Source: a virus
Taxonomy: Duplodnaviria; Heunggongvirae; Uroviricota; Caudoviricetes
Virus record (IMG/VR): IMGVR_UViG_2861084961_000002
Length of the DNA stretch: 47,167 bases
Direction: 5' to 3' (one strand)
Part shown: positions 1 to 47,167 of the stretch, piece by piece
Numbering within the stretch: position 1 is the first letter of the stretch
Layout of the letters: every line of letters begins with the position of its first letter
The notes under the pieces: model-generated
Seen by the model: the letters and a program-made list of their open reading frames with translations, nothing else
What the model was told of the DNA's origin: nothing
Database searches by the model: none
Made by a program: the position numbers and the translations under genes

Positions 1-1284
1 CTACTTCTTCGCCTCTGCAACCACTTTGCTACCCACGCCGCGGTTATTGTATTCCCACATGCGGTTGTAGTTAGTGTCATTCAGATTGCGCTGTACTTCG
101 TCGTTATCATCAACGCTGCCGGTGTTACCCGCGAATGGACGATTGGAAATCACCGCATCAGCCCACGGTTTGGCTGTGTTAAAACCTTCGTTGATGGCGC
201 TATCACGGATCACCACCTGACCGTTGGTATTGGCATCAACATCCAGCGAGCGGCCCAGTTGCGCCACGCCATCACCGGAAGCATTGAAACGACTGTTTAC
301 GGCGAGGAAACCGTAGTAAATGTTGGACAGCGTAGCCGGTGCAAACACATACGCTTCTTGCTGAGTACGTGAGTTCACCACGCGGAATTCGGTATTATCG
401 AACACCACTGCGCCGCGACCAGAAACGATATCCACATCCCCTTCAATGTAGCTGTTGGTCACCAGCGTACGCGGCTGACGATTCGTTTCCAGACGGTTCT
501 GCACACCGCTGTTGGTGACAAAGAAGGTGTTCTGACGACCGAGAATGTTAACGTTGTTAATCTGTACCTGGTCACCATCAGTACGCAGTGCCACCGCCGG
601 ATGGTTACCCGCATCTACGCTATCGCCCAGCGTGTTTTCGATGGTCAGGTTTTGCAGTTGCAGTCCATTGTTTTGTGACCAGAAGACCGCAGAGCAGAGA
701 ACGCCGATACTGTCGCTGCGTTTGCTCTGGCAGCTATCGTACATATACCACGCTGGTTTACCTGGCATATATTTGCCGCGCGGGTTGACGTCGTGACGCC
801 AGTCGGCAGGGCTCATGCCCCCATCAAGGGAAAGCCCAATCTTCACATCAATCGGTTTTTCACCTGTACCGTACAGAGTAATTCCACCCGGAGCGGCAGG
901 GACATATACCGTTCCCTGATACTCACCAGGCATCACGGCAATATACTGGCGCTTGTTGGTACGCTTGATAATTGCCGCATCTACCGCCGCCTGAATCGTG
1001 GTATGCGTTACACCTTGAGTACCCGCCGGGCCGACAACAAAGTCAGGTTGTGCAGGCAGGGTAATCGGGGAAGGATTCCACGCTGCCGCACCTGGTGTCA
1101 GGGATGCAAAATAGTGTTGAGCATCGAAATTCTGCGCTTCTTTTGCCGACAGAATCGGGCGAGAAGAGGTACCAGGCGCGGTTTGATCAGAAGGACGTTG
1201 ATCGGGCGGTGTTGAGCTACAGGCGGTCAGCGTCACGCCAAAAGCCAATGCCAGCGCCAGACGGGAAACTGAAAATGTGTTCAC
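1..1284 (-). CDS. ybhC: Host outer-membrane lipoprotein YbhC (pectinesterase/acyl-CoA thioesterase family)
   Basis: 427-aa ORF with signal peptide and lipobox LTAC; it is the gene that flanks lambda attB on the gal side. Confidence 0.85.
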   Translation of the reverse strand: MNTFSVSRLALALAFGVTLTACSSTPPDQRPSDQTAPGTSSRPILSAKEAQNFDAQHYFASLTPGAAAWNPSPITLPAQPDFVVGPAGTQGVTHTTIQAAVDAAIIKRTNKRQYIAVMPGEYQGTVYVPAAPGGITLYGTGEKPIDVKIGLSLDGGMSPADWRHDVNPRGKYMPGKPAWYMYDSCQSKRSDSIGVLCSAVFWSQNNGLQLQNLTIENTLGDSVDAGNHPAVALRTDGDQVQINNVNILGRQNTFFVTNSGVQNRLETNRQPRTLVTNSYIEGDVDIVSGRGAVVFDNTEFRVVNSRTQQEAYVFAPATLSNIYYGFLAVNSRFNASGDGVAQLGRSLDVDANTNGQVVIRDSAINEGFNTAKPWADAVISNRPFAGNTGSVDDNDEVQRNLNDTNYNRMWEYNNRGVGSKVVAEAKK

Positions 1285-1325
1285 AGGTTGCTCCGGGCTA
1301 TGAAATAGAAAAATGAATCCGTTGA

Positions 1326-1418
1326 AGCCTGCTTTTTTATACTAAGTTGGCATTATAAAAAAGCATTGCTTATCAATTTGTTGCAACGAACAGGTCACTA
1401 TCAGTCAAAATAAAATCA
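1326..1418 (+). other. attL: attL: bacterial B arm, 15-bp core GCTTTTTTATACTAA (1331-1345) and phage P' arm
   Basis: Exact lambda core at 1331-1345; downstream sequence GTTGGCATTATAAAAAAGCATTGCTTATCAATTTGTTGCAACGAACAGGTCACTATCAGTCAAAATAAAATCATTATTTG matches the P' arm and runs into int. Confidence 0.9.
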
Positions 1419-2489
1419 TTATTTGATTTCAATTTTGTCCCACTCCCTGCCTCTGTCATCACGATACTGTGATGCCATGGTGTCCGACTTATGCCCGAGA
1501 AGATGTTGAGCAAACTTATCGCTTATCTGCTTCTCATAGAGTCTTGCAGACAAACTGCGCAACTCGTGAAAGGTAGGCGGATCCCCTTCGAAGGAAAGAC
1601 CTGATGCTTTTCGTGCGCGCATAAAATACCTTGATACTGTGCCGGATGAAAGCGGTTCACGACGAGTAGATGCAATTATGGTTTCTCCGCCAAGAATCTT
1701 TTTGCATTTATCAAGTGTTTCCTTCATTGATATCCCGAGAGCATCAACATGCAATGTTGTTGGGATGGCAATTTTTACGCCTGTTTTGCTTTGCTCGACA
1801 TAAAGATATCCATCTACGATATCAGACCACTTCATTTCGCATAAATCACCAACTCGCTGCCCGGTAACAACAGCCAGTTCCATTGCAAGTCTAAGCCAAC
1901 ATGGTGATGATTCTGCTGCTTGATAAATTTTCAGGTATTCGTCAGCCGTAAGTCTTGATCTCCTTACCTCTGATTTTGCAGCGCGAGTGGCTGCGACCGG
2001 GTTTGTTGTTATATGGCCTTCAGCTATAGCCTCTCGGAATGCATCGCTCAGTGTTGATCTGATTAACTTGGCTGATGCCGCCTTGCCCTCGTCTATGTAT
2101 CCATTGAGCATTGCCGCAATTTCTTTTGTGGTGATGTCTTCAAGTGGAGCATCAGGCAGACCCCTCCTTATTGCTTTAATTTTGCTCATGTAATTTATGA
2201 GTGTCTTCTGCTTGATTCCTCTGCTGGCCAGGATTTTTTCGTAGCGATCAAGCCATGAATGTAACGTAACGGAATTATCACTGTTGATTCTCGCTGTCAG
2301 AGGCTTGTGTTTGTGTCCTGAAAATAACTCAATGTTGGCCTGTATAGCTTCAGTGATTGCGATTCGCCTGTCTCGGCCTAATCCAAACTCTTTACCCGTC
2401 CTTGGGTCCCTGTAGCAGTAATATCCATTGTTTCTTATATAAAGGTTAGGGGGTAAATCCCGGCGCTCATGACTTCGCCTTCTTCCCAT
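1419..2489 (-). CDS. int: Integrase (tyrosine recombinase)
   Basis: 356-aa ORF recognised as lambda Int (MGRRRSHERRDLPPNLYIRNNGYYCYRDPRTGKEF...), adjacent to attL P' arm. Confidence 0.97.
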   Translation of the reverse strand: MGRRRSHERRDLPPNLYIRNNGYYCYRDPRTGKEFGLGRDRRIAITEAIQANIELFSGHKHKPLTARINSDNSVTLHSWLDRYEKILASRGIKQKTLINYMSKIKAIRRGLPDAPLEDITTKEIAAMLNGYIDEGKAASAKLIRSTLSDAFREAIAEGHITTNPVAATRAAKSEVRRSRLTADEYLKIYQAAESSPCWLRLAMELAVVTGQRVGDLCEMKWSDIVDGYLYVEQSKTGVKIAIPTTLHVDALGISMKETLDKCKKILGGETIIASTRREPLSSGTVSRYFMRARKASGLSFEGDPPTFHELRSLSARLYEKQISDKFAQHLLGHKSDTMASQYRDDRGREWDKIEIK

Positions 2490-2685
2490 TTCTGATCCTC
2501 TTCAAAAGGCTACCTGTTACTGGTCGATTTAAGTCAACCTTTACCGCTGATTCGTGGAACAGATACTCTCTTCCATCCTTAACCGGAGGAGGGAATATCC
2601 TGCACTCGCGTACCCATCGACGAACTGTTTCAAGGCTTCTTGGGCGTCGCTGGCGTGCGTTCCACTCCTGAAGTGTCAAGTACAT
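2467..2685 (-). CDS. xis: Excisionase
   Basis: 72-aa ORF recognised as lambda Xis (MYLTLQEWNARQRRPRSLETVRRWVRECRIFPPPVKDGREYLFHESAVKVDLNRP...), overlaps int start. Confidence 0.95.
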   Translation of the reverse strand: MYLTLQEWNARQRRPRSLETVRRWVRECRIFPPPVKDGREYLFHESAVKVDLNRPVTGSLLKRIRNGKKAKS

Positions 2686-2724
2686 CGCAAAGTCTCCGCA
2701 ATTACACGCAAGAAAAAACCGCCA

Positions 2725-2892
2725 TCAGGCGGCTTGGTGTTCTTTCAGTTCTTCAATTCGAATATTGGTTACGTCTGCATGTGCTATCTGCGCCCACAGC
2801 ATCCAGTGGTCATAGCAGTCGCTGATGTTCTCGGCTTCGATAACTCTGTTGAATGGTTCTCCATTCCATTCACCTGTGACTCGGAAGTGCAT
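2725..2892 (-). CDS. Small hypothetical protein, 55 aa (lambda orf55-like)
   Basis: Hand-translated ORF MHFRVTGEWNGEPFNRVIEAENISDCYDHWMLWAQIAHADVTNIRIEELKEHQAA, below the 60-aa track cutoff; same position as the small ORF upstream of xis in lambda. Confidence 0.6.
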   Translation of the reverse strand: MHFRVTGEWNGEPFNRVIEAENISDCYDHWMLWAQIAHADVTNIRIEELKEHQAA

Positions 2893-2904
2893 TTATCATC
2901 TCCA

Positions 2905-2929
2905 TAAAAAAAACTCGCCGTAGCGAGTT
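2905..2929 (-). terminator. Rho-independent terminator (minus strand)
   Basis: Stem AACTCGC/GCGAGTT with 4-nt loop; A-run on plus strand gives a U-run on the minus transcript. Confidence 0.55.
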
Positions 2930-3087
2930 CAGATAAAAGAAATCCCCGCGAGTGCGAGGATAGTTATTCATTGTCGATATTTACATTTATTTCGAATATC
3001 TTTACTGGGTAATCGCCAAAGTCATATATTTTTTATTCTGTTTTATAAGCACTACCAAGTACTGCTTATTACAAATAAGAAAAGGCT

Positions 3088-3118
3088 GAAAAAATATTTA
3101 AGGCCACAACTGTGGCCC
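3088..3118 (-). terminator. Putative terminator downstream of the secreted-protein gene
   Basis: Palindrome GGCCACA-ac-TGTGGCC followed on the minus strand by a T-rich tract. Confidence 0.45.
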
Positions 3119-3127
3119 TAAATTTAC

Positions 3128-3826
3128 TTACGGCACTGCGTTAATCAGATTACAAATACCTCTTTTGGCAGGGTCTGAATTCAACTTCTGAAAATTGGCG
3201 TTCAACATAGCCGTGTGTAAGTGATTCTCAACCTCAAAGAATAGGTCGATTTTGCCCTCTTTGGCTGCCTGTTTCTTCCAAATATTCACTTGGTCATCAG
3301 CAATACGACTAGCGCAAGTGAACAAGAACGAACTGCCTCTAGGAATGGATGTCGTGCTGTAATACTCACCATCTACTTCTACATATTTAGCTCGGAATGA
3401 CTCTAAGGTTAGCTTATTGCCGTTCTTGACCGACTTAGCTTCTGCCTTACTTGTATCTTCCTGCTCTTTAGAATGTTTCTGCGCCGACGTGGGTATGTCA
3501 TTGGCCGCTGTTACGCTGACTGAACTCCCCAAACCTTTGAGGCCATTAATTTGGATAAGATAAGCCAGCTCCAGAGCCTTATTATCAGTGAGTTTTCCAC
3601 GCATATTTACCCACTGACGTTGAACCATTTTTAGGGTGTCTGCGTTCTCTGGGTTTCCTTTGAGGGCACTAGAATAGGCAGAGCTAAGCTGTTCGTCTAA
3701 TTTTGACAGACGTTCGTTATCGCAGATTTTATGTTCGATTGCTGTCGAAGCCTTTTGGCAGTCAAAGCTGGCTGCAAATGCACCCGGCGATGCCACTAAC
3801 AATGATGCCAGTAGGATATTTTTCAT
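3128..3826 (-). CDS. Secreted protein with N-terminal LprI/DUF1311-like domain (accessory moron)
   Basis: Start chosen at MKNILLASLLVASPGAFAAS (Sec signal, AFA-A cleavage) with GGAG 7 nt upstream; FDCQKA...ICDNERLSKLDEQLSSAYSSAL...QRQWVNMR matches the LprI-type motif; AT-rich flanks. Confidence 0.7.
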   Translation of the reverse strand: MKNILLASLLVASPGAFAASFDCQKASTAIEHKICDNERLSKLDEQLSSAYSSALKGNPENADTLKMVQRQWVNMRGKLTDNKALELAYLIQINGLKGLGSSVSVTAANDIPTSAQKHSKEQEDTSKAEAKSVKNGNKLTLESFRAKYVEVDGEYYSTTSIPRGSSFLFTCASRIADDQVNIWKKQAAKEGKIDLFFEVENHLHTAMLNANFQKLNSDPAKRGICNLINAVP

Positions 3827-3956
3827 ATTCACTCCATAAATACAAAAGCGCATTACTATAGCACTTAACCGATCGCTTATCTCGCCCGTTCGTCATTCTT
3901 ATCTAACCAGAACATGCGACTGCCACAGCACATGTCGAGGATTGCTGCATGTCCAG

Positions 3957-4505
3957 TCACTGGTTGCCTCCTTTGCGAAGCTGGGCGGCTAACTCATCAC
4001 ATATGTGCGTCAAAGAGCAAAGTTTGATTGATGGATGTTCGCGCATCATCTCCACCCCCTGCGCCCGTACTTCAGCCAGGAAAGCATCGGTGGCTGGCAT
4101 ATTTCCTGTTGCCTTCATGGCCTCCAAAATAACCAGAACACCATCTCTCCCAATCTCCTCGCAGATAACCTCGGTGCTGTCGCCAACAACATCGCAGAAT
4201 TCCTGAACTGCTTTACGAGCCAGCTCATTCTCCGCCGCCAGCGCCGAAAACTTCTCGTGTGCCAACTTAACAGCTGCATCAGCCTGCTTAATTGACTCAG
4301 TCGCTTTCTGGTGGTCTTCGGCCAGCCCTGCTAAATCAGCCTCCAGTTCGGCTAGGCGTTCATTTAATGCATCTCGTTCATCCAGTAGAGCCAGCACAAC
4401 CTGAGGTGTGACTTTCATACGAAATGCCAGCAATTTTTGAGGTGTTGCTACTGTTTCAATTGCTACTGCCGCCTCACGCAGTGCCTGAGAGTTAATTTCG
4501 CTCAC
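3957..4505 (-). CDS. ea22: Ea22-like early protein (coiled-coil)
   Basis: 182-aa ORF, same length and N-terminus (MSEINSQALREAA...) as I recall for lambda Ea22; same map position. Confidence 0.6.
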   Translation of the reverse strand: MSEINSQALREAAVAIETVATPQKLLAFRMKVTPQVVLALLDERDALNERLAELEADLAGLAEDHQKATESIKQADAAVKLAHEKFSALAAENELARKAVQEFCDVVGDSTEVICEEIGRDGVLVILEAMKATGNMPATDAFLAEVRAQGVEMMREHPSIKLCSLTHICDELAAQLRKGGNQ

Positions 4506-4723
4506 TTCGAACCTCTCTGTTTACTGATAAGTTCCAGATCCTCCTGGCAACTTGCACAAGTCCGACAACCCTGAACGGCCAAGCGTCTTCGTTCATCTAT
4601 CGGATCGCCACACTCACAACAATGAGTGGCAGATATAGCCTGGTGGTTCAGGCGGCGCATTTTTATTGCTGTGTTGCGCTGTAATTCTTCAATTTCTGAT
4701 GCTGAATCAATGATGTCTGCCAT
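4502..4723 (-). CDS. DksA/TraR-family C4 zinc-finger protein
   Basis: 73-aa ORF with CxxC...CxxC (CCECGDPIDERRRLAVQGCRTCASC); ATGA overlap with downstream gene. Confidence 0.7.
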   Translation of the reverse strand: MADIIDSASEIEELQRNTAIKMRRLNHQAISATHCCECGDPIDERRRLAVQGCRTCASCQEDLELISKQRGSK

Positions 4724-4821
4724 CTTTCATTAATCCCTGAATTGTTGGTTAATACGCTTGAGGGTGAATGCGAATAATAAAAAAGGAGCCTGTAGCTCCC
4801 TGATGATTTTGCTTTTCATGT

Positions 4822-5037
4822 TCACCGTTCCTTAAAGACGCCGTTCAACATGCCGATCGCCAGGCTTAAATGAGTCGGTGTGAATCCCATCAGCGTTACC
4901 GTTTCGCGGTGCTTCTTTAGTACGCTACGGCAAATGTCATCGACGTTTTTATCCGGAAACTGCTGTCTGGCTTTTTTGATTTCAGAATTAGCCTGACGGG
5001 CAATGCTGCGAAGGGCGTTTTCTTGCTGAGGTGTCAT
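4822..5037 (-). CDS. Hypothetical early protein (lambda orf60a position); start uncertain, alternative ATG at 5103
   Basis: ORF in the position lambda orf60a occupies between orf63 and ea22; protein not recognised. Confidence 0.45.
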   Translation of the reverse strand: MTPQQENALRSIARQANSEIKKARQQFPDKNVDDICRSVLKKHRETVTLMGFTPTHLSLAIGMLNGVFKER

Positions 5038-5113
5038 TGAACAAGCCCCATGTCGGCAAGCATAAGCACACAGAATATGAAGCCCGCTGCCAGAAAAATG
5101 CATTCAGTGGTTG

Positions 5114-5305
5114 TCATACCTGGTCTCTCTCATCTGCTTCTGCTTTCGCCACCATCATTTCCAGCTTTTGTGAAAGGGATGCGGCTAACGTATGAAATTC
5201 TTCGTCTGTTTCTACTGGTATTGGCACAAACCTGACTCCAATTTGAGCGAGGCTATGTGCCATCTCGATACTCGTTCTTAACTCAACGGGAGATGCTTTG
5301 TGCAT
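5114..5305 (-). CDS. Hypothetical early protein (lambda orf63-like)
   Basis: 63-aa ORF in the same position and of the same length as lambda orf63. Confidence 0.6.
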   Translation of the reverse strand: MHKASPVELRTSIEMAHSLAQIGVRFVPIPVETDEEFHTLAASLSQKLEMMVAKAEADERDQV

Positions 5306-5466
5306 ACAGCTCCCCGTTTATTATTTATCTCCTCAGCCAGCCGCTGTGCTTTCAGGGGATTTCTGATAACAGAAAGGCCGGGAAATACCCAGCCTCGCTT
5401 TGTAATGGAGTAGACGAAAGTGATCGCGCCTACCCGGATATTATCGTGAGGATGCGTCATCGCCAT
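5278..5466 (-). CDS. Hypothetical early protein (lambda orf61-like)
   Basis: 62-aa ORF immediately downstream of exo, overlapping exo stop. Confidence 0.55.
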
Positions 5467-6137
5467 TGCTCCCCAAATACAAAACCAATTTCAGCCAGTG
5501 CCTCGTCCATTTTTTCGATGAACTCCGGCACCATCTCGTCAAAACTCGCCATGTAATTTTCATCCCGCTCAACCACGACATAATGCAGGCCTTCACGCTT
5601 CATTCGTGGGTCATAGTTGGCAAAGTACCAGGCATCTTTTCGCGTCACCCACATGCTGTACTGCACCTGGGCCATGTAAGCCGATTTTATGGCCTCGAAA
5701 CCACCGAGCCGGAACTTCATGAAATCCCGGGAGGTAAACGGGCATTTCAGTTCAAGGCCGTTGCCGTCACTGCATAAACCATCGGGAGAGCAGGCGGTGC
5801 GCATACTTTCGTCGCGATAGATGATCGGGGATTCAGTAACATTAACGCCGGAAGTGAACTCAAAGAGGGTTCTGGCGTCGTTCTCGTACTGTTTTCCCCA
5901 GGCCAGCGCCTTAGCGTTAACTTCCGGAGCCACACCGGTGCAAACCTCAGCCAGCAGGGTGTGGAAGTAGGACATTTTCATGTCAGGCCACTTCTTTCCT
6001 GAGCGGGGCTTTGCTATCACGTTGTGAACTTCTGAAGCGGTGATGACGCCGAGCCGTAATTTGTGCCATGCATCATCCCCCTGTTCGACAGCTCTCACGT
6101 CGATCCCGGTACGCTGCAGGATAATGTCCGGTGTCAT
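5457..6137 (-). CDS. exo: Exonuclease (Red alpha)
   Basis: 226-aa ORF recognised as lambda Exo ([65 protein letters not shown]...). Confidence 0.97.
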
Positions 6138-6919
6138 GCAGCCACCTTCTGTTCAGAGGCTTTCTGTTTCAGGAATCCAAGAGCTTTCATTGCTTCGGCC
6201 TGTGTCAGTTCTGACGATGCGCGAATGTCGCGGCGAAATATCTGGGAACAGAGCGGCAATAAGTCGTCATCCCATGTTTTGTCCAGGGCAATCAGCATAG
6301 TGTTAATCTCCTGCATGGTTTCATCGTTAACCGGAGTGATGTCGCGTTCCGGCTGACGTTCTGCAGTGTATGCGGTATTTTCGACAATGCGCTCGGCTTC
6401 ATCCTTGTCATAGATACCAGCAAATCCGAAGGCCAGACGGGCACACTGAATCATGGCTTTATGCCGTAACATCCGTTTGGGATGCGACTGCCACGGTCCG
6501 GTGATTTCTCTGCCTTCGCGGGTTTTGAATGGTTCGCGGCGGCATTCATCCATCCACTCGGTAACGCAGATCGGATGATTACGGTCCTTGCGGTAAATCC
6601 GGCATGTACATGATTCATTGTCCTGCTCAAAGTCCATGCCATCAAACTGCTGGTTTTCATTGATGATACGGGACCAGCCATCAACGCCCACCACCGGAAC
6701 GATGCCGTTCTGCTTGTCAGGGAAGGCGTAAATTTCTTTCGTCCACGGATTAAGGCCGTACTGGTTGGCGACGATCAACAATGCGATGAACTGCGCATCG
6801 CTGGCATCGCCTTTAAATGCCGTCTGGCGAAGAGTGGTGATCAGTTCCTGTGGGTCGACAGAATCCATGCCGACACGTTCAGCCAGCTTCCCTGCCAGCG
6901 TTGCGAGTGCTGTACTCAT
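6134..6919 (-). CDS. bet: Bet single-strand annealing protein (Red beta)
   Basis: 261-aa ORF recognised as lambda Bet ([66 protein letters not shown]...). Confidence 0.97.
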
Positions 6920-6924
6920 CCGTT

Positions 6925-7341
6925 TTATACCTCTGAATCAATATCAACCTGATGGTGAGCAATGGTTTCAACCATGTACCGGATGTGTTCTGCCATGCGC
7001 TCCTGAAACTCAACATCGTCATCAAACGCACGGGTAATGGCTTTTTTGCTGGCCCCGTGGCGTTGCAAATGATCGATGCATAGCGATTCAAACAGGTGCT
7101 GGGGCAGGCCTTTTTCCATGTCGTCTGCCAGTTCTGCCTCTTTCTCTTCACGGGCTATCTGCTGGTAGTGACGCGCCCAGCTCTGAGCCTCAAGACGATC
7201 CTGAATGTAATAAGCGTTCATGGCCGAACTCCTGAAATAGCTGTGAAAATATCGCCCGCGAAATGCCGGGCTGATTAGGAAAACAGGAAAGGGGGTTAGT
7301 GAATGCTTTTGCTTGATCTCAGTTTCAGTATTAATATCCAT
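6925..7341 (-). CDS. gam: Gam, RecBCD inhibitor
   Basis: 138-aa ORF recognised as lambda Gam ([61 protein letters not shown]...). Confidence 0.95.
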
Positions 7342-7439
7342 TTTTTATAAGCGTCGACGGCCTCACGAAACATCTTTTCATCGCCAATAAAAGTGGCAAT
7401 AGTGAATTTTGTCTGGATAGCCATAAGTTTTTTATCCAT
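7296..7439 (-). CDS. kil: Kil, host cell-division inhibitor
   Basis: 47-aa [50 protein letters not shown] inside the longer track ORF 7296-7565. Confidence 0.85.
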
Positions 7440-7572
7440 TTTTGGGTACTCCTGGCTGATTAAGTATGTCGATAAGGCGTTTCCATCCGTCACGTAATTT
7501 ACGGGTGATTCGTTCAAGTAAAGATTCGGAAGGGCAGCCAGCAACAGGCCACCCTGCAATGGCATATTGCAT
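7432..7572 (-). CDS. cIII: CIII, FtsH inhibitor (C-terminus 8 aa shorter than the 54 aa I recall for lambda)
   Basis: [46 protein letters not shown]; AAGGAG RBS upstream. Confidence 0.85.
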   Translation of the reverse strand: MQYAIAGWPVAGCPSESLLERITRKLRDGWKRLIDILNQPGVPKNG

Positions 7573-7710
7573 GGTGTGCTCCTTATTTATACATAACGAA
7601 AAACGCCTCGAGTGAAGCGTTATTGGTATGCGGTAAAGCCGCACTCAGGCGGCCTTGATAGCCATATCATCTGAATCAAATATTCCTGATGTATCGATAT
7701 CGGTAATTCT

Positions 7711-7782
7711 TATTCCTTCGCTACCATCCATTGGAGGCCATCCTTCCTGACCATTTCCATCATTCCAGTCGAACTCACACTG
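7711..7782 (-). pseudogene. 3' fragment of the early-left gene split by the IS insertion (partner fragment 9031-9266)
   Basis: Removing the IS and one copy of the 3-bp duplication restores a continuous frame ...YGVVCEFDWNDGNGQEGCGLQWMVAKE* ending at 7710-7712. Confidence 0.55.
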
Positions 7783-7810
7783 AAGTGGTCAACAAAAACT
7801 GGCCACCGAG

Positions 7811-8958
<1,148 letters not shown>

Positions 8959-9030
8959 TATGGCACCTGTGTTGTTCTGAGGTGAGCATATCACCTCTGT
9001 TCAGGTGGCCAAATTCAGTAAACCACTTCA

Positions 9031-9266
9031 CACACAACACCATATGCATTTAAGTCGCTTGAAATTGCTATAAGCAGAGCATGTTGCGCCAGCATGATTA
9101 ATACAGCATTTAATACAGAGCCGTGTTTATTGAGTCGGTATTCAGAGTCTGACCAGAAATTATTAATCTGGTGAAGTTTTTCCTCTGTCATTACGTCATG
9201 GTCGATTTCAATTTCTATTGATGCTTTCCAGTCGTAATCAATGATGTATTTTTTGATGTTTGACAC
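9031..9266 (-). pseudogene. 5' fragment (78 codons) of a hypothetical early-left gene interrupted by the IS911-like element
   Basis: Track ORF 9015-9266 reads out of the flank into the IS end, where it hits a stop after 5 codons. Confidence 0.6.
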
Positions 9267-9283
9267 CTATTCATATCCTCATA

Positions 9284-9312
9284 GATAAAAAATCGCCCTC
9301 ACACTGGAGGGC
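9284..9312 (-). terminator. Rho-independent terminator on the pL transcript (tL1-like)
   Basis: Stem GCCCTC/GAGGGC with 6-nt loop, followed on the minus strand by TTTTTTAT. Confidence 0.6.
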
Positions 9313-9435
9313 AAAGAAGATTTCCAATAATCAGAACAAGTCGGCTCCTGTTTAGTTACGAGCGACATTGCTCCGTGTATTCACTCGTTGGAATAAATAC
9401 ACAGTGCAGTGTTTATTAGTATGCCTGTCTTTTAA

Positions 9436-10333
<898 letters not shown>

Positions 10334-10491
10334 CTGGATTCTCTTGTCAGTTAGCTTTGGTGGTGTGTGGGAGTCGTAGTCCTGAACGAAAACACCCCAC
10401 GATTGGCTCATTTGCAGCTAATCCGGATTCGCACTTCCGGCCAATGTTTCGTTTCGTATCACACACCCCAAAGCCTTCTGCTTTGAATGCT

Positions 10492-10525
10492 GCCCTTCTT
10501 CAGGGCTTAATTTTTAAGAGCATCA
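10492..10525 (-). promoter_or_regulatory. nutL: nutL (boxA and boxB)
   Basis: Minus-strand reading TGCTCTTAAAAATTAAGCCCTGAAGAAGGGCAG; boxB hairpin GCCCTGAAGAAGGGC. Confidence 0.85.
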
Positions 10526-10558
10526 CCTTCATGTGGGTTAGTGCGTCCTGCTGGTGTG

Positions 10559-10624
10559 TTTAGTATCACCGCTAGTGGTATTTGTGTCAACACCGCCAGA
10601 GATAATTTATCACCGCAGATGGTT
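10559..10624 (-). promoter_or_regulatory. pL promoter with operators oL1, oL2, oL3
   Basis: TATCACCGCTAGTGGTA, CAACACCGCCAGAGATA, TATCACCGCAGATGGTT; -35 TTGACA and -10 GATACT on the minus strand. Confidence 0.9.
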
Positions 10625-10777
10625 ATCTGTATGTTTTTTATATAGATTTATTTTTTGCAGGGTTGTGTGGCTTGGGAGGTGATCGAGAGATCAGAATTGC
10701 GTTGTTTAGTGAGTTGCACCTATTAATTTTAAAATAAATACAATTGGTTATGTGTTTTTAGGTGGGGCGATCGTGAG

Positions 10778-10807
10778 GCAAAGAAAACCCGGCTCGGTGG
10801 CCGGGTT
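10778..10807 (-). terminator. Rho-independent terminator after the NYN-domain gene
   Basis: Stem AACCCGG/CCGGGTT followed by TTTTCTTTG on the minus strand, 8 nt after the stop codon. Confidence 0.6.
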
Positions 10808-10814
10808 GATGGGA

Positions 10815-11672
10815 TTATCGTTTATTTCTTTGATGTTTCTTTGCAGACTCAGCTTGAGTGTTTCCATACCTGCGTTTACCGCTATTGTTTTTTCCCCTAG
10901 GCTTGCCTTTTTTTCGATCTTCCCACCAGTCAGGTGCCGGGTCTGGCTCAACATGTAAAGCATCGGCAAGTCCTGATATCAAGCTGTATGACTGAACTCC
11001 ATCAATGTGCTCTGACAGTGATGGGGTAACATTCTGTCTTAGTGGATCAAGAATAAAATCAATACCTTTAATTCTGGCGTGTTTGGCGGCAGGCACAAAG
11101 TCTGAGTCCCCAGCAACAAGGACAATTACATCAACAAGTTTTTCATAAGCTAAAGTCGTGATATCCATCCCTAGCTTGATATCAACTTGTTTTTGTTTGA
11201 TGTCATAGTAAAAATCATCATTTGTCAGTTCATCCCATTTTTTCGTTCCTTTCATCAGAGCATCAAGGGAGAATGTAGTTAGTTGCCATCGCTTATTATC
11301 AACAAGATTCCCTAATCTTAAGGCTGTTTTTCGAGTTTTTCTTAACTCTTCATGCAGCTCCGTTCTCAGAATATATGATTTTTCGAGTTTGAAATTCTTG
11401 CGACCAGGCGTCTTATTGCCAGGCTCAGGAAGTGGAAGGCGTGTTTGAATGTCGAGTGGTGGACAGTCATAGAAGTAAATTCTATAAAGCTCAAGCGGTT
11501 CCCTACGTTCTTGTGATTGACGTTTTCCATTAAGATGGGAAAGAACCATTGACCATATTACTTTCATTATGCATTGCGCAGTCAGTTCATGCTCGGCGAA
11601 GTGTTTACGATGCGTAGCATGAACACGCTGCATGAAAAAACCCGCATCAATTAAAATTGCTGCTTTCTTCAT
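10815..11672 (-). CDS. NYN-domain (PIN-like nuclease fold) protein with lysine/arginine-rich C-terminal tail; occupies the rexA/rexB position downstream of cI
   Basis: 285-aa ORF; N-terminal AAILIDAGFF and central VIVLVAGDSDFVPAAKHARIKGIDFILDPL match NYN hallmark motifs from memory; not recognised as RexA or RexB. Confidence 0.75.
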   Translation of the reverse strand: MKKAAILIDAGFFMQRVHATHRKHFAEHELTAQCIMKVIWSMVLSHLNGKRQSQERREPLELYRIYFYDCPPLDIQTRLPLPEPGNKTPGRKNFKLEKSYILRTELHEELRKTRKTALRLGNLVDNKRWQLTTFSLDALMKGTKKWDELTNDDFYYDIKQKQVDIKLGMDITTLAYEKLVDVIVLVAGDSDFVPAAKHARIKGIDFILDPLRQNVTPSLSEHIDGVQSYSLISGLADALHVEPDPAPDWWEDRKKGKPRGKNNSGKRRYGNTQAESAKKHQRNKR

Positions 11673-11799
11673 AAGAGTCCCAAAAAAATAGCCCAGAGCC
11701 GTTATGCAGATATTAACAATTGTCTGCGAACGGGGCTGGGCTTGGTTTAATTAATCTATGCCAAGTTGACTGTGCCGTCAACATAAAACTTACTTCCTA

Positions 11800-12516
<717 letters not shown>

Positions 12517-12523
12517 TTAAATC

Positions 12524-12589
12524 TATCACCGCAAGGGATAAATATCTAACACCGTGCGTGTTGACTATTTTACCTCTGGCGGTGATAAT
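12524..12589. promoter_or_regulatory. oR3-oR2-oR1 operators with divergent pRM and pR promoters
   Basis: TATCACCGCAAGGGATA, TAACACCGTGCGTGTTG, TACCTCTGGCGGTGATA; pR -35 TTGACT (12561-12566) and -10 GATAAT (12584-12589). Confidence 0.9.
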
Positions 12590-12604
12590 AGTTGCATGTA
12601 CTAA

Positions 12605-12814
<210 letters not shown>

Positions 12815-12821
12815 ATAACCC

Positions 12822-12853
12822 CGCTCTTACCCATCCCCGCCCTGAAAAAGGGC
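12822..12853 (+). promoter_or_regulatory. nutR: nutR (boxA CGCTCTTAC, boxB GCCCTGAAAAAGGGC)
   Basis: Both motifs read directly downstream of cro. Confidence 0.85.
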
Positions 12854-12932
12854 ATCCAATTAAACCACACCTATGGTGTATGCATTTATTTGCATACATT
12901 CAATCAATTGTTATCTAAGGAAATACTTACAT

Positions 12933-13226
12933 ATGGTTCGTGCAAACAAACGCAACGAGGCACTACGAATCGAGAGTGCGTTGCTTAACAAAATCGCAAT
13001 GCTTGGAACTGAGAAGACAGCGGAAGCTGTGGGAGTTGATAAGTCGCAGATCAGCAGGTGGAAGAGAGACTGGATTCCCAAGTTCTCAATGCTGCTTGCT
13101 GTTCTTGAATGGGGGGTCGTTGACGACGACATGGCTCGATTGGCGCGACAAGTTGCTGCGATTCTCACCAATAAAAAACGCCCGGCGGCAACCGAGCGTT
13201 CTGAACAAATCCAGATGGAGTTCTGA
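12933..13226 (+). CDS. cII: CII transcriptional activator
   Basis: 97-aa product MVRANKRNEALRIESALLNKIAMLGTEKTAEAVGVDKSQISRWKRDW... inside track ORF 12873-13226. Confidence 0.95.
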   Translation: MVRANKRNEALRIESALLNKIAMLGTEKTAEAVGVDKSQISRWKRDWIPKFSMLLAVLEWGVVDDDMARLARQVAAILTNKKRPAATERSEQIQMEF

Positions 13227-13248
13227 GGTCATTACTGGATCTATCAAC
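13172..13248 (-). ncRNA. oop: OOP antisense RNA (position inferred from lambda; ends approximate)
   Basis: Minus-strand hairpin plus T-run near 13165-13195 antisense to the cII 3' end; coordinates transferred from the lambda map, not determined independently. Confidence 0.4.
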
Positions 13249-13258
13249 AGGAGTCATT

Positions 13259-14158
13259 ATGACAAATACAGCAAAAATACTCAACTTCGGCAGAGGTAAC
13301 TTTGCCGGACAGGAGCGTAATGTGGCAGATCTCGATGATGGTTACGCCAGACTATCAAATATGCTGCTTGAGGCTTATTCGGGCGCAGATCTGACCAAGC
13401 GACAGTTTAAAGTGCTGCTTGCCATTCTGCGTAAAACCTATGGGTGGAATAAACCAATGGACAGAATCACCGATTCTCAACTTAGCGAGATTACAAAGTT
13501 ACCTGTCAAACGGTGCAATGAAGCCAAGTTAGAACTCGTCAGAATGAATATTATCAAGCAGCAAGGCGGCATGTTTGGACCAAATAAAAACATCTCAGAA
13601 TGGTGTATCCCTCAAAACGAGGGACAATCCCCTAAAACGAGGGATAAAACATCCCTCAAATTGGGGGATTGCTATCCCTCAAAACAGGGGGACACAAAAG
13701 ACACTATTACAAAAGAAAAAAGAAAAGATTATTCGTCAGAGAATTCTGGCGAATCCTCTGACCAGCCAGAAAACGATCTTTCTGTGGTTAAACCGGATGC
13801 TGCAATTCAGAGCGGCAGCAAGTGGGGGACAGCAGAAGACCTGACCGCCGCAGAGTGGATGTTTGACATGGTGAAGACTATCGCACCATCAGCCAGAAAA
13901 CCGAATTTTGCTGGGTGGGCTAACGATATCCGCCTGATGCGTGAACGTGACGGACGTAACCACCGCGATATGTGTGTGCTTTTCCGCTGGGCCTGCCAGG
14001 ACAACTTCTGGTCCGGTAACGTGCTGAGTCCGGCCAAACTCCGCGACAAGTGGACCCAGCTCGAAATCAACCGTAACAAGCAACAGGCAGGCGTGACAGC
14101 CAGCAAACCAAAACTCGACCTGACAAACACTGACTGGATTTACGGGGTGGATTTATGA
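13259..14158 (+). CDS. O: Replication initiator O
   Basis: 299-aa ORF recognised as lambda O; contains the ori iterons. Confidence 0.97.
   Translation: MTNTAKILNFGRGNFAGQERNVADLDDGYARLSNMLLEAYSGADLTKRQFKVLLAILRKTYGWNKPMDRITDSQLSEITKLPVKRCNEAKLELVRMNIIKQQGGMFGPNKNISEWCIPQNEGQSPKTRDKTSLKLGDCYPSKQGDTKDTITKEKRKDYSSENSGESSDQPENDLSVVKPDAAIQSGSKWGTAEDLTAAEWMFDMVKTIAPSARKPNFAGWANDIRLMRERDGRNHRDMCVLFRWACQDNFWSGNVLSPAKLRDKWTQLEINRNKQQAGVTASKPKLDLTNTDWIYGVDL
13607..13745 (+). repeat. ori-lambda: four ATCCCTCAAAACGAGGGA-type iterons plus adjacent AT-rich tract
   Basis: Tandem iterons read directly inside the O gene, followed by an A/T-rich segment. Confidence 0.9.
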
Positions 14159-14856
14159 AAAACATCGCCGCACAGATGGTTAACTTTGACCGTGAGCAGA
14201 TGCGTCGGATCGCCAACAACATGCCGGAACAGTACGACGAAAAGCCGCAGGTACAACAGGTAGCGCAGATCATCAATGGTGTGTTCAGCCAGTTACTGGC
14301 AACTTTCCCGGCGAGCCTGGCTAACCGGGACCAGAACGAACTGAACGAAATCCGCCGCCAGTGGGTGCTGGCTTTCCGGGAAAACGGGATCACCACAATG
14401 GAACAGGTTAACGCAGGAATGCGCGTAGCCCGTCGGCAGAATCGACCATTTCTGCCATCACCCGGGCAGTTTGTTGCATGGTGCCGGGAAGAAGCATCCG
14501 TTATCGCCGGACTGCCAAACGTCAGCGAGCTGGTTGATATGGTTTACGAGTATTGCCGGAAGCGAGGCCTGTATCCGGATGCGGAGTCTTATCCGTGGAA
14601 ATCAAACGCGCACTACTGGCTGGTTACCAACCTGTATCAGAACATGCGGGCCAATGCGCTTACTGATGCGGAATTACGCCGTAAGGCCGCAGATGAGCTT
14701 GTCCATATGACTGCGAGAATTAACCGTGGTGAGGCGATCCCTGAACCAGTAAAACAACTTCCTGTCATGGGCGGTAGACCTCTAAATCGTGCACAGGCTC
14801 TGGCGAAGATCGCAGAAATCAAAGCTAAGTTCGGACTGAAAGGAGCAAGTGTATGA
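14155..14856 (+). CDS. P: Replication protein P (DnaB loader)
   Basis: 233-aa ORF recognised as lambda P. Confidence 0.97.
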   Translation: MKNIAAQMVNFDREQMRRIANNMPEQYDEKPQVQQVAQIINGVFSQLLATFPASLANRDQNELNEIRRQWVLAFRENGITTMEQVNAGMRVARRQNRPFLPSPGQFVAWCREEASVIAGLPNVSELVDMVYEYCRKRGLYPDAESYPWKSNAHYWLVTNLYQNMRANALTDAELRRKAADELVHMTARINRGEAIPEPVKQLPVMGGRPLNRAQALAKIAEIKAKFGLKGASV

Positions 14857-15143
14857 CGGGCAAAGAGGCAATTATTCATTACCTGGGGACGCATAATAGC
14901 TTCTGTGCGCCGGACGTTGCCGCGCTAACAGGCGCAACAGTAACCAGCATAAATCAGGCCGCGGCTAAAATGGCACGGGCAGGTCTTCTGGTTATCGAAG
15001 GTAAGGTCTGGCGAACGGTGTATTACCGGTTTGCTACCAAGGAAGAACGGGAAGGAAAGATGAGCACGAACCTGATTTTTAAGGAGTGTCGCCAGAGTGC
15101 CGCGATGAAACGGGTATTGGCGGTATATGGAGTTAAAAGATGA
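14853..15143 (+). CDS. ren: Ren
   Basis: 96-aa ORF MTGKEAIIHYLGTHNSFCAPDVAALTGATVTSINQAAAKMARAG... Confidence 0.9.
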   Translation: MTGKEAIIHYLGTHNSFCAPDVAALTGATVTSINQAAAKMARAGLLVIEGKVWRTVYYRFATKEEREGKMSTNLIFKECRQSAAMKRVLAVYGVKR

Positions 15144-15216
15144 CCATCTACATCACTGAGCTAATAACAGGCCTGCTGGTAATCGCAGGCCTTTTTATTT
15201 GGGGGAGAGGGAAGTC

Positions 15217-15657
15217 ATGAAAAAACTAACCTTTGAAATTCGATCTCCAGCACATCAGCAAAACGCTATTCACGCAGTACAGCAAATCCTTCCAGACCCA
15301 ACCAAACCAATCGTAGTAACCATTCAGGAACGCAACCGCAGCTTAGACCAAAACAGGAAGCTATGGGCCTGCTTAGGTGACGTCTCTCGTCAGGTTGAAT
15401 GGCATGGTCGCTGGCTGGATGCAGAAAGCTGGAAGTGTGTGTTTACCGCAGCATTAAAGCAGCAGGATGTTGTTCCTAACCTTGCCGGGAATGGCTTTGT
15501 GGTAATAGGCCAGTCAACCAGCAGGATGCGTGTAGGCGAATTTGCGGAGCTATTAGAGCTTATACAGGCATTCGGTACAGAGCGTGGCGTTAAGTGGTCA
15601 GACGAAGCGAGACTGGCTCTGGAGTGGAAAGCGAGATGGGGAGATCGGGCTGCATGA
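15217..15657 (+). CDS. ninB: NinB recombination protein
   Basis: 146-aa product MKKLTFEIRSPAHQQNAIHAVQQILPDPTKPIVVTIQERNRSLDQNRKLWACLGDV... Confidence 0.93.
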   Translation: MKKLTFEIRSPAHQQNAIHAVQQILPDPTKPIVVTIQERNRSLDQNRKLWACLGDVSRQVEWHGRWLDAESWKCVFTAALKQQDVVPNLAGNGFVVIGQSTSRMRVGEFAELLELIQAFGTERGVKWSDEARLALEWKARWGDRAA

Positions 15658-16181
15658 CTATCAAATCAAATACGCCAGCACACGACAAGGACTGCTGGCA
15701 AACGCCGCTTTGGCTTTTTGATGCACTGGATATTGAGTTTGGATTCTGGCTGGATTCTGCAGCGAGCGACAAAAATGCTCTGTGTGCTCACTGGCTAACT
15801 GAGGCCGACGACGCGCTCAATTCTGAGTGGGTAAGCCACGGTGCAATCTGGAATAACCCACCGTACAGCAATATCAGGCCGTGGGTGGAAAAAGCCGCTG
15901 AGCAGTGCATACAACAGCGACAGACGGTAGTTATGCTTGTGCCAGAGGATATGTCAGTCGGATGGTTCAGCAAGGCTCTGGAGAGTGTCGACGAAGTTCG
16001 CATTATCACTGATGGACGGATTAATTTTATCGAACCATCGACAGGGCTGGAGAAGAAGGGAAACAGCAAAGGCTCCATGCTGCTGATTTGGCGACCGTTC
16101 ATCAGTCCTCGACGGATGTTTACTACCGTATCCAAAGCGGCATTGATGGCGATCGGGCAGGGCGTCAGGAGGGCGGCATGA
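15654..16181 (+). CDS. Phage Dam-type DNA N6-adenine methyltransferase (in the ninC position)
   Basis: Start [26 protein letters not shown]... with ATGA overlap to ninB; NPPY motif (IWNNPPYSN). Confidence 0.8.
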
Positions 16182-16354
16182 GGCGACAGCGACGAAGTTT
16201 CACCGACATCATCTGCGAAAACTGCAAATACCTTCCAACGAAACGCTCCAGAAATAAACGCAAGCCAATCCCAAAAGAATCTGACGTAAAAACCTTCAAT
16301 TACACAGCTCACCTGTGGGATATCCGGTGGCTAAGATATCGTGCGAGGAAATGA
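16178..16354 (+). CDS. ninE: NinE-like protein
   Basis: 58-aa product [58 protein letters not shown]; AGGAGG RBS; ATGA overlap. Confidence 0.75.
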
Positions 16355-16698
16355 CAATGGATTATTCACAGTTAAGTGATTTTGAAATTAACAGAATGGT
16401 AGGAGACATAATTTTTAAAGGCCTTTGGGCAAGTAAACCGGAAACATCAGGGAATAACACCAACAAATGGTATTACGGAAATGCTGATACAACTTTTGAG
16501 CCATTAAATCATTTGCCTGACTACTGCAATGATCCGAGCGCTTCATGGCCGATTATTGAGAAATACAGGATTTCTATCTTAGACCAGTTAACTGAATGGT
16601 GTGTGGATGCAAAAGGCGTAAGCCCAATATTTGATGCCAGACCTCTCCGCGCCGCCATGATTGTCTTTCTCCTGATGCAGGAGGCCAATAATGCTTAG
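16351..16698 (+). CDS. Hypothetical nin-region protein
   Basis: 115-aa ORF from ATG 16351 with GAGGAA RBS; not recognised. Confidence 0.6.
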
Positions 16699-16885
16699 CC
16701 CATCTCAATCCCTTCAATACCTGAAAGGAAGCATAGAGCGGGCTTCAATGTGCACAGAGTGGATTCTATCTAGGTTTAGCGCATACAGAAGATTGCCGGT
16801 AAAGGGCATGCCAAGCAAGTCGATGCTGCATATGCAAAAGAATGCGCGCTGGAAGGTATGGCGAGAACACAGGTTATCTGGCTGA
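16691..16885 (+). CDS. NinF-like protein (N-terminus as in lambda NinF, divergent C-terminus)
   Basis: [18 protein letters not shown]... resembles the NinF N-terminus I recall; the rest does not. Confidence 0.5.
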
Positions 16886-16904
16886 AAGAGGGGGTTATTA
16901 AGGC

Positions 16905-17267
16905 GTGAATACCTACAGCATCACATTACCCTGGCCTCCGAGCAATAATCGCTATTACCGCCATAATCGCGGGCGCACGCACGTTAGCGCAGAGGGGCAG
17001 GCATACTGCGATAACGTCGCCCGAATCATTAAAAACGCAATGCTGGATATCGGCCTGGCTATGCCTGTGAAAATCCGCATTGAGTGCCACATGCCGGATC
17101 GCCGTCGCCGTGACCTGGATAATCTGCAAAAAGCCTCTTTTGACGCACTCACCAAAGCAGGTTTCTGGCTGGATGATGCTCAGGTCGTTGATTACCGCGT
17201 TGTGAAGATGCCTGTTACCAAAGGTGGGAGGCTGGAACTGACCATCACCGAAATGGGGAATGAATGA
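16905..17267 (+). CDS. rusA: RusA Holliday-junction resolvase
   Basis: 120-aa [50 protein letters not shown]... Confidence 0.92.
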
Positions 17268-17404
17268 TGTTTGAGTTTAATATGGCAGAACTTCTTCGCC
17301 ACCGCTGGGGGCGTCTGCGCTTATATCGTTTCCCCGGTTCTGTTTTGACCGATTACCGAATACTGAAGAATTACGCCAAAACCCTGACAGGAGCAGGAGT
17401 ATGA
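17264..17404 (+). CDS. ylcG: Small protein YlcG-like (46 aa)
   Basis: Hand-translated [46 protein letters not shown], overlapping rusA stop; same position as DLP12 ylcG. Confidence 0.6.
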
Positions 17405-17489
17405 AGTCAGAGATAACAATCAACTAATACTGTTTTGTTGATTTTTGCTTGTAATTGGCGTTCTGGTCTGATTTTTGTGGAGTAAGTTG

Positions 17490-17873
17490 ATGCGTGATAT
17501 TCAGATGGTTCTTGAGCGTTGGGGAGCGTGGGCGGCTAATAATCATGAAGATGTGACCTGGTCGTCCATTGCCGCCGGTTTTAAGGGATTAATTACTTCA
17601 AAAGTAAAATCTCGCCCGCAATGTTGTGACGATGACGCGATGATCATTTGCGGGTGCATGGCCCGTCTGAAAAAGAACAACAGCGATTTGCACGATTTAT
17701 TAGTAGATTATTATGTAGTCGGTATGACATTCATGTCACTGGCAGGTAAGCATTGCTGCTCTGATGGTTATATCGGGAAAAGGTTACAGAAGGCTGAGGG
17801 TATAATTGAAGGGATGTTAATGGCATTAGATATCCGGTTAGAGATGGATATCGTTGTTAATAACTCTAATTAA
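17490..17873 (+). CDS. Q: Late antiterminator Q (phage 82 / QuuD type)
   Basis: 127-aa product [60 protein letters not shown]...; GGAG RBS. Confidence 0.9.
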
Positions 17874-18060
17874 TATGCCAATTGTTTACTAAAAATTATT
17901 AAAAATGGGGCGTTGAGACGCCCCCAAAAATAAAGGGTAATATATAACAGAAGGTTTATATAGTTAGAAGCAAGGTTGTGCTTCTAAAGGAAGTGGCTTG
18001 AGGGAGCCACTTATATGTTGGGGAGGCAACGCCTCCCGCAACATATCTTTTTCGTAATCA
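17874..18060. promoter_or_regulatory. Q-proximal late regulatory region with four stem-loops (putative pR'/qut; minus-strand porin terminator at 17889-17924)
   Basis: Hairpins at about 17907-17924, 17966-17985, 17992-18011 and 18021-18037; the first is followed on the minus strand by ATTTTTAATAATTTTT. Confidence 0.4.
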
Positions 18061-18062
18061 GA

Positions 18063-19160
18063 TTAGAACTGGTAAACCAGACCTACAGCAACGATGTCAT
18101 CAGTGCTTACACCGAGTGCTTTAGTGAAGTCATTTTTGTCAAGCAGGTTGATTTTGTAATCAACGAAAGTAGACATATTTTTGTTGAAGTAATAGGTTGC
18201 ACCTACATCAACATATTTGACTAAGTCCTGATCGCCCCATACTCCAAGATCCTTACCTTTAGATTGCAGGTAAGCAACGGACGGACGCAGACCGAAATCG
18301 AACTGATATTGTGCAACAGCTTCGAAGTTTTGGGCTTTATTAGCAACGAAGTGATCAGCAAATACAGTCATATTCTGGGTTTCAGAATAGGTAGTGGCCA
18401 GGTAAATGTTGTTAGCGTCATATTTCAGACCTGCGGCCCAAACTTCTGCATTTTTACCGGAAGCAAATACTTCAGGAAGAACTTTCCCTGCATTAACTTG
18501 AGTGTCGGTACGATCAGATTTCGCATAAGTTGCACCGATACCGAATCCTTCGTATTCATAGGTAGCAGAGAAACCGAAGCCATCACCGTTACCTTCAGTG
18601 TAGTTATCGAAATCGCTACGATCGTTTTTGCCTTGGTACTGAGCAGCAAAATTCAGACCATCAACCAGACCAAAGAAGTCGTTGTTACGATAGGTTGCAA
18701 CACCAGTTGCACGTTGAGTCATGAACACGTCGGTTTGAGTCCAAGTGTCACCACCGAATTCTGGCAGGACGTCAGTCCACGCACCGATGTCGTATGCTAC
18801 ACCGTAGTTACGGCCGTAATCGATGGAGCCGTAGTCACCGAATTTCAGGCCAGCGAAGGCAAGACGGGTTTTATCTTTGGAGGAACCTTGAGATTCAGCG
18901 CGGTTGCCTTTGAATTCATATTCCCACTGACCGAAACCAGTCAGTTGATCGTTGATTTGGGTTTCACCTTTGAAGCCAAGACGGGCATAAGTAGTATCAC
19001 CATCATCTGCATCATTAGAGGAGAAGTAGTGCTTAGCATTAACTTTCCCGTACAGATCCAGCTTGTTACTGTCTTTATTATAAATTTCAGCTGCCTGAGC
19101 AGACATCGCCATCAGTACTGATGCAGCTACAGCAGAAATTGCCACTGTTAATTTTTTCAT
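18063..19160 (-). CDS. nmpC: Outer-membrane porin, NmpC/Lc (OmpC-family) type; lysogenic-conversion gene
   Basis: Start [23 protein letters not shown] (signal peptide) inside track ORF 18063-19220; C-terminal ...VAVGLVYQF beta-barrel signature. Confidence 0.9.
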
Positions 19161-19587
19161 CGTGAGCCCTTTTTTTGAACTATTATTAAAAAATGATGTC
19201 ACTGCGCGATAAATATTCATCTAATCAATGTGATTATTTCAAGATGTAAGTTTTGGTTTCTCGTTTGATTTGTGAAGTAGATCTCTATTTTTATCTGAAC
19301 TTTTTTCTATCGAATCCTATTCATGGCTCTTGGCTGAATAAAAATAAATCTGTTAGCCAATTTATATTAACGGCTGTTATTTATAAGCGCTCTATAATTT
19401 GAAGGTTCAATTTAAACCAGCTAAAAATAACACTGGAAATTATTTGTTGGTTATTTGTTGAGATTTGCTTATGTATTTGTAGTGGTGTTTTCAATACTCG
19501 GTAGCATTCTCGCAAATATCATTTAGTGGTTTACGTACGTAAAAAATTGGTTATGCTGTTAAGAGTGGTTACTTCGTCACACAGCTT

Positions 19588-19620
19588 AAACCCGCCGTCG
19601 AGCGGGTTTTTCCATTTTTT
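19588..19620 (+). terminator. Rho-independent terminator upstream of the lysis genes (tR'-like)
   Basis: Stem AAACCCGC/GCGGGTTT with 6-nt loop followed by TTTTCCATTTTTT. Confidence 0.6.
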
Positions 19621-19732
19621 GAGTCTCGATATTAGCTGATAACCCAATACCTGAGTTATTCACTGACTCCGAGTCTGTTACGTTTCGTAGTATTCCCTCA
19701 ATTTACACCCGCTTTGTCTGCGAGGTGGGGTT

Positions 19733-19948
19733 ATGAAATCCATGGATAAGTTAACAACGGGTGTCGCCTATGGCACCTCAGCAGGTAGTGCCGGGTACTG
19801 GTTTTTACAGCTGCTAGATAAAGTCACGCCCTCACAGTGGGCGGCAATTGGAGTGCTGGGTAGCCTGGTATTTGGCCTGCTGACGTACCTGACAAACCTT
19901 TATTTCAAGATTAAAGAAGATAAGCGCAAGGCTGCGAGAGGTGGATAA
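19733..19948 (+). CDS. S: Holin (phage 21 S-type; dual start MKSMDK)
   Basis: 71-aa ORF with transmembrane segments and charged C-terminus; GAGGTGGGG RBS. Confidence 0.9.
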
Positions 19949-20445
19949 TGCCTCCATCATTACGAAAAGCTGTTGCTGCTGCTATTGGTGGCGGGGCTAT
20001 TGCTATAGCATCTGTATTAATCACTGGCCCAAGTGGTAACGATGGTCTGGAAGGTGTGAGACATAATCCTTACAAAGACATAGTTGGTGTATGGACTGTA
20101 TGTCACGGGCATACAGGAAAAGACATCATTCCCGGTAAAACGTATACCGAAGCAGAGTGCAAAGCCCTCCTGAATAAAGACCTTGCCACTGTCGCCAGAC
20201 AAATTAACCCGTACATCAAAGTCGATATACCGGAAACAACGCGCGGCGCTCTTTACTCGTTCGTCTACAACGTGGGTGCTGGCAATTTCAGAACATCGAC
20301 GCTTCTTCGCAAAATAAACCAGTGTGATATTAAAGGCGCATGTGATCAGCTACGTCGCTGGACATATGCTGGCGGTAAGCAATGGAAAGGTCTCATGACT
20401 CGTCGTGAGATTGAGCGTGAAATCTGTTTGTGGGGTCAGCAATGA
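19948..20445 (+). CDS. R: Endolysin (lysozyme, SAR-type N-terminus)
   Basis: 165-aa ORF with hydrophobic N-terminus [15 protein letters not shown] and lysozyme-like body; overlaps holin stop. Confidence 0.9.
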
Positions 20446-20903
20446 ACAGAGTAACCGCGATTATCTCCGCTCTGGTTATCTGCATCATCGTCGGCCTGTC
20501 ATGGGCTGTTAATCATTACCGTGATAACGCCATTACCTACAAAGCCCAGCGCGACAAAAATGCCAGAGAACTGAAGCTGGCGAACGCGGCAATTACTGAC
20601 ATGCAGATGCGTCAGCGTGATGTTGCTGCGCTCGATGCAAAATACACGAAGGAGTTAGCTGATGCGAAAGCTGAAAATGATGCTCTGCGTGATGATGTTG
20701 CCGCTGGTCGTCGTCGGTTGCACATCAAAGCAGTCTGTCAGTCAGTGCGTGAAGCCACCACCGCCTCCGGCGTGGATAATGCAGCCTCCCCCCGACTGGC
20801 AGACACCGCTGAACGGGATTATTTCACCCTCAGAGAGAGGCTGATTACTATGCAAAAACAACTGGAAGGAACCCAGAAGTATATTAATGAGCAGTGCAGA
20901 TAG
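20442..20903 (+). CDS. Rz: Spanin inner-membrane subunit Rz
   Basis: Start [22 protein letters not shown] (TM) then coiled coil; overlaps endolysin stop. Confidence 0.85.
20662..20844 (+). CDS. Rz1: Spanin outer-membrane lipoprotein subunit Rz1, embedded in Rz
   Basis: 60-aa ORF with lipobox VVGC and proline-rich tail, in the +1 frame of Rz. Confidence 0.85.
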
Positions 20904-20934
20904 AGCTGCCCATATCTATGGGCAACTCATGCAA

Positions 20935-21228
20935 TTATTGTGAGCAATACACACGCGCTTCCAGCGGAGTATAAATGCCTAAAGTAATAAAACCGAGAAA
21001 TCCATTTACGAATGTTTGCTGGGTTTCTGTTTTAACAACATTTTCTGCGCCGCCACAAATTTTGGCTGCATCAACAGTTTTCTCCTGTCCAATTCCCGAA
21101 ACGAAGAAATGATGGGTGATGGTTTCCTTTGGTGTTACTGCTGTCGGTTTGTTTCCAACAGTAAACGTCTGTTGAGCACATCCTGTAATAAGCATTGCCA
21201 GAGCGGCAGAAAACAACATTTTTTTCAT
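20935..21228 (-). CDS. bor: Bor lipoprotein (serum-resistance, lysogenic conversion)
   Basis: 97-aa product MKKMLFSAALAMLITGCAQQTFTVGNKPTAVTPKETITHHFFVSGIGQEKTVDAAKICGG... Confidence 0.92.
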   Translation of the reverse strand: MKKMLFSAALAMLITGCAQQTFTVGNKPTAVTPKETITHHFFVSGIGQEKTVDAAKICGGAENVVKTETQQTFVNGFLGFITLGIYTPLEARVYCSQ

Positions 21229-21588
21229 CTTATTATCCTGCATTGTTAAAAACGGCAGAATCCTATGTGACAACAATTAAACGATAGTTAAATGGATTGA
21301 TGAAAATTAAAACTATATAGGTGGATGCTCAGCCTATTGGAGGAGGGGGGGCACTCAGAATCCTGTGGAATGAAATAAACCGCTCTTTCTGTCCATTACC
21401 CTTTTAGCTGCGCTGTATCGTCGCCGTATTCCCGCATTAACCATGACCGTAGCCCGACGGGGAATTCCTTCTGCGTGAGTGTGCGGGAATAATCAAAAAC
21501 GATGCACACCGGGTTTTACTGTGCTGACAGACGCAGGGTTACCCTCATAGTCGCTTTTCCGGTGCGATGGTGGAAGAAACCGGGATGT

Positions 21589-21783
21589 TTATTCATCATC
21601 ACTCTGGATTGATGTATATGCTCTCTTTTCTGACGTTAGTCTCCGACGGCAGGCTTCAATGACCCAGGCTGAGAAATTCCCGGACCCTTTTTGCTCAAGA
21701 GCGATGTTAATTTGTTCAATCATTTGGTTAGGAAAGCGGATGTTGCGGGTTGTTGTTCTGCGGGTTCTGTTCTTCGTTGACAT
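21589..21783 (-). CDS. Small basic hypothetical protein (YlcI-like)
   Basis: 64-aa ORF MSTKNRTRRTTTRNIRFPNQMIEQINIALEQKGSGNFSAWVIEACRRRL...; identity from memory only. Confidence 0.5.
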   Translation of the reverse strand: MSTKNRTRRTTTRNIRFPNQMIEQINIALEQKGSGNFSAWVIEACRRRLTSEKRAYTSIQSDDE

Positions 21784-21983
21784 GAGGTTGCCCCGTATTC
21801 AGTGTCGCTGATTTGTATTGTCTGAAGTTGTTTTTACGTTAAGTTGATGCAGATCAATTAATACGATACCTGCGTCATAATTGATTATTTGACGTGGTTT
21901 GATGGCGTAGATGCACGTTGTGACATATAGATGATAATTATTATCATTTTGCGGGTCCTTTCCGGCGATCCGACAGGTTACGG

Positions 21984-21995
21984 GGCGGCGACCTC
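21984..21995 (+). other. cos: cosN cohesive-end site GGGCGGCGACCT (cosQ upstream, cosB downstream)
   Basis: Lambda left-end sequence GGGCGGCGACCTCGCGGGTTTTCGCTATTTATGAAAATTTTCCGG read directly; upstream matches the lambda right end. Confidence 0.93.
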
Positions 21996-22171
21996 GCGGG
22001 TTTTCGCTATTTATGAAAATTTTCCGGTTTAAGGCGTTTCCGTTCTTCTTCGTCGTAACTTAATGTTTTTATTTAAAATACCCCCTGAAAAGAAAGGAAA
22101 CGACAGGTGCTGAAAACGAGCTTTTGGGCCTCTGTCGTTTCCTTTCTCTGTTTTTGGCCGTGGAATGAACA

Positions 22172-22690
22172 ATGGAAGTCAACAAAAAGCAGCTGGCTGA
22201 CATTTTCGGTGCGAGTATCCGTACCATTCAGAACTGGCAGGAACAGGGAATGCCCGTTCTGCGAGGCGGTGGCAAGGGTAATGAGGTGCTTTATGACTCT
22301 GCCGCCGTCATAAAATGGTATGCCGAAAGGGATGCTGAAATTGAGAACGAAAAGCTGCGCCGGGAAGTTGAAGAACTGCGGCAGGCCAGCGAGACAGATC
22401 TCCAGCCAGGGACTATTGAGTACGAACGCCATCGACTTACGCGTGCGCAGGCCGACGCACAGGAGCTGAAAAATGCCAGAGACTCCGCTGAAGTGGTGGA
22501 AACCGCATTCTGTACTTTCGTGCTGTCGCGGATCGCAGGTGAAATTGCCAGTATTCTCGACGGGATCCCCTGTCGGTGCAGCGGCGTTTTCCGGAACTGG
22601 AAAACCGACATGTTGATTTCCTGAAACGGGATATCATCAAAGCCATGAACAAAGCAGCCGCGCTGGATGAACTGATACCGGGGTTGCTGA

Positions 22691-22716
<26 letters not shown>
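22172..22716 (+). pseudogene. nu1: Terminase small subunit Nu1, frameshifted by a 1-nt deletion in a C-run at 22566-22570
   Basis: Track ORF ends at 22624 after DGIPCRCSGVFRNWKTDMLIS; the lambda C-terminus ...RFPELENRHVDFLKRDIIKAMNKAAALDELIPGLLSEYIEQSG is intact in the +1 frame to 22716. Confidence 0.85.
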
Positions 22717-26397
<3,681 letters not shown>

Positions 26398-26417
<20 letters not shown>

Positions 26418-27717
26418 TCTCCCGCATATTGCCAGTATGGCCTTTAATGAGCCGCTGATGCTTGAACCCGCCTATGCGCGGGTTTTCTTTTGTGCGCTTG
26501 CAGGCCAGCTTGGGATCAGCCGCCTGACGGATGCGGTATCCGGCGACAGCCTGACTGCCGGAGAGGCACCCGCGGCGCTGGCGTTATCCGTTGATGATGA
26601 CGGACCACGACAGGCCCGCAGTTATCAGGTCATGAACGGCATCGCCGTGCTGCCGGTGTCCGGCACGCTGGTCAGTCGGACGCGAGCGCTGCAGCCGTAT
26701 TCGGGGATGACCGGTTACAACGGCATTATCGCCCGTCTGCAACAGGCTGCCAGCGACCCGATGGTGGACGGCATTCTGCTCGATATGGATACGCCAGGCG
26801 GGATGGTGGCAGGGGCATTTGACTGCGCTGACATCATCGCCCGTGTGCGTGACATAAAGCCGGTATGGGCGCTGGCCAACGACATGAACTGCAGTGCAGG
26901 TCAGTTGCTTGCCAGCGCCGCCTCCCGACGTCTGGTCACGCAGACCGCCCGGACAGGCTCCATCGGCGTCATGATGGCTCACAGTAATTACGGTGCTGCG
27001 CTGGAGAAACAGGGCGTGGAAATCACGCTGATTTACAGCGGCAGCCATAAGGTGGATGGCAACCCCTACAGCCATCTACCGGATGATGTCCGGGAAACAC
27101 TGCAGTCCCGGATGGATGCAACCCGCCGGATGTTTGCACAGAAGGTGTCGGCATATACCGGCCTGTCCGTGCAGGCTGTGCTGGATACCGAGGCTGCAGT
27201 GTACAGCGGTCAGGAGGCCATTGATGCCGGACTGGCTGATGAACTTGTTAACAGTACCGATGCGATCACCGTCATGCGTGATGCACTGGATGCACGTAAA
27301 TCCCGTCTCTCAGGAGGGCGAATGACCAAAGAGACTCAATCAACAACTGTTTCAGCCACTGCTTCGCAGGCTGACGTTACTGGCGTGGTGCAAGCGACGG
27401 AGGGCGAGAACGCCAGCGCGGCGCAGCCGGACGTGAACGCGCAGATCACCGCAGCGGTTGCGGCAGAAAACAGTCGCATTATGGGGATCCTCAACTGTGA
27501 GGAGGCTCACGGACGCGAAGAACAGGCACGCGTGCTGGCCGAAACCCCCGGTATGACCGTGGAAACGGCCCGCCGCATTCTGGCAGCTGCACCACAGAGT
27601 GCACAGGCGCGCAGTGACACTGCGCTGGATCGTCTGATGCAGGGGGCACCGGCACCGCTGGCTGCAGGTAACCCGGCATCTGATGCCGTTAACGATTTGC
27701 TGAACACACCAGTGTAA
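26398..27717 (+). CDS. C: Capsid assembly protease C (GTG start)
   Basis: 439-aa product VTAELRNLPHIASMAFNEPLMLEPAYARVFF... inside longer track ORF 26263-27717. Confidence 0.93.
27112..27717 (+). CDS. nu3: Scaffold protein Nu3 (in-frame internal start within C)
   Basis: In-frame ATG at 27112 giving MDATRRMFAQKVSAYTGLSVQ..., as recalled for lambda Nu3. Confidence 0.7.
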   Translation: MDATRRMFAQKVSAYTGLSVQAVLDTEAAVYSGQEAIDAGLADELVNSTDAITVMRDALDARKSRLSGGRMTKETQSTTVSATASQADVTGVVQATEGENASAAQPDVNAQITAAVAAENSRIMGILNCEEAHGREEQARVLAETPGMTVETARRILAAAPQSAQARSDTALDRLMQGAPAPLAAGNPASDAVNDLLNTPV

Positions 27718-27726
27718 GGGATGTTT

Positions 27727-28059
27727 ATGACGAGCAAAGAAACCTTTACCCATTACCAGCCGCTGGGCAACAGTGACCCGGCACATACGGCAACCGCGCC
27801 CGGCGGATTGAGTGCGAAAGCGCCTGCAATGACCCCGCTGATGCTGGATACCTCCACCCGTAAGCTGGTTGCGTGGGATGGCACCACCGACGGTGCTGCC
27901 GTTGGCATTCTGGCGGTTGATGCTGACCAGACCAGCACCACGCTGACGTTCTACAAGTCCGGCACGTTCCGTTATGAGGATGTGCTCTGGCCGGAGGCTG
28001 CCAGCGACGAGACGAAAAAACGGACCGCGTTTGCCGGAACGGCAATCAGCATCGTTTAA
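27727..28059 (+). CDS. D: Capsid decoration protein D
   Basis: 110-aa product [41 protein letters not shown]... Confidence 0.97.
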
Positions 28060-28077
28060 CTTTACCCTTCATCACTA

Positions 28078-28101
28078 AAGGCCGCCTGTGCGGCTTTTTT
28101 T
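28078..28101 (+). terminator. Rho-independent terminator between D and E
   Basis: Stem GCCGC/GCGGC with loop CTGT followed by TTTTTTT. Confidence 0.6.
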
Positions 28102-28114
28102 ACGGGATTTTTTT

Positions 28115-29140
28115 ATGTCGATGTACACAACCGCCCAGCTGCTGGCGGCAAATGAGCAGAAATTTAAGTTTGATCCGCTGTTTCTGCGTCTCTTTTTCCG
28201 TGAGAGCTATCCCTTCACTACGGAGAAAGTCTATCTCTCACAAATTCCGGGACTGGTAAACATGGCGCTGTACGTTTCGCCGATTGTTTCCGGTGAGGTT
28301 ATCCGTTCCCGTGGCGGCTCCACCTCTGAATTTACGCCGGGATATGTCAAACCCAAGCATGAAGTGAATCCGCAGATGACCCTGCGTCGCCTGCCGGATG
28401 AAGATCCGCAGAATCTGGCGGACCCGGCTTACCGCCGCCGTCGCATCATCCTGCAGAACATGCGTGACGAAGAGCTGGCCATTGCTCAGGTCGAAGAGAT
28501 GCAGGCAGTTTCTGCCGTGCTCAAGGGCAAATACACCATGACCGGTGAAGCCTTCGATCCGGTTGAGGTGGATATGGGCCGCAGTGCGGCGAACAACATC
28601 ACGCAGTCCGGCGGCACGGAGTGGAGCAAGCGTGACAAGTCCACGTATGACCCGACCGACGATATCGAAGCCTACGCGCTGAACGCCAGCGGCGTGGTGA
28701 ATATCATCGTGTTTGATCCGAAAGGCTGGGCGCTGTTCCGTTCCTTCAACGCCGTCAAGGAGAAGCTGGATACCCGTCGCGGCTCTCATTCCGAGCTGGA
28801 GACAGCGGTGAAAGACCTGGGTAAAGCGGTGTCCTATAAGGGGATGTATGGCGATGTGGCCATCGTCGTGTATTCCGGACAGTACGTGGAAAACGGCGTC
28901 AAAAAGAACTTCCTGCCGGACAACACGATGGTGCTGGGTAACACTCATGCACGCGGTCTGCGCACCTATGGCTGCATTCAGGATGCGGACGCACAGCGCG
29001 AAGGCATTAACGCCTCTGCCCGTTACCCGAAAAACTGGGTGACCACCGGCGATCCGGCGCGTGAGTTCACCATGATTCAGTCAGCACCGCTGATGCTGCT
29101 GGCTGACCCTGATGAGTTCGTGTCCGTACAACTGGCGTAA
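28115..29140 (+). CDS. E: Major capsid protein E
   Basis: 341-aa product MSMYTTAQLLAANEQKFKFDPLFLRLFFRESYPFTTEKVYLSQIPGLVNMA... Confidence 0.97.
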   Translation: MSMYTTAQLLAANEQKFKFDPLFLRLFFRESYPFTTEKVYLSQIPGLVNMALYVSPIVSGEVIRSRGGSTSEFTPGYVKPKHEVNPQMTLRRLPDEDPQNLADPAYRRRRIILQNMRDEELAIAQVEEMQAVSAVLKGKYTMTGEAFDPVEVDMGRSAANNITQSGGTEWSKRDKSTYDPTDDIEAYALNASGVVNIIVFDPKGWALFRSFNAVKEKLDTRRGSHSELETAVKDLGKAVSYKGMYGDVAIVVYSGQYVENGVKKNFLPDNTMVLGNTHARGLRTYGCIQDADAQREGINASARYPKNWVTTGDPAREFTMIQSAPLMLLADPDEFVSVQLA

Positions 29141-29181
29141 TCATGGCCCTTCGGGGCCATTGTTTCTCTGTGGAGGAGTCC

Positions 29182-29577
29182 ATGACGAAAGATGAACTGA
29201 TTGCCCGTCTCCGCTCGCTGGGTGAACAACTGAACCGTGATGTCAGCCTGACGGGGACGAAAGAAGAACTGGCGCTCCGTGTGGCAGAGCTGGAAGAGGA
29301 GCTTGATGACACGGATGACGCTGCCGGTCAGGACACATCTGTCAGCCCGGAAAATGCGCTGACCGGACATGAAAATGAGGTGGTATCAGCGCAGCCGGAT
29401 ACCGTGACTGATACGGCTGATCTGGTCACGGTTGTGGCACTGGTGACGCTGCATACTGATGCACTTCACGCCACGCGGGATGAGGCTGTGGCATTTGTGC
29501 TGCCGGGAACGGCGTTCCGTGTCTCTGCCGGTGTGGCAGCTGAAATGACAGAGCGCGGCCTGGCCAGAATGCAATAA
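29182..29577 (+). CDS. FI: DNA-packaging protein FI
   Basis: Start MTKDELIARLRSLGEQLNRDVSLTGTKEELALRVAELEEEL... inside track ORF 29143-29577. Confidence 0.93.
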   Translation: MTKDELIARLRSLGEQLNRDVSLTGTKEELALRVAELEEELDDTDDAAGQDTSVSPENALTGHENEVVSAQPDTVTDTADLVTVVALVTLHTDALHATRDEAVAFVLPGTAFRVSAGVAAEMTERGLARMQ

Positions 29578-29588
29578 CGGGAGGCGCT

Positions 29589-29942
29589 GTGGCTGATTTC
29601 GATAACCTGTTCGATGCTGCCATTGCCCGCGCCGATGAAACGATACGCGGGTACATGGGAACGTCAGCCACCATGACATCCGGTGAGCAGTCCGGCGCAG
29701 TAATACGTGGTGTTTTTGATGACCCTGAAAATATCAGCTATGCCGGACAGGGCGTACGCGTTGAAGGCTCCAGCCCGTCCCTGTTTGTCCGGACTGATGA
29801 TGTGCGGCAGCTGCGGCGCGGCGACACGCTGACCATCGGTGAGGAAAACTTCTGGATAGACCGGATTTCGCCGGATGATGGCGGAAGCTGTCATCTCTGG
29901 CTTGGGCGGGGCGTACCGCCTGCCGTTAACCGTCGCCGCTGA
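29589..29942 (+). CDS. FII: Head completion protein FII
   Basis: 117-aa ORF recognised as lambda gpFII. Confidence 0.95.
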   Translation: MADFDNLFDAAIARADETIRGYMGTSATMTSGEQSGAVIRGVFDDPENISYAGQGVRVEGSSPSLFVRTDDVRQLRRGDTLTIGEENFWIDRISPDDGGSCHLWLGRGVPPAVNRRR

Positions 29943-29953
29943 AAGGGGGATGT

Positions 29954-30531
29954 ATGGCCATAAAAGGTCTTGAGCAGGCCGTTGAAAACCTCAGCCGTAT
30001 CAGCAGAACGGCGGTGCCCGGTGCCGCCGCAATGGCCATTAACCGCGTTGCTTCATCCGCGATATCGCAGTCGGCGTCACAGGTTGCCCGTGAGACAAAG
30101 GTACGCCGGAAACTGGTAAAGGAAAGGGCCTGGCTGAAAAGGGCCACGGTCAAAAATCCGCAGGCCAGAATCAAGGTTAACCGGGGGATTTGCCCGTAAT
30201 AAAGCTGGGTAACGCGCGGATTGTCCTGTCCCGACGCAGGCGTCGTAAAAAGGGGCAGCGTTCAGCCCTGAAAGGTGGCGGCAGCGTGCTTGTGGTGGGA
30301 AACCGTCGTATTCCCGGCGCGTTTATTCAGCAACTGAAAAATGGCCGCTGGCATGTCATGCAGCGTGTGGCCGGGAAAAACCGTTACCCCATTGATGTGG
30401 TGAAAATCCCGATGGCGGTGCCGCTGACCACGGCGTTTAAACAGAATATTGAGCGGATACGGCGTGAGCGTCTTCCGAAAGAGCTGGGCTATGCGCTGCA
30501 GCATCAACTGAGGATGGTAATAAAGCGATGA
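29954..30531 (+). pseudogene. Z: Tail completion protein Z, frameshifted by a 1-nt deletion in a G-run at 30183-30187
   Basis: Z is split into track ORFs 29954-30199 (ends ...NRGICP*) and 30190-30531 (MPVIKLGNARIVLSRRRRRKKGQR...); lambda reads NRGDLPVIKLG across this point. Confidence 0.85.
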
Positions 30532-30923
30532 AACATACTGAACTCCGTGCAGCCGTACTGGATGCACTGGAGAAGCATGACACCGGGGCGACGTTTTTTG
30601 ATGGTCGCCCTGCTGTTTTTGATGAGGAAGATTTTCCGGCAATTGCCGTTTATCTCACCGGCGCTGAATACACGGGCGAAGAGCTGGACAGCGATACCTG
30701 GCAGGCGGAGCTGCATATTGAAGTTTTCCTGCCTGCTCAGGTGCCGGATTCAGAGCTGGATGCGTGGATGGAGTCCCGGATTTATCCGGTGATGAGCGAT
30801 ATCCCGGCACTGTCAGATTTGATCACCAGTATGGTGGCCAGTGGCTATGACTACCGGCGCGACGATGATGCGGGCTTGTGGAGTTCTGCCGATCTGACGT
30901 ATGTCATTACCTATGAAATGTGA
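30528..30923 (+). CDS. U: Tail terminator protein U
   Basis: 131-aa ORF recognised as lambda gpU. Confidence 0.95.
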
Positions 30924-30930
30924 GGACGAT

Positions 30931-31671
30931 ATGCCTGTACCAAATCCAGCAATACCGGTGAAAGGTGCCGGAACCACCCTGTGGGTTTATAAGGGGAGCG
31001 GTGACCCTTATGCGAACCCGCTTTCAGACGTTGACTGGTCGCGTCTGGCAAAAGTTAAAGACCTGACGCCCGGCGAACTGACCGCTGAGTCCTATGACGA
31101 CAGCTATCTCGATGATGAAGATGCAGACTGGACTGCGACCGGGCAGGGGCAGAAATCTGCCGGAGATACCAGCTTCACGCTGGCGTGGATGCCCGGAGAG
31201 CAGGGGCAGCAGGCGCTGCTGGCGTGGTTTAATGAAGGTGATACCCGTGCCTATAAAATCCGCTTCCCGAACGGCACGGTCGATGTGTTCCGTGGCTGGG
31301 TCAGCAGTATCGGTAAGGCGGTGACGGCGAAGGAAGTGATTACCCGCACGGTGAAGGTCACCAATGTGGGCCGTCCGTCGATGGCAGAAGATCGCAGCAC
31401 GGTGACGGCGACGACCGGCATGACGGTGACACCCGCCAGTGCTTCCGTAGTGAAAGGGCAGAGCACCACGCTGACCGTGGCATTCCAGCCGGATGGCGCA
31501 ACCGACAAGAGCTTCCGTGCGGTGTCTGCGGATAAAACAAAAGCCACCGTGTCGGTCAGTGGTATGACCATCACCGTGAAAGGTGTTGCTGCAGGCAAGG
31601 TCAACATTCCGGTCGTATCTGGTAATGGTGAGTTTGCTGCGGTTGCAGAAATCAACGTCACCGCCAGTTAA
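30931..31671 (+). CDS. V: Major tail tube protein V (with C-terminal Ig-like domain)
   Basis: 246-aa product [45 protein letters not shown]... Confidence 0.97.
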
Positions 31672-31686
31672 TCCGGAGAGTCAGCG

Positions 31687-32109
31687 ATGTTCCTGAAAAC
31701 CGAATCATTTGAACATAACGGTGTGACCGTCACGCTTTCTGAACTGTCAGCCCTGCAGCGTATTGAGCATCTCGACCTGATGAAACGGCAGGCAGAACAG
31801 GCGGAGTCAGACAGCAACCGGAAGTTTACTGTGGAAGACGCCATCAGAACCGGTGCTTTTGTGGTAGCGATGTCCCTGTGGCATAACCATCCGCAGAAGA
31901 CAAAGCTGCCTTCCATGAATGAAGCCGTTAAACAGATTGAGCAGGAAGTGCTTACCACCTGGCCCACAGAGGCAATTTCTCATGCTGAAAACGTGGTGTA
32001 CCGGCTGTCCGGTATGTATGAGTTTGTGGTGAATGATGCTCCTGAACAGGCAGAGGACGCCGGGCCTGCAGTGCCTGTTTCTGCGGGAAAGTGTTCGACG
32101 GTGAGCTGA
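31687..32109 (+). CDS. G: Tail assembly chaperone G
   Basis: 140-aa ORF recognised as lambda gpG; slippery G GGA AAG at 32085-32091. Confidence 0.95.
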   Translation: MFLKTESFEHNGVTVTLSELSALQRIEHLDLMKRQAEQAESDSNRKFTVEDAIRTGAFVVAMSLWHNHPQKTKLPSMNEAVKQIEQEVLTTWPTEAISHAENVVYRLSGMYEFVVNDAPEQAEDAGPAVPVSAGKCSTVS

Positions 32110-32525
32110 GTTTTGCCCTGAAACTGGCGCGTGAGATGGGGCGACCCGACTGGCGCGCCATGCTTGCCGGGATGTCATCCACGGAGTATGCCGACTGGCA
32201 CCGCTTTTACAGTACCCATTATTTTCATGATGTTCTGCTGGATATGCACTTTTCCGGGCTGACGTACACCGTGCTCAGCCTGTTTTTCAGCGATCCGGAG
32301 ATGCATCCGCTGGATTTCAGTCTGCTGAACCGGCGCGAGGCTGACGAAGAGCCTGAAGATGATGTGCTGATGCAGAAAGCGGCAGGGCTTGCCGGAGGCG
32401 TTCGTTTTGGCCCGGACGGGAATGAAGTTATCCCCGCTTCCCCGGATGTGGCGGACATGACGGAGGATGACGTAATGCTGATGACAGTATCAGAAGGGAT
32501 CGCAGGAGGAGTCCGGTATGGCTGA
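31687..32525 (+). CDS. T: Tail assembly chaperone G-T fusion, made by programmed -1 frameshift at 32085-32091
   Basis: T-frame ORF 32091-32525 lies -1 relative to G and overlaps its 3' end; canonical G GGA AAG heptamer present. Confidence 0.85.
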
Positions 32526-35079
32526 ACCGGTAGGCGATCTGGTCGTTGATTTAAGTCTGGATGCGGCCAGATTTGACGAGCAGATGGCCAGAGTCAGGCG
32601 TCATTTTTCCGGTACGGAAAGTGATGCGAAAAAAACAGCGGCAGTCGTTGAACAGTCAATGAACCGGCAGGCGCTGGCTGCACAGAAAGCGGGGATTTCC
32701 GTCGGACAGTATAAAGCCGCCATGCGTATGCTGCCTGCACAGTTCACCGACGTGGCCACGCAGCTTGCAGGCGGGCAAAGTCCGTGGCTGATCCTGCTGC
32801 AACAGGGGGGGCAGGTTAAGGACTCCTTCGGCGGGATGATCCCCATGTTCAGGGGGCTTGCCGGTGCGATCAACCTGCCGATGGTGGGGGCCACCTCGCT
32901 GGCGGTGGCGACCGGTGCGCTGGCGTATGCCTGGTATCAGGGCAACTCAACCCTGTCCGATTTCAACAAAACGCTGGTCCTTTCCGGCAATCAGTCGGGT
33001 CTGACGGCAGATCGCATGCTGGTCCTGTCCAGAGCCGGGCAGGTGGCAGGGCTGACGTTTAACCAGACCAGCGAGTCACTCAGCGCACTGGTTAAGGCGG
33101 GAGTAAGCGGTGAGGCTCAGATTGCGTCCATCAGCCAGAGTGTGGCGCGTTTCTCCTCTGCATCCGGTGTGGAGGTGGACAAGGTCGCTGAAGCCTTCGG
33201 GAAGCTGACCACAGACCCGACGTCGGGGTTGACGGCGATGGCACGCCAGTTCCATAACGTGACGGCGGAGCAGATTGCGTATGTTGCTCAGTTGCAGCGT
33301 TCCGGCGATGAAGCCGGGGCATTGCAGGCGGCGAACGAGGCCGCGACGAAAGGGTTTGATGACCAGACCCGCCGCCTGAAAGAGAACATGGGTACGCTGG
33401 AGACCTGGGCAGACAGGACAGCGCGGGCATTCAAATCCATGTGGGATGCGGTGCTGGATATTGGTCGTCCTGATACCGCGCAGGAGATGCTGATTAAGGC
33501 AGAGGCTGCGTTTAAGAAAGCGGACGACATCTGGAGTCTGCGCAAGGATGATTATTTTGTTAACGATGAAGCGCGGGCGCGTTACTGGGATGATCGTGAA
33601 AAGGCCCGTCTTGCGCTTGAAGCCGCGAGAAAGAAGGCTGAACAGCAGAGTCAACAGGACACAAATGCGCAGCAGCAGAGCGATACTGAAGCGTCACGGC
33701 TGAAATATACCGAAGAGGCGCAGAAGGCTTACGAACGGCTGCAGACGCCGCTGGAGAAATATACCGCCCGTCAGGAAGAACTGAACAAGGCACTGAAGGA
33801 CGGGAAAATTCTGCAGGCAGATTACAACACGCTGATGGCGGCGGCGAAAAAGGACTATGAAGCGACGCTGAAAAAGCCGAAACAGTCCGGCGTGAAGGTG
33901 TCTGCGGGCGATCGTCAGGAAGACAGTGCTCATGCTGCCCTGCTGACGCTTCAGGCTGAACTCCGGACGCTGGAGAGGCATGCCGGAGCAAATGAGAAAA
34001 TCAGCCAGCAGCGCCGGGATTTGTGGAAGGCGGAGAGTCAGTTCGCGGTACTGGAGGAGGCGGCGCAACGTCGCCAGCTGTCTGCACAGGAGAAATCCCT
34101 GCTGGCGCATAAAGATGAGACGCTGGAGTACAAACGCCAGCTGGCTGCACTTGGCGACAAGGTTACGTATCAGGAGCGCCTGAACGCGCTGGCGCAGCAG
34201 GCGGATAAATTCGCACAGCAGCAACGGGCAAAACGGGCCGCCATTGATGCGAAAAGCCGGGGGCTGACTGACCGGCAGGCAGAACGGGAAGCCACGGAAC
34301 AGCGCCTGAAGGAACAGTATGGCGATAATCCGCTGGCGCTGAATAACGTCATGTCAGAGCAGAAAAAGACCTGGGCGGCTGAAGACCAGCTTCGCGGGAG
34401 CTGGATGGCAGGCCTGAAGTCCGGCTGGAGTGAGTGGGAAGAGAGCGCCACGGACAGTATGTCGCAGGTTAAAAGTGCTGCCACGCAGACCTTTGATGGT
34501 ATTGCACAGAATATGGCGGCGATGCTGACCGGCAGTGAGCAGAACTGGCGCAGCTTCACCCGTTCCGTGCTGTCCATGATGACAGAAATTCTGCTTAAGC
34601 AGGCAATGGTGGGGATTGTCGGGAGTATCGGCAGCGCCATTGGCGGGGCTGTTGGTGGCGGCGCATCCGCGTCAGGCGGTACAGCCATTCAGGCAGCTGC
34701 GGCGAAATTCCATTTTGCGACCGGGGGATTTACGGGAACCGGCGGCAAATATGAGCCAGCGGGGATTGTTCACCGTGGTGAATTTGTCTTCACGAAGGAG
34801 GCAACCAGCCGGATTGGTGTCGGCAACCTGTACCGCCTGATGCGGGGCTATGCGGAAGGTGGTTATGTGGGCGGTGCCGGAAGTCCGGCGCAGATGCGGC
34901 GGGCTGAAGGCATTAATTTTAATCAGAACAATCACGTGGTGATTCAGAACGACGGTACGAATGGTCTGCCAGGTCCACAGATGATGAAGGCAGTGTATGA
35001 CATGGCCCGCAAGGGTGCCCGTGATGAAATTCAGACACAGATGCGTGATGGTGGCCTGTTCTCCGGAGGTGGACGATGA
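32518..35079 (+). CDS. H: Tail tape-measure protein H
   Basis: 853-aa ORF recognised as lambda gpH. Confidence 0.97.
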   Translation: MAEPVGDLVVDLSLDAARFDEQMARVRRHFSGTESDAKKTAAVVEQSMNRQALAAQKAGISVGQYKAAMRMLPAQFTDVATQLAGGQSPWLILLQQGGQVKDSFGGMIPMFRGLAGAINLPMVGATSLAVATGALAYAWYQGNSTLSDFNKTLVLSGNQSGLTADRMLVLSRAGQVAGLTFNQTSESLSALVKAGVSGEAQIASISQSVARFSSASGVEVDKVAEAFGKLTTDPTSGLTAMARQFHNVTAEQIAYVAQLQRSGDEAGALQAANEAATKGFDDQTRRLKENMGTLETWADRTARAFKSMWDAVLDIGRPDTAQEMLIKAEAAFKKADDIWSLRKDDYFVNDEARARYWDDREKARLALEAARKKAEQQSQQDTNAQQQSDTEASRLKYTEEAQKAYERLQTPLEKYTARQEELNKALKDGKILQADYNTLMAAAKKDYEATLKKPKQSGVKVSAGDRQEDSAHAALLTLQAELRTLERHAGANEKISQQRRDLWKAESQFAVLEEAAQRRQLSAQEKSLLAHKDETLEYKRQLAALGDKVTYQERLNALAQQADKFAQQQRAKRAAIDAKSRGLTDRQAEREATEQRLKEQYGDNPLALNNVMSEQKKTWAAEDQLRGSWMAGLKSGWSEWEESATDSMSQVKSAATQTFDGIAQNMAAMLTGSEQNWRSFTRSVLSMMTEILLKQAMVGIVGSIGSAIGGAVGGGASASGGTAIQAAAAKFHFATGGFTGTGGKYEPAGIVHRGEFVFTKEATSRIGVGNLYRLMRGYAEGGYVGGAGSPAQMRRAEGINFNQNNHVVIQNDGTNGLPGPQMMKAVYDMARKGARDEIQTQMRDGGLFSGGGR

Positions 35080-35405
35080 AAACCTTCCGCTGGAAAGTGA
35101 AACCCGGTATGGATGTGGCTTCGGCCCCTTCTGTAAGAAAGGTGCGCTTTGGTGATGGCTATTCCCAGCGAGCGCCTGCCGGGCTGAATGCCAACCTGAA
35201 AACGTACAGCGTGACGCTTTCTGTCCCCCGTGAGGAGGCCACGGTACTGGAGTCGTTTCTGGAAGAGCACGGGGGCTGGAAAGCCTTTCTGTGGACGCCG
35301 CCTTATGAGTGGCGGCAGATAAAGGTGACCTGCGCAAAATGGTCGTCGCGGGTCAGTATGCTGCGTGTTGAGTTCAGCGCAGAGTTTGAACAGGTGGTGA
35401 ACTGA
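35076..35405 (+). CDS. M: Tail tip protein M
   Basis: 109-aa ORF recognised as lambda gpM. Confidence 0.95.
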   Translation: MKTFRWKVKPGMDVASAPSVRKVRFGDGYSQRAPAGLNANLKTYSVTLSVPREEATVLESFLEEHGGWKAFLWTPPYEWRQIKVTCAKWSSRVSMLRVEFSAEFEQVVN

Positions 35406-36103
35406 TGCAGGATATCCGGCAGGAAACACTGAATGAATGCACCCGTGCGGAGCAGTCGGCCAGCGTGGTGCTCTGGGAAATCGACCTGACAGAGGTCGGT
35501 GGAGAACGTTATTTTTTCTGTAATGAGCAGAACGAAAAAGGTGAGCCGGTCACCTGGCAGGGGCGACAGTATCAGCCGTATCCCATTCAGGGGAGCGGTT
35601 TTGAACTGAATGGCAAAGGCACCAGTACACGCCCCACGCTGACGGTTTCTAACCTGTACGGTATGGTCACCGGGATGGCGGAAGATATGCAGAGTCTGGT
35701 CGGCGGAACGGTGGTCCGGCGTAAGGTTTACGCCCGTTTTCTGGATGCGGTGAACTTCGTCAACGGAAACAGCGACGCCGATCCGGAGCAGGAGGTGATC
35801 AGCCGCTGGCGCATCGAGCAGTGCAGCGAACTGAGCGCGGTCAGTGCCTCCTTTGTACTGTCCACGCCGACGGAAACGGATGGCGCTGTTTTTCCGGGAC
35901 GTATCATGCTGGCCAACACCTGCACCTGGACCTATCGCGGCGATGAGTGCGGTTATCACGGTCCGGCGGTCGCGGATGAATATGACCAGCCAACGTCCGA
36001 TATCACGAAGGATAAATGCAGCAAATGCCTGAGTGGCTGTAAGTTTCGCAATAACGTCGGCAACTTTGGCGGCTTCCTTTCCATTAACAAACTTTCGCAG
36101 TAA
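35405..36103 (+). CDS. L: Tail tip protein L
   Basis: 232-aa ORF recognised as lambda gpL. Confidence 0.95.
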   Translation: MQDIRQETLNECTRAEQSASVVLWEIDLTEVGGERYFFCNEQNEKGEPVTWQGRQYQPYPIQGSGFELNGKGTSTRPTLTVSNLYGMVTGMAEDMQSLVGGTVVRRKVYARFLDAVNFVNGNSDADPEQEVISRWRIEQCSELSAVSASFVLSTPTETDGAVFPGRIMLANTCTWTYRGDECGYHGPAVADEYDQPTSDITKDKCSKCLSGCKFRNNVGNFGGFLSINKLSQ

Positions 36104-36108
36104 ATCCC

Positions 36109-36852
36109 ATGACACAGACAGAATCAGCGATTCTGGCGCACGCCCGGCGATGTGCGCCAGCGGAGTCGTGCGGCTTCGTGGTAAGCACGCCGGAGGGGGA
36201 AAGATATTTCCCCTGCGTGAATATCTCCGGTGAGCCGGAGGCGTATTTCCGTATGTCGCCGGAAGACTGGCTGCAGGCAGAAATGCAGGGTGAGATTGTG
36301 GCGCTGGTCCACAGCCACCCCGGTGGTCTGCCCTGGCTGAGTGAGGCCGACCGGCGGCTGCAGGTGCAGAGTGATTTGCCGTGGTGGCTGGTCTGCCGGG
36401 GGACGATTCATAAGTTCCGCTGTGTGCCGCATCTCACCGGGCGGCGCTTTGAGCACGGGGTGACGGACTGTTACACGCTGTTCCGGGATGCTTATCATCT
36501 GGCGGGGATTGAGATGCCGGATTTTCATCGCGAGGATGACTGGTGGCGTCACGGTCAGAATCTCTATCTGGATAATCTGGAGGCCACAGGGTTGTATCAG
36601 GTGCCGTTGTCATCAGCACAACCGGGCGATGTGCTGCTGTGCTGTTTTGGTTCATCGGTGCCGAATCATGCCGCCATTTACTGTGGTGATGGCGAGCTGC
36701 TGCACCATATTCCTGAACAACTGAGCAAACGAGAGAGGTATACCGACAAATGGCAGCGACGCACACACTCCCTCTGGCGTCACCGGGCATGGCGCGCATC
36801 TGCCTTTACGGGGATTTACAACGATTTGGTCGCCGCATCGACCTTCGTGTGA
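36109..36852 (+). CDS. K: Tail tip assembly protein K (JAMM/MPN and NlpC/P60-type motifs)
   Basis: 247-aa ORF with HSHPGG motif and Cys/His peptidase residues; 3' end overlaps the I ORF by about 100 nt. Confidence 0.85.
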   Translation: MTQTESAILAHARRCAPAESCGFVVSTPEGERYFPCVNISGEPEAYFRMSPEDWLQAEMQGEIVALVHSHPGGLPWLSEADRRLQVQSDLPWWLVCRGTIHKFRCVPHLTGRRFEHGVTDCYTLFRDAYHLAGIEMPDFHREDDWWRHGQNLYLDNLEATGLYQVPLSSAQPGDVLLCCFGSSVPNHAAIYCGDGELLHHIPEQLSKRERYTDKWQRRTHSLWRHRAWRASAFTGIYNDLVAASTFV

Positions 36853-37391
36853 AAACGGGGGCTGAAGCCATCCGGGCGCTGGCCACACAGCTCCCGGCGT
36901 TTCGTCAGAAACTGAGCGACGGCTGGTATCAGGTACGGATTGCCGGGCGTGATACAGGTGAAACGGAATTATCAGCCCGTCTTAATGAACCGCTGGCAAA
37001 TGGTGCTGTGATCCATATCGTGCCGCGTCTGGCAGGAGCCAAAAGTGGCGGTGTGTTTCAGGCTGTGCTGGGGGCGGCTGTTATGGCGGTTGCTATATGG
37101 ATGCCGGGGGTAGGAATTATGGCGAGTAATCTGCTGTTTTCTCTCGGTGCCAGTATGACGCTTGGCGGTGTTGCACAGATGCTGGCCCCTAAACCCAAAA
37201 CCCCCAGCACACAGACAACGGATAACGGCAAACAGAACACCTATTTTTCTTCACTGGATAATATGGTTGCCCAGGGCAATGTTCTGCCCGTTCTGTACGG
37301 TGAAATGCGCGTGGGATCACGTGTGGTATCTCAGGAGATCAGCACAGCAGATGAAGGTGATGGTGGTCAGGTTGTGGTGATTGGTCGCTGA
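36750..37391 (+). CDS. I: Tail tip assembly protein I (exact start uncertain)
   Basis: 213-aa ORF MAATHTLPLASPGMARICLYGDLQRFGRRIDLRVKTGAEAIRALATQLPAF... Confidence 0.85.
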   Translation: MAATHTLPLASPGMARICLYGDLQRFGRRIDLRVKTGAEAIRALATQLPAFRQKLSDGWYQVRIAGRDTGETELSARLNEPLANGAVIHIVPRLAGAKSGGVFQAVLGAAVMAVAIWMPGVGIMASNLLFSLGASMTLGGVAQMLAPKPKTPSTQTTDNGKQNTYFSSLDNMVAQGNVLPVLYGEMRVGSRVVSQEISTADEGDGGQVVVIGR

Positions 37392-37451
37392 TGAAAAACG
37401 TTTTATGTGAAACCGCCTCCGGGCGGTTTTATCGTTTATGGAGCATGACGA

Positions 37452-40400
37452 ATGGGTAAAGGCAGCAGTAAGGGGCATACCCCGCGCGAAGCGAAGGACA
37501 ACCTGAAGTCCACGCAGCTGCTGAGTGTGATCGATGCCATCAGCGAAGGGCCGGTTGAAGGTCCGGTGGATGGATTAAAAAGCGTGCTGCTGAACAGTAC
37601 GCCGGTGCTGGACAGTGAGGGGAATACCAATATATCCGGCGTCACGGTGGTGTTCCGGGCCGGTGAGCAGGAGCAGTCACCGCCGGAGGGATTTGAATCC
37701 TCCGGCTCCGAGACGGTGCTGGGTACGGAAGTGAAATATGACACGCCGATCACCCGGACCATCACGTCGGCAAACATCGACCGTCTGCGCTTTACCTTCG
37801 GTGTACAGGCACTGGTGGAAACCACCTCAAAGGGTGACAGGAATCCGTCGGAAGTCCGCCTGCTGGTTCAGATACAGCGTAACGGTGGCTGGGTGACGGA
37901 AAAAGACATCACCATTAAGGGCAAAACCACCTCGCAGTATCTGGCCTCGGTGGTGGTGGATAACCTGCCGCCGCGCCCGTTCAGTATACGGATGCGCAGG
38001 ATGACGCCGGACAGCACCACAGACCAGCTGCAGAACAAAACGCTCTGGTCGTCATACACCGAAATCATCGATGTGAAACAGTGCTACCCGAACACGGCAC
38101 TGGTCGGTGTGCAGGTGGACTCGGAGCAGTTCGGCAGCCAGCAGGTGAGCCGTAATTATCATCTGCGCGGGCGTATTCTGCAGGTGCCGTCGAATTATAA
38201 CCCGCAGACGCGGCAATACAGCGGTATCTGGGACGGAACGTTTAAGCCAGCATACAGCAATAACATGGCCTGGTGTCTGTGGGATATGCTGACCCACCCA
38301 CGCTACGGCATGGGGAAACGTCTTGGTGCGGCGGATGTGGACAAATGGGCGCTGTATGTCATCGGCCAGTACTGCGACCAGTCAGTGCCGGACGGCTTTG
38401 GCGGCACGGAGCCGCGCATCACCTGTAATGCGTACCTGACCACACAGCGCAAGGCGTGGGATGTGCTCAGTGATTTCTGCTCGGCGATGCGCTGTATGCC
38501 GGTATGGAACGGGCAGACGCTGACGTTCGTGCAGGACCGACCGTCGGATAAGGTGTGGACCTATAACCGCAGTAATGTGGTGATGCCGGATGATGGCGCG
38601 CCGTTCCGCTACAGCTTCAGCGCCCTCAAGGACCGCCATAATGCCGTTGAGGTGAACTGGATTGACCCGGATAACGGCTGGGAGACGGCGACAGAGCTTG
38701 TGGAGGACACGCAGGCCATTGCCCGTTATGGTCGTAACGTCACGAAGATGGATGCCTTTGGCTGTACCAGCCGGGGGCAGGCACACCGAGCCGGGCTGTG
38801 GCTGATTAAAACGGAGCTGCTGGAAACGCAGACCGTGGACTTCAGCGTGGGTGCTGAAGGGCTTCGCCATGTACCGGGCGATGTCATTGAAATCTGCGAT
38901 GATGACTATGCCGGTATCAGCACCGGCGGGCGCGTGCTGGCGGTGAACAGCCAGACCCGGACGCTGACGCTCGACCGTGAAATCACGCTGCCATCTTCCG
39001 GCACCACGCTGATAAGCCTGGTTGACGGAAGTGGCAATCCGGTCAGCGTGGAGGTCCAGTCCGTCACCGACGGCGTGAAGGTAAAAGTGAGCCGTGTTCC
39101 TGACGGCGTTGCCGGATACAGCGTATGGGGGCTGAAGTTGCCGACGTTGCGCCAGCGCCTGTTCCGCTGTGTGAGTATCCGTGAGAACGATGACGGCACG
39201 TATGCCATCACTGCCGTGCAGCATGTACCGGAAAAAGAGGCCATCGTGGATAACGGGGCGCACTTTGACGGCGATTTGAGCGGCACGGTGAATGGTGTCA
39301 CGCCGCCAGCGGTACAGCACCTGACAGCCGAAGTCTCCGCAGACAGCGGGGAATATCAGGTGCTGGCGCGCTGGGACACACCGAAGGTGGTGAAGGGGGT
39401 GAGCTTTATGCTTCGCCTGACCGTGACAGCGGACGATGGCAGTGAGCGGCTGGTCAGCACAGCCCGGACGACGGAAACCACATACCGCTTCAGGCAGCTG
39501 GCGCTGGGAAACTACAGGCTGACAGTCCGGGCGGTAAATGCGTGGGGACAGCAGGGCGATCCGGCGTCGGTATTGTTCCGGATTGCCGCACCGGCGACGC
39601 CGTCGCGGATTGAACTGACGCCGGGCTATTTTCAGATAACCGCAACGCCGCATCTTGCCGTTTATGACCCGACGGTACAGTTTGAGTTCTGGTTCTCGGA
39701 AAAGCGGATTACCGATATCAGGCAGGTTGAAACTACAGCCCGCTATCTTGGCACGGCGCTGTACTGGATAGCTGCCAGTATCAATATCAAGCCGGGTCAT
39801 GATTATTATTTTTACGTTCGCAGTGTGAACACTGTTGGCAAATCGGCATTCGTGGAGGCTGTCGGTCGGGCGAGCGATGATGCGGAAGGTTACCTGGATT
39901 TTTTCAAAGGAGAAATCGGGAAAACACATCTGGCCCAGGAGCTGTGGACGCAGATTGATAACGGTCAGCTTGCGCCGGACCTGGCTGAAATCAGGACGTC
40001 CATTACGAATGTCAGCAATGAAATCACGCAGACCGTCAATAAAAAACTGGAAGACCAGAGTGCGGCAATCCAGCAGATACAGAAAGTTCAGGTTGATACA
40101 AATAATAACCTGAACAGCATGTGGGCTGTGAAGCTGCAGCAGATGCAGGACGGACGCCTTTATATCGCGGGTATTGGTGCCGGTATTGAGAACACCCCTG
40201 ACGGCATGCAGAGTCAGGTGCTGCTGGCGGCGGACAGGATTGCGATGGTTAATCCTGCGAATGGCAACACAAAACCGATGTTTGTTGGTCAGGGCGATCA
40301 GATATTCATGAACGACGTGTTCCTGAAACGCCTGACGGCCCCCACCATTACCAGCGGTGGAAATCCACCGGCATTTTCCCTGACACCGGACGGAAAGCTG

Positions 40401-40949
40401 ACCGCTAAAAATGCGGATATCAGTGGCAGTGTGAATGCGAACGCCGGGACGCTCAACAATGTCACGGTAAATGAAAACTGTACGATTAAGGGCATGCTGG
40501 AGGCGACTCAGGTCAGAGGTGACTTCGTTAAAGCTGTATCCAAATCATTCCCGAAACAGGCTGGTACGTGGGGTAATACGGAAACACCAAACGGGACGGT
40601 TACAGTCACCATCAGCGATGATCATAACTTTGACCGTCAAATCATTATTCCGCCCATTATCTTTAACGGAATAGCGTATAGCGATCCGGGAAGTGGTAAT
40701 AACCCGGGAGGTACAAGATACACGGGTTATGGTTTTGAAGTTCGCAAAAACGGTGTATTAATCGCATCCAGAGAAACTAAAGGGGCCATTCCCGGTAGCT
40801 ACAGTGCGGTTATTGATATGCCGAGTGGCAGGGGAAGCGTCACTCTGGAGTTTAAGGTTTTCCATAAAGGCAATCAGTGGGCAGGTAATATCACCGACTG
40901 TACGGTGATTGTGACCAAAAAAGCCGCTTCCGGCATCAGTATTCGTTGA
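37452..40949 (+). CDS. J: Central tail fiber / tip attachment protein J, with non-lambda C-terminal receptor-binding region
   Basis: 1165-aa ORF; first ~815 aa recognised as lambda J, C-terminal part divergent except a conserved block [46 protein letters not shown]. Confidence 0.95.
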
Positions 40950-40971
40950 AATTGTTATAACCCCAATAAAG

Positions 40972-40996
40972 GGCGTCAGGAATGACGCCTTTTTTA
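40972..40996 (+). terminator. Rho-independent terminator after J
   Basis: Stem GGCGTCA/TGACGCC with loop GGAA followed by TTTTTTATT. Confidence 0.65.
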
Positions 40997-41019
40997 TTGC
41001 AGAAAAGCGAGAGGTAATT

Positions 41020-41619
41020 ATGCGTAAAGTTTGTGCAGCAATTTTGTCCGCAGCCATTTGTCTGGCCGTATCCGGTGCGCCTGCATGGGCATCTGAACAT
41101 CAGTCCACGCTGAGCGCGGGGTATCTTCATGCCTCGACGAACGTTCCCGGCAGCGATGATCTGAACGGGATTAACGTGAAATACCGTTATGAGTTTACGG
41201 ACACACTGGGGATGGTGACGTCATTCAGCTATGCAGGAGACAAGAATCGCCAGCTTACCCGTTACAGCGATACCCGCTGGCATGAAGATTCCGTTCGTAA
41301 CCGCTGGTTCAGCGTGATGGCGGGGCCGTCTGTGCGCGTGAATGAATGGTTCAGCGCGTATGCGATGGCGGGTGTGGCTTACAGCCGTGTGTCGACTTTC
41401 TCCGGGGATTATCTCCGCGTAACTGACAACAAGGGGAAAACGCACGACGTGCTGACCGGAAGTGATGACGGTCGCCACAGCAACACGTCTCTGGCGTGGG
41501 GAGCTGGCGTGCAGTTTAACCCGACCGAATCCGTGGCCATTGATATTGCTTATGAAGGCTCCGGCAGCGGTGACTGGCGTACCAACAGTTTCATCGTTGG
41601 TGTCGGTTATAAATTCTGA
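41020..41619 (+). CDS. lom: Lom outer-membrane protein (Ail/Lom family), lysogenic conversion
   Basis: 199-aa ORF with signal peptide and beta-barrel ending VGVGYKF. Confidence 0.92.
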
Positions 41620-41646
41620 TTAGCCAGGTAACACAGTGTTATGACA

Positions 41647-41673
41647 GCCCGCCGGTTCAGGCGGGCTTTTTTG
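41647..41673 (+). terminator. Rho-independent terminator after lom
   Basis: Stem GCCCGCC/GGCGGGC followed by TTTTTT. Confidence 0.65.
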
Positions 41674-41682
41674 TGGGGGAAT

Positions 41683-44600
41683 ATGGCAGTACGGATTTCA
41701 GGTGTACTGAAAGATGGCGCAGGTAAGCCGATACAAAACTGCACCATTCAGCTAAAGGCCAGGCGCAACAGCACCACGGTGGTGGTGAACACAGTGGCCT
41801 CAGAAAACCCGGATGAAGCCGGGCGTTACACAATGGACGTCGAGTATGGTCAGTACAGCGTCAGTCTGTTGGTGGAGGGATTCCCGCCATCACATGCCGG
41901 GACCATTACCGTGTATGAAGATTCTCAACCCGGTACGCTGAATGATTTTCTCGGTGCCATGACAGAGGATGATGCCCGTCCTGAGGCTCTGCGCCGTTTT
42001 GAACTGATGGTGGAAGAGGTGGCGCGTAACGCGTCCGCGGTGGCACAGAACACGGCAGCCGCGAAGAAGTCAGCCAGCGATGCCGGCACATCAGCCCGTG
42101 AGGCGGCAACCCATGCGACTGATGCTGCAGGCTCAGCACGCGCAGCCAGCACGTCAGCCGGACAGGCCGCGTCGTCGGCTCAGTCAGCGTCTTCCAGCGC
42201 AGGAACGGCATCAACAAAGGCCACTGAAGCGGAAAAAAGTGCTGCCGCTGCAGAGTCCTCAAAAAGCGCGGCGGCCACCAGTGCCGCTGCGGCGAAAACG
42301 TCAGAAACGAATGCGGCAGCGTCACAACAATCAGCAGCCACTTCTGCATCCAACGCGACCACGAAAGCGTCAGAAGCTGCCACCTCAGCCCGGGATGCGT
42401 CAGCTTCAAAAGAGGCGGCAAAATCATCAGAAACGAGCGCAGCCTCGAGCGCCAGCAGCGCAGCTTCCTCGGCAACGGCGACAGCAAATTCTGCGAAGGC
42501 GGCCAAAACGTCCGAGACGAACGCTAAGTCTTCTGAAACGGCAGCGGGACAGAGTGCCTCAGCTGCGGCAGGCTCAAAAACAGCGGCTGCGTCGTCTGCC
42601 AGCGCCGCGTCAACAAGTGCCGGGCAGGCCTCAGCCAGTGCCACCGCTGCCGGAAAGTCGGCAGAAAGTGCCGCATCGTCTGCTTCAACAGCCACAACGA
42701 AGGCTGGCGAAGCCACTGAACAGGCCAGCGCAGCAGCGAGGTCTGCTTCCGCAGCGAAGACATCCGAAACGAACGCGAAAGCGTCGGAAACCAGCGCAGA
42801 ATCCTCAAAAACGGCTGCCGCATCGTCAGCCAGTTCGGCGGCGTCATCGGCATCATCGGCGTCTGCTTCAAAAGATGAGGCGACCAGACAGGCGTCAGCA
42901 GCGAAGGGCAGCGCCACGACAGCATCCACGAAGGCGACAGAGGCAGCTGGCAGTGCGGCAGCGGCAGCACAGAGCAAAAGTACGGCGGAATCCGCGGCAA
43001 CGCGCGCCGAGACAGCGGCAAAACGGGCAGAGGATATTGCATCCGCCGTGGCGCTTGAGGATGCGAGCACGACGAAAAAGGGGGTAGTACAGCTCAGCAG
43101 TGCGACCAACAGTACGTCTGAAACGCTGGCGGCAACGCCAAAGGCAGTAAAATCAGCCTATGACAATGCAGAGAAACGTCTGCAGAAAGACCAGAACGGC
43201 GCTGATATACCCGATAAGGGACGCTTCCTGAACAACATTAACGCGGTCAGTAAAACAGACTTTGCTGATAAGCGTGGTATGCGTTATGTGCGGGTTAACG
43301 CTCCTGCAGGTGCAACATCTGGAAAATATTACCCTGTTGTTGTTATGCGTTCTGCTGGCTCAGTAAGCGAACTGGCATCAAGGGTCATTATCACCACGGC
43401 AACGCGAACCGCAGGCGATCCGATGAATAACTGCGAGTTTAACGGATTTGTTATGCCTGGTGGCTGGACTGACAGGGGGCGTTATGCTTATGGAATGTTC
43501 TGGCAATATCAAAACAATGAACGAGCCATCCACTCAATAATGATGAGTAATAAGGGCGATGATTTGCGCTCTGTGTTCTATGTTGATGGCGCTGCTTTCC
43601 CTGTTTTTGCGTTTATCGAAGATGGCCTGTCAATATCCGCACCTGGTGCTGATCTCGTTGTTAATGATACGACCTATAAGTTTGGGGCAACAAATCCGGC
43701 GACTGAATGTATCGCGGCGGACGTTATCCTTGATTTTAAGAGTGGGCGTGGTTTTTATGAGTCTCATTCGTTAATCGTTAACGATAACTTGTCGTGCAAA
43801 AAACTTTTTGCCACAGACGAAATTGTAGCGCGTGGTGGTAATCAGATTCGAATGATAGGTGGGGAGTATGGTGCATTATGGCGTAATGATGGCGCTAAAA
43901 CTTACCTGCTGCTTACCAATCAAGGTGATGTTTATGGTGGCTGGAATACATTAAGACCGTTTGCTATTGATAACGCAACCGGCGAACTGATTATTGGAAC
44001 CAAACTGTCCGCAAGTCTGAACGGTAATGCATTAACAGCAACAAAGCTGCAAACGCCAAGACTGGTTTCTGGTGTTGAGTTTGATGGTTCCAAAGATATT
44101 ACTTTAACCGCCGCGCATGTGGCTGCTTTTGCCAGAAGGGCAACGGATACATATGCCGATGCGGATGGTGGCGTTCCCTGGAATGCCGAATCAGGCGCTT
44201 ACAATGTCACCCGCTCTGGCGACAGCTATATTCTGGTTAACTTCTATACCGGAGTCGGAAGTTGCCGGACCCTGCAGATGAAGGCGCATTACAGAAATGG
44301 AGGTCTGTTCTACCGTTCCTCAAGAGATGGCTATGGTTTTGAGGAAGACTGGGCAGAAGTTTATACCTCGAAAAATCTTCCACCAGAAAGCTACCCAGTC
44401 GGCGCACCAATCCCGTGGCCATCAGATACCGTTCCGTCTGGCTATGCCCTGATGCAGGGGCAGGCTTTTGACAAATCTGCCTACCCGAAACTTGCAGCGG
44501 CTTATCCGTCAGGCGTGATCCCTGATATGCTTGGCTGGACGATTAAGGGCAAACCTGCCAGTGGTCGGGCCGTATTGTCTCAGGAACAGGACGGCATTAA

Positions 44601-45084
44601 ATCGCATACCCACAGCGCCAGCGCATCCAGTACGGATTTGGGGACGAAAACCACATCGTCGTTTGATTACGGAACCAAATCCACGAATAACACCGGGGCG
44701 CATACCCATAGTATTAGCGGGACCGCAAATAGTGCCGGTGCGCACCAACACAAGAGTTCCGGTGCATTTGGTGGCACGAACACGAGCATTTTCCCTAATG
44801 GTTATACCGCGATTTCAAATCCAAGCGCGGGGATTATGAGCACAACAAGCGGTAGTGGCCAGACTCGTAATGCAGGGAAGACATCATCAGATGGTGCTCA
44901 TACCCACTCACTGTCCGGCACTGCTGCAAGCGCAGGTGCACACGCACATACTGTCGGTATTGGTGCTCATACGCACTCGGTTGCGATTGGCTCACATGGA
45001 CACACCATCACCGTTAACGCTGCTGGTAACGCGGAAAACACCGTCAAAAACATCGCATTTAACTATATTGTGAGGCTTGCATAA
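41683..45084 (+). CDS. stf: Side tail fiber Stf (full length, with Ala/Ser-rich tandem-repeat region and His-rich distal domain)
   Basis: Start [38 protein letters not shown]... inside track ORF 41641-45084; C-terminal GAHTHS-type repeats. Confidence 0.9.
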
Positions 45085-45665
45085 TGGCATTCAGAATGAG
45101 TGAACAACCACGGACCATAACAATTTATAATCTGCTGGCCGGAACTAATGAATTTATTGGTGAAGGTGACGCATATATTCCGCCTCATACAGGTCTGCCA
45201 GCAAACAGTACCGATATTGCACCGCCAGATATTCCGGCTGGCTTTGTGGCTGTTTTCAACAGTGATGAGGCATCGTGGCATCTCGTTGAAGACCATCGGG
45301 GTAAAACGGTCTATGACGTGGCTTCCGGCGACGCGTTATTTATTTCTGAACTCGGTCCGTTAGCGGAAAATGTTACCTGGTTATCGCCGGAAGGGGAGTT
45401 TCAGAAGTGGAACGGCACAGCCTGGGTGAAGGATACGGAAGCAGAAAAACTGTTCCGGATCCGGGAGGCAGAAGAAACAAAAAACAGCCTGATGCAGGTA
45501 GCCAGTGAGCATATTGCGCCACTTCAGGATGCTGTAGATCTGGAAATCGCAACGGAGGAAGAAATCTCGTTGCTGGAAGCCTGGAAGAAGTATCGGGTGT
45601 TGCTGAACCGTGTTAATACAACAACTGCACCGGATATTGAATGGCCAGTAGCACCTATAGGGTAA
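45084..45665 (+). CDS. tfa: Tail fiber assembly protein Tfa
   Basis: 193-aa [57 protein letters not shown]..., overlaps stf stop. Confidence 0.92.
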
Positions 45666-45744
45666 ATTCGTAATGATTACCTAAATACGTTATTCTTTTG
45701 TTAAAAAAGTGATTTTGCTATAGGTAGGGAGTATGTTCTTGGAT

Positions 45745-45782
45745 TAAGAATAAAAAATCGCCATGAAAGAGCTTCATGGCGA
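45745..45782 (-). terminator. Rho-independent terminator on the minus strand in the AT-rich region right of tfa
   Basis: 10-bp stem TCGCCATGAA/TTCATGGCGA with 5-nt loop, followed on the minus strand by TTTTTTATTCTT. Confidence 0.6.
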
Positions 45783-46469
45783 GTACATAAACGTACAAAA
45801 TGTGATGAAAGTAGAGTGGCGTAAGCCACTATATTAAGATATGACAATAGCGAAGAAAAGTAAATAACATTTCATGGACGTTTAATTGTTAATTATAAAA
45901 ACTAGAGTGCCCGATATTGTTTATCTTGCTTTAAAATAATGTACTCAAACCAAATTTTTGAGCTAAAAGCTCAAATAATATAAATGCAATAATAATGTTT
46001 AATAAGACAATTAGCTTGCTTTGTATTTTCATTTCGGAATACTGTTAAGTAACTTTGATGACCCTAACAATAGATCGGAATTTTCTTAGAGTCAATGGTC
46101 ACTGTTTTTGCTTGCAAAGCAAATGTTTTGGTGGTTATAAGTTGTCTTAATATAGTCACGCATGCAACTTGTTCCATGCGGAGATTAAAGATTGGAATAT
46201 AACGCGAAGATGGAATTAAATTACATTTGCAATAATCAATTTATTATTACTCAATAATTACCGATATTATTATTGTAAATTAATCATTAGAGTGCAAAAA
46301 GAAATGTAACGGCAAAATAAGAGGACGATAGCTGAGAAAAAAGCGTGCTTTCCCAATCTGGGGCAAATCACGTCTGAATGACACCTGAAAACAGGTGGTA
46401 GCCTCAAGAAGGCTGGTGATGCTGCCAACTTACTGATTTAGTGTATGATGGTGTTTTTGAGGTGCTCCA

Positions 46470-46745
46470 GTGGCTTCTGTTTCTATCAGCTGTCCCTCCT
46501 GTTCAGCTACTGACGGGGTGGTGCGTAACGGCAAAAGCACCGCCGGACATCAGCGCTATCTCTGCTCTCACTGCCGTAAAACATGGCAACTGCAGTTCAC
46601 TTACACCGCTTCTCAACCCGGTACGCACCAGAAAATCATTGATATGGCCATGAATGGCGTTGGATGCCGGGCAACTGCCCGCATTATGGGCGTTGGCCTC
46701 AACACGATTTTACGTCACTTAAAAAACTCAGGCCGCAGTCGGTAA
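46470..46745 (+). CDS. insA: IS1 InsA
   Basis: 91-aa [51 protein letters not shown]... Confidence 0.95.
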
Positions 46746-47167
46746 CCTCGCGCATACAGCCGGGCAGTGACGTCATCGTCTGCGCGGAAATGGACGAACA
46801 GTGGGGCTATGTCGGGGCTAAATCGCGCCAGCGCTGGCTGTTTTACGCGTATGACAGGCTCCGGAAGACGGTTGTTGCGCACGTATTCGGTGAACGCACT
46901 ATGGCGACGCTGGGGCATCTTATGAGCCTGCTGTCACCCTTTGACGTGGTGATATGGATGACGGATGGCTGGCCGCTGTATGAATCCCGCCTGAAGGGAA
47001 AGCTGCACGTAATCAGCAAGCGATATACGCAGCGAATTGAGCAGCATAACCTGAATCTGAGGCAGCACCTGGCACGGCTGGGACGGAAGTCGCTGTCGTT
47101 CTCAAAATCGGTGGAGCTGCATGACAAAGTCATCGGGCATTATCTGAACATAAAACACTATCAATAA
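46664..47167 (+). CDS. insB: IS1 InsB frame (expressed as InsAB' transposase by -1 frameshift)
   Basis: 167-aa ORF in the -1 frame overlapping insA 3' end, running to the window edge. Confidence 0.9.

What the first reader, a model, noticed from the sequence alone, without database searches (positions are those of the whole stretch)
3128..3826. Secreted LprI/DUF1311-like protein replaces ea8.5 between xis and ea22
A 232-aa protein with a clear Sec signal peptide has an N-terminal domain matching the LprI-type motif (FDCQKA...ICDNERLSKLDEQLSSAYSSAL...QRQWVNMR), a Ser/Thr/Lys-rich linker, and an unrecognised C-terminal domain of about 95 aa. The gene sits in an AT-rich insert of roughly 500 bp more than lambda has here and is bracketed by terminator-like hairpins (2905-2929 and 3088-3118). 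A periplasmic protein carried in the int-xis accessory slot points to a lysogenic-conversion or envelope-level function.
Basis: partly seen in the sequence, partly recalled or inferred. Interest (0 to 1): 0.55.

Follow-up and report, generated by a model that had tools for sequence, protein, structure and literature searches.

The report
Exported two-domain phage accessory protein
A lambda-like prophage carries, in place of lambda's ea8.5, a self-contained accessory gene for an exported two-domain protein; databases call it a "lysozyme inhibitor" without evidence, and it more likely shields the cell envelope against other phages or bacterial attack.

Summary
A 232-aa ORF lies on the minus strand at 3128-3826. 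It has a Sec-type signal peptide and a partial DUF1311/LprI match: Pfam PF07007, 25.2 bits against a cutoff of 22, covering profile positions 1-70 of 106. A disordered linker evolves neutrally (dN/dS 0.95). The C-terminal domain is confidently modelled (pLDDT 88) but matches no Pfam family and no solved structure.

The slot is 503 bp longer than in lambda, and no ea8.5 homologue is present. Both hairpins lie 3' of the gene, so they do not bracket it.

The gene is not new as a sequence. RefSeq calls it "lysozyme inhibitor LprI family protein" in 124 of 5,426 complete E. coli genomes. It also occurs in phage ev099 and SSU5-type phage-plasmids, and PHROGs lists it as phrog_4675, function unknown.

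The name is weakly founded. There is no MliC-type domain, and the LprI-domain protein ScwA gives no lysozyme resistance.

Full-length homologues sit in the early region of about 66 virulent T4-like Aeromonas phage records. Those phages largely lack Spackle. A distant relative lies in a Yersinia island carrying Lamassu.

The best reading is a periplasmic binder that blocks an incoming cell-wall hydrolase, giving superinfection exclusion or T6SS immunity. This mechanism is inferred, not shown.

The parts
3128..3826 (-). CDS of the 232-aa exported two-domain protein (the stop codon is 3128-3130)
   Evidence: An identical gene is annotated in RefSeq. It matches phrog_4675 over its full length, E 3.5e-94. 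Overall dN/dS against the SSU5 copy is 0.16.
3773..3826 (-). Signal peptide, residues 1-18 (MKNILLASLLVASPGAFA, predicted cleavage before ASFDC)
   Evidence: The hydrophobic core and the AxA motif were identified. The same ...A-x-A|ASFDC junction is kept in distant homologues. This is a rule-based reading, not SignalP.
3530..3772 (-). N-terminal helical domain (residues 19-99), a partial DUF1311/LprI match with Cys23 and Cys35
   Evidence: Pfam PF07007 scores 25.2 bits against a cutoff of 22 and covers profile positions 1-70 of 106. AlphaFold2 places helices at 29-36, 38-57, 59-76 and 82-97, with pLDDT around 80-89. dN/dS is 0.087.
3416..3529 (-). Disordered Ser/Thr/Lys/Glu-rich linker (residues 100-137)
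   Evidence: pLDDT is below 50 for residues 101-136. dN/dS is 0.945. Length and sequence vary between homologues.
3131..3415 (-). C-terminal domain (residues 138-232): a short helix, a beta-hairpin, two long helices and a short helix. Invariant residues are G153, C171, D178, A187, F196, N209 and C225.
3832..3835 (-). Shine-Dalgarno GGAG, 5 nt upstream of the ATG
   Evidence: Read directly from the sequence. It is identical in SSU5.
3855..3863 (-). Promoter-like extended -10 element (TGCTATAGT), with a weak -35
   Evidence: It is the single match in the window, but 0.69 matches are expected by chance. The element is kept as TGATATAGT in the SSU5 copy, inside the block of conserved DNA. The standard promoter scan did not report it. 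It is a candidate only.
3086..3123 (-). Intrinsic terminator directly after the stop codon (12-bp stem, GGCCAC/GTGGCC core, then AUAUUUUUU)
   Evidence: The terminator scan found it. It folds at -17.6 kcal/mol with z -5.0. The stem is conserved in SSU5.
2911..2961 (-). Two tandem terminator-like hairpins (2961-2942 and 2930-2911) between the cassette and orf55. They belong to the lambda/HK022-type backbone.
   Evidence: Found (z -6.1). They lie inside the stretch that is 97% identical to lambda. HK022 annotates a tL4 terminator under the homologous DNA.
3091..3895 (.). Minimal cassette shared with SSU5-type phage-plasmids: promoter-like site, gene and terminator
   Evidence: It is 83.3% identical to SSU5 over exactly this span.
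2705..3977 (.). Larger module exchanged among lambdoid prophages: orf55, hairpins, AT-rich spacer, gene and upstream region
   Evidence: It is 98.4% identical over this span to a prophage with a different integrase at sbcB. The same module sits in the same slot at the mdtA and ybhC sites.

Best explanation
The gene is a real accessory gene under purifying selection, built like a 'moron' (a self-contained extra gene in a prophage). It belongs to an ev099-like lambdoid prophage integrated at the lambda att site next to ybhC.

The product is exported by Sec and released as a soluble periplasmic protein of about 23.6 kDa. It has two folded heads joined by a roughly 38-residue flexible tether:
- The first head is a DUF1311-like helical module.
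- The second head is an undescribed domain made of a hairpin plus three helices, which carries two invariant cysteines.

The most likely mechanism is stoichiometric binding, without catalysis, of a cell-wall-degrading enzyme that enters the periplasm from outside. That enzyme could be the tail-associated muramidase of a superinfecting phage or a T6SS peptidoglycan hydrolase effector. The result would be that the lysogen, or in virulent relatives the infected cell, is protected. Functionally this resembles T4 Spackle or a DUF1311 T6SS immunity protein.

Shown here:
- The ORF and its export signal.
- The domain layout and the pattern of selection.
- The cassette structure and the family's distribution.

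Inferred, not shown:
- Periplasmic location.
- The disulfides.
- Expression in lysogens.
- The target and the protective phenotype.
For: The gene is real and under constraint:
- dN/dS against the SSU5 copy is 0.087 for the N-domain, 0.066 for the C-domain and 0.945 for the linker.
- Both domains are confidently modelled.

It looks exported:
- The signal peptide and AxA site were identified.
- Both C-domain cysteines are invariant across all relatives.

It is an autonomous cassette:
- The Shine-Dalgarno sequence, the extended -10 and the strong terminator are all conserved in the SSU5 copy.
- Its GC content is lower than the surrounding DNA.
- It is present in some related phages and absent in others. 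It is found in 124 of 5,426 E. coli genomes, in prophages with three different integrases and att sites, and in about 126 SSU5-like phage-plasmids.

DUF1311 proteins counter periplasm-acting cell-wall effectors:
- Etsi4 rescues the periplasmic toxicity of Etse4 (PMC12981562).
- Similar immunity proteins are predicted in Pantoea and S. Dublin (PMC9796082, PMC8867033).

The function is not tied to lysogeny:
- Full-length homologues (hhalign probability 98.8%, E 7e-17) are syntenic early-region genes in 66 T4-like Aeromonas phage records.

The distribution is nearly complementary to Spackle:
- Spackle homologues occur in 904 phage records, of which at most 4 can be Aeromonas phages.
- 44RR2.8t and Asfd_1 lack sp at the syntenic place.
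- Spackle is itself a periplasmic helical protein, stabilised by a disulfide, that inhibits the gp5 tail lysozyme (PMC7677548).

Relatives sit in defence contexts:
- The Yersinia relative lies on a small integrative island with Lamassu (LmuB E 3e-92) and PDC-S71 (E 1.7e-140).
- Lipoprotein relatives lie on integrase/AlpA-bearing elements next to small membrane proteins.
Against: - No target has been identified, and no muramidase or effector gene sits next to the gene in any context examined.
- There is no sequence or fold similarity to Spackle or to any solved inhibitor.
- There is no PADLOC match.
- The complementary distribution with Spackle may simply reflect host genus.
- The promoter-like element is no more than chance would give on its own, so expression in lysogens is unproven.
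- ScwA shows that an LprI-domain protein can instead regulate the host's own peptidoglycan enzymes (PMC7933661).
- The DUF1311 match is partial.
Confidence: 0.4

Rival explanations
1. It modulates the host's own peptidoglycan-remodelling enzymes, as ScwA does. The periplasmic protein would bind a lytic transglycosylase or hydrolase such as MltD and change its level or activity, adjusting the wall of the lysogen or infected cell for the phage's benefit.
For: ScwA is the only experimentally studied periplasmic enterobacterial protein with an LprI domain. It raises MltD levels, depends on disulfides, and causes lysis when overproduced (PMC7933661). The protein here is likewise soluble, periplasmic and contains cysteines. 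This reading would make sense in both temperate and virulent phages.
Against: No homology to ScwA beyond the shared Pfam family was found. ScwA carries the domain at its C-terminus, within a 275-aa all-helical protein. This reading does not explain why relatives sit in defence islands and satellite-like elements.
Confidence: 0.15
2. It excludes other phages by masking a host envelope component rather than by inhibiting an enzyme. The protein would bind a periplasmic, inner-membrane or outer-membrane component that other phages need for DNA entry, in the manner of T5 Llp/Cor or HK97 gp15.
For: The same context evidence applies as for the best explanation: it is an accessory cassette beside int-xis, relatives lie in defence islands, and it is present in virulent phages. 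Relatives are flanked by small membrane proteins, including a TM2-domain protein, or are lipid-anchored through long Pro-rich tethers. Pseudomonas proteins fuse the same N-module to a multi-pass membrane domain.
Against: The window gene stands alone, with no membrane partner. The only functional data for DUF1311 domains concern cell-wall enzymes.
Confidence: 0.2
3. It is a classical inhibitor of animal lysozyme, a lysogenic-conversion or virulence factor. This is what the RefSeq name and the first reader's proposed assay suggest.
For: The Pfam family is named after M. tuberculosis LprI, which inhibits lysozyme (cited). The protein is periplasmic. Many of the carrying strains come from animals and patients.
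Against: There is no MliC, PliC, Ivy or PliG-type domain, and the C-domain is mainly helical. In LprI the MliC domain carries the proven inhibitory activity, and ScwA does not protect against lysozyme (PMC7933661). The family is conserved in virulent phages of fish-associated Aeromonas, where defence against host lysozyme would serve the phage little.
Confidence: 0.1
4. It is a safety buffer for the phage's own SAR endolysin, mopping up enzyme that is released into the periplasm too early.
For: This prophage has a P21-type lysis cassette. It consists of a 71-aa pinholin-like protein and a 165-aa lysozyme with a Gly/Ala-rich N-terminus of the SAR type.
Against: The gene lies in the early leftward region, about 16 kb from the lysis genes, and moves independently of them. 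Linkage to SAR endolysins in the other carriers was not tested here.
Confidence: 0.06

Closest known systems
DUF1311/LprI family (Pfam PF07007), including the T6SS immunity protein Etsi4 of EHEC and the predicted immunity proteins of Pantoea and S. Dublin
   Same: - It has a Sec signal followed by a cysteine-bearing helical module that scores above the Pfam threshold.
- It is a periplasmic protein.
- The family members with functional data act on periplasm-acting cell-wall enzymes (PMC12981562, PMC9796082, PMC8867033).
   Different: - Only profile positions 1-70 of 106 are matched.
- There is no adjacent effector gene.
- A second, unclassified domain follows on a flexible tether.
- The gene is carried by phages rather than by T6SS clusters.
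M. tuberculosis LprI (Rv1541c)
   Same: The overall logic is the same: an exported protein with a DUF1311 module followed by a second domain.
   Different: LprI is a lipoprotein, and its second domain is MliC (PF09864), a known lysozyme-inhibitor domain. Here there is no lipobox, and the second domain is an unrelated fold that is mostly helical.
Salmonella ScwA (SL1344_0490)
   Same: It is a soluble periplasmic enterobacterial protein with an LprI domain and functionally important cysteines, acquired by horizontal transfer (PMC7933661).
   Different: ScwA is 275 aa with the LprI domain at its C-terminus, and it is chromosomal. It has no detectable relation to the C-domain described here.
T4 Spackle (gp61.3)
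   Same: - It is phage-encoded and Sec-exported.
- It is a small periplasmic helical protein stabilised by a disulfide.
- It is an early gene in the replication-gene region of T4-like phages.
- Its distribution is nearly complementary to this family among T4-like phages (PMC7677548).
   Different: - The protein here has two domains and is about three times larger.
- A functional equivalence is a hypothesis only.
Lambda ea8.5 and lambdoid morons such as bor and lom
   Same: It occupies the ea8.5 position. Like a moron, it has its own terminator, a candidate promoter and deviant GC content, and it is present in some related phages and absent in others.
   Different: It is unrelated to Ea8.5. Its expression from the prophage has not been shown.

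Membership tests
Pfam PF07007 (LprI/DUF1311) | Score at or above the curated gathering threshold | tested here: met
   It scores 25.2 bits against a cutoff of 22, E 2.2e-5. Ten of 14 family members match, with a best E-value of 4e-7.
Pfam PF07007 (LprI/DUF1311) | Match over the whole domain, including the C-terminal part that carries the second conserved cysteine pair | tested here: not met
   Only profile positions 1-70 of 106 align. The N-domain has two cysteines, C23 and C35, and none after the QRQW motif. ScwA-type members have four conserved cysteines (PMC7933661).
Pfam PF07007 (LprI/DUF1311) | Helical-bundle fold matching solved DUF1311 structures | tested here: inconclusive
   The model shows four helices between residues 29 and 97. 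Foldseek against the PDB gave no match with E below 3. A profile search of PDB sequences gave nothing.
Proteinaceous lysozyme inhibitors (MliC/PliC, Ivy, PliG, PliI) | A beta-rich inhibitor domain, e.g. MliC (PF09864) | tested here: not met
   There is no such Pfam hit for any of the 14 family members. The C-domain model has one hairpin and is otherwise helical.
Proteinaceous lysozyme inhibitors (MliC/PliC, Ivy, PliG, PliI) | Inhibition of lysozyme activity | not testable with these tools
   This needs an enzyme assay with purified protein.
T4 Spackle family | Sequence or fold homology to gp61.3 | tested here: not met
   [not shown]
T4 Spackle family | Binds and inhibits the tail lysozyme gp5 in the periplasm | not testable with these tools
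   This needs binding and activity assays. Only the complementary distribution and the early-region position are available.
T6SS effector-immunity pairs with a DUF1311 immunity protein | The immunity gene lies next to its cognate periplasm-acting effector gene | tested here: not met
   The neighbours are xis/orf55 and an ea22-like gene here. They are early or accessory phage genes in SSU5. In the other prophages they are phage recombination and accessory genes. It could at most be an orphan immunity gene.
Lambdoid moron (autonomous accessory cassette) | Its own terminator and its own promoter | tested here: inconclusive
   The terminator is strong and conserved. The promoter is only a conserved extended -10 candidate that chance alone could produce. 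No expression data are available.
Lambdoid moron (autonomous accessory cassette) | Present in some and absent in other closely related phages, with deviant base composition | tested here: met
   It is absent from lambda and present in ev099 and in 107 E. coli chromosomes. The gene is 44% GC and the spacer 34% GC, against 51% for the window.

The most novel reading that the evidence does not exclude
The family is a previously unrecognised class of phage-encoded periplasmic anti-muramidase, or entry-blocking, superinfection-exclusion proteins. It would be the functional counterpart of T4 Spackle. It is shared by temperate coliphages, SSU5-type phage-plasmids, defence islands and Aeromonas T4-like phages. 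On this reading the hairpin-plus-three-helix C-domain is a new inhibitor fold and the DUF1311-like head is a second binding module.
Probability: 0.2. Interest if true: 0.65.

Novelty: new variant of a known kind. Interest (0 to 1): 0.4.

Why it matters
If the protein blocks incoming cell-wall hydrolases, it would add a second family to a class of phage-borne, envelope-level exclusion factors for which the paradigm found here is T4 Spackle. It would also show that the same device is used by temperate phages, phage-plasmids and virulent phages.

It would give a function to a PHROG family and to an unclassified domain. It would also correct a widely propagated annotation, "lysozyme inhibitor", that rests on the wrong domain of the founding protein.

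In practical terms, about 2% of complete E. coli genomes and many Enterobacter, Citrobacter and Salmonella phage-plasmids carry the gene. It could therefore affect phage susceptibility in clinical and poultry strains.

If instead it turns out to be one more DUF1311 protein of unclear role, the finding is an ordinary accessory gene.

Tried and rejected
- Solved structures by sequence: searches with the single protein and with a family profile found nothing relevant.
- AlphaFold database: the afdb50 library was not available.
- Defence-system models: PADLOC gave no hit for the protein or for orf55.
- NCBIfam: it gave only sub-threshold noise, namely CpoB, A1S_1983 and mevalonate kinase.
- RNA families: Rfam on 2400-4600 gave nothing near threshold. 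The AT-rich spacer is therefore not a known sRNA.
- Signs of transposition: no flanking direct or inverted repeats were found.
- Small partner ORFs: none lie in the 3' spacer.
- Spackle homology: it was rejected.
- Non-coding or decaying ORF: this was rejected on dN/dS.
- Depth of the family: the word-indexed homologue searches mostly returned close relatives. The C-domain is rare even in an exhaustive HMMER scan.
- Not done: linkage of the cassette to SAR-type endolysins was not tested, because it would need many whole-prophage downloads.

Full report
**What is there.**
- The window starts with the host gene ybhC on the minus strand at 1-1284. It then runs into a lambda-like prophage.
- Int (98.9% identical to lambda), Xis (98.6%) and the 55-aa orf55 (96.4%) are all present.
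- The whole left arm is 99.9% identical to phage ev099, apart from an IS insertion.
- The ORF in the finding lies on the minus strand at 3128-3826 and encodes 232 aa.
- It has a GGAG Shine-Dalgarno 5 nt before the ATG.
- Its N-terminus reads as a Sec signal peptide: a Lys n-region, the hydrophobic core ILLASLLVA, the cleavage motif A-F-A|AS, and no lipobox. This is a rule-based reading, because SignalP was not available.

**Comparison with lambda.**
- Lambda DNA homology ends at 2967 and resumes at 4461.
- The interval between orf55 and the ea22-type gene is 1064 bp here and 561 bp in lambda, a difference of +503 bp.
- Lambda Ea8.5 has no homologue anywhere in the window.
- The gene is 44% GC and the 3' spacer (2893-3127) is 34% GC, against 51% for the window.
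The hairpins at 3123-3096, 2961-2942 and 2930-2911 are all on the gene's strand and all lie 3' of it. They bracket the AT-rich spacer, not the gene.
- The two hairpins nearest orf55 belong to the lambda/HK022-type backbone. HK022 annotates tL4 under the homologous DNA.

**Anatomy of the protein.**
- Pfam PF07007 (LprI/DUF1311) matches residues 23-78 at 25.2 bits, above the cutoff of 22. Only profile positions 1-70 of 106 are covered.
- AlphaFold2 with a 14-sequence alignment gives a four-helix N-domain (residues 29-97, pLDDT around 80-89), a disordered stretch (101-136, pLDDT below 50) and a folded C-domain.
- Modelled alone, the C-domain reaches pLDDT 88 and pTM 0.79. It consists of a short helix, a beta-hairpin, two helices of about 25 residues each, and a short final helix.
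- A Nei-Gojobori comparison with the SSU5 copy gives dN/dS of 0.087 for the N-domain, 0.945 for the linker and 0.066 for the C-domain. That means two constrained heads joined by a neutrally drifting tether, so this is a working gene.
- Across all relatives the invariant positions are D44, R76, G153, C171, D178, A187, F196, N209 and C225.
- The two invariant C-domain cysteines fit a periplasmic disulfide. That is an inference, since the model coordinates could not be inspected.

**How known it is.**
- RefSeq already annotates the identical gene as "lysozyme inhibitor LprI family protein".
  - It is found in 124 of 5,426 complete E. coli genomes, at 108 chromosomal and 17 plasmid places.
  - The same annotation appears in phage ev099 and in SSU5.
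- PHROGs has it as phrog_4675, function unknown.
- About 126 plasmids of roughly 105-120 kb from Enterobacter, Citrobacter, Escherichia and Salmonella carry a full-length copy at about 78-81% identity.
- The C-domain has no Pfam family.
- The C-domain gave only 12 hits among 1.84 billion representative proteins.

**A mobile cassette.**
- The block shared with SSU5 is exactly 3091-3895 (83% identity). It comprises about 70 bp upstream, the gene and the terminator.
- Within that upstream stretch, the Shine-Dalgarno sequence and an extended -10 (TGCTATAGT at 3863-3855; TGATATAGT in SSU5) are conserved.
- The terminator stem is also conserved. It folds at -17.6 kcal/mol with z -5.0.
- The -10 motif alone is no rarer than chance, and the standard promoter scan missed it. 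Expression in the lysogen therefore remains a hypothesis.
- Among lambdoid prophages a larger module, 2705-3977, moves as a unit.
  - It always sits in the slot after int-xis-orf55.
  - It occurs in prophages with different integrases, at sbcB, mdtA and ybhC.

**Wider family.**
- The exhaustive search and a later profile search found distant relatives with the same layout. These are P0055, P0057 and P0061, and P0063 and P0058 from Yersinia enterocolitica.
- Two lipoprotein versions, P0060 and P0064, have a Pro-rich tether.
- The Yersinia copy lies on a small element bounded by serine recombinases. That element also carries a Lamassu system (LmuB E 3e-92, LmuA 6e-26, LmuC 1.8e-5) and the candidate defence gene PDC-S71 (E 1.7e-140).
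- The lipoprotein versions lie on short metagenome contigs. One of these also carries a tyrosine integrase and AlpA-type genes, as integrative elements do. Both are preceded by a small membrane protein (69 and 93 aa) and followed by a TM2-domain protein.
- A fold search of viral models hit proteins of T4-like Aeromonas phages.
- Asfd_1 gp84 has the same signal-ASFDC head, linker and C-domain. It aligns to the family profile with 98.8% probability, E 7e-17.
- The family is present in 66 Aeromonas T4-like phage records.
- In those phages it always sits in the early replication-gene region, between 61/denV and 56.
- Pseudomonas megaplasmids carry the same N-terminal module fused to a coiled coil and a multi-pass membrane domain. 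The head is therefore a reusable periplasmic module.

**What the name is worth.**
- In M. tuberculosis LprI, the domain with proven lysozyme-inhibiting activity is MliC, not DUF1311.
- The periplasmic LprI-domain protein ScwA of Salmonella gave no lysozyme resistance and instead controls MltD levels (PMC7933661).
- The protein here has no MliC, PliC or Ivy-type domain, and its second domain is largely helical.
- On the other hand, single-domain DUF1311 proteins do act against periplasm-acting cell-wall toxins.
  - Etsi4 rescues the periplasmic toxicity of the LysM effector Etse4 (PMC12981562).
  - Similar immunity roles are predicted in Pantoea and S. Dublin.

**Most likely mechanism.**
- Several facts have to be explained together:
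  - The protein is exported.
  - It has two constrained binding-type heads on a tether.
  - It has no catalytic signature.
  - Both virulent and temperate phages carry it.
  - Relatives sit in defence contexts.
  - DUF1311 proteins have a precedent against cell-wall hydrolases.
- I think the best explanation is a periplasmic stoichiometric binder. It would neutralise a cell-wall hydrolase arriving from outside, either a superinfecting phage's tail muramidase or a T6SS effector. The outcome would be exclusion or immunity.
- T4 Spackle is the functional paradigm: an early, periplasmic, helical protein stabilised by a disulfide that inhibits the gp5 lysozyme (PMC7677548).
- Spackle homologues occur in 904 phage records, of which at most 4 can be Aeromonas phages.
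- 44RR2.8t has 41 directly next to 61.1, with no sp between them. Neither 44RR2.8t nor Asfd_1 has a Spackle match in that region.
- This complementary distribution is suggestive only, because host genus could explain it.
- There is no homology to Spackle, so this is a claim about how the protein works, not about which family it belongs to. I put it at about 0.4.

**Rivals.**
- ScwA-like modulation of the host's own wall enzymes (0.15).
- Exclusion by masking a host envelope component (0.2).
- True inhibition of animal lysozyme, as the name says (0.1).
- Buffering of the prophage's own SAR endolysin (0.06). The window does carry a P21-type pinholin and SAR-lysozyme pair. However, the gene moves independently of the lysis module.

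**Verdict.**
The protein is exported, DUF1311-like and acts at the envelope. The lysozyme-inhibitor and lysogenic-conversion framing is not supported.
- The gene is already catalogued and is modestly widespread, so as a sequence it is not new.
- Three things do not appear in the annotations, family libraries or papers searched here:
  - The confidently folded but unclassified C-domain.
  - The link to a conserved early gene of Aeromonas T4-like phages.
  - The resulting exclusion hypothesis.
- I rate it a new variant of a known kind, of moderate interest.

Noticed in passing
window 7781-9027: An IS3-family element (ORFs at 7811-8629 and 8656-8994, minus strand) is inserted in the leftward early operon. 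It is absent from phage ev099, whose homology resumes at 9028. It lies upstream, in the pL transcription direction, of gam, bet, exo, the ea22-like gene, the LprI-like gene, xis and int, so it may be polar on them.
   Followed up: partly
window 18063-19220 (-): The prophage carries a porin of 385 aa (Pfam Porin_1, E 5.6e-157) just upstream of the lysis genes. This is another envelope-altering accessory gene.
   Followed up: no
window 19733-20903 (+): The lysis cassette is P21-type rather than lambda-type. It has a 71-aa pinholin-like protein, a 165-aa lysozyme with a Gly/Ala-rich N-terminus of the SAR type, and Rz.
   Followed up: partly
window 10815-11672 (-): A 285-aa NYN-domain protein sits between N (10010-10411) and the cI-type repressor (11800-12513). 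That is the position of rexAB in lambda. It has only a weak PADLOC hit (HEC-09, E 2e-4). It is a candidate prophage defence gene.
   Followed up: no
window 3957-4505 (-): The ea22-like gene has the same length as lambda ea22 (182 aa) but shares only the first 45 residues with it, at 53% identity. The mosaic joint lies inside the gene, at about 4461.
   Followed up: partly
window 41020-41619 and 46664-47167: A Lom/Ail-family outer-membrane protein is present (E 1.9e-121). An IS1 transposase ORF runs off the right end of the window.
   Followed up: no
L004 486-6576 and 8712-9235 (Yersinia enterocolitica island): The island that carries the distant relative P0063 also encodes Lamassu (LmuA/B/C) and PDC-S71, bounded by two serine recombinases. 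Just downstream of P0063 the sequence read by eye shows what look like three tandem copies of an AT-rich repeat of about 170 bp; no repeat tool was run on it.
   Followed up: partly
L008 1423-1671; L009 7735-7944 and 8745-8999: The lipoprotein relatives of the C-domain family are followed directly by a TM2-domain membrane protein (E 4.8e-20). They are preceded by a small membrane protein (69 aa in L009, 93 aa in L008); the 69-aa one has a weak holin-like hit. This may be a conserved three-gene envelope module.
   Followed up: partly
L014 2444-3529; L015 2441-3646 (Pseudomonas megaplasmids): Proteins of 361-401 aa start with the same signal-ASFDCSKAS...QRxW module. They continue into a Gln/Ala-rich coiled coil and a multi-pass membrane domain, and have no Pfam match.
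   Followed up: partly
window 3762-3896 (-) and proteins P0049, P0051: Some database homologues begin with a frame-shifted upstream reading (…KQSVKCYSQALLYLWSEYEKYPTGII…) that corresponds to the 44-aa alternative-frame ORF overlapping the start of the gene. These are probably frameshifted or miscalled copies.
   Followed up: no

Follow-up and report, generated by a model that had tools for sequence, protein, structure and literature searches.

A lone NYN-domain gene in the lambda rex position, with a promoter of its own and a conserved terminator-like leader RNA

The rexA/rexB position of a lambda-immunity phage genome is occupied by a lone, mobile cassette, in which the gene for a NYN-domain protein is preceded by its own conserved promoter and by an uncatalogued, conserved RNA hairpin that is tightly linked to the gene (Table 1). 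Both the linkage of this RNA to the gene and its covariation are new here. The protein is a predicted metal-dependent endonuclease of the LabA-like PIN fold, most probably an endoribonuclease. We tentatively propose, at somewhat less than an even chance, that promoter, self-limiting terminator-like leader and NYN endoribonuclease make up a self-contained mobile cassette whose likeliest benefit is the exclusion of competitors.

The NYN cassette and its protein product

The window, by which we mean the whole stretch of 47,167 nt that was analyzed, carries the NYN open reading frame (ORF) directly 3' of a lambda-type cI and upstream of oL/pL and N. An earlier note had reported a single NYN-domain protein in the slot that lambda gives to rexA and rexB, and we confirmed this observation, including the motifs AAILIDAGFF and VIVLVAGDSDFVPAAKHARIKGIDFILDPL and the basic tail of the 285-aa product. 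Its interpretation was partly supported: it holds for the nuclease fold and the slot, while the expression logic differs from the one assumed (see below). When aligned by blastn to lambda (NC_001416), the lambda homology stops at window position 10807/10808 (lambda 35826, the rexB stop) and is back at 11795/11796 (lambda 37223, 4 nt beyond the stop codon of cI), and 988 bp thus stand in place of the 1396 bp that carry rexA and rexB in lambda. No DNA homology to rexA or rexB was detected across the replaced segment, which holds a single ORF. The GC content of the cassette is 0.37-0.43, as compared with 0.47-0.50 for the flanking cI and N, and the 127-bp spacer between cI and the NYN gene is part of the insert.

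The terminator previously assigned to the NYN gene as its own is in fact lambda t_imm, which lies inside the lambda-homologous flank: its stem (hairpin 10786-10807 plus T-run) is kept as in lambda, the loop alone differs, and the lambda homology breaks exactly where this stem ends. The cassette borrows t_imm at its 3' end in Escherichia phage ev099, to which the region is 100% identical. As compared with ev099, the window has an extra IS3-family insertion of ~1.25 kb further left. The flanks, described as untouched, do retain the operators and pL but carry a few substitutions, with 92.6% lambda identity from N to t_imm; and cI, described as identical to that of lambda, matches it at 233 of 237 residues (changes T3A, K70N, R129K and D138G).

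Table 1. Positions of the cassette elements and their lambda-type context in the window
Feature	Position	Strand	Basis or remark
Replacement cassette (promoter, leader RNA and NYN ORF)	10808..11795	-	blastn boundaries vs lambda NC_001416
TTGACG, -35 element of the sigma-70 promoter that belongs to the cassette	11776..11781	-	consensus scan
-10 hexamer TAGATT	11753..11758	-	predicted start a few nt before the hairpin
Leader hairpin, ~53 nt	11690..11742	-	AGCCCAG-CC-CCGUU-C-GCAGA-[CAAUUGUUAAUA]-UCUGC-AU-AACGG-CU-CUGGGCU
U-tract AUUUUUUU	11682..11689	-	directly after the hairpin; intrinsic-terminator-like element within the 5' leader
Putative weak Shine-Dalgarno GGGA	11678..11681	-	5 nt before ATG, abuts the U-tract; predicted from sequence
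NYN ORF	10815..11672	-	ATG-initiated, intact, 285 aa
cI repressor, lambda immunity type (context)	11800..12513	-	comparison with lambda cI
Lambda t_imm	10778..10807	-	terminator scan and lambda alignment; outside the insert; 3' end of the NYN transcript
pL with oL operators (context)	10562..10590	-	promoter scan TTGACA-17-GATACT and lambda alignment

The assignment of the ORF to the NYN/PIN-like nucleases is solid, as judged by profile matches and structure prediction. PF01936 is the sole Pfam match of the ORF, scoring 36.8 bits against a gathering cut-off of 24.2 (E = 6.8e-9) over residues 158-205 only; a family-specific insert keeps the profile from recognizing the N-terminal half. All 120 of the homologs listed carry PF01936 or are themselves fragments, PHROG 5783 (function unknown) matches the protein over its full length, and NCBIfam returned sub-threshold matches only. 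The RefSeq product name in ev099 is already "NYN domain-containing protein". An AlphaFold2 model, computed from a 43-sequence alignment, was confident (pLDDT 86.9, pTM 0.79) apart from the last ~30 residues, which are disordered, and its predicted three-layer alpha/beta/alpha PIN-like core superposes on solved NYN structures. A sequence-profile search of the PDB returned no solved relatives even at E ≤ 10.

The nuclease call is further upheld by six acidic residues, D9, D69, D164, D170, D189 and D191, that are invariant in 43 homologs sharing a mean identity of ~50% (residue numbers are those of the alignment plus one, the alignment reference lacking Met1). Their pattern fits the predicted metal-binding Asp sites that follow strand 1 and lie in the K-x-V-D and G-D-x-D motifs. 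Also invariant across these homologs are R114, K115, R119 and W129 of the family-specific insert, as well as a C-terminal P..P.WW segment. The Lys/Arg-rich tail, by contrast, is present in this protein but is no hallmark of the family, being confined to an enterobacterial/Vibrio/Pasteurella clade, and Pseudomonas members have acidic tails that end in D-x-[DE]-P-G-[VLI]. As of a 2017 classification, none of the bacterial PF01936 proteins had a tested function (PMC5499597).

A covarying hairpin RNA upstream of the NYN gene

Read in the direction of the gene, the spacer downstream of cI contains a sigma-70 promoter (11781-11753), the leader hairpin, the U-tract, the GGGA and the ATG, in this order. 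The promoter hexamers (TTGACG-17-TAGATT) match the consensus at nine of 12 positions. Of 35 distinct upstream variants, taken from diverged hosts, 32 have kept a TTGAC[GA] -35 and a TAnnnT -10 at set distances from the hairpin, with the TAnnnT hexamer of the relatives ending ~8-9 nt upstream of the hairpin; given this fixed spacing, transcription should begin at the hairpin foot. UGGA or GGGA occurs at the place of the putative Shine-Dalgarno sequence in Tatumella, Yersinia, Photorhabdus and Xenorhabdus as well.

The leader forms three stacked helices separated by two internal loops and closed by a conserved 12-nt apical loop, with a folding energy of -24 to -26 kcal/mol and a z-score of -3.3. 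Followed by the U-tract on the transcribed strand, this GC-rich stem-loop has, by its sequence, the layout expected of an intrinsic terminator. A simple terminator scanner missed it owing to the unusual length of the stem (53 nt, two internal loops and the 12-nt apical loop included). Transcripts from the cassette promoter reach the hairpin/U-tract block ~60 nt after their start, and the block lies 57 nt past the cI stop codon, so that the NYN gene would not simply be co-transcribed with cI from pRM or pRE. The earlier proposal of simple co-expression with the repressor is therefore doubtful, as a conserved promoter of its own and a terminator-like element stand between cI and the ORF.

A hairpin followed by a U-tract was present upstream of all 25 NYN loci examined, 14-39 nt before the start codon and with folding energies of -15 to -26 kcal/mol, as compared with four of 84 neighboring genes that served as a control. 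These loci came from Enterobacterales, Pasteurella, Pseudomonas, Halomonas, Acinetobacter and Marinobacterium, and from Burkholderia, Moraxella and Streptococcus phages. When 21 of the sequences were aligned, 90.9% of the cells at paired positions were able to pair, as opposed to 28-42% with slid partners, and 15 of the 17 pairs had changed on both sides. The covariation score was 0.48, against 0.21 for shuffled alignments (0 of 500 reached 0.48) and 0.07-0.12 for slid partners, and 14 of the pairs were predicted independently by RNAalifold.

The hairpin is also tightly linked to the NYN gene. A covariance model gave a single match of 48-86 bits in each long-form locus, located on the sense strand just 5' of the NYN ORF, and no more than 25 bits elsewhere throughout 1.1 Mb on both strands; most of these matches are training or near-training sequences, and the informative part of this result is therefore its specificity. 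As an independent test that started from the motif, a scan of IMG/VR for the hairpin core found a NYN homolog 31-46 nt downstream in 58 of 61 contigs (47 of the 50 in which the contig sequence suffices for judging), and new compensatory stem variants were seen. In the three exceptional contigs the promoter is absent and the hairpin follows a Q antiterminator gene on the late strand, where it takes a tR'-like position ahead of tRNA and lysis genes in one case and precedes a Stk-like kinase/PP2C pair in the other two. The occurrence of the hairpin alone at a tR'-like site argues that the element can terminate transcription in its own right.

Rfam 15 gave no match at E ≤ 1 in window positions 10400-12700, none at the gathering score for the leaders of 11 other loci, and none at E ≤ 5 for the leader of locus L077. 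The G-U pairs and the one-sided U-tract indicate that the element acts as RNA, and they disfavor the reading of the hairpin as a DNA palindrome or operator. Being a single hairpin with no obvious antiterminator fold, the leader leaves regulated attenuation unproven.

Short-form NYN genes (~220 aa) outside the Rhodanobacteraceae, plasmid copies included, are preceded by a second class of leader of like shape, with a conserved internal loop (5' CAGUA[AC] / 3' CGANC). Its support is similar in kind: 81% of the cells are paired, as compared with 30-60% with slid partners, 10 of 15 pairs carry double changes, and none of 500 shuffles attains the score of the real alignment. The covariance model built from the long-form leaders (R1) scores at most 19 bits on the short-form ones, and we therefore treat the two classes as related in architecture only. 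The class of leader follows the clade of the protein, with conserved loops and internal loops that vary from one clade to another. The internal loop of the short-form leaders (AGUA/GAN) resembles the loop-E/sarcin-ricin motif, a matter of resemblance alone.

Distribution and genomic slots

Homologs of the protein are numerous, with 7035 in a word-indexed count and, in an exhaustive search, 331, 1246 and 2911 clusters at 50% identity for E-values of at most 1e-30, 1e-10 and 1e-3, respectively. Nearly all relatives are single-domain proteins of 200-290 aa. Of 5426 complete E. coli genomes, 74 hold the identical gene in intact form, whereas in ~200 further E. coli genomes, mostly those of O157:H7, it survives as a remnant with an internal deletion or a truncation. 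Within E. coli phages the cassette occurs behind three types of cI (those of lambda, 2B8/CP-933H and the Stx2a phages), and it is found in 48 Stx2a-converting phages. Even where the ORF is intact, PGAP annotates it as two pieces, a pseudogene and a 117-aa "NYN" fragment; this error recurs in RefSeq and makes screens that rely on annotation overlook the intact gene.

Beyond these phages, diverged relatives of the gene occupy other classic accessory positions, each time as a lone gene. One relative follows a LexA-type repressor in the P22-like Proteus phage Brookers, and another lies between an XRE repressor and the integrase in Streptococcus phage Javan84. The integrase is also the neighbor in Burkholderia phiE202, where a BrnTA pair stands alongside, and in prophages of Halomonas and P. 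syringae. Edwardsiella and E. albertii prophages have the gene on the opposite strand, with Q to one side of it and the lysis genes to the other, and in Proteus chromosomes it occurs downstream of glmS. Of 169 plasmids with the NYN gene, most of them conjugative, 136 are conjugative Campylobacter plasmids. The temperate phages and conjugative plasmids that carry the module span the Pseudomonadota, Campylobacterota, Deinococcota and Bacillota, and a Pfam census of 210 neighboring genes revealed no conserved partner gene or operon. A short-form clade in the Rhodanobacteraceae is chromosomal, located among housekeeping genes (pseudouridine synthase, release-factor) and mostly free of the leader, indicating that the wider family is not purely one of mobile elements or defence.

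Possible functions and comparison with known systems

We suggest the following model for the cassette. The constitutive-looking sigma-70 promoter would drive a 5' leader of ~60 nt that folds into the three-tier hairpin and U-tract, and this leader would stop or limit most transcription, whether coming from the cassette promoter or from cI/pRM. Most transcripts would then end as a short hairpin RNA, and read-through alone would yield the nuclease, which, with transcription limited in this manner, would be made only at a low level. The leader loops are conserved far beyond the needs of termination and the type of leader tracks the protein clade, which suggests that the nuclease probably recognizes its own leader, which would then serve in autoregulation or act as an antidote. 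The cassette would most likely act as a moron of temperate phages and plasmids, cutting RNA so as to exclude or abort competing phages or mobile elements.

A role in defence or phage exclusion is plausible in view of the slot and of the carriage on mobile elements. According to Degnan 2007, as cited in PMC7067206 and PMC8585504, the interval between cI and N is an established mosaic moron hotspot of accessory and defence genes expressed in lysogens, for example rexAB and BstA. The slots that the cassette shares with such loci (rexAB, BstA, Stk and sie-type loci), together with its mobile-element lifestyle, favor exclusion or abortive infection as the benefit. Searching PADLOC-DB 2.0 with the NYN protein gave sub-threshold matches only, to HEC-09 (E = 2e-4) and NYN (E = 1.4e-3), each over ~45 core residues, and PADLOC analysis of the NYN neighborhoods gave few scattered matches, a weak defence-gene signal without a proper background. 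HEC-09, a distant NYN candidate, gave no protection in a published phage panel. The 'NYND' construct of the DefensePredictor screen (WP_001399740.1), another NYN candidate, likewise gave no protection in its phage panel and received no validated-system name. We rejected DefensePredictor DS-3 ("split PIN") as a match, since it is an unrelated protein of 340 aa (WP_022645725.1). Literature searches that combined NYN with prophages, rex, defence and RNA antitoxins, and that also covered ev099, found nothing on this gene or RNA motif, nor did we find a report of an RNA partner for NYN nucleases or an experimental study of this NYN gene.

The order of promoter, structured RNA, putative terminator and nuclease ORF, with no protein partner, also recalls type III toxin-antitoxin systems. 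The module could be an RNA-protein addiction or abortive system of this kind, although we consider this unlikely: abundant terminated hairpin RNA would neutralize the NYN protein as a toxin, and when transcription stops, upon plasmid or prophage loss or phage shut-off, the labile RNA would decay and free the nuclease, so that the module might serve mainly to maintain the mobile element instead of acting in defence. The conservation of loops and internal loops that differ between protein clades is consistent with such pairing, as are the presence of the module on conjugative plasmids and prophages and the scarcity of leaders in the chromosomal Rhodanobacteraceae clade. However, the features that define type III systems are missing, as tandem RNA repeats are absent and the NYN fold is not that of ToxN/AbiQ, and the hairpin is also found alone as a plain terminator. 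The NYN gene and its terminator-hairpin leader might form a new, phylum-spanning class of RNA-protein module on phages and plasmids, a repeat-less analogue of type III systems in which the abundant hairpin RNA would serve the nuclease as cognate antidote or sensor; its loss, on phage attack or when the element is lost, would unleash the RNase and lead to abortive infection or addiction. We regard this proposal as unlikely.

Stem-loops through which RNases control their own expression are a known theme, as in the leaders of rnc and rne and in Regnase-1, which cleaves a stem-loop in its own mRNA in a manner that parallels the idea of the NYN leader. It is conceivable, although unlikely, that the protein is a regulatory RNase, autoregulated via its leader, that tunes the stability of prophage, plasmid or host transcripts, for instance so as to stabilize lysogeny or bias the lysis-lysogeny switch. 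The gene does reside in lysogeny modules beside repressors and integrases, and defence screens gave negative results for other NYN candidates. In cyanobacteria the NYN protein LabA takes part in a gene-expression feedback (PMC5499597), and RexA has a role in the lysis-lysogeny switch. Against this stands the occurrence of the same cassette in unrelated slots, on the strand opposite to phage operons, on plasmids and in the Proteus chromosome, which argues against a role tied to the circuitry of one phage.

The remaining alternatives are weaker still. The protein might be a structure-specific, FEN-like DNA nuclease attacking replication or recombination intermediates of incoming DNA, but this is improbable; the fold and the nearest structural neighbors favor RNA over DNA as the substrate. 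Very improbable is a neutral passenger, in the form of an RNA-processing enzyme of housekeeping type that mobile elements carry along to no benefit: short-form relatives do lie among chromosomal housekeeping genes and the gene has decayed in O157:H7, but at a mean identity of ~50% the homologs show no variation at the catalytic and many other residues, promoter and leader have been conserved, and the gene was repeatedly acquired into classic moron slots across phyla.

The NYN gene alone would be a modest finding, an annotated but unstudied nuclease-fold moron in a known slot of exclusion genes. The value lies in the architecture, in which a partnerless predicted RNase travels with a promoter and a covarying, uncatalogued terminator-like RNA, and which leads to a testable hypothesis on how a potentially toxic nuclease is kept safe. 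Native regulation that is ignored in cloning could be one reason why NYN candidates turned out negative in defence screens, and the module could serve as an entry point to the bacterial PF01936 family.

Returning to the exclusion cassette that we favor, its closest positional counterpart is lambda RexA/RexB, with which it shares the slot (cI stop to t_imm), the orientation and the terminator. The Rex system consists of two proteins, the DNA-binding RexA and the membrane protein RexB, transcribed together with cI from pRM, whereas the NYN cassette encodes one soluble nuclease-fold protein behind its own promoter and terminator-like leader and has no kinship to Rex in sequence or fold. BstA of prophage BTP1, which stands for the single-gene abortive-infection proteins encoded downstream of prophage repressors, is, like the NYN gene, a lone accessory gene directly 3' of the repressor of a lambdoid/P22-like prophage. 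The 5' end of its locus holds aba, an element for self-immunity (PMC8585504), which is reported to act as DNA; BstA is not a NYN protein, and the leader element of the NYN cassette indicates an RNA.

The type III toxin-antitoxin systems (ToxIN, CptIN and TenpIN) share with the cassette the succession of promoter, non-coding RNA, intrinsic terminator and endoribonuclease gene (the latter two as predicted for the cassette), the lack of a protein antitoxin and the residence on plasmids and phages. The NYN leader differs from their RNAs in being a single hairpin that would itself be the terminator (Tandem Repeats Finder, TRF, detected no tandem repeats over positions 10700-11900), and the nuclease is NYN/PIN-like rather than ToxN/AbiQ-like. 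HEC-09 (PADLOC) and 'NYND' (DefensePredictor) are NYN proteins that, like the one described here, are suspected of defence from their context; the match to HEC-09 is weak (46 residues at the E-value given above) and HEC-09 has a different N-terminal domain.

In Regnase-1/MCPIP1, KHNYN and N4BP1, a PIN-like endoribonuclease fold is used against viral RNA (PMC5499597), a likeness of fold class alone, as these proteins are members of another family (RNase_Zc3h12a, PF11977) with additional domains for RNA binding. The LabA-like NYN proteins (PF01936/COG1432; VPA0982, PDB 2qip) and the NYN domain of MARF1 (PDB 5yaa) have the same core fold and acidic active-site pattern as the model of our protein, to which ~130 residues are added in the form of a helix after alpha-1, a beta-hairpin/helix insert (residues ~70-160) and the C-terminal P..P.WW segment with its tail.

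Leader hairpins apart from an intact NYN gene

At two loci (L153 and L164), the hairpin and U-tract of the cassette leader occur 3' of a Q antiterminator gene, with neither the promoter nor the NYN gene (see table). The Stx2a phage Stx2_EH0505 and ~200 E. coli O157:H7 genomes carry a second cassette copy with an internal deletion. The segment equivalent to window positions 10934-11578 is gone from this copy, and its promoter and leader hairpin are intact (77.7 bits against R1, the covariance model built from long-form leaders), which suggests that the RNA element may outlast the nuclease, persisting, and being expressed, without it.

In E. coli TUM1880 and strain 104, and in many RefSeq E. coli chromosomes, PGAP breaks an intact, identical 285-aa ORF in two, so that the full NYN gene is overlooked by annotation-dependent screens. 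The N-terminal piece is recorded as a 'PIN domain/hypothetical' pseudogene and the second as a 117-aa 'NYN domain-containing protein' (WP_137413698.1). Truncated O157:H7 remnants were probably used as evidence for this split.

Features of the window and of related loci
Feature	Location	Strand	Remarks
IS3-family insertion sequence	window ~7750-9000	-	transposase ORFs 7811-8629 and 8656-8994
167-aa ORF	window 9514-10017	+	abuts N stop
Dyad including the -35 hexamer	window 11765-11781	-	equivalent position in relatives
Intact 285-aa NYN ORF split by PGAP	L002 and L003, 5001-5858		E. coli TUM1880 and strain 104
Internally deleted cassette copy	L005 1055-1544		Stx2a phage Stx2_EH0505
Hairpin and U-tract, no NYN gene	L153 3550-3620	+	before tRNA/holin/lysozyme genes, tR'-like position
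Hairpin and U-tract, no NYN gene	L164 (= L110) 11810-11890	-	before Stk-like Ser/Thr kinase and PP2C phosphatase pair

Genomic surroundings

Lambda homology (stretch compared, 9901-13000) ends at the N gene, at window position 10010, so the neighbouring exclusion slot also appears to carry different cargo. Where lambda has sieB, and in the same orientation, lies a 167-aa ORF whose C-terminus shows a CxxC...CxxC pattern. The early-left operon of the window contains an IS3-family element with two transposase ORFs, which is absent from the record of Escherichia phage ev099; the window is ~1.25 kb longer there and otherwise a 100% match.

On plasmids of Campylobacter (L167) and Thermus (L169), a very large SNF2/helicase-related gene is followed by a short-form NYN gene, which on the Thermus plasmid shares 4 nt with the beginning of an N-6 DNA methylase gene. 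Such surroundings resemble an island for restriction or anti-restriction.

Candidate sites of protein interaction

The -35 hexamer of the cassette promoter belongs to a dyad, TTGAC-N5-9-GTCAA, found in roughly one third to one half of diverged promoters (ev099, Tatumella, Yersinia, Edwardsiella, E. albertii and P. syringae). This dyad could be an operator, bound either by the NYN protein or by some other regulator. Among Pseudomonas homologs (e.g., P0049, P0070, P0074 and P0082), the basic tail is replaced by an acidic one with a conserved D-x-[DE]-P-G-[VLI] at its end, which may serve as a short linear motif that a partner protein recognises.

Short-form leaders (alignment A7; L077, L100, L102, L105 and others) share a conserved internal loop, 5' C-AGUA-[AC] opposite 3' C-GA-N-C. 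Sarcin-ricin/loop-E (bulged-G) motifs are often protein-binding, and the short-form loop resembles, as a likeness only, their AGUA/GAA consensus.

Follow-up and report, generated by a model that had tools for sequence, protein, structure and literature searches.

A porin gene of opposite orientation, standing between the antiterminator gene Q and the lysis genes of a lambdoid prophage, raises the question of where late transcription begins. In lambda, 933W and most lambdoid phages, the late promoter pR' abuts Q. A preliminary description of the present locus assumed as much, and had the late transcript run about 1.1 kb antisense through the porin, interfering with its expression, and then past a strong terminator. 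The only pR' cassette that we find lies downstream of the porin, at 19530-19620. It is very probable, in our view, that the cassette has been displaced and that the Q-dependent late transcript misses the porin. The locus is part of a window of 47,167 nt, the whole stretch of DNA analysed (IMG/VR record IMGVR_UViG_2861084961_000002), to which all coordinates refer.

A lambda-like prophage of lambda immunity occupies the lambda attachment site in the window, and its late control and lysis region is of the DLP12/PA-2 type. The genes of this region are, in order, Q, the minus-strand porin, a pinholin, a SAR endolysin, Rz/Rz1 and bor; profile matches bore out the gene content, strands and coordinates first reported for them, and a DLP12-type Q-porin-lysis module on a backbone with lambda immunity and lambda structural genes is supported. 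Upstream of Q and on the same strand, the immunity region (cI-cro-O-P-ren-ninB) is 98.6% identical to lambda. The N gene (10010-10411) is also of the lambda type, with 92.6% nucleotide identity to the lambda N region. The prophage is damaged: nu1 is frameshifted, an IS3-family element is inserted and IS1 lies at the right end. No tRNA genes were found within the window, and an Rfam gathering scan of the whole window returned IS009 and the lambda cIII thermoregulator and no other families.

The lambda flanks noted earlier, the nin side and cos (21982/21983), are indeed present, but the boundaries lie elsewhere than had been supposed: lambda homology ends after ninE at 16351 and restarts at the R/Rz junction at 20442. 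DLP12 homology begins at 16819, upstream of the Holliday-junction resolvase gene rusA (16905-17267, plus strand; PF05866, E 1.8e-21), which belongs to a DLP12/phage-82-like nin segment preceding Q. The rusA segment is 99.3% identical in nucleotides to K-12 DLP12 and 95.7% identical to the phage 82 record X92588. It is followed by ylcG (17264-17404, plus strand), the orf45 of phage 82, named here from an identical E. coli locus. The match to phage 82 is limited to orf96-rus-orf45 (16819-17394, 95.7%) and stops at ylcG. The DLP12 ybcV-ybcW segment is missing from the window.

The block as a whole is the long-known late region of the DLP12/PA-2 type, an ordinary arrangement. Several E. coli chromosomes carry it at 100% identity, and 2149 of 5426 genomes and 32 phage records have 80% of it or more. 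The comparison with the DLP12 and PA-2 late regions that had been proposed at the outset returned the same layout in both (96.7-99.3% and 95.7% identity). The cryptic DLP12/qsr' prophage of K-12 (rusA-ylcG-quuD-nmpC-essD-rrrD-rzpD/rzoD-borD) shares genes, order and strands with the window, at 99.3% nucleotide identity over 16819-18129 and 96.7% over 18121-21282, and has the same pR' motif between nmpC and essD. K-12 has only a remnant of the prophage, with IS5 splitting nmpC, whereas in the window the porin is intact and the prophage is nearly complete, lambda-like and of lambda immunity. The PA-2 lc record J02580 (presumably that of Blasband et al., 1986) aligns end to end with 17836-20635 at 95.7%. 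There, lc is divergent from the S-R-Rz genes as in the window, the annotated CRP-type sites also occur in the window, and the Lc protein differs from the window porin by four amino acids; the record annotates neither a holin nor pR'.

The combination with lambda immunity is likewise already known. The viable, plaque-forming phage mEp332 is colinear at 97.6% with 11804-46414, cI through tail fibres, including a cI region that matches lambda, and its block is 98.7% identical. The splice singled out in the preliminary description is therefore the late region of a known phage with lambda immunity. Other lambda-like phages sharing the block are ev099, PhiR26_1, Turner and ev243. What sets the window copy apart from phages such as mEp332 is that it is a prophage, interrupted by IS elements and with nu1 frameshifted. 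According to its record, the laboratory recombinant 434B took over precisely this block from DLP12 through recombination; lambda qsr' is another such laboratory recombinant.

The Q gene (17490-17873, plus strand) encodes a late-gene antiterminator of the QuuD type, with 100% amino acid identity to K-12 QuuD. It covers the full PF06530 model (179 bits against a cut-off of 26; E 3.5e-53) and is thus a member of the family named Q21/Q933W by Yin et al. (bioRxiv 10.1101/651190). The Q proteins of PhiR40_1 and 1H12 share 84% amino acid identity with it and that of 933W 77-78%; the Q21 structures (6P18/6JNX) match it over 80 residues (E 7.6e-7). A mechanism of the Q21 type, with Q as a 'nozzle' on the RNA exit channel, is expected (bioRxiv 10.1101/651190). 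By protein matches the locus is like phage 21, which has a Q of the same PF06530 family, a holin of the P21 family and an endolysin, R21, that the window endolysin matches over its full length; the window Q itself is only distantly related to Q21 (127 vs. 162 aa). Similarity to phage 82 Q was rejected, as BLASTP of the window Q against it (X92588) gave E = 8.5, and so was membership in the Q82 family: PF06323 is the family found for phage 82 Q, whereas the window Q matches PF06530 alone. The phage 82 label first attached to the block has accordingly been dropped.

The lysis genes, too, had been described as unlike those of lambda, and this stands for the part up to the endolysin. The pinholin gene (19733-19948, plus strand; PF04971 'P21 holin S', E 2e-35) is of the S21 type, with dual starts at Met1 and Met4 that give a 71-aa antiholin and a 68-aa holin; the homologous record of 434B is annotated with the same pair. 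The endolysin (19948-20445, plus strand; PF00959) is of the RrrD/R21 type and matches over its full length RrrD (4ZPU, E 3e-106) and phage 21 R (3HDE, E 1e-105). It aligns with both from residue 1, including the Gly/Ala-rich N-terminal segment. A dual-start holin of the S21 family and a signal-anchor-release endolysin together make up a lysis pair of the phage 21 type. The spanins are of the two-component kind, with the o-spanin lipoprotein gene Rz1 (20662-20844, plus strand; PF06085, E 2.9e-20) embedded out of frame in the i-spanin gene Rz (20442-20903, plus strand; PF03245, E 2.6e-54). Lambda homology resumes at the first base of Rz, with 94.6% nucleotide identity to lambda 45966-46809, and Rz, Rz1 and bor are 96.7% identical to DLP12, which makes them as lambda-like as they are DLP12-like; for these three genes the earlier claim does not hold. 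The outer-membrane lipoprotein gene bor (20935-21228, minus strand; PF06291, E 3.7e-30), labelled iss in identical E. coli loci, is a second lysogen-expressed gene.

The porin gene (18063-19160, minus strand) is intact, lies on the strand opposite to the late genes, as first described, and has its own terminator. The protein has 365 aa with a 23-aa signal peptide and covers the full PF00267 model (E 4.7e-157). It is identical to K-12 NmpC with IS5 removed (365/365) and nearly so to PA-2 Lc (361/365), and its best relatives of solved structure are OmpC and OmpK36 (E about 1e-137). Full length, signal peptide and near-identity mark it as a general porin of the NmpC/Lc type. Its location is also that seen in PA-2 J02580 and DLP12: a lambdoid late region, divergent from the lysis genes and with a structured 3' UTR. 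The 3' UTR (17925-18062, minus strand), 99.3% identical to K-12, folds into four stem-loops (MFE -60.4 kcal/mol, z = -9.4; 0 of 200 shuffles as stable). From its position and the K-12 identity, we take it to be the ipeX element of nmpC/lc, which Castillo-Keller et al. reportedly described for these genes in 2006; ipeX had no family match in the Rfam gathering scan of the window. The terminator scan placed the intrinsic terminator of the porin at 17897-17924 (minus strand; GGGGCGTCTCAACGCCCC then ATTTTTAATA; fold z = -4.0), 33-34 nt from the Q stop codon. Read on the plus strand, the last hairpin of the 3' UTR runs into CUUUUU (18013-18055; fold z = -6.5); the terminator scan did not call it, and it is possibly a terminator for non-antiterminated transcription leaving Q.

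At the other end of the gene, a putative porin promoter region (19161-19300, minus strand) was placed by mapping the features of PA-2 J02580 onto the window. The CRP-type site annotated upstream of lc corresponds to 19268-19288, and a sigma-70 scan gave weak candidates only. PA-2 lysogens make an extra porin and have lowered OmpC/OmpF. Since the porin is essentially the Lc/NmpC conversion porin, the earlier proposal of an extra porin in the lysogen agrees with the PA-2 literature, and by this analogy it is probably a lysogenic-conversion gene expressed from the prophage.

Between porin and holin lies an 85-bp cassette (19530-19620) homologous to the annotated pR'/qut/terminator of 933W and VT1-Sakai, the matching stretch being 19529-19611. 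The putative pR' (19530-19557, plus strand; -35 TTTACG, 16-nt spacer, -10 TATGCT) can be aligned nucleotide for nucleotide with the features annotated as 'pR' putative late promoter' in these phages. It is followed by a conserved initial transcribed region (19560-19587, plus strand) with the late +1 at about 19564: the start found by dRNA-seq in E. coli Sakai (PMC7547250), when mapped onto the sequence, is the homologue of 19564, 7 nt after the -10. Within it lie the annotated 'qut' and the likely sigma-dependent pause/Q-loading region; the -10-like pause element is TACTTC here, poorer than TACATT in 933W. The hexamers of pR' are weak (8/12 matches) and a consensus promoter scan did not call them; as that scan gave fewer promoter-like sites than in shuffled sequence, it was counted neither for nor against. 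A palindrome was seen at the pR' -35, and one 'CRP site' of the PA-2 record falls on +1 to +21 of pR'.

The supposed obstacle to late transcription, at 19588-19620 (plus strand), is a terminator-like hairpin with a T-run, real by scan and fold. It is the sole terminator between pR' and the holin gene, and in 933W and VT1-Sakai its homologue is the first terminator that the annotation gives past pR'. To judge by this homology, it is the leader terminator tR' on which Q would act. By dRNA-seq and Term-seq, pR' start and tR' are 258 nt apart in Sakai, where the main 3' end in lysogens is at the second terminator, +258 (PMC7547250). In Sakai, then, the homologous first hairpin leaks. As the second terminator is absent from the window, the tightness of control here is uncertain.

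Some 1.66 kb of DNA lie between the Q stop codon and the cassette, and the late start falls about 400 bp past the porin start codon. It is nevertheless the cassette cognate to this Q clade. The Stx phages 933W, H-19B and VT1-Sakai have a Q of the same clade (78% amino acid identity), and homology takes in the promoter, the initial transcribed region and the first terminator. Their cassette overlaps the end of the Q gene, with the cargo (tRNA and stx) downstream, in the late-transcribed direction; in the window, the cassette is remote from Q, and reverse-oriented cargo lies between. Homology to 933W Q breaks immediately past the LEMD codons and 933W promoter homology returns at 19529, a signature of insertion between Q and pR'. 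In SfII and PhiR40_1, the cassette is kept from the -35 to the terminator T-run while the DNA upstream is unrelated. The 13-mer TAAGAGTGGTTAC, unvarying in four phages, has one copy in the window (19560-19572), and the 12-mer AAGAGTGGTTAC of this motif is present as a single copy in nine fetched loci, K-12 DLP12, PA-2, 434B and mEp332 included. A second, Q-adjacent copy of the cassette was searched for across the window and not found. With this single copy downstream of the porin, the late transcript is therefore taken to start past it.

In the mechanism that we propose, Q would be made from the early rightward operon and would act on the remote cassette. Without Q, pR' would yield a short leader RNA, mostly ending at 19588-19620. 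With Q loaded, the polymerase would continue through the genes for the pinholin, the SAR endolysin and Rz/Rz1 and beyond cos to those for head and tail. The interval from Q to pR' would be taken up by a self-contained cargo unit in reverse orientation: an AT-rich promoter region with a CRP-type site, nmpC/lc, the structured 3' UTR (ipeX region) and its own terminator. The Q-dependent late transcript would never cross the cargo because the cargo lies upstream of pR'.

A late promoter directly after Q, with the antisense late transcript that follows from it, we regard as very improbable. Besides the insertion signature and the single copy of the cassette, there is little room for it: the interval from the Q stop codon to the hairpin of the porin terminator is about 33 nt long, and inspection and scan found no promoter-like site in it. 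The precedent of lambda and 933W speaks for such a promoter, as does phage 1H12 (Q 84% identical), in which a promoter/terminator-like element stands after Q and before a minus-strand cargo gene. This element is different from the cassette, which 1H12 lacks, so that Q and cassette are not always linked. With the cassette altogether missing, 1H12 was rejected as an empty-site control; the nearest 'empty' state that we found, with the cassette adjoining a Q of the same clade, is 933W (Q 78% identical).

Two other sources of transcription deserve weighing. The lysis cassette could depend chiefly on host-controlled promoters located in the porin-holin spacer, with Q and pR' vestigial in a defective prophage. 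For DLP12, control of the cassette by RpoE and Hha is cited in a paper that also states the lysis operon to be under Q-type antiterminator control (PMC7918800). The 'promoter region' fragment used there is the equivalent of about 19088-19855 and excludes the Q-proximal DNA, in keeping with a displaced pR' (its reverse primer, which has no exact match in the window, was placed via the K-12 sequence). The fragment is numbered from a +1 that maps near 19209, which implies a further, host-controlled promoter upstream of pR'. The nu1 frameshift and the two IS elements also fit a defective prophage. Against this, Q, the pR' cassette and all the lysis genes are intact, and near-identical modules work in plaque-forming phages such as mEp332 and ev099; we think this reading unlikely. 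The porin might instead be crossed from the early operon. N-modified polymerase reads through intrinsic terminators, and both the lambda-type N gene and the same-strand lambda cI-ninB region upstream of Q are in place. Transcription from pR antiterminated by N would then pass Q and the hairpins at 17907-18055 and cross the porin, turning off porin and ipeX early in lytic growth; the plus-strand hairpin and T-run at 18013-18055 would halt only unmodified polymerase. A phenotype is doubtful, given a stable porin protein and a short lytic cycle. We hold this early antisense transcription to be a possibility, though not the likelier outcome, and it is compatible with late transcription from the displaced pR'.

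If late transcription does start at the displaced pR', the gap before it may have a more general use. The Q-pR' gap holds three unrelated cargos: nmpC/lc in the window, in PhiR40_1 a protein of 148 aa that belongs to no known family, and gp49 and gp50 in SfII (gp50, the one of the two scanned, matched no Pfam family). We suggest tentatively that in the QuuD/Q933W clade the gap between Q and a displaced pR' is a recurrent, transcriptionally insulated slot for reverse-oriented, lysogen-expressed cargo. Such a slot, being upstream of pR', would be shielded from late transcription, and by the Q-side hairpins from unmodified early transcription. N-modified early transcription after induction would be the only antisense input, by which the cargo would be switched off.

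What is seen at this locus has been in the literature since the 1980s-2000s: Q antitermination, the conversion porin Lc/NmpC, the lysis pair of pinholin and SAR endolysin, and the qsr' substitution. Placing pR' at 19530-19557 instead of beside Q alters the predicted regulation; beyond that, the gain is mainly one of correct annotation. The porin and its ipeX 3' UTR would be a conversion unit that late transcription does not cross, and the 'strong terminator' would be the switch of Q. About 40% of complete E. coli genomes carry the module, and where automated annotation or readers assume that pR' always abuts Q, the expression of such cargo would be mis-predicted.

The Q-porin-lysis block comprises Q (17490-17873, + strand, PF06530), a 365-aa porin gene (18063-19160, - strand, PF00267), a holin placed in the S21 family by family match (19733-19948, + strand), a phage lysozyme or endolysin (19948-20445, + strand) and, from ORF and family calls, Rz (20442-20903, + strand), the embedded Rz1 (20662-20844, + strand) and bor (20935-21228, - strand). 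The alignment of the endolysin with RrrD (4ZPU) and the phage 21 SAR endolysin (3HDE) begins at residue 1. These ORFs and families are consistent with the genes listed in the preliminary description, and the + strand terminator that it noted at 19588-19620 is real: a hairpin and then a T-run are found by terminator scan and folding. That description is largely right, but it is wrong on two points, the start of late transcription and the family of Q.

Q had been likened to that of phage 82. Phage 82 Q (229 aa) belongs to PF06323, and protein comparison found no similarity between it and the window Q; the match of the partial phage 82 record X92588 to the window is confined to orf96-rus-orf45 (16819-17394, 95.7%). 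The window Q is identical to QuuD (100%) and 78% identical to 933W Q, and its sequence assigns it to the Q21/Q933W family, as named in Yin et al. (bioRxiv 10.1101/651190). By family membership, it is expected to load on a paused early elongation complex and then to form a "nozzle" at the RNA exit channel, which would keep terminator hairpins from folding.

The late transcript had been thought to start beside Q and to cross the porin gene antisense. The pR' cassette is instead downstream of the porin, at about 19530-19620. A sensitive search of phage records with the porin-holin spacer as query returned 356 records, about 320 of which match 19529-19611 only. In 933W and VT1-Sakai, the homologue of this segment overlaps the end of Q and carries the annotations pR' promoter, qut and terminator. 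Alignment with these two phages places the -35 element (TTTACG) at 19530-19535 and the -10 element (TATGCT) at 19552-19557; an invariant TAAGAGTGGTTAC, present as a single copy in the window, follows at 19560-19572, and then the hairpin at 19591-19613. SfII and PhiR40_1 keep the same cassette from the -35 to the T-run next to unrelated upstream DNA. A scan of the 33 nt from the Q stop codon to the porin terminator found no promoter-like sequence.

The start point can be placed more closely from Sakai, where the pR' start and the tR' 3′-end were mapped 258 nt apart (Sy et al., PMC7547250). In the Sakai sequence, the distance from the homologue of window position 19564 to where the second annotated terminator ends is exactly 258 nt, and the two published coordinates share an offset of 135 bp from the current record. 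Since the Sakai start thus maps to the homologue of 19564, the late transcript in the window should begin at about 19564, some 400 bp past the start codon of the porin, with 169 nt left to that of the holin. The main 3′-end in Sakai lysogens is the second terminator, which argues that the first hairpin is leaky there; in the window this first hairpin is the sole terminator before the holin, making some basal expression of the lysis genes of the prophage plausible.

The homology of Q within the clade stops directly after the LEMD codons and that of the promoter restarts at 19529, so the porin unit seems to have been inserted between Q and pR'. Just past the Q stop codon, GTTTACTAAAAATT (17886-17900) resembles the pR' -35 region (GTTTACGTACGTAAAAAATT) minus five bases; it could be what is left, at the junction of the insertion, of a promoter that originally adjoined Q, or a chance likeness. 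The pR' -35 region itself is palindromic at 19529-19543 (TTTACGTACGTAAA). Two changes in 933W leave it palindromic (TTTACGATCGTAAA); PhiR40_1 and SfII have imperfect versions. In this clade, the palindrome might belong to the Q binding element; the sequence bound by Q21 is, in contrast, a direct repeat.

The porin might nevertheless be transcribed antisense by another route, if early transcription antiterminated by N extends beyond Q. A lambda-type N gene is present, the entire pR operon lies upstream of Q, and the + strand hairpin at 18013-18055, which is followed by a T-run, would be a stop for unmodified polymerase only; the consequence of such read-through is, however, doubtful. Work on the K-12 DLP12 lysis operon, for which Q-type, RpoE and Hha control has been reported (PMC7918800), is in keeping with regulation from DNA downstream of the porin: the promoter fragment of that study maps to window ~19088-19855. 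The same study also hints at a further promoter near 19209.

The arrangement of Q, porin and lysis genes is already known and very common. Copies of the 3.9-kb block that are 100% identical occur in several E. coli chromosomes; 2149 of 5426 complete genomes carry 80% or more of it, as do 32 phage records, among which mEp332 ranks first (98.7%). Window 11804-46414 is colinear with mEp332 (97.6%). The annotation of the mutant phage 434B describes the same block as acquired from K-12, with nmpC split by IS5. The block as originally delimited captured the genes and missed the true mosaic boundaries: the stretch replaced relative to lambda (16351-20442) begins after ninE and ends at the R/Rz junction, which is why Rz, Rz1 and bor are lambda-like (94.6%). 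Lambda cI through ninB matches 11796-15657 (98.6% identity) and nu1 through J matches 21983-39948 (96.3%), with cos at 21982/21983, and K-12 DLP12 matches 16819-21282 (99.3% and 96.7% identity).

The window starts inside ybhC, has a lambda att core at 1331-1345 and ends in IS1 (46470-47167, + strand, InsA/InsB-like ORFs). As homology to mEp332 ends at 46414 and no second att core is found in the window, attR is outside it or lost. Relative to lambda nu1 and K-12 nohD, nu1 (22172-22716) has lost 1 bp at a C5 run (22560-22575) and is thereby divided into a 150-aa truncated ORF and a C-terminal ORF in another frame; unless this is an error in sequencing the homopolymer, the prophage is unable to package its DNA. 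An IS3-family element (7811-8994, - strand; orfA 8656-8994, orfB 7811-8629) breaks lambda homology at 7780-9028 in the cIII-ea10 region, and strain E5 has an ISEc52-like IS3 element at the equivalent site in a further deleted prophage. The rexA-rexB slot beside cI holds a 285-aa NYN-domain protein (10815-11672, - strand; PF01936, E 6.8e-9), with weak matches only to the PADLOC models HEC-09 and NYN; ev099 also has an annotated NYN protein. This gene is a candidate for an exclusion or defence function. At the sieB position by N, a 167-aa ORF (9514-10017, + strand) with a Cys-rich C-terminus has no match in Pfam or PADLOC. The xis to ea22 interval (2967-4461) is without lambda homology and includes a lipoprotein ORF (3128-3853, - strand) that weakly matches the LprI (lysozyme-inhibitor) domain; E. 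coli E5 has the same gene annotated. A Dam-type N6-adenine methyltransferase gene (PF05869; 15594-16181, + strand) replaces lambda ninC and ninD, and NinX (16315-16698) follows ninE, a layout common to mEp332 and 1H12. Rfam elements are IS009 (229 bits; 45427-45625, + strand), within the tail-fibre assembly gene (45084-45665), and the lambda cIII thermoregulator (7527-7585, - strand).

Reverse-oriented cargo between Q and pR' recurs, as SfII has two minus-strand genes and PhiR40_1 one at the position of the window porin; no Pfam family was found for the PhiR40_1 protein or for gp50, the one of the two SfII proteins scanned. The case of 1H12 is different. Its Q is 84% identical to the window Q, but it lacks the pR' cassette and has a different promoter- and terminator-like element directly after Q (4040-4180 of the 1H12 locus L012), followed by a minus-strand lipocalin gene (blc), two + strand genes and the same holin as in the window. 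In 1H12, late transcripts might pass antisense through the cargo.

The window porin is identical to K-12 NmpC with IS5 removed (365/365 aa) and nearly so to PA-2 Lc (361/365 aa). The PA-2 record J02580 aligns end-to-end with 17836-20635 (95.7%) and already shows lc divergent from R and Rz, as in the window. One of two "CRP binding sites" in that record is exactly pR' +1 to +21 (window 19564-19584) on the opposite strand, and its TGTGA half-site is not kept in 933W. The porin has its own minus-strand terminator by terminator scan (17907-17924) and a 3′ UTR that is very strongly structured on folding (z = -9.4). From its position and 99.3% identity to K-12, we take this UTR to be the ipeX region; no matching family was found in Rfam. 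A porin-inhibitory RNA, ipeX, was reportedly described in the nmpC 3′ UTR region by Castillo-Keller and colleagues in 2006, a paper listed as reference 92 of PMC3333887. PA-2 lysogens make an extra porin, and a lysogen of the window prophage would probably do so too.

Follow-up and report, generated by a model that had tools for sequence, protein, structure and literature searches.

The G missing from the tail completion gene Z of the lambda-like Escherichia coli prophage described here is very probably a homopolymer consensus error of long-read sequencing or assembly and not a biological lesion. The analyzed stretch of DNA (47,167 bp, hereafter the window) was compared with its nearest relatives. 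The sequences point to an artefact because the differences are nearly all one-base homopolymer deletions, because longer G/C runs are preferentially affected, and because the same truncated products occur in unrelated assemblies laden with indels. The run at this site most likely has six G in the true genome, in which case Z would be an intact 192-aa tail completion gene within an intact late region.

Gene Z as written and after repair

The gene lies downstream of FII (29589-29942) and upstream of U (30528-30923), which is followed by an ORF at the position of V (30901-31671). The features of Z in the window are listed below.

29954-30531, + strand: gene Z, encoding a lambda-type tail completion protein (Pfam Minor_tail_Z), with a 1-nt deletion as written (ORF list, alignment, repair, profile)
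30183-30187, + strand: the frameshifting lesion, a run of five G where the relatives have six (alignments, complete-genome census)
29954-30199, + strand: ORF of the N-terminal Z fragment, 81 aa, comprising native residues 1-78, then ICP and a stop, so that the product ends in KVNRGICP (ORF list; profile positions 1-76)
30190-30531, + strand: ORF of the C-terminal Z fragment, 113 aa as listed from a TTG codon, in the native frame (ORF list; profile positions 79-190)

The split of Z by a five-G run is confirmed in the sequence as written. The letters at 30175-30200 are AACCGGGGGATTTGCCCGTAA, and the program-made ORF list divides the gene into the two ORFs given above. A stop at 30197-30199 interrupts the gene, and an uninterrupted ORF of about 192 codons is absent until one G is added. 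Aligned at this spot with its counterparts in E. coli strain 104 and in phage mEp332, the window differs solely by the one absent G. Re-insertion of this G yields a 192-aa ORF that is identical to WP_001695577.1 of E. coli strain E5 and reads KVNRGDLPVIKLG. The E5 gene (31309-31887 of locus L003) is annotated as ‘phage tail protein’ and its counterpart in mEp332 as ‘tail component protein Z’. Against the Minor_tail_Z profile (190 positions, cut-off 23.9 bits), the two fragments score 98.3 bits (positions 1-76) and 161.7 bits (positions 79-190), while the repaired product scores 271.6 bits over positions 1-190 (E-value 4.8e-81). The original prediction had named the gene as lambda Z and had given its frame, the missing G and the two resulting ORFs. 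It was right on all of these, and the repaired gene has the predicted reading. A sequence search against all chains in the PDB matched no solved structure of the gpZ family, despite recent cryo-EM of lambda tails.

Prophage context and cargo

Annotated near-identical relatives identify the window as a lambda-like E. coli prophage in its integrated orientation, extending from ybhC (1-1284) to a copy of IS1 located towards bioA. It contains, in this order, int/xis, an early region, a Q-lysis region that includes a porin gene and iss/bor, and a full lambda-type head/tail operon. The best matches are prophages at the same chromosomal site, whose hosts were isolated from birds, pigs and humans. The iss/bor serum-survival lipoprotein gene (20935-21228) and an OmpC/NmpC-type porin gene (about 18060-19160) represent lysogenic-conversion cargo that is common to relatives in avian pathogenic E. 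coli.

An ISEc52 element (IS3 family; 7781-9027), annotated as ‘frameshifted’ in strain E5, lies inside an early gene of the DUF2528 family. The E5 prophage has the same ISEc52 insertion but has lost the stretch from the IS to rusA, including the immunity and replication genes. Judging by this arrangement, the window looks like the state before the IS-adjacent deletion in E5.

In many near-identical prophages, the major capsid gene E is split by an element of about 11 kb (7145-18452 of locus L001 from strain 104; also in L009, L020 and L027). It carries genes for an integrase, an AlpA-type regulator, a D5/primase and an SSB, together with its own lambda-E-like capsid and decoration genes. The two alignment pieces at the element overlap by 10 bp, which is likely the att core. 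The element resembles a phage satellite that encodes its own capsid and breaks up the capsid gene of its host prophage. Gene E is intact in the window, where the corresponding site is at about 28350-28359.

All differences from the nearest relatives

The closest matches were sought among 5,426 complete E. coli genomes, six relatives were compared and every difference was listed. Strain E5 served as reference for positions 1-9032 and 16868-47167, and FDAARGOS_1287 and 13P477T for positions 9028-22999. Over its 47,167 bp, the window differs from its nearest relatives by one substitution (46676, in IS1) and five one-base differences, every one of which is a base missing from the window within a homopolymer (A7, G8, C5, G6 and G6); there are no insertions. 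The comparison with E5 gives one gap and no substitution over 1-9032, and four one-base gaps and the substitution at 46676 over 16868-47167 (30.3 kb). The part absent from E5 (9028-16868) shows no difference from FDAARGOS_1287 and one substitution from 13P477T (12590). Two of the deletions are located in genes (Nu1 and Z), one in the ribosome-binding region of stf and two between genes. Besides the lesion in Z, the deletions are the following.

3089-3094, + strand: A7 shortened to A6, intergenic, downstream of an LprI-family gene (alignments; annotation of L003 and L005)
21345-21351, + strand: G8 shortened to G7, intergenic between iss/bor and ylcI, with G8 in most near-identical relatives (alignments)
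22567-22570, + strand: C5 shortened to C4 in the terminase small subunit gene Nu1/nohD (22172-22716), right after a GATC at 22564 (alignments)
41675-41679, + strand: G6 shortened to G5 in the ribosome-binding region of the side tail fibre gene stf, whose ATG (41683) follows 3 nt later (alignments; annotation of L003)

The C4 run shifts the frame of Nu1, leaving ORFs of 150 and 46 aa. The original prediction had described two homopolymer lesions in an otherwise intact late region. The total was undercounted, since the window contains five such lesions.

This spectrum is heavily skewed towards indels. With indels at 10% of real differences, at least five indels among six differences would arise with a probability of 5.5e-5; with indels at 20%, the value is 1.6e-3. 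No indel separates E5 from the polished relatives L001, L006 and L007 in comparisons that span 14-26 kb. A census of the runs in the window gave the following counts of shortened runs.

G/C runs with a true length of 6 or more: 3 of 6 shortened
G/C runs with a true length of 5: 1 of 40 shortened
A/T runs with a true length of 7: 1 of 13 shortened
A/T runs with a true length of 4-6: 0 of 455 shortened

Shortening thus depends on run length and base, with longer G/C runs being affected more often.

Two of the tracts have peculiarities of their own. The G tract at 21345-21351 was left out of the firm evidence because it has seven G in FDAARGOS_1287 and six in phage mEp332. It occurs as G8, G7 or G6 across assemblies, including apparently good ones, and is either truly polymorphic or hard to read on every platform. 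The C run in Nu1 stands in the context GGATCCCCC (22564-22570), with a Dam site immediately before the run. Methylation at Dam sites is a known further trigger of R9.4 miscalls, and the adjacent site may explain why this C5 run, among 40 G/C runs of length five, is so often miscalled. Only the Nu1 site adjoins a Dam GATC; the Z run has neither a GATC nor a CCWGG next to it. Methylation-motif error was therefore rejected as a general cause.

Recurrence of the truncated products in other assemblies

Among the complete E. coli records holding the 65-nt stretch of Z around the run, 1,933 of 1,934 have six G and a single one has five. In a large collection of contigs, intact Z was found at least 1,000 times and the truncated Z product nine times. 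The exact 81-aa truncated product is present in at least 12 contigs of other assemblies, from about 10 independent samples, and the loci that carry it lie on backgrounds with 0, 40, 110 and 156 SNPs to E5. Seven of these loci exceed about 5 kb, and in each of them one or more additional homopolymer deletions are present, namely the loss of one or two G from the G7 run of gene H (five loci), of two G from the G8 tract, or of one T from the T6 run of the portal gene. Locus L009 has nine homopolymer deletions in 12 kb. The 11-kb contig L010 has the five-G run of Z and one other homopolymer difference, at a tract that is variable among good genomes too.

The exact 150-aa Nu1 product was found in at least 24 contigs, mostly megabase single-contig assemblies in which neighboring genes are fragmented as well. 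These assemblies have 7-25 homopolymer deletions per 6-16 kb and zero to one homopolymer insertion, with the exception of L027, which has four. The Nu1 truncation occurs in prophages of the Stx type, at the DLP12 site and at the lambda site, and twice in one genome (GCA_910593955). Both the C4 run of Nu1 and the five-G run of Z are present in L021 and L026. Among the loci listed for the two truncated products, none combines an intact E, ISEc52 and the ybhC side as the window does. A published assembly method was sought for six accessions and found for GCA_910593955 alone, which is a Canu-only assembly of MinION R9.4.1 reads from strain NIPH2; a hybrid assembly of this strain (GCA_910593925) was deposited separately (PMC8456039).

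The five-G run is also present in strain RM14723 (locus L018; NZ_CP027103.1, RefSeq complete), where it belongs to a different lambdoid prophage, at the DLP12 site (19802-20379). Z is annotated there by PGAP as a frameshifted pseudogene, and so is gene J (27330-30727).

Two further break points recur in noisy assemblies of this phage family. The T6 run of the portal gene gives a 135-aa fragment in L008, L019-L022 and L026-L028, and the G7 run of the tape-measure gene H gives a 106-aa fragment in L009 and L011-L014; the H run of the window (32805-32811) is intact. Both break points are useful markers of unpolished assemblies of these phages.

Origin of the missing base

In the preferred reading, the length of the run would have been under-called in long-read data that received no polishing or too little of it. 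We infer that the source assembly of the window was made by such a method and that its reads would support six G. Residual errors of nanopore sequencing are mainly homopolymer indels that shift reading frames and fragment genes (PMC8011154), and deletion errors dominate at homopolymers, where run length is estimated conservatively (PMC12007338). The pattern described above has the same traits: the change in Z is one nucleotide in a homopolymer, indels are biased towards deletions and far outnumber substitutions, and the same sites are hit in independent noisy assemblies and clean in polished ones. Identical lesions on unrelated backgrounds, tracking assembly quality and not phylogeny, thus argue for a systematic basecalling or consensus error. 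Some observations stand against it. The density of about one lesion per 9 kb is far below that of the worst assemblies and could fit a real sequence that has decayed slightly. Mutations do concentrate at G-runs, and the IS insertion (7781-9027) indicates that some real decay of the prophage has begun. In addition, the RefSeq complete genome of RM14723 shares the five-G run, and L010 shows it with little other error. These same observations would favor a real and recent replication-slippage mutation, by which a freshly decaying prophage has lost its tail completion protein and, separately, Nu1; homopolymer runs are well established as natural indel hot spots. Such an allele would also matter, as lambda particles lacking gpZ are mostly non-infectious (PMC11099176). 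We nevertheless regard a real mutation as unlikely. Such a history demands that five one-base deletions arose independently and always in the same direction, alongside no more than one substitution. The truncations of Z and Nu1 recur on unrelated haplotypes and prophages with dozens of other homopolymer deletions, in one case in a documented ONT-only assembly. The shortened Z run is absent from all but one of the complete records, and loss of Z would presumably bring no obvious benefit to the host, the lysis genes being intact. A mutator (mismatch-repair-deficient) origin was rejected, as many transitions would be expected and only one substitution was seen. The original prediction had left the choice between a recently decayed prophage and a systematic homopolymer error. 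The five deletions against one substitution, the recurrence in noisy assemblies and the rarity of the five-G run clearly favor the latter and leave recent decay unsupported.

The remaining explanations take the short run as meaningful or as original. The G-run might be a functional switch: as a hypermutable, phase-variable tract, or through -1 slippage of the ribosome or slippage during transcription, it would allow the five-G allele to make some full-length gpZ or would turn tail completion on and off across the population. As read from the sequence, translation would return to the Z frame if tRNA-Gly slipped by -1 on G GGG. The five-G run is seen on several backgrounds, and the classical programmed frameshift of G-T belongs to the same operon. 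Yet Z is one ORF with six G in 1,933 of 1,934 complete genomes, no two-ORF layout is conserved, and the recurrence of the short run follows assembly quality rather than phylogeny. It is also known that runs of five to six G are not long enough to slip efficiently in E. coli with proficient mismatch repair. The run reads C CGG GGG A, in which no X XXY YYZ heptamer is visible by eye, and we know of no stimulatory element for it. We therefore give this explanation very little credence. It is likewise highly improbable that the five-G run is real and recurrent, with the tracts of Z (G), H (G7), Nu1 (C5) and the G8 run switching prophages between tail-competent and tail-defective states; if slippage-prone tracts of this kind did exist, part of the supposed long-read error would be genuine heterogeneity within cultures. 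That the window is right and its relatives carry an insertion error, with five G as the ancestral state, is scarcely credible. Ancestry of the short run is refuted by the six-G run, which over 1,900 complete genomes share with sequenced phage isolates, including those of the lambda group. An error in the relatives is at odds with the single 192-aa ORF that six G give, which matches the Pfam model end to end, and nothing was found in its favor.

Consequences for the prophage and its source assembly

Taken at face value, the sequence would have the prophage scored as defective, with both the terminase gene Nu1 and the tail completion gene Z broken. If the lesions in Nu1 and Z were real, induced cells would lyse without releasing packaged DNA, or would release particles of normal appearance that are mostly non-infectious. 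It is known that gpZ binds the lambda tail after the terminator and that particles without gpZ look normal but are mostly non-infectious (PMC11099176). On the preferred reading of a consensus error, the frameshifts in Nu1 and Z are no ground for classing the prophage as defective. By comparison with its relatives, it appears to be an essentially intact, lambda-like prophage at attB-lambda, a common type in E. coli of avian and other origin. Extrapolated from five lesions in 47 kb, the source assembly as a whole probably contains several hundred homopolymer errors, and its pseudogene counts and prophage-completeness calls should therefore be treated with caution.

Comparison with known systems

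The window gene is the counterpart of lambda gene Z (gpZ, PF06763). It stands in the same FII-Z-U-V-G-T-H order and its repaired product has 192 aa, and the DNA is 98-99% identical to that of lambda-group phages. Unlike lambda Z, the gene as written lacks one G and is divided into ORFs of 81 and 113 aa, which is most likely not a property of the true genome. The classical -1 frameshift of lambda G-T (slippery sequence G GGA AAG) resembles the Z split in being a tail-gene frameshift at a G-rich site of the same operon. In the window, the ORFs of G (31687-32109) and T (32091-32525) have their usual overlapping arrangement. The two overlapping ORFs of G-T are, however, kept in all relatives, whereas the proportion of complete genomes with a split Z is about 0.05%.

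Like the window, the decayed lambdoid prophages of E. coli (for example DLP12, Rac and Qin of K-12) contain an inserted IS, and their morphogenesis genes appear frameshifted. Cryptic prophages have large deletions, many substitutions and IS rearrangements, whereas the genes of the window are all present and essentially identical to those of its relatives. The window is closer to the long-read error class described for ONT R9.4-type and unpolished PacBio data (Homopolish, Kastor), with which it shares homopolymer-only deletions and gene fragmentation. Its density of such deletions is low (five per 47 kb), as expected of a partly polished assembly. With its canonical gene order, Z is unremarkable within the gpZ/Minor_tail_Z family, its lesion belongs to a well-described error class, and no new biology is involved.

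What the first reader, a model, noticed from the sequence alone, without database searches (positions are those of the whole stretch)
39895..40949. J has a non-lambda C-terminal receptor-binding region
The first ~815 residues track lambda J closely, then the sequence diverges after ...[13 protein letters not shown]. One conserved block ([46 protein letters not shown]) is followed by an unrelated final ~150 aa. The C-terminus of lambda J is the LamB-binding domain, so this phage probably uses a different outer-membrane receptor.
Basis: partly seen in the sequence, partly recalled or inferred. Interest (0 to 1): 0.45.

Follow-up and report, generated by a model that had tools for sequence, protein, structure and literature searches.

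The report
Lambda-like J with phage-434-type receptor tip
The tail-tip protein J of this lambda-like E. coli prophage carries the receptor-binding end of phage 434, not lambda's, so it most likely docks on the porin OmpC rather than LamB; this module swap is common and long known.

Summary
J (37452-40949, 1165 aa) is 97% identical to lambda J up to residue 820. It then diverges, contains one block identical to lambda (aa 952-997), and ends in a strongly diverged tip.

That tip is not "unrelated". It matches the Pfam J receptor-binding domain (E=1e-25), is 39% identical to lambda's, and its predicted fold matches the solved gpJ tips.

J is a mosaic:
- aa 1-820: lambda/434/21-like.
- aa 821-940: phage-21-type shaft, 28 aa longer than lambda's.
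- aa 941-998: lambda-like conserved linker.
- aa 999-1165: phage-434-type receptor-binding domain (95% identical over aa 1029-1165). This module continues through lom.

Lambda and 434 J differ essentially only in this last module. 434 and lambda h434 use OmpC rather than LamB, so OmpC is the likely receptor (about 0.77, by homology only).

Caveat: divergence alone does not predict the receptor. Phage 21 has an equally diverged tip and still uses LamB.

The allele is ordinary. A tip at least 90% identical occurs in 74 of 243 J-bearing phage records. The stretch occurs in 1164 of 5426 complete E. coli genomes, some 100% identical and annotated gpJ. Low interest; already known.

The parts
37452..40949 (+). 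Gene J (central tail fibre / tip attachment protein), 1165 aa, intact
   Evidence: ORF list. NCBIfam lambda_TipJ 2336 bits, cut-off 1950. Six Pfam J domains in order. PDB lambda gpJ 8iyk matched over aa 1-1164.
37452..39911 (+). Module 1: baseplate hub and two FNIII/Ig domains, lambda/434/21-like
   Evidence: aa 1-820 are 97% identical to lambda, 98% to 434 and 97% to 21. About 95% nt identity to each over nt 1-2460 of the gene.
39912..40271 (+). Module 2: alpha-helical shaft and upper part of the straight fibre, phage-21/WGPS6 type, 28 aa longer than lambda's
   Evidence: aa 821-940: 117/120 identical to phage 21 J, 41-46% to lambda with a 28-aa insertion. DNA 93-100% to phage 21 and 21-70% to lambda. 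Domain names follow lambda gpJ in PMC11101478.
40272..40445 (+). Conserved linker (lower straight fibre), lambda-like; includes the quoted block at 40305-40442. Probable recombination joint between modules.
   Evidence: aa 941-998: 93% identical to lambda, 88% to 434, 88% to 21. DNA 88-97% to lambda. Block coordinates. The joint role is inference.
40446..40949 (+). Module 3: phage-434-type receptor-binding domain (Pfam Ig_GpJ_C at aa 1029-1164 = nt 40536-40943); predicted OmpC binder
   Evidence: aa 1029-1165: 130/137 identical to 434 J, 39% to lambda, 44% to 21, 46% to phi330/A8. DNA 86-99% to 434. Pfam E=9.7e-26. Predicted fold matches 9wcb, 9wca, 8xck and 8xcj.
40972..40989 (.). GC-rich inverted repeat between J and lom, at the position where the 434 record annotates a terminator after J
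   Evidence: Terminator-like scan; 434 annotation. Function not tested.
41020..41619 (+). lom (Ail/Lom outer-membrane protein), 434-type; travels with the J tip as one ~1.1 kb cassette
   Evidence: Pfam Ail_Lom E=1.9e-121. 96% aa identity to the 434 homologue. DNA 96-100% to 434 and 36-68% to lambda from 40992 to about 41530.
41646..41667 (+). Terminator-like hairpin plus T-run after lom. It lies inside the 5' extension of the longest stf ORF, which argues for the later stf start.
   Evidence: PGAP places the stf start at the equivalent of Met15.
41683..45084 (+). stf (side tail fibre, about 1133 aa from Met15; longest ORF starts at 41641). N-terminus and tip are Ur-lambda-like, with a long extra middle part.
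   Evidence: Pfam phage_tail_N, Gp34_trimer and Collar. 79% identical to lambda orf-401 and 69% to lambda orf-314.
45084..45665 (+). tfa (tail fibre assembly chaperone)
   Evidence: Pfam Caudo_TAP E=2.9e-42. 93% identical to lambda orf-194.

Best explanation
This is the J gene of a lambda-like prophage sitting at the lambda attachment site of E. coli. It was assembled by homologous recombination from modules known in other lambdoid phages. The modules are a lambda-like hub and FNIII body, a phage-21-type helical shaft that is longer than lambda's, a conserved linker, and a phage-434-type receptor-binding domain that arrived together with the 434-type lom gene. The trimeric tip most likely docks on the trimeric porin OmpC instead of LamB. 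It would then trigger the same fibre rearrangement and tail opening described for lambda gpJ. Shown here: the mosaic structure, the homology and the predicted fold. Inferred: OmpC as receptor, the triggering mechanism, and the conserved linker as the crossover site.
For: 1. Segment identities and sliding-window DNA identities give sharp module boundaries at about nt 39912, 40272, 40450 and 41530.
2. The tip is 95% identical to 434 J.
3. Lambda and 434 J are 98-100% identical up to aa 998, then 63% and 38% identical. The tip is therefore the only substantial difference within J between the LamB user and the OmpC user.
4. The literature states that 434 uses OmpC and that lambda carrying the 434 J gene binds OmpC (PMC11101478, PMC3509688).
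5. Engineered lambda gpJ chimeras with swapped C-termini retarget to OmpC, so the module is portable (PMC11338833). There is a solved A8 gpJ-OmpC complex, 9wcb.
6. The tip has the J receptor-binding fold.
7. The last 169 aa are 100% identical in the plaque-forming phage Ayreon, isolated on a K-12 derivative, and in PhiR49_1 (PMC5764929). The allele is therefore functional.
8. All seven differences from 434 in the tip lie at sites that are recurrently polymorphic within the 434-type clade.
Against: No adsorption or knockout data were found for this exact allele or for its near-identical relatives.

The sequenced lambda h434 hybrid carries the 434 lom, stf and tfa genes as well as J, so it does not isolate the tip genetically.

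Receptor choice in this family can change with very few substitutions. Phage 21 uses LamB although its tip is 79% identical to the OmpC-binding phi330/A8 tip. One J mutation adds OmpC, and further mutations add OmpF.

The seven substitutions relative to 434 include W1143 (R in 434, G in WGPS6). This site is three residues from the position aligned with lambda 1107, a residue critical for receptor switching.
Confidence: 0.77

Rival explanations
1. The tip binds a different porin, or only particular OmpC alleles (for example OmpF, an Lc/NmpC-type porin, or non-K-12 OmpC variants). The seven substitutions relative to 434 would have shifted its specificity.
For: Very few J mutations change porin use in lambda and phage 21 (PMC6646904, PMC11336670). 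Chimera 1A2 recognises EDL933 OmpC but not K-12 OmpC, so allele-level specificity exists in this family. The differences from 434 fall at recurrently polymorphic sites of the clade, and residue 1143 is tri-allelic W/R/G.
Against: 95% identity to a tip of known receptor. The last 169 aa are 100% identical in Ayreon, which was isolated on a K-12 derivative. So the allele is at least not confined to exotic hosts.
Confidence: 0.13
2. The phage still uses LamB despite the diverged tip, as phage 21 does.
For: Phage 21's tip is only 49% identical to lambda's, yet LamB is its native receptor. Divergence from lambda is therefore not evidence against LamB.
Against: The tip is not 21-type (44% identical) but 434-type (95%). 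434 is the classical OmpC-dependent, LamB-independent lambdoid phage.
Confidence: 0.06
3. The gene is a relic in a defective prophage and currently has no adsorption function.
For: An IS3-family transposase ORF lies in the early region (7811-8629) and IS1 lies at the right end of the window (46470-47167). The prophage may therefore not be inducible.
Against: J, lom, stf, tfa and the upstream tail genes are all intact. The 11-kb J-to-IS1 stretch is 100% identical in many genomes. The same tip works in free-living phages.
Confidence: 0.04

Closest known systems
Phage 434 J (central tail fibre, OL657226), the classical 'h434' host-range determinant; receptor OmpC
   Same: aa 1-820 are 98% identical. 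The receptor-binding domain (aa 1029-1165) is 95% identical and aa 999-1028 93% identical. The downstream lom is 96% identical.
   Different: 434 has the short lambda-type shaft (aa 821-940 only 41-47% identical, 28 aa shorter). There are seven substitutions in the tip: S1032A, Q1036K, A1037V, N1047D, S1077D, R1127G, W1143R. 434 has a short 437-aa side fibre; this prophage has one of about 1133 aa.
Lambda J (NP_040600; structures 8iyk, 8xcj, 8xck); receptor LamB
   Same: 97% identical over aa 1-820. The block aa 952-997 is identical. Same domain order and same tip fold.
   Different: Shaft 41-46% identical and 28 aa shorter. Tip only 39% identical, with indels at the loops.
Phage 21 J (OL657228); native receptor LamB, evolves to OmpC and OmpF
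   Same: aa 1-820 are 97% identical. The long shaft module aa 821-940 is 97-98% identical.
   Different: Tip 44% identical. Phage 21's tip is of the phi330/A8 kind, 79% identical to phi330.
J of Stx2a phage WGPS6, Ayreon, cdtI, phi458, mEp332 and many O157 Stx1a/Stx2c phages
   Same: Same combination of 21-type shaft and 434-type tip. 92-99% nt identity over the whole 1056-nt stretch. The last 169 aa are 100% identical in Ayreon and in the Stx1a/Stx2c phages.
   Different: WGPS6 has a divergent N-terminal body (76% identical). No receptor has been published for these phages in the literature I could search.
A8 gpJ chimera (9wca; 9wcb in complex with OmpC) and phage phi330 J; receptor OmpC
   Same: Same fold (TM about 0.71). 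Best PDB sequence match to the C-terminal 351 aa, E=5.9e-100. OmpC binding shown experimentally.
   Different: A separate tip lineage, only 46% identical in aa 1029-1165. Its OmpC contacts cannot be transferred to this protein.

Membership tests
Lambda TipJ / central tail fibre J | Full-length match to the curated family model above its cut-off | tested here: met
   NCBIfam NF049904 lambda_TipJ, 2336 bits against a cut-off of 1950, aa 1-1165.
Lambda TipJ / central tail fibre J | Domain order: hub, FNIII/Ig domains, tail-tip fibre, C-terminal receptor-binding Ig domain | tested here: met
   Pfam FNIII-A_GpJ, Phage-tail_3, Ig_J, Ig_J_second, Phage_Tail_Tip and Ig_GpJ_C all exceed their cut-offs, in that order.
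Lambda TipJ / central tail fibre J | Position in the tail operon after H-M-L-K-I and before lom-stf-tfa | tested here: met
   ORF order in the window and the PGAP annotation of the identical locus in strain E5.
434-type (OmpC-binding) J receptor-binding module | Close sequence identity to the 434 J tip, distinct from the lambda, 21 and phi330/A8 tips | tested here: met
   130/137 (95%) identical to 434, against 39%, 44% and 46%. DNA 86-99% identical to 434.
434-type (OmpC-binding) J receptor-binding module | The module is what distinguishes 434 J from lambda J | tested here: met
   Lambda and 434 are 98-100% identical over aa 1-998, 63% over 999-1028 and 38% over 1029-1165.
434-type (OmpC-binding) J receptor-binding module | Receptor-contact residues conserved | tested here: inconclusive
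   There are seven substitutions, all at sites polymorphic within the clade. No 434-OmpC structure is available to say which residues make contact.
434-type (OmpC-binding) J receptor-binding module | Adsorption and infection depend on OmpC and not on LamB | not testable with these tools
   Requires plating or adsorption on ompC and lamB mutants. No published data were found for this allele.
Lambda-type (LamB-binding) J receptor-binding module | Close identity to the lambda J tip (aa 1001-1132) | tested here: not met
   39% identity with 11 gap positions. Only 21 of 243 J-bearing phage records carry the lambda-type tip, and this is not one of them.
Lambda-type (LamB-binding) J receptor-binding module | Ig-like tip fold | tested here: met
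   The model matches 8xck and 8xcj with TM 0.71-0.72. The fold is shared by all tip types, so it does not discriminate between receptors.

The most novel reading that the evidence does not exclude
This J allele (Q1036/A1037, S1077, R1127, W1143) may have a porin specificity that differs from 434's: particular OmpC alleles, or an additional porin. Together with the PA-2-type lc porin gene carried by the same prophage (18063-19220), it might form a 'bind the resident porin, then replace it' system that protects lysogens and progeny from re-adsorption.
Probability: 0.1. Interest if true: 0.4.

Novelty: already known. Interest (0 to 1): 0.12.

Why it matters
It matters little beyond annotation. 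The result gives this prophage, and the more than a thousand E. coli genomes carrying the same allele, a concrete and testable receptor prediction (OmpC). It shows that lambda's own LamB-binding tip is the rare type among sequenced J-bearing phages: 21 of 243 records, against 74 for the 434 type. It also illustrates the modular exchange of J tips at conserved linker segments, which is already exploited in engineered lambda delivery particles. The useful caution is that divergence from lambda does not by itself predict a new receptor, as phage 21 shows.

Tried and rejected
1. Literature searches for direct receptor data on phages with the identical or near-identical tip (Ayreon, mEp332, mEp460, phi458, Perceval, PhiR49_1, Stx2c phages) found nothing. 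Refardt 2011 and the Nikaido review are not held.

2. I first suspected the OmpC-dependent phage phi330 carried this tip, because its relative WGPS6 is 92% identical in DNA. Alignment showed that phi330 has the A8-type tip instead, 46% identical.

3. I looked for the sequence of the Eligo 1A2 chimera, which is specific for EDL933 OmpC, to see whether it is this tip. It is not in the held text or supplements.

4. I checked whether the lambda h434 hybrid isolates the tip genetically. It does not, because it also carries the 434 lom, stf and tfa genes.

5. I tested whether the prophage's lc porin co-occurs with the 434-type tip. At least 15 porin-positive phage records have the 434-type tip. At least 3 have the 21-type, about 15 remain unclassified, and the many O157 Stx phages with this tip lack the porin. 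No clean association emerged and I dropped it.

6. The search for homologous proteins returned mostly short fragments. It was useful only for the structure alignment and for polymorphism counts.

7. Minus-strand ORFs under J (for example 38382-39929 and 40298-40495) were treated as chance ORFs inside a conserved coding gene.

Full report
**What is there.** The stretch 39895-40949 is the 3' third of one intact + strand ORF, 37452-40949 (1165 aa). The protein is J, the central tail fibre (tip attachment protein) of lambda-like phages.
- It scores 2336 bits against NCBIfam lambda_TipJ (cut-off 1950).
- It has all six Pfam J domains in order.
- It aligns over aa 1-1164 with lambda gpJ of PDB 8iyk.
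- It sits after the tail genes H, M, L, K and I and before lom, stf and tfa.

The window as a whole is a lambda-like prophage at the classical lambda attachment site. ybhC and a lambda-type integrase lie at the left end. ybhB-bioA lie beyond the right end in a genome that is 100% identical over the 11 kb from J to IS1.

**Checking the observation.**
- Residues 1-820 are 97% identical to lambda.
- [13 protein letters not shown] is aa 808-820.
- DNA identity to lambda falls from 97% to 34% at nt 39912.
- The quoted conserved block is aa 952-997 (nt 40305-40442) and is identical to lambda.

The claim that the last ~150 aa are unrelated is wrong.
- They match the Pfam model of the J receptor-binding domain, PF12421, E=9.7e-26.
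- They are 39% identical to lambda's domain.
- An AlphaFold2 model of aa 999-1165 (pLDDT 79) has four solved gpJ tips as its best PDB matches: lambda closed, lambda with LamB, A8 closed, and A8 with OmpC. TM is about 0.71.

**What it is: a mosaic of known modules.** I compared the window J with the J genes of lambda, 434, 21, Stx2a phage WGPS6 and phi330, at protein level by segment and at DNA level in 90-nt windows.

| Module | Residues | Nucleotides | Closest relative |
|---|---|---|---|
| 1 | aa 1-820 | 37452-39911 | Common lambda/434/21 body, 97-98% aa |
| 2 | aa 821-940 | 39912-40271 | Phage-21/WGPS6 type: 117/120 identical to phage 21; 41-46% to lambda; 28 aa longer |
| 3 | aa 941-998 | 40272-40445 | Conserved in all; closest to lambda (93% aa; 88-97% nt) |
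| 4 | aa 999-1165 | about 40446-40949 | Phage-434 type: 130/137 identical over aa 1029-1165, 28/30 over aa 999-1028 |

- By position, module 2 corresponds to the alpha-helical shaft and the top of the beta-prism fibre of lambda gpJ (PMC11101478).
- Module 4 is only 39% identical to lambda, 44% to phage 21 and 46% to phi330/A8.
- The 434-type DNA continues through the intergenic hairpin and lom to about nt 41530 (96-100% nt identical to 434; lom 96% aa identical). The tip and lom therefore form one cassette of about 1.1 kb.
- GC content drops from about 0.60 in the J body to 0.46-0.51 across modules 2-4.
- The conserved segments that flank the variable modules are the likely crossover sites. 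This is inference, in line with the modular theory of lambdoid phage evolution.

**What it most likely does.**
- Lambda J and 434 J are 98-100% identical up to aa 998 and differ only in the last module (63%, then 38%).
- Phage 434 uses OmpC. When lambda's J is replaced by the 434 gene, the phage binds OmpC instead of LamB (Hantke 1978 and related work, as cited in PMC11101478, PMC3509688 and bioRxiv 10.1101/2022.09.30.509847).
- C-terminal swaps into lambda gpJ have been used deliberately to retarget lambda particles to OmpC (PMC11338833). One such complex is solved, 9wcb.
- The window's tip is 95% identical to the 434 tip, so OmpC is the best-supported receptor.
- The later steps (opening of the tip, refolding of the shaft, tail opening) are inferred from the lambda structures.
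- The last 169 aa are 100% identical in the plaque-forming phage Ayreon, isolated on a K-12 derivative, in PhiR49_1 and Perceval, and in about 30 O157 Stx1a/Stx2c phage records. The allele is therefore functional.

**Caveats.**
- I found no adsorption or knockout data for this allele or for its near-identical relatives.
- The sequenced lambda h434 hybrid also carries the 434 lom, stf and tfa genes, so it does not isolate the tip.
- Receptor choice in this family is labile. Phage 21 natively uses LamB although its tip is only 49% identical to lambda's and 79% identical to the OmpC-binding phi330/A8 tip. One J mutation adds OmpC and further mutations add OmpF (PMC11336670). Four lambda J mutations add OmpF (PMC6646904).
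- The window differs from 434 at seven tip positions: S1032A, Q1036K, A1037V, N1047D, S1077D, R1127G and W1143R. All are recurrently polymorphic within the 434-type clade, and 1143 is tri-allelic W/R/G. W1143 lies three residues from the position aligned with lambda 1107, one of the two residues critical for lambda's receptor switch.
- I therefore put OmpC at about 0.77, another porin or allele-restricted OmpC use at 0.13, LamB at 0.06, and a non-functional relic at 0.04.

**How common it is.**
- Of 243 phage records with a J tip, 74 carry a tip at least 90% identical to the window's, and 32 of those are at least 99% identical.
- Only 21 records carry the lambda-type tip, all of them lambda or laboratory derivatives.
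- The whole 1056-nt stretch (21-type shaft plus 434-type tip) is covered at 80% or more in 25 phage records. These include cdtI, phi458, Ayreon, ev099, mEp332 and WGPS6.
- It is also covered at 80% or more in 1164 of 5426 complete E. coli genomes, several 100% identical and annotated 'gpJ: phage attachment tail tip protein J'.
- Natural diversity of the J specificity region has been analysed before, using some of these same phages (PMC6646904).
- The finding is thus a correct but ordinary observation about a known module.

**Surroundings.**
- A terminator-like hairpin follows lom (41646-41667). It lies inside the 5' extension of the longest stf ORF, so stf probably starts at Met15 (41683), as PGAP annotates it.
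- Stf (about 1133 aa) has an Ur-lambda-like N-terminus (79%) and tip (69%) with a long extra middle part. Tfa is 93% identical to lambda's.
- Ur-lambda Stf is reported to bind OmpC (PMC11338833). Whether this Stf does is not known.
- Unexpectedly, the prophage also carries a porin gene that is 98.9% identical to lc of phage PA-2. See 'noticed in passing'.

Noticed in passing
window 18063-19220 (- strand): A prophage-encoded general porin lies between the Q-like and lysis regions. Pfam Porin_1 E=5.6e-157; NCBIfam OmpC subfamily. It is 98.9% identical to the lc porin of lambdoid phage PA-2 (J02580.1) and 100% identical over 347 aa to the IS5-interrupted nmpC of phage 434B. From memory (not verifiable in the held library): PA-2 uses OmpC as its receptor, and Lc expression in lysogens lowers OmpC and OmpF. 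A phage with an OmpC-type J tip that also carries lc would fit that pattern. However, porin carriage is not cleanly tied to the 434-type tip: phages with the 21-type tip (PhiR57_1, ev017) carry it too.
   Followed up: partly
window 41641-45084: The side tail fibre is about 370 aa longer than Ur-lambda Stf. It has an Ala/Ser-rich repetitive N-terminal third, an inserted Gp34_trimer-type middle part, and a His-rich tip 69% identical to Ur-lambda's OmpC-binding tip. J and Stf may therefore target the same porin. The longest ORF start (41641) overlaps a terminator-like hairpin, so Met15 (41683) is the likely start.
   Followed up: partly
window 7811-8629 (- strand): An ORF for an IS3-family transposase (rve integrase core) lies in the early (recombination/b) region of the prophage. 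This could mean the prophage is not fully intact.
   Followed up: no
window 10815-11672 (- strand): A 285-aa protein with a NYN (RNase-like) domain lies immediately next to the cI-like repressor (11800-12513, Peptidase_S24 plus HTH). This is the position of rexAB-type lysogen-expressed exclusion genes in lambda, so it may be an anti-phage moron.
   Followed up: no
window 45700-47167: A low-GC stretch (30-36%) with no large ORF follows tfa, then an IS1A element (46470 to the end of the window). In strain E5 an AraC-family regulator and transposase fragments lie between IS1 and ybhB-bioA. The right prophage end has therefore been remodelled.
   Followed up: no
L004 (phage 21 J) compared with L002 (phi330 J): Phage 21's tip (native receptor LamB) is 79% identical to the tip of phi330 and the A8 chimera (receptor OmpC), but only 49% identical to lambda's LamB-binding tip. 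LamB use is therefore found in two distant tip lineages, and OmpC use in at least two (434-type and A8-type).
   Followed up: partly
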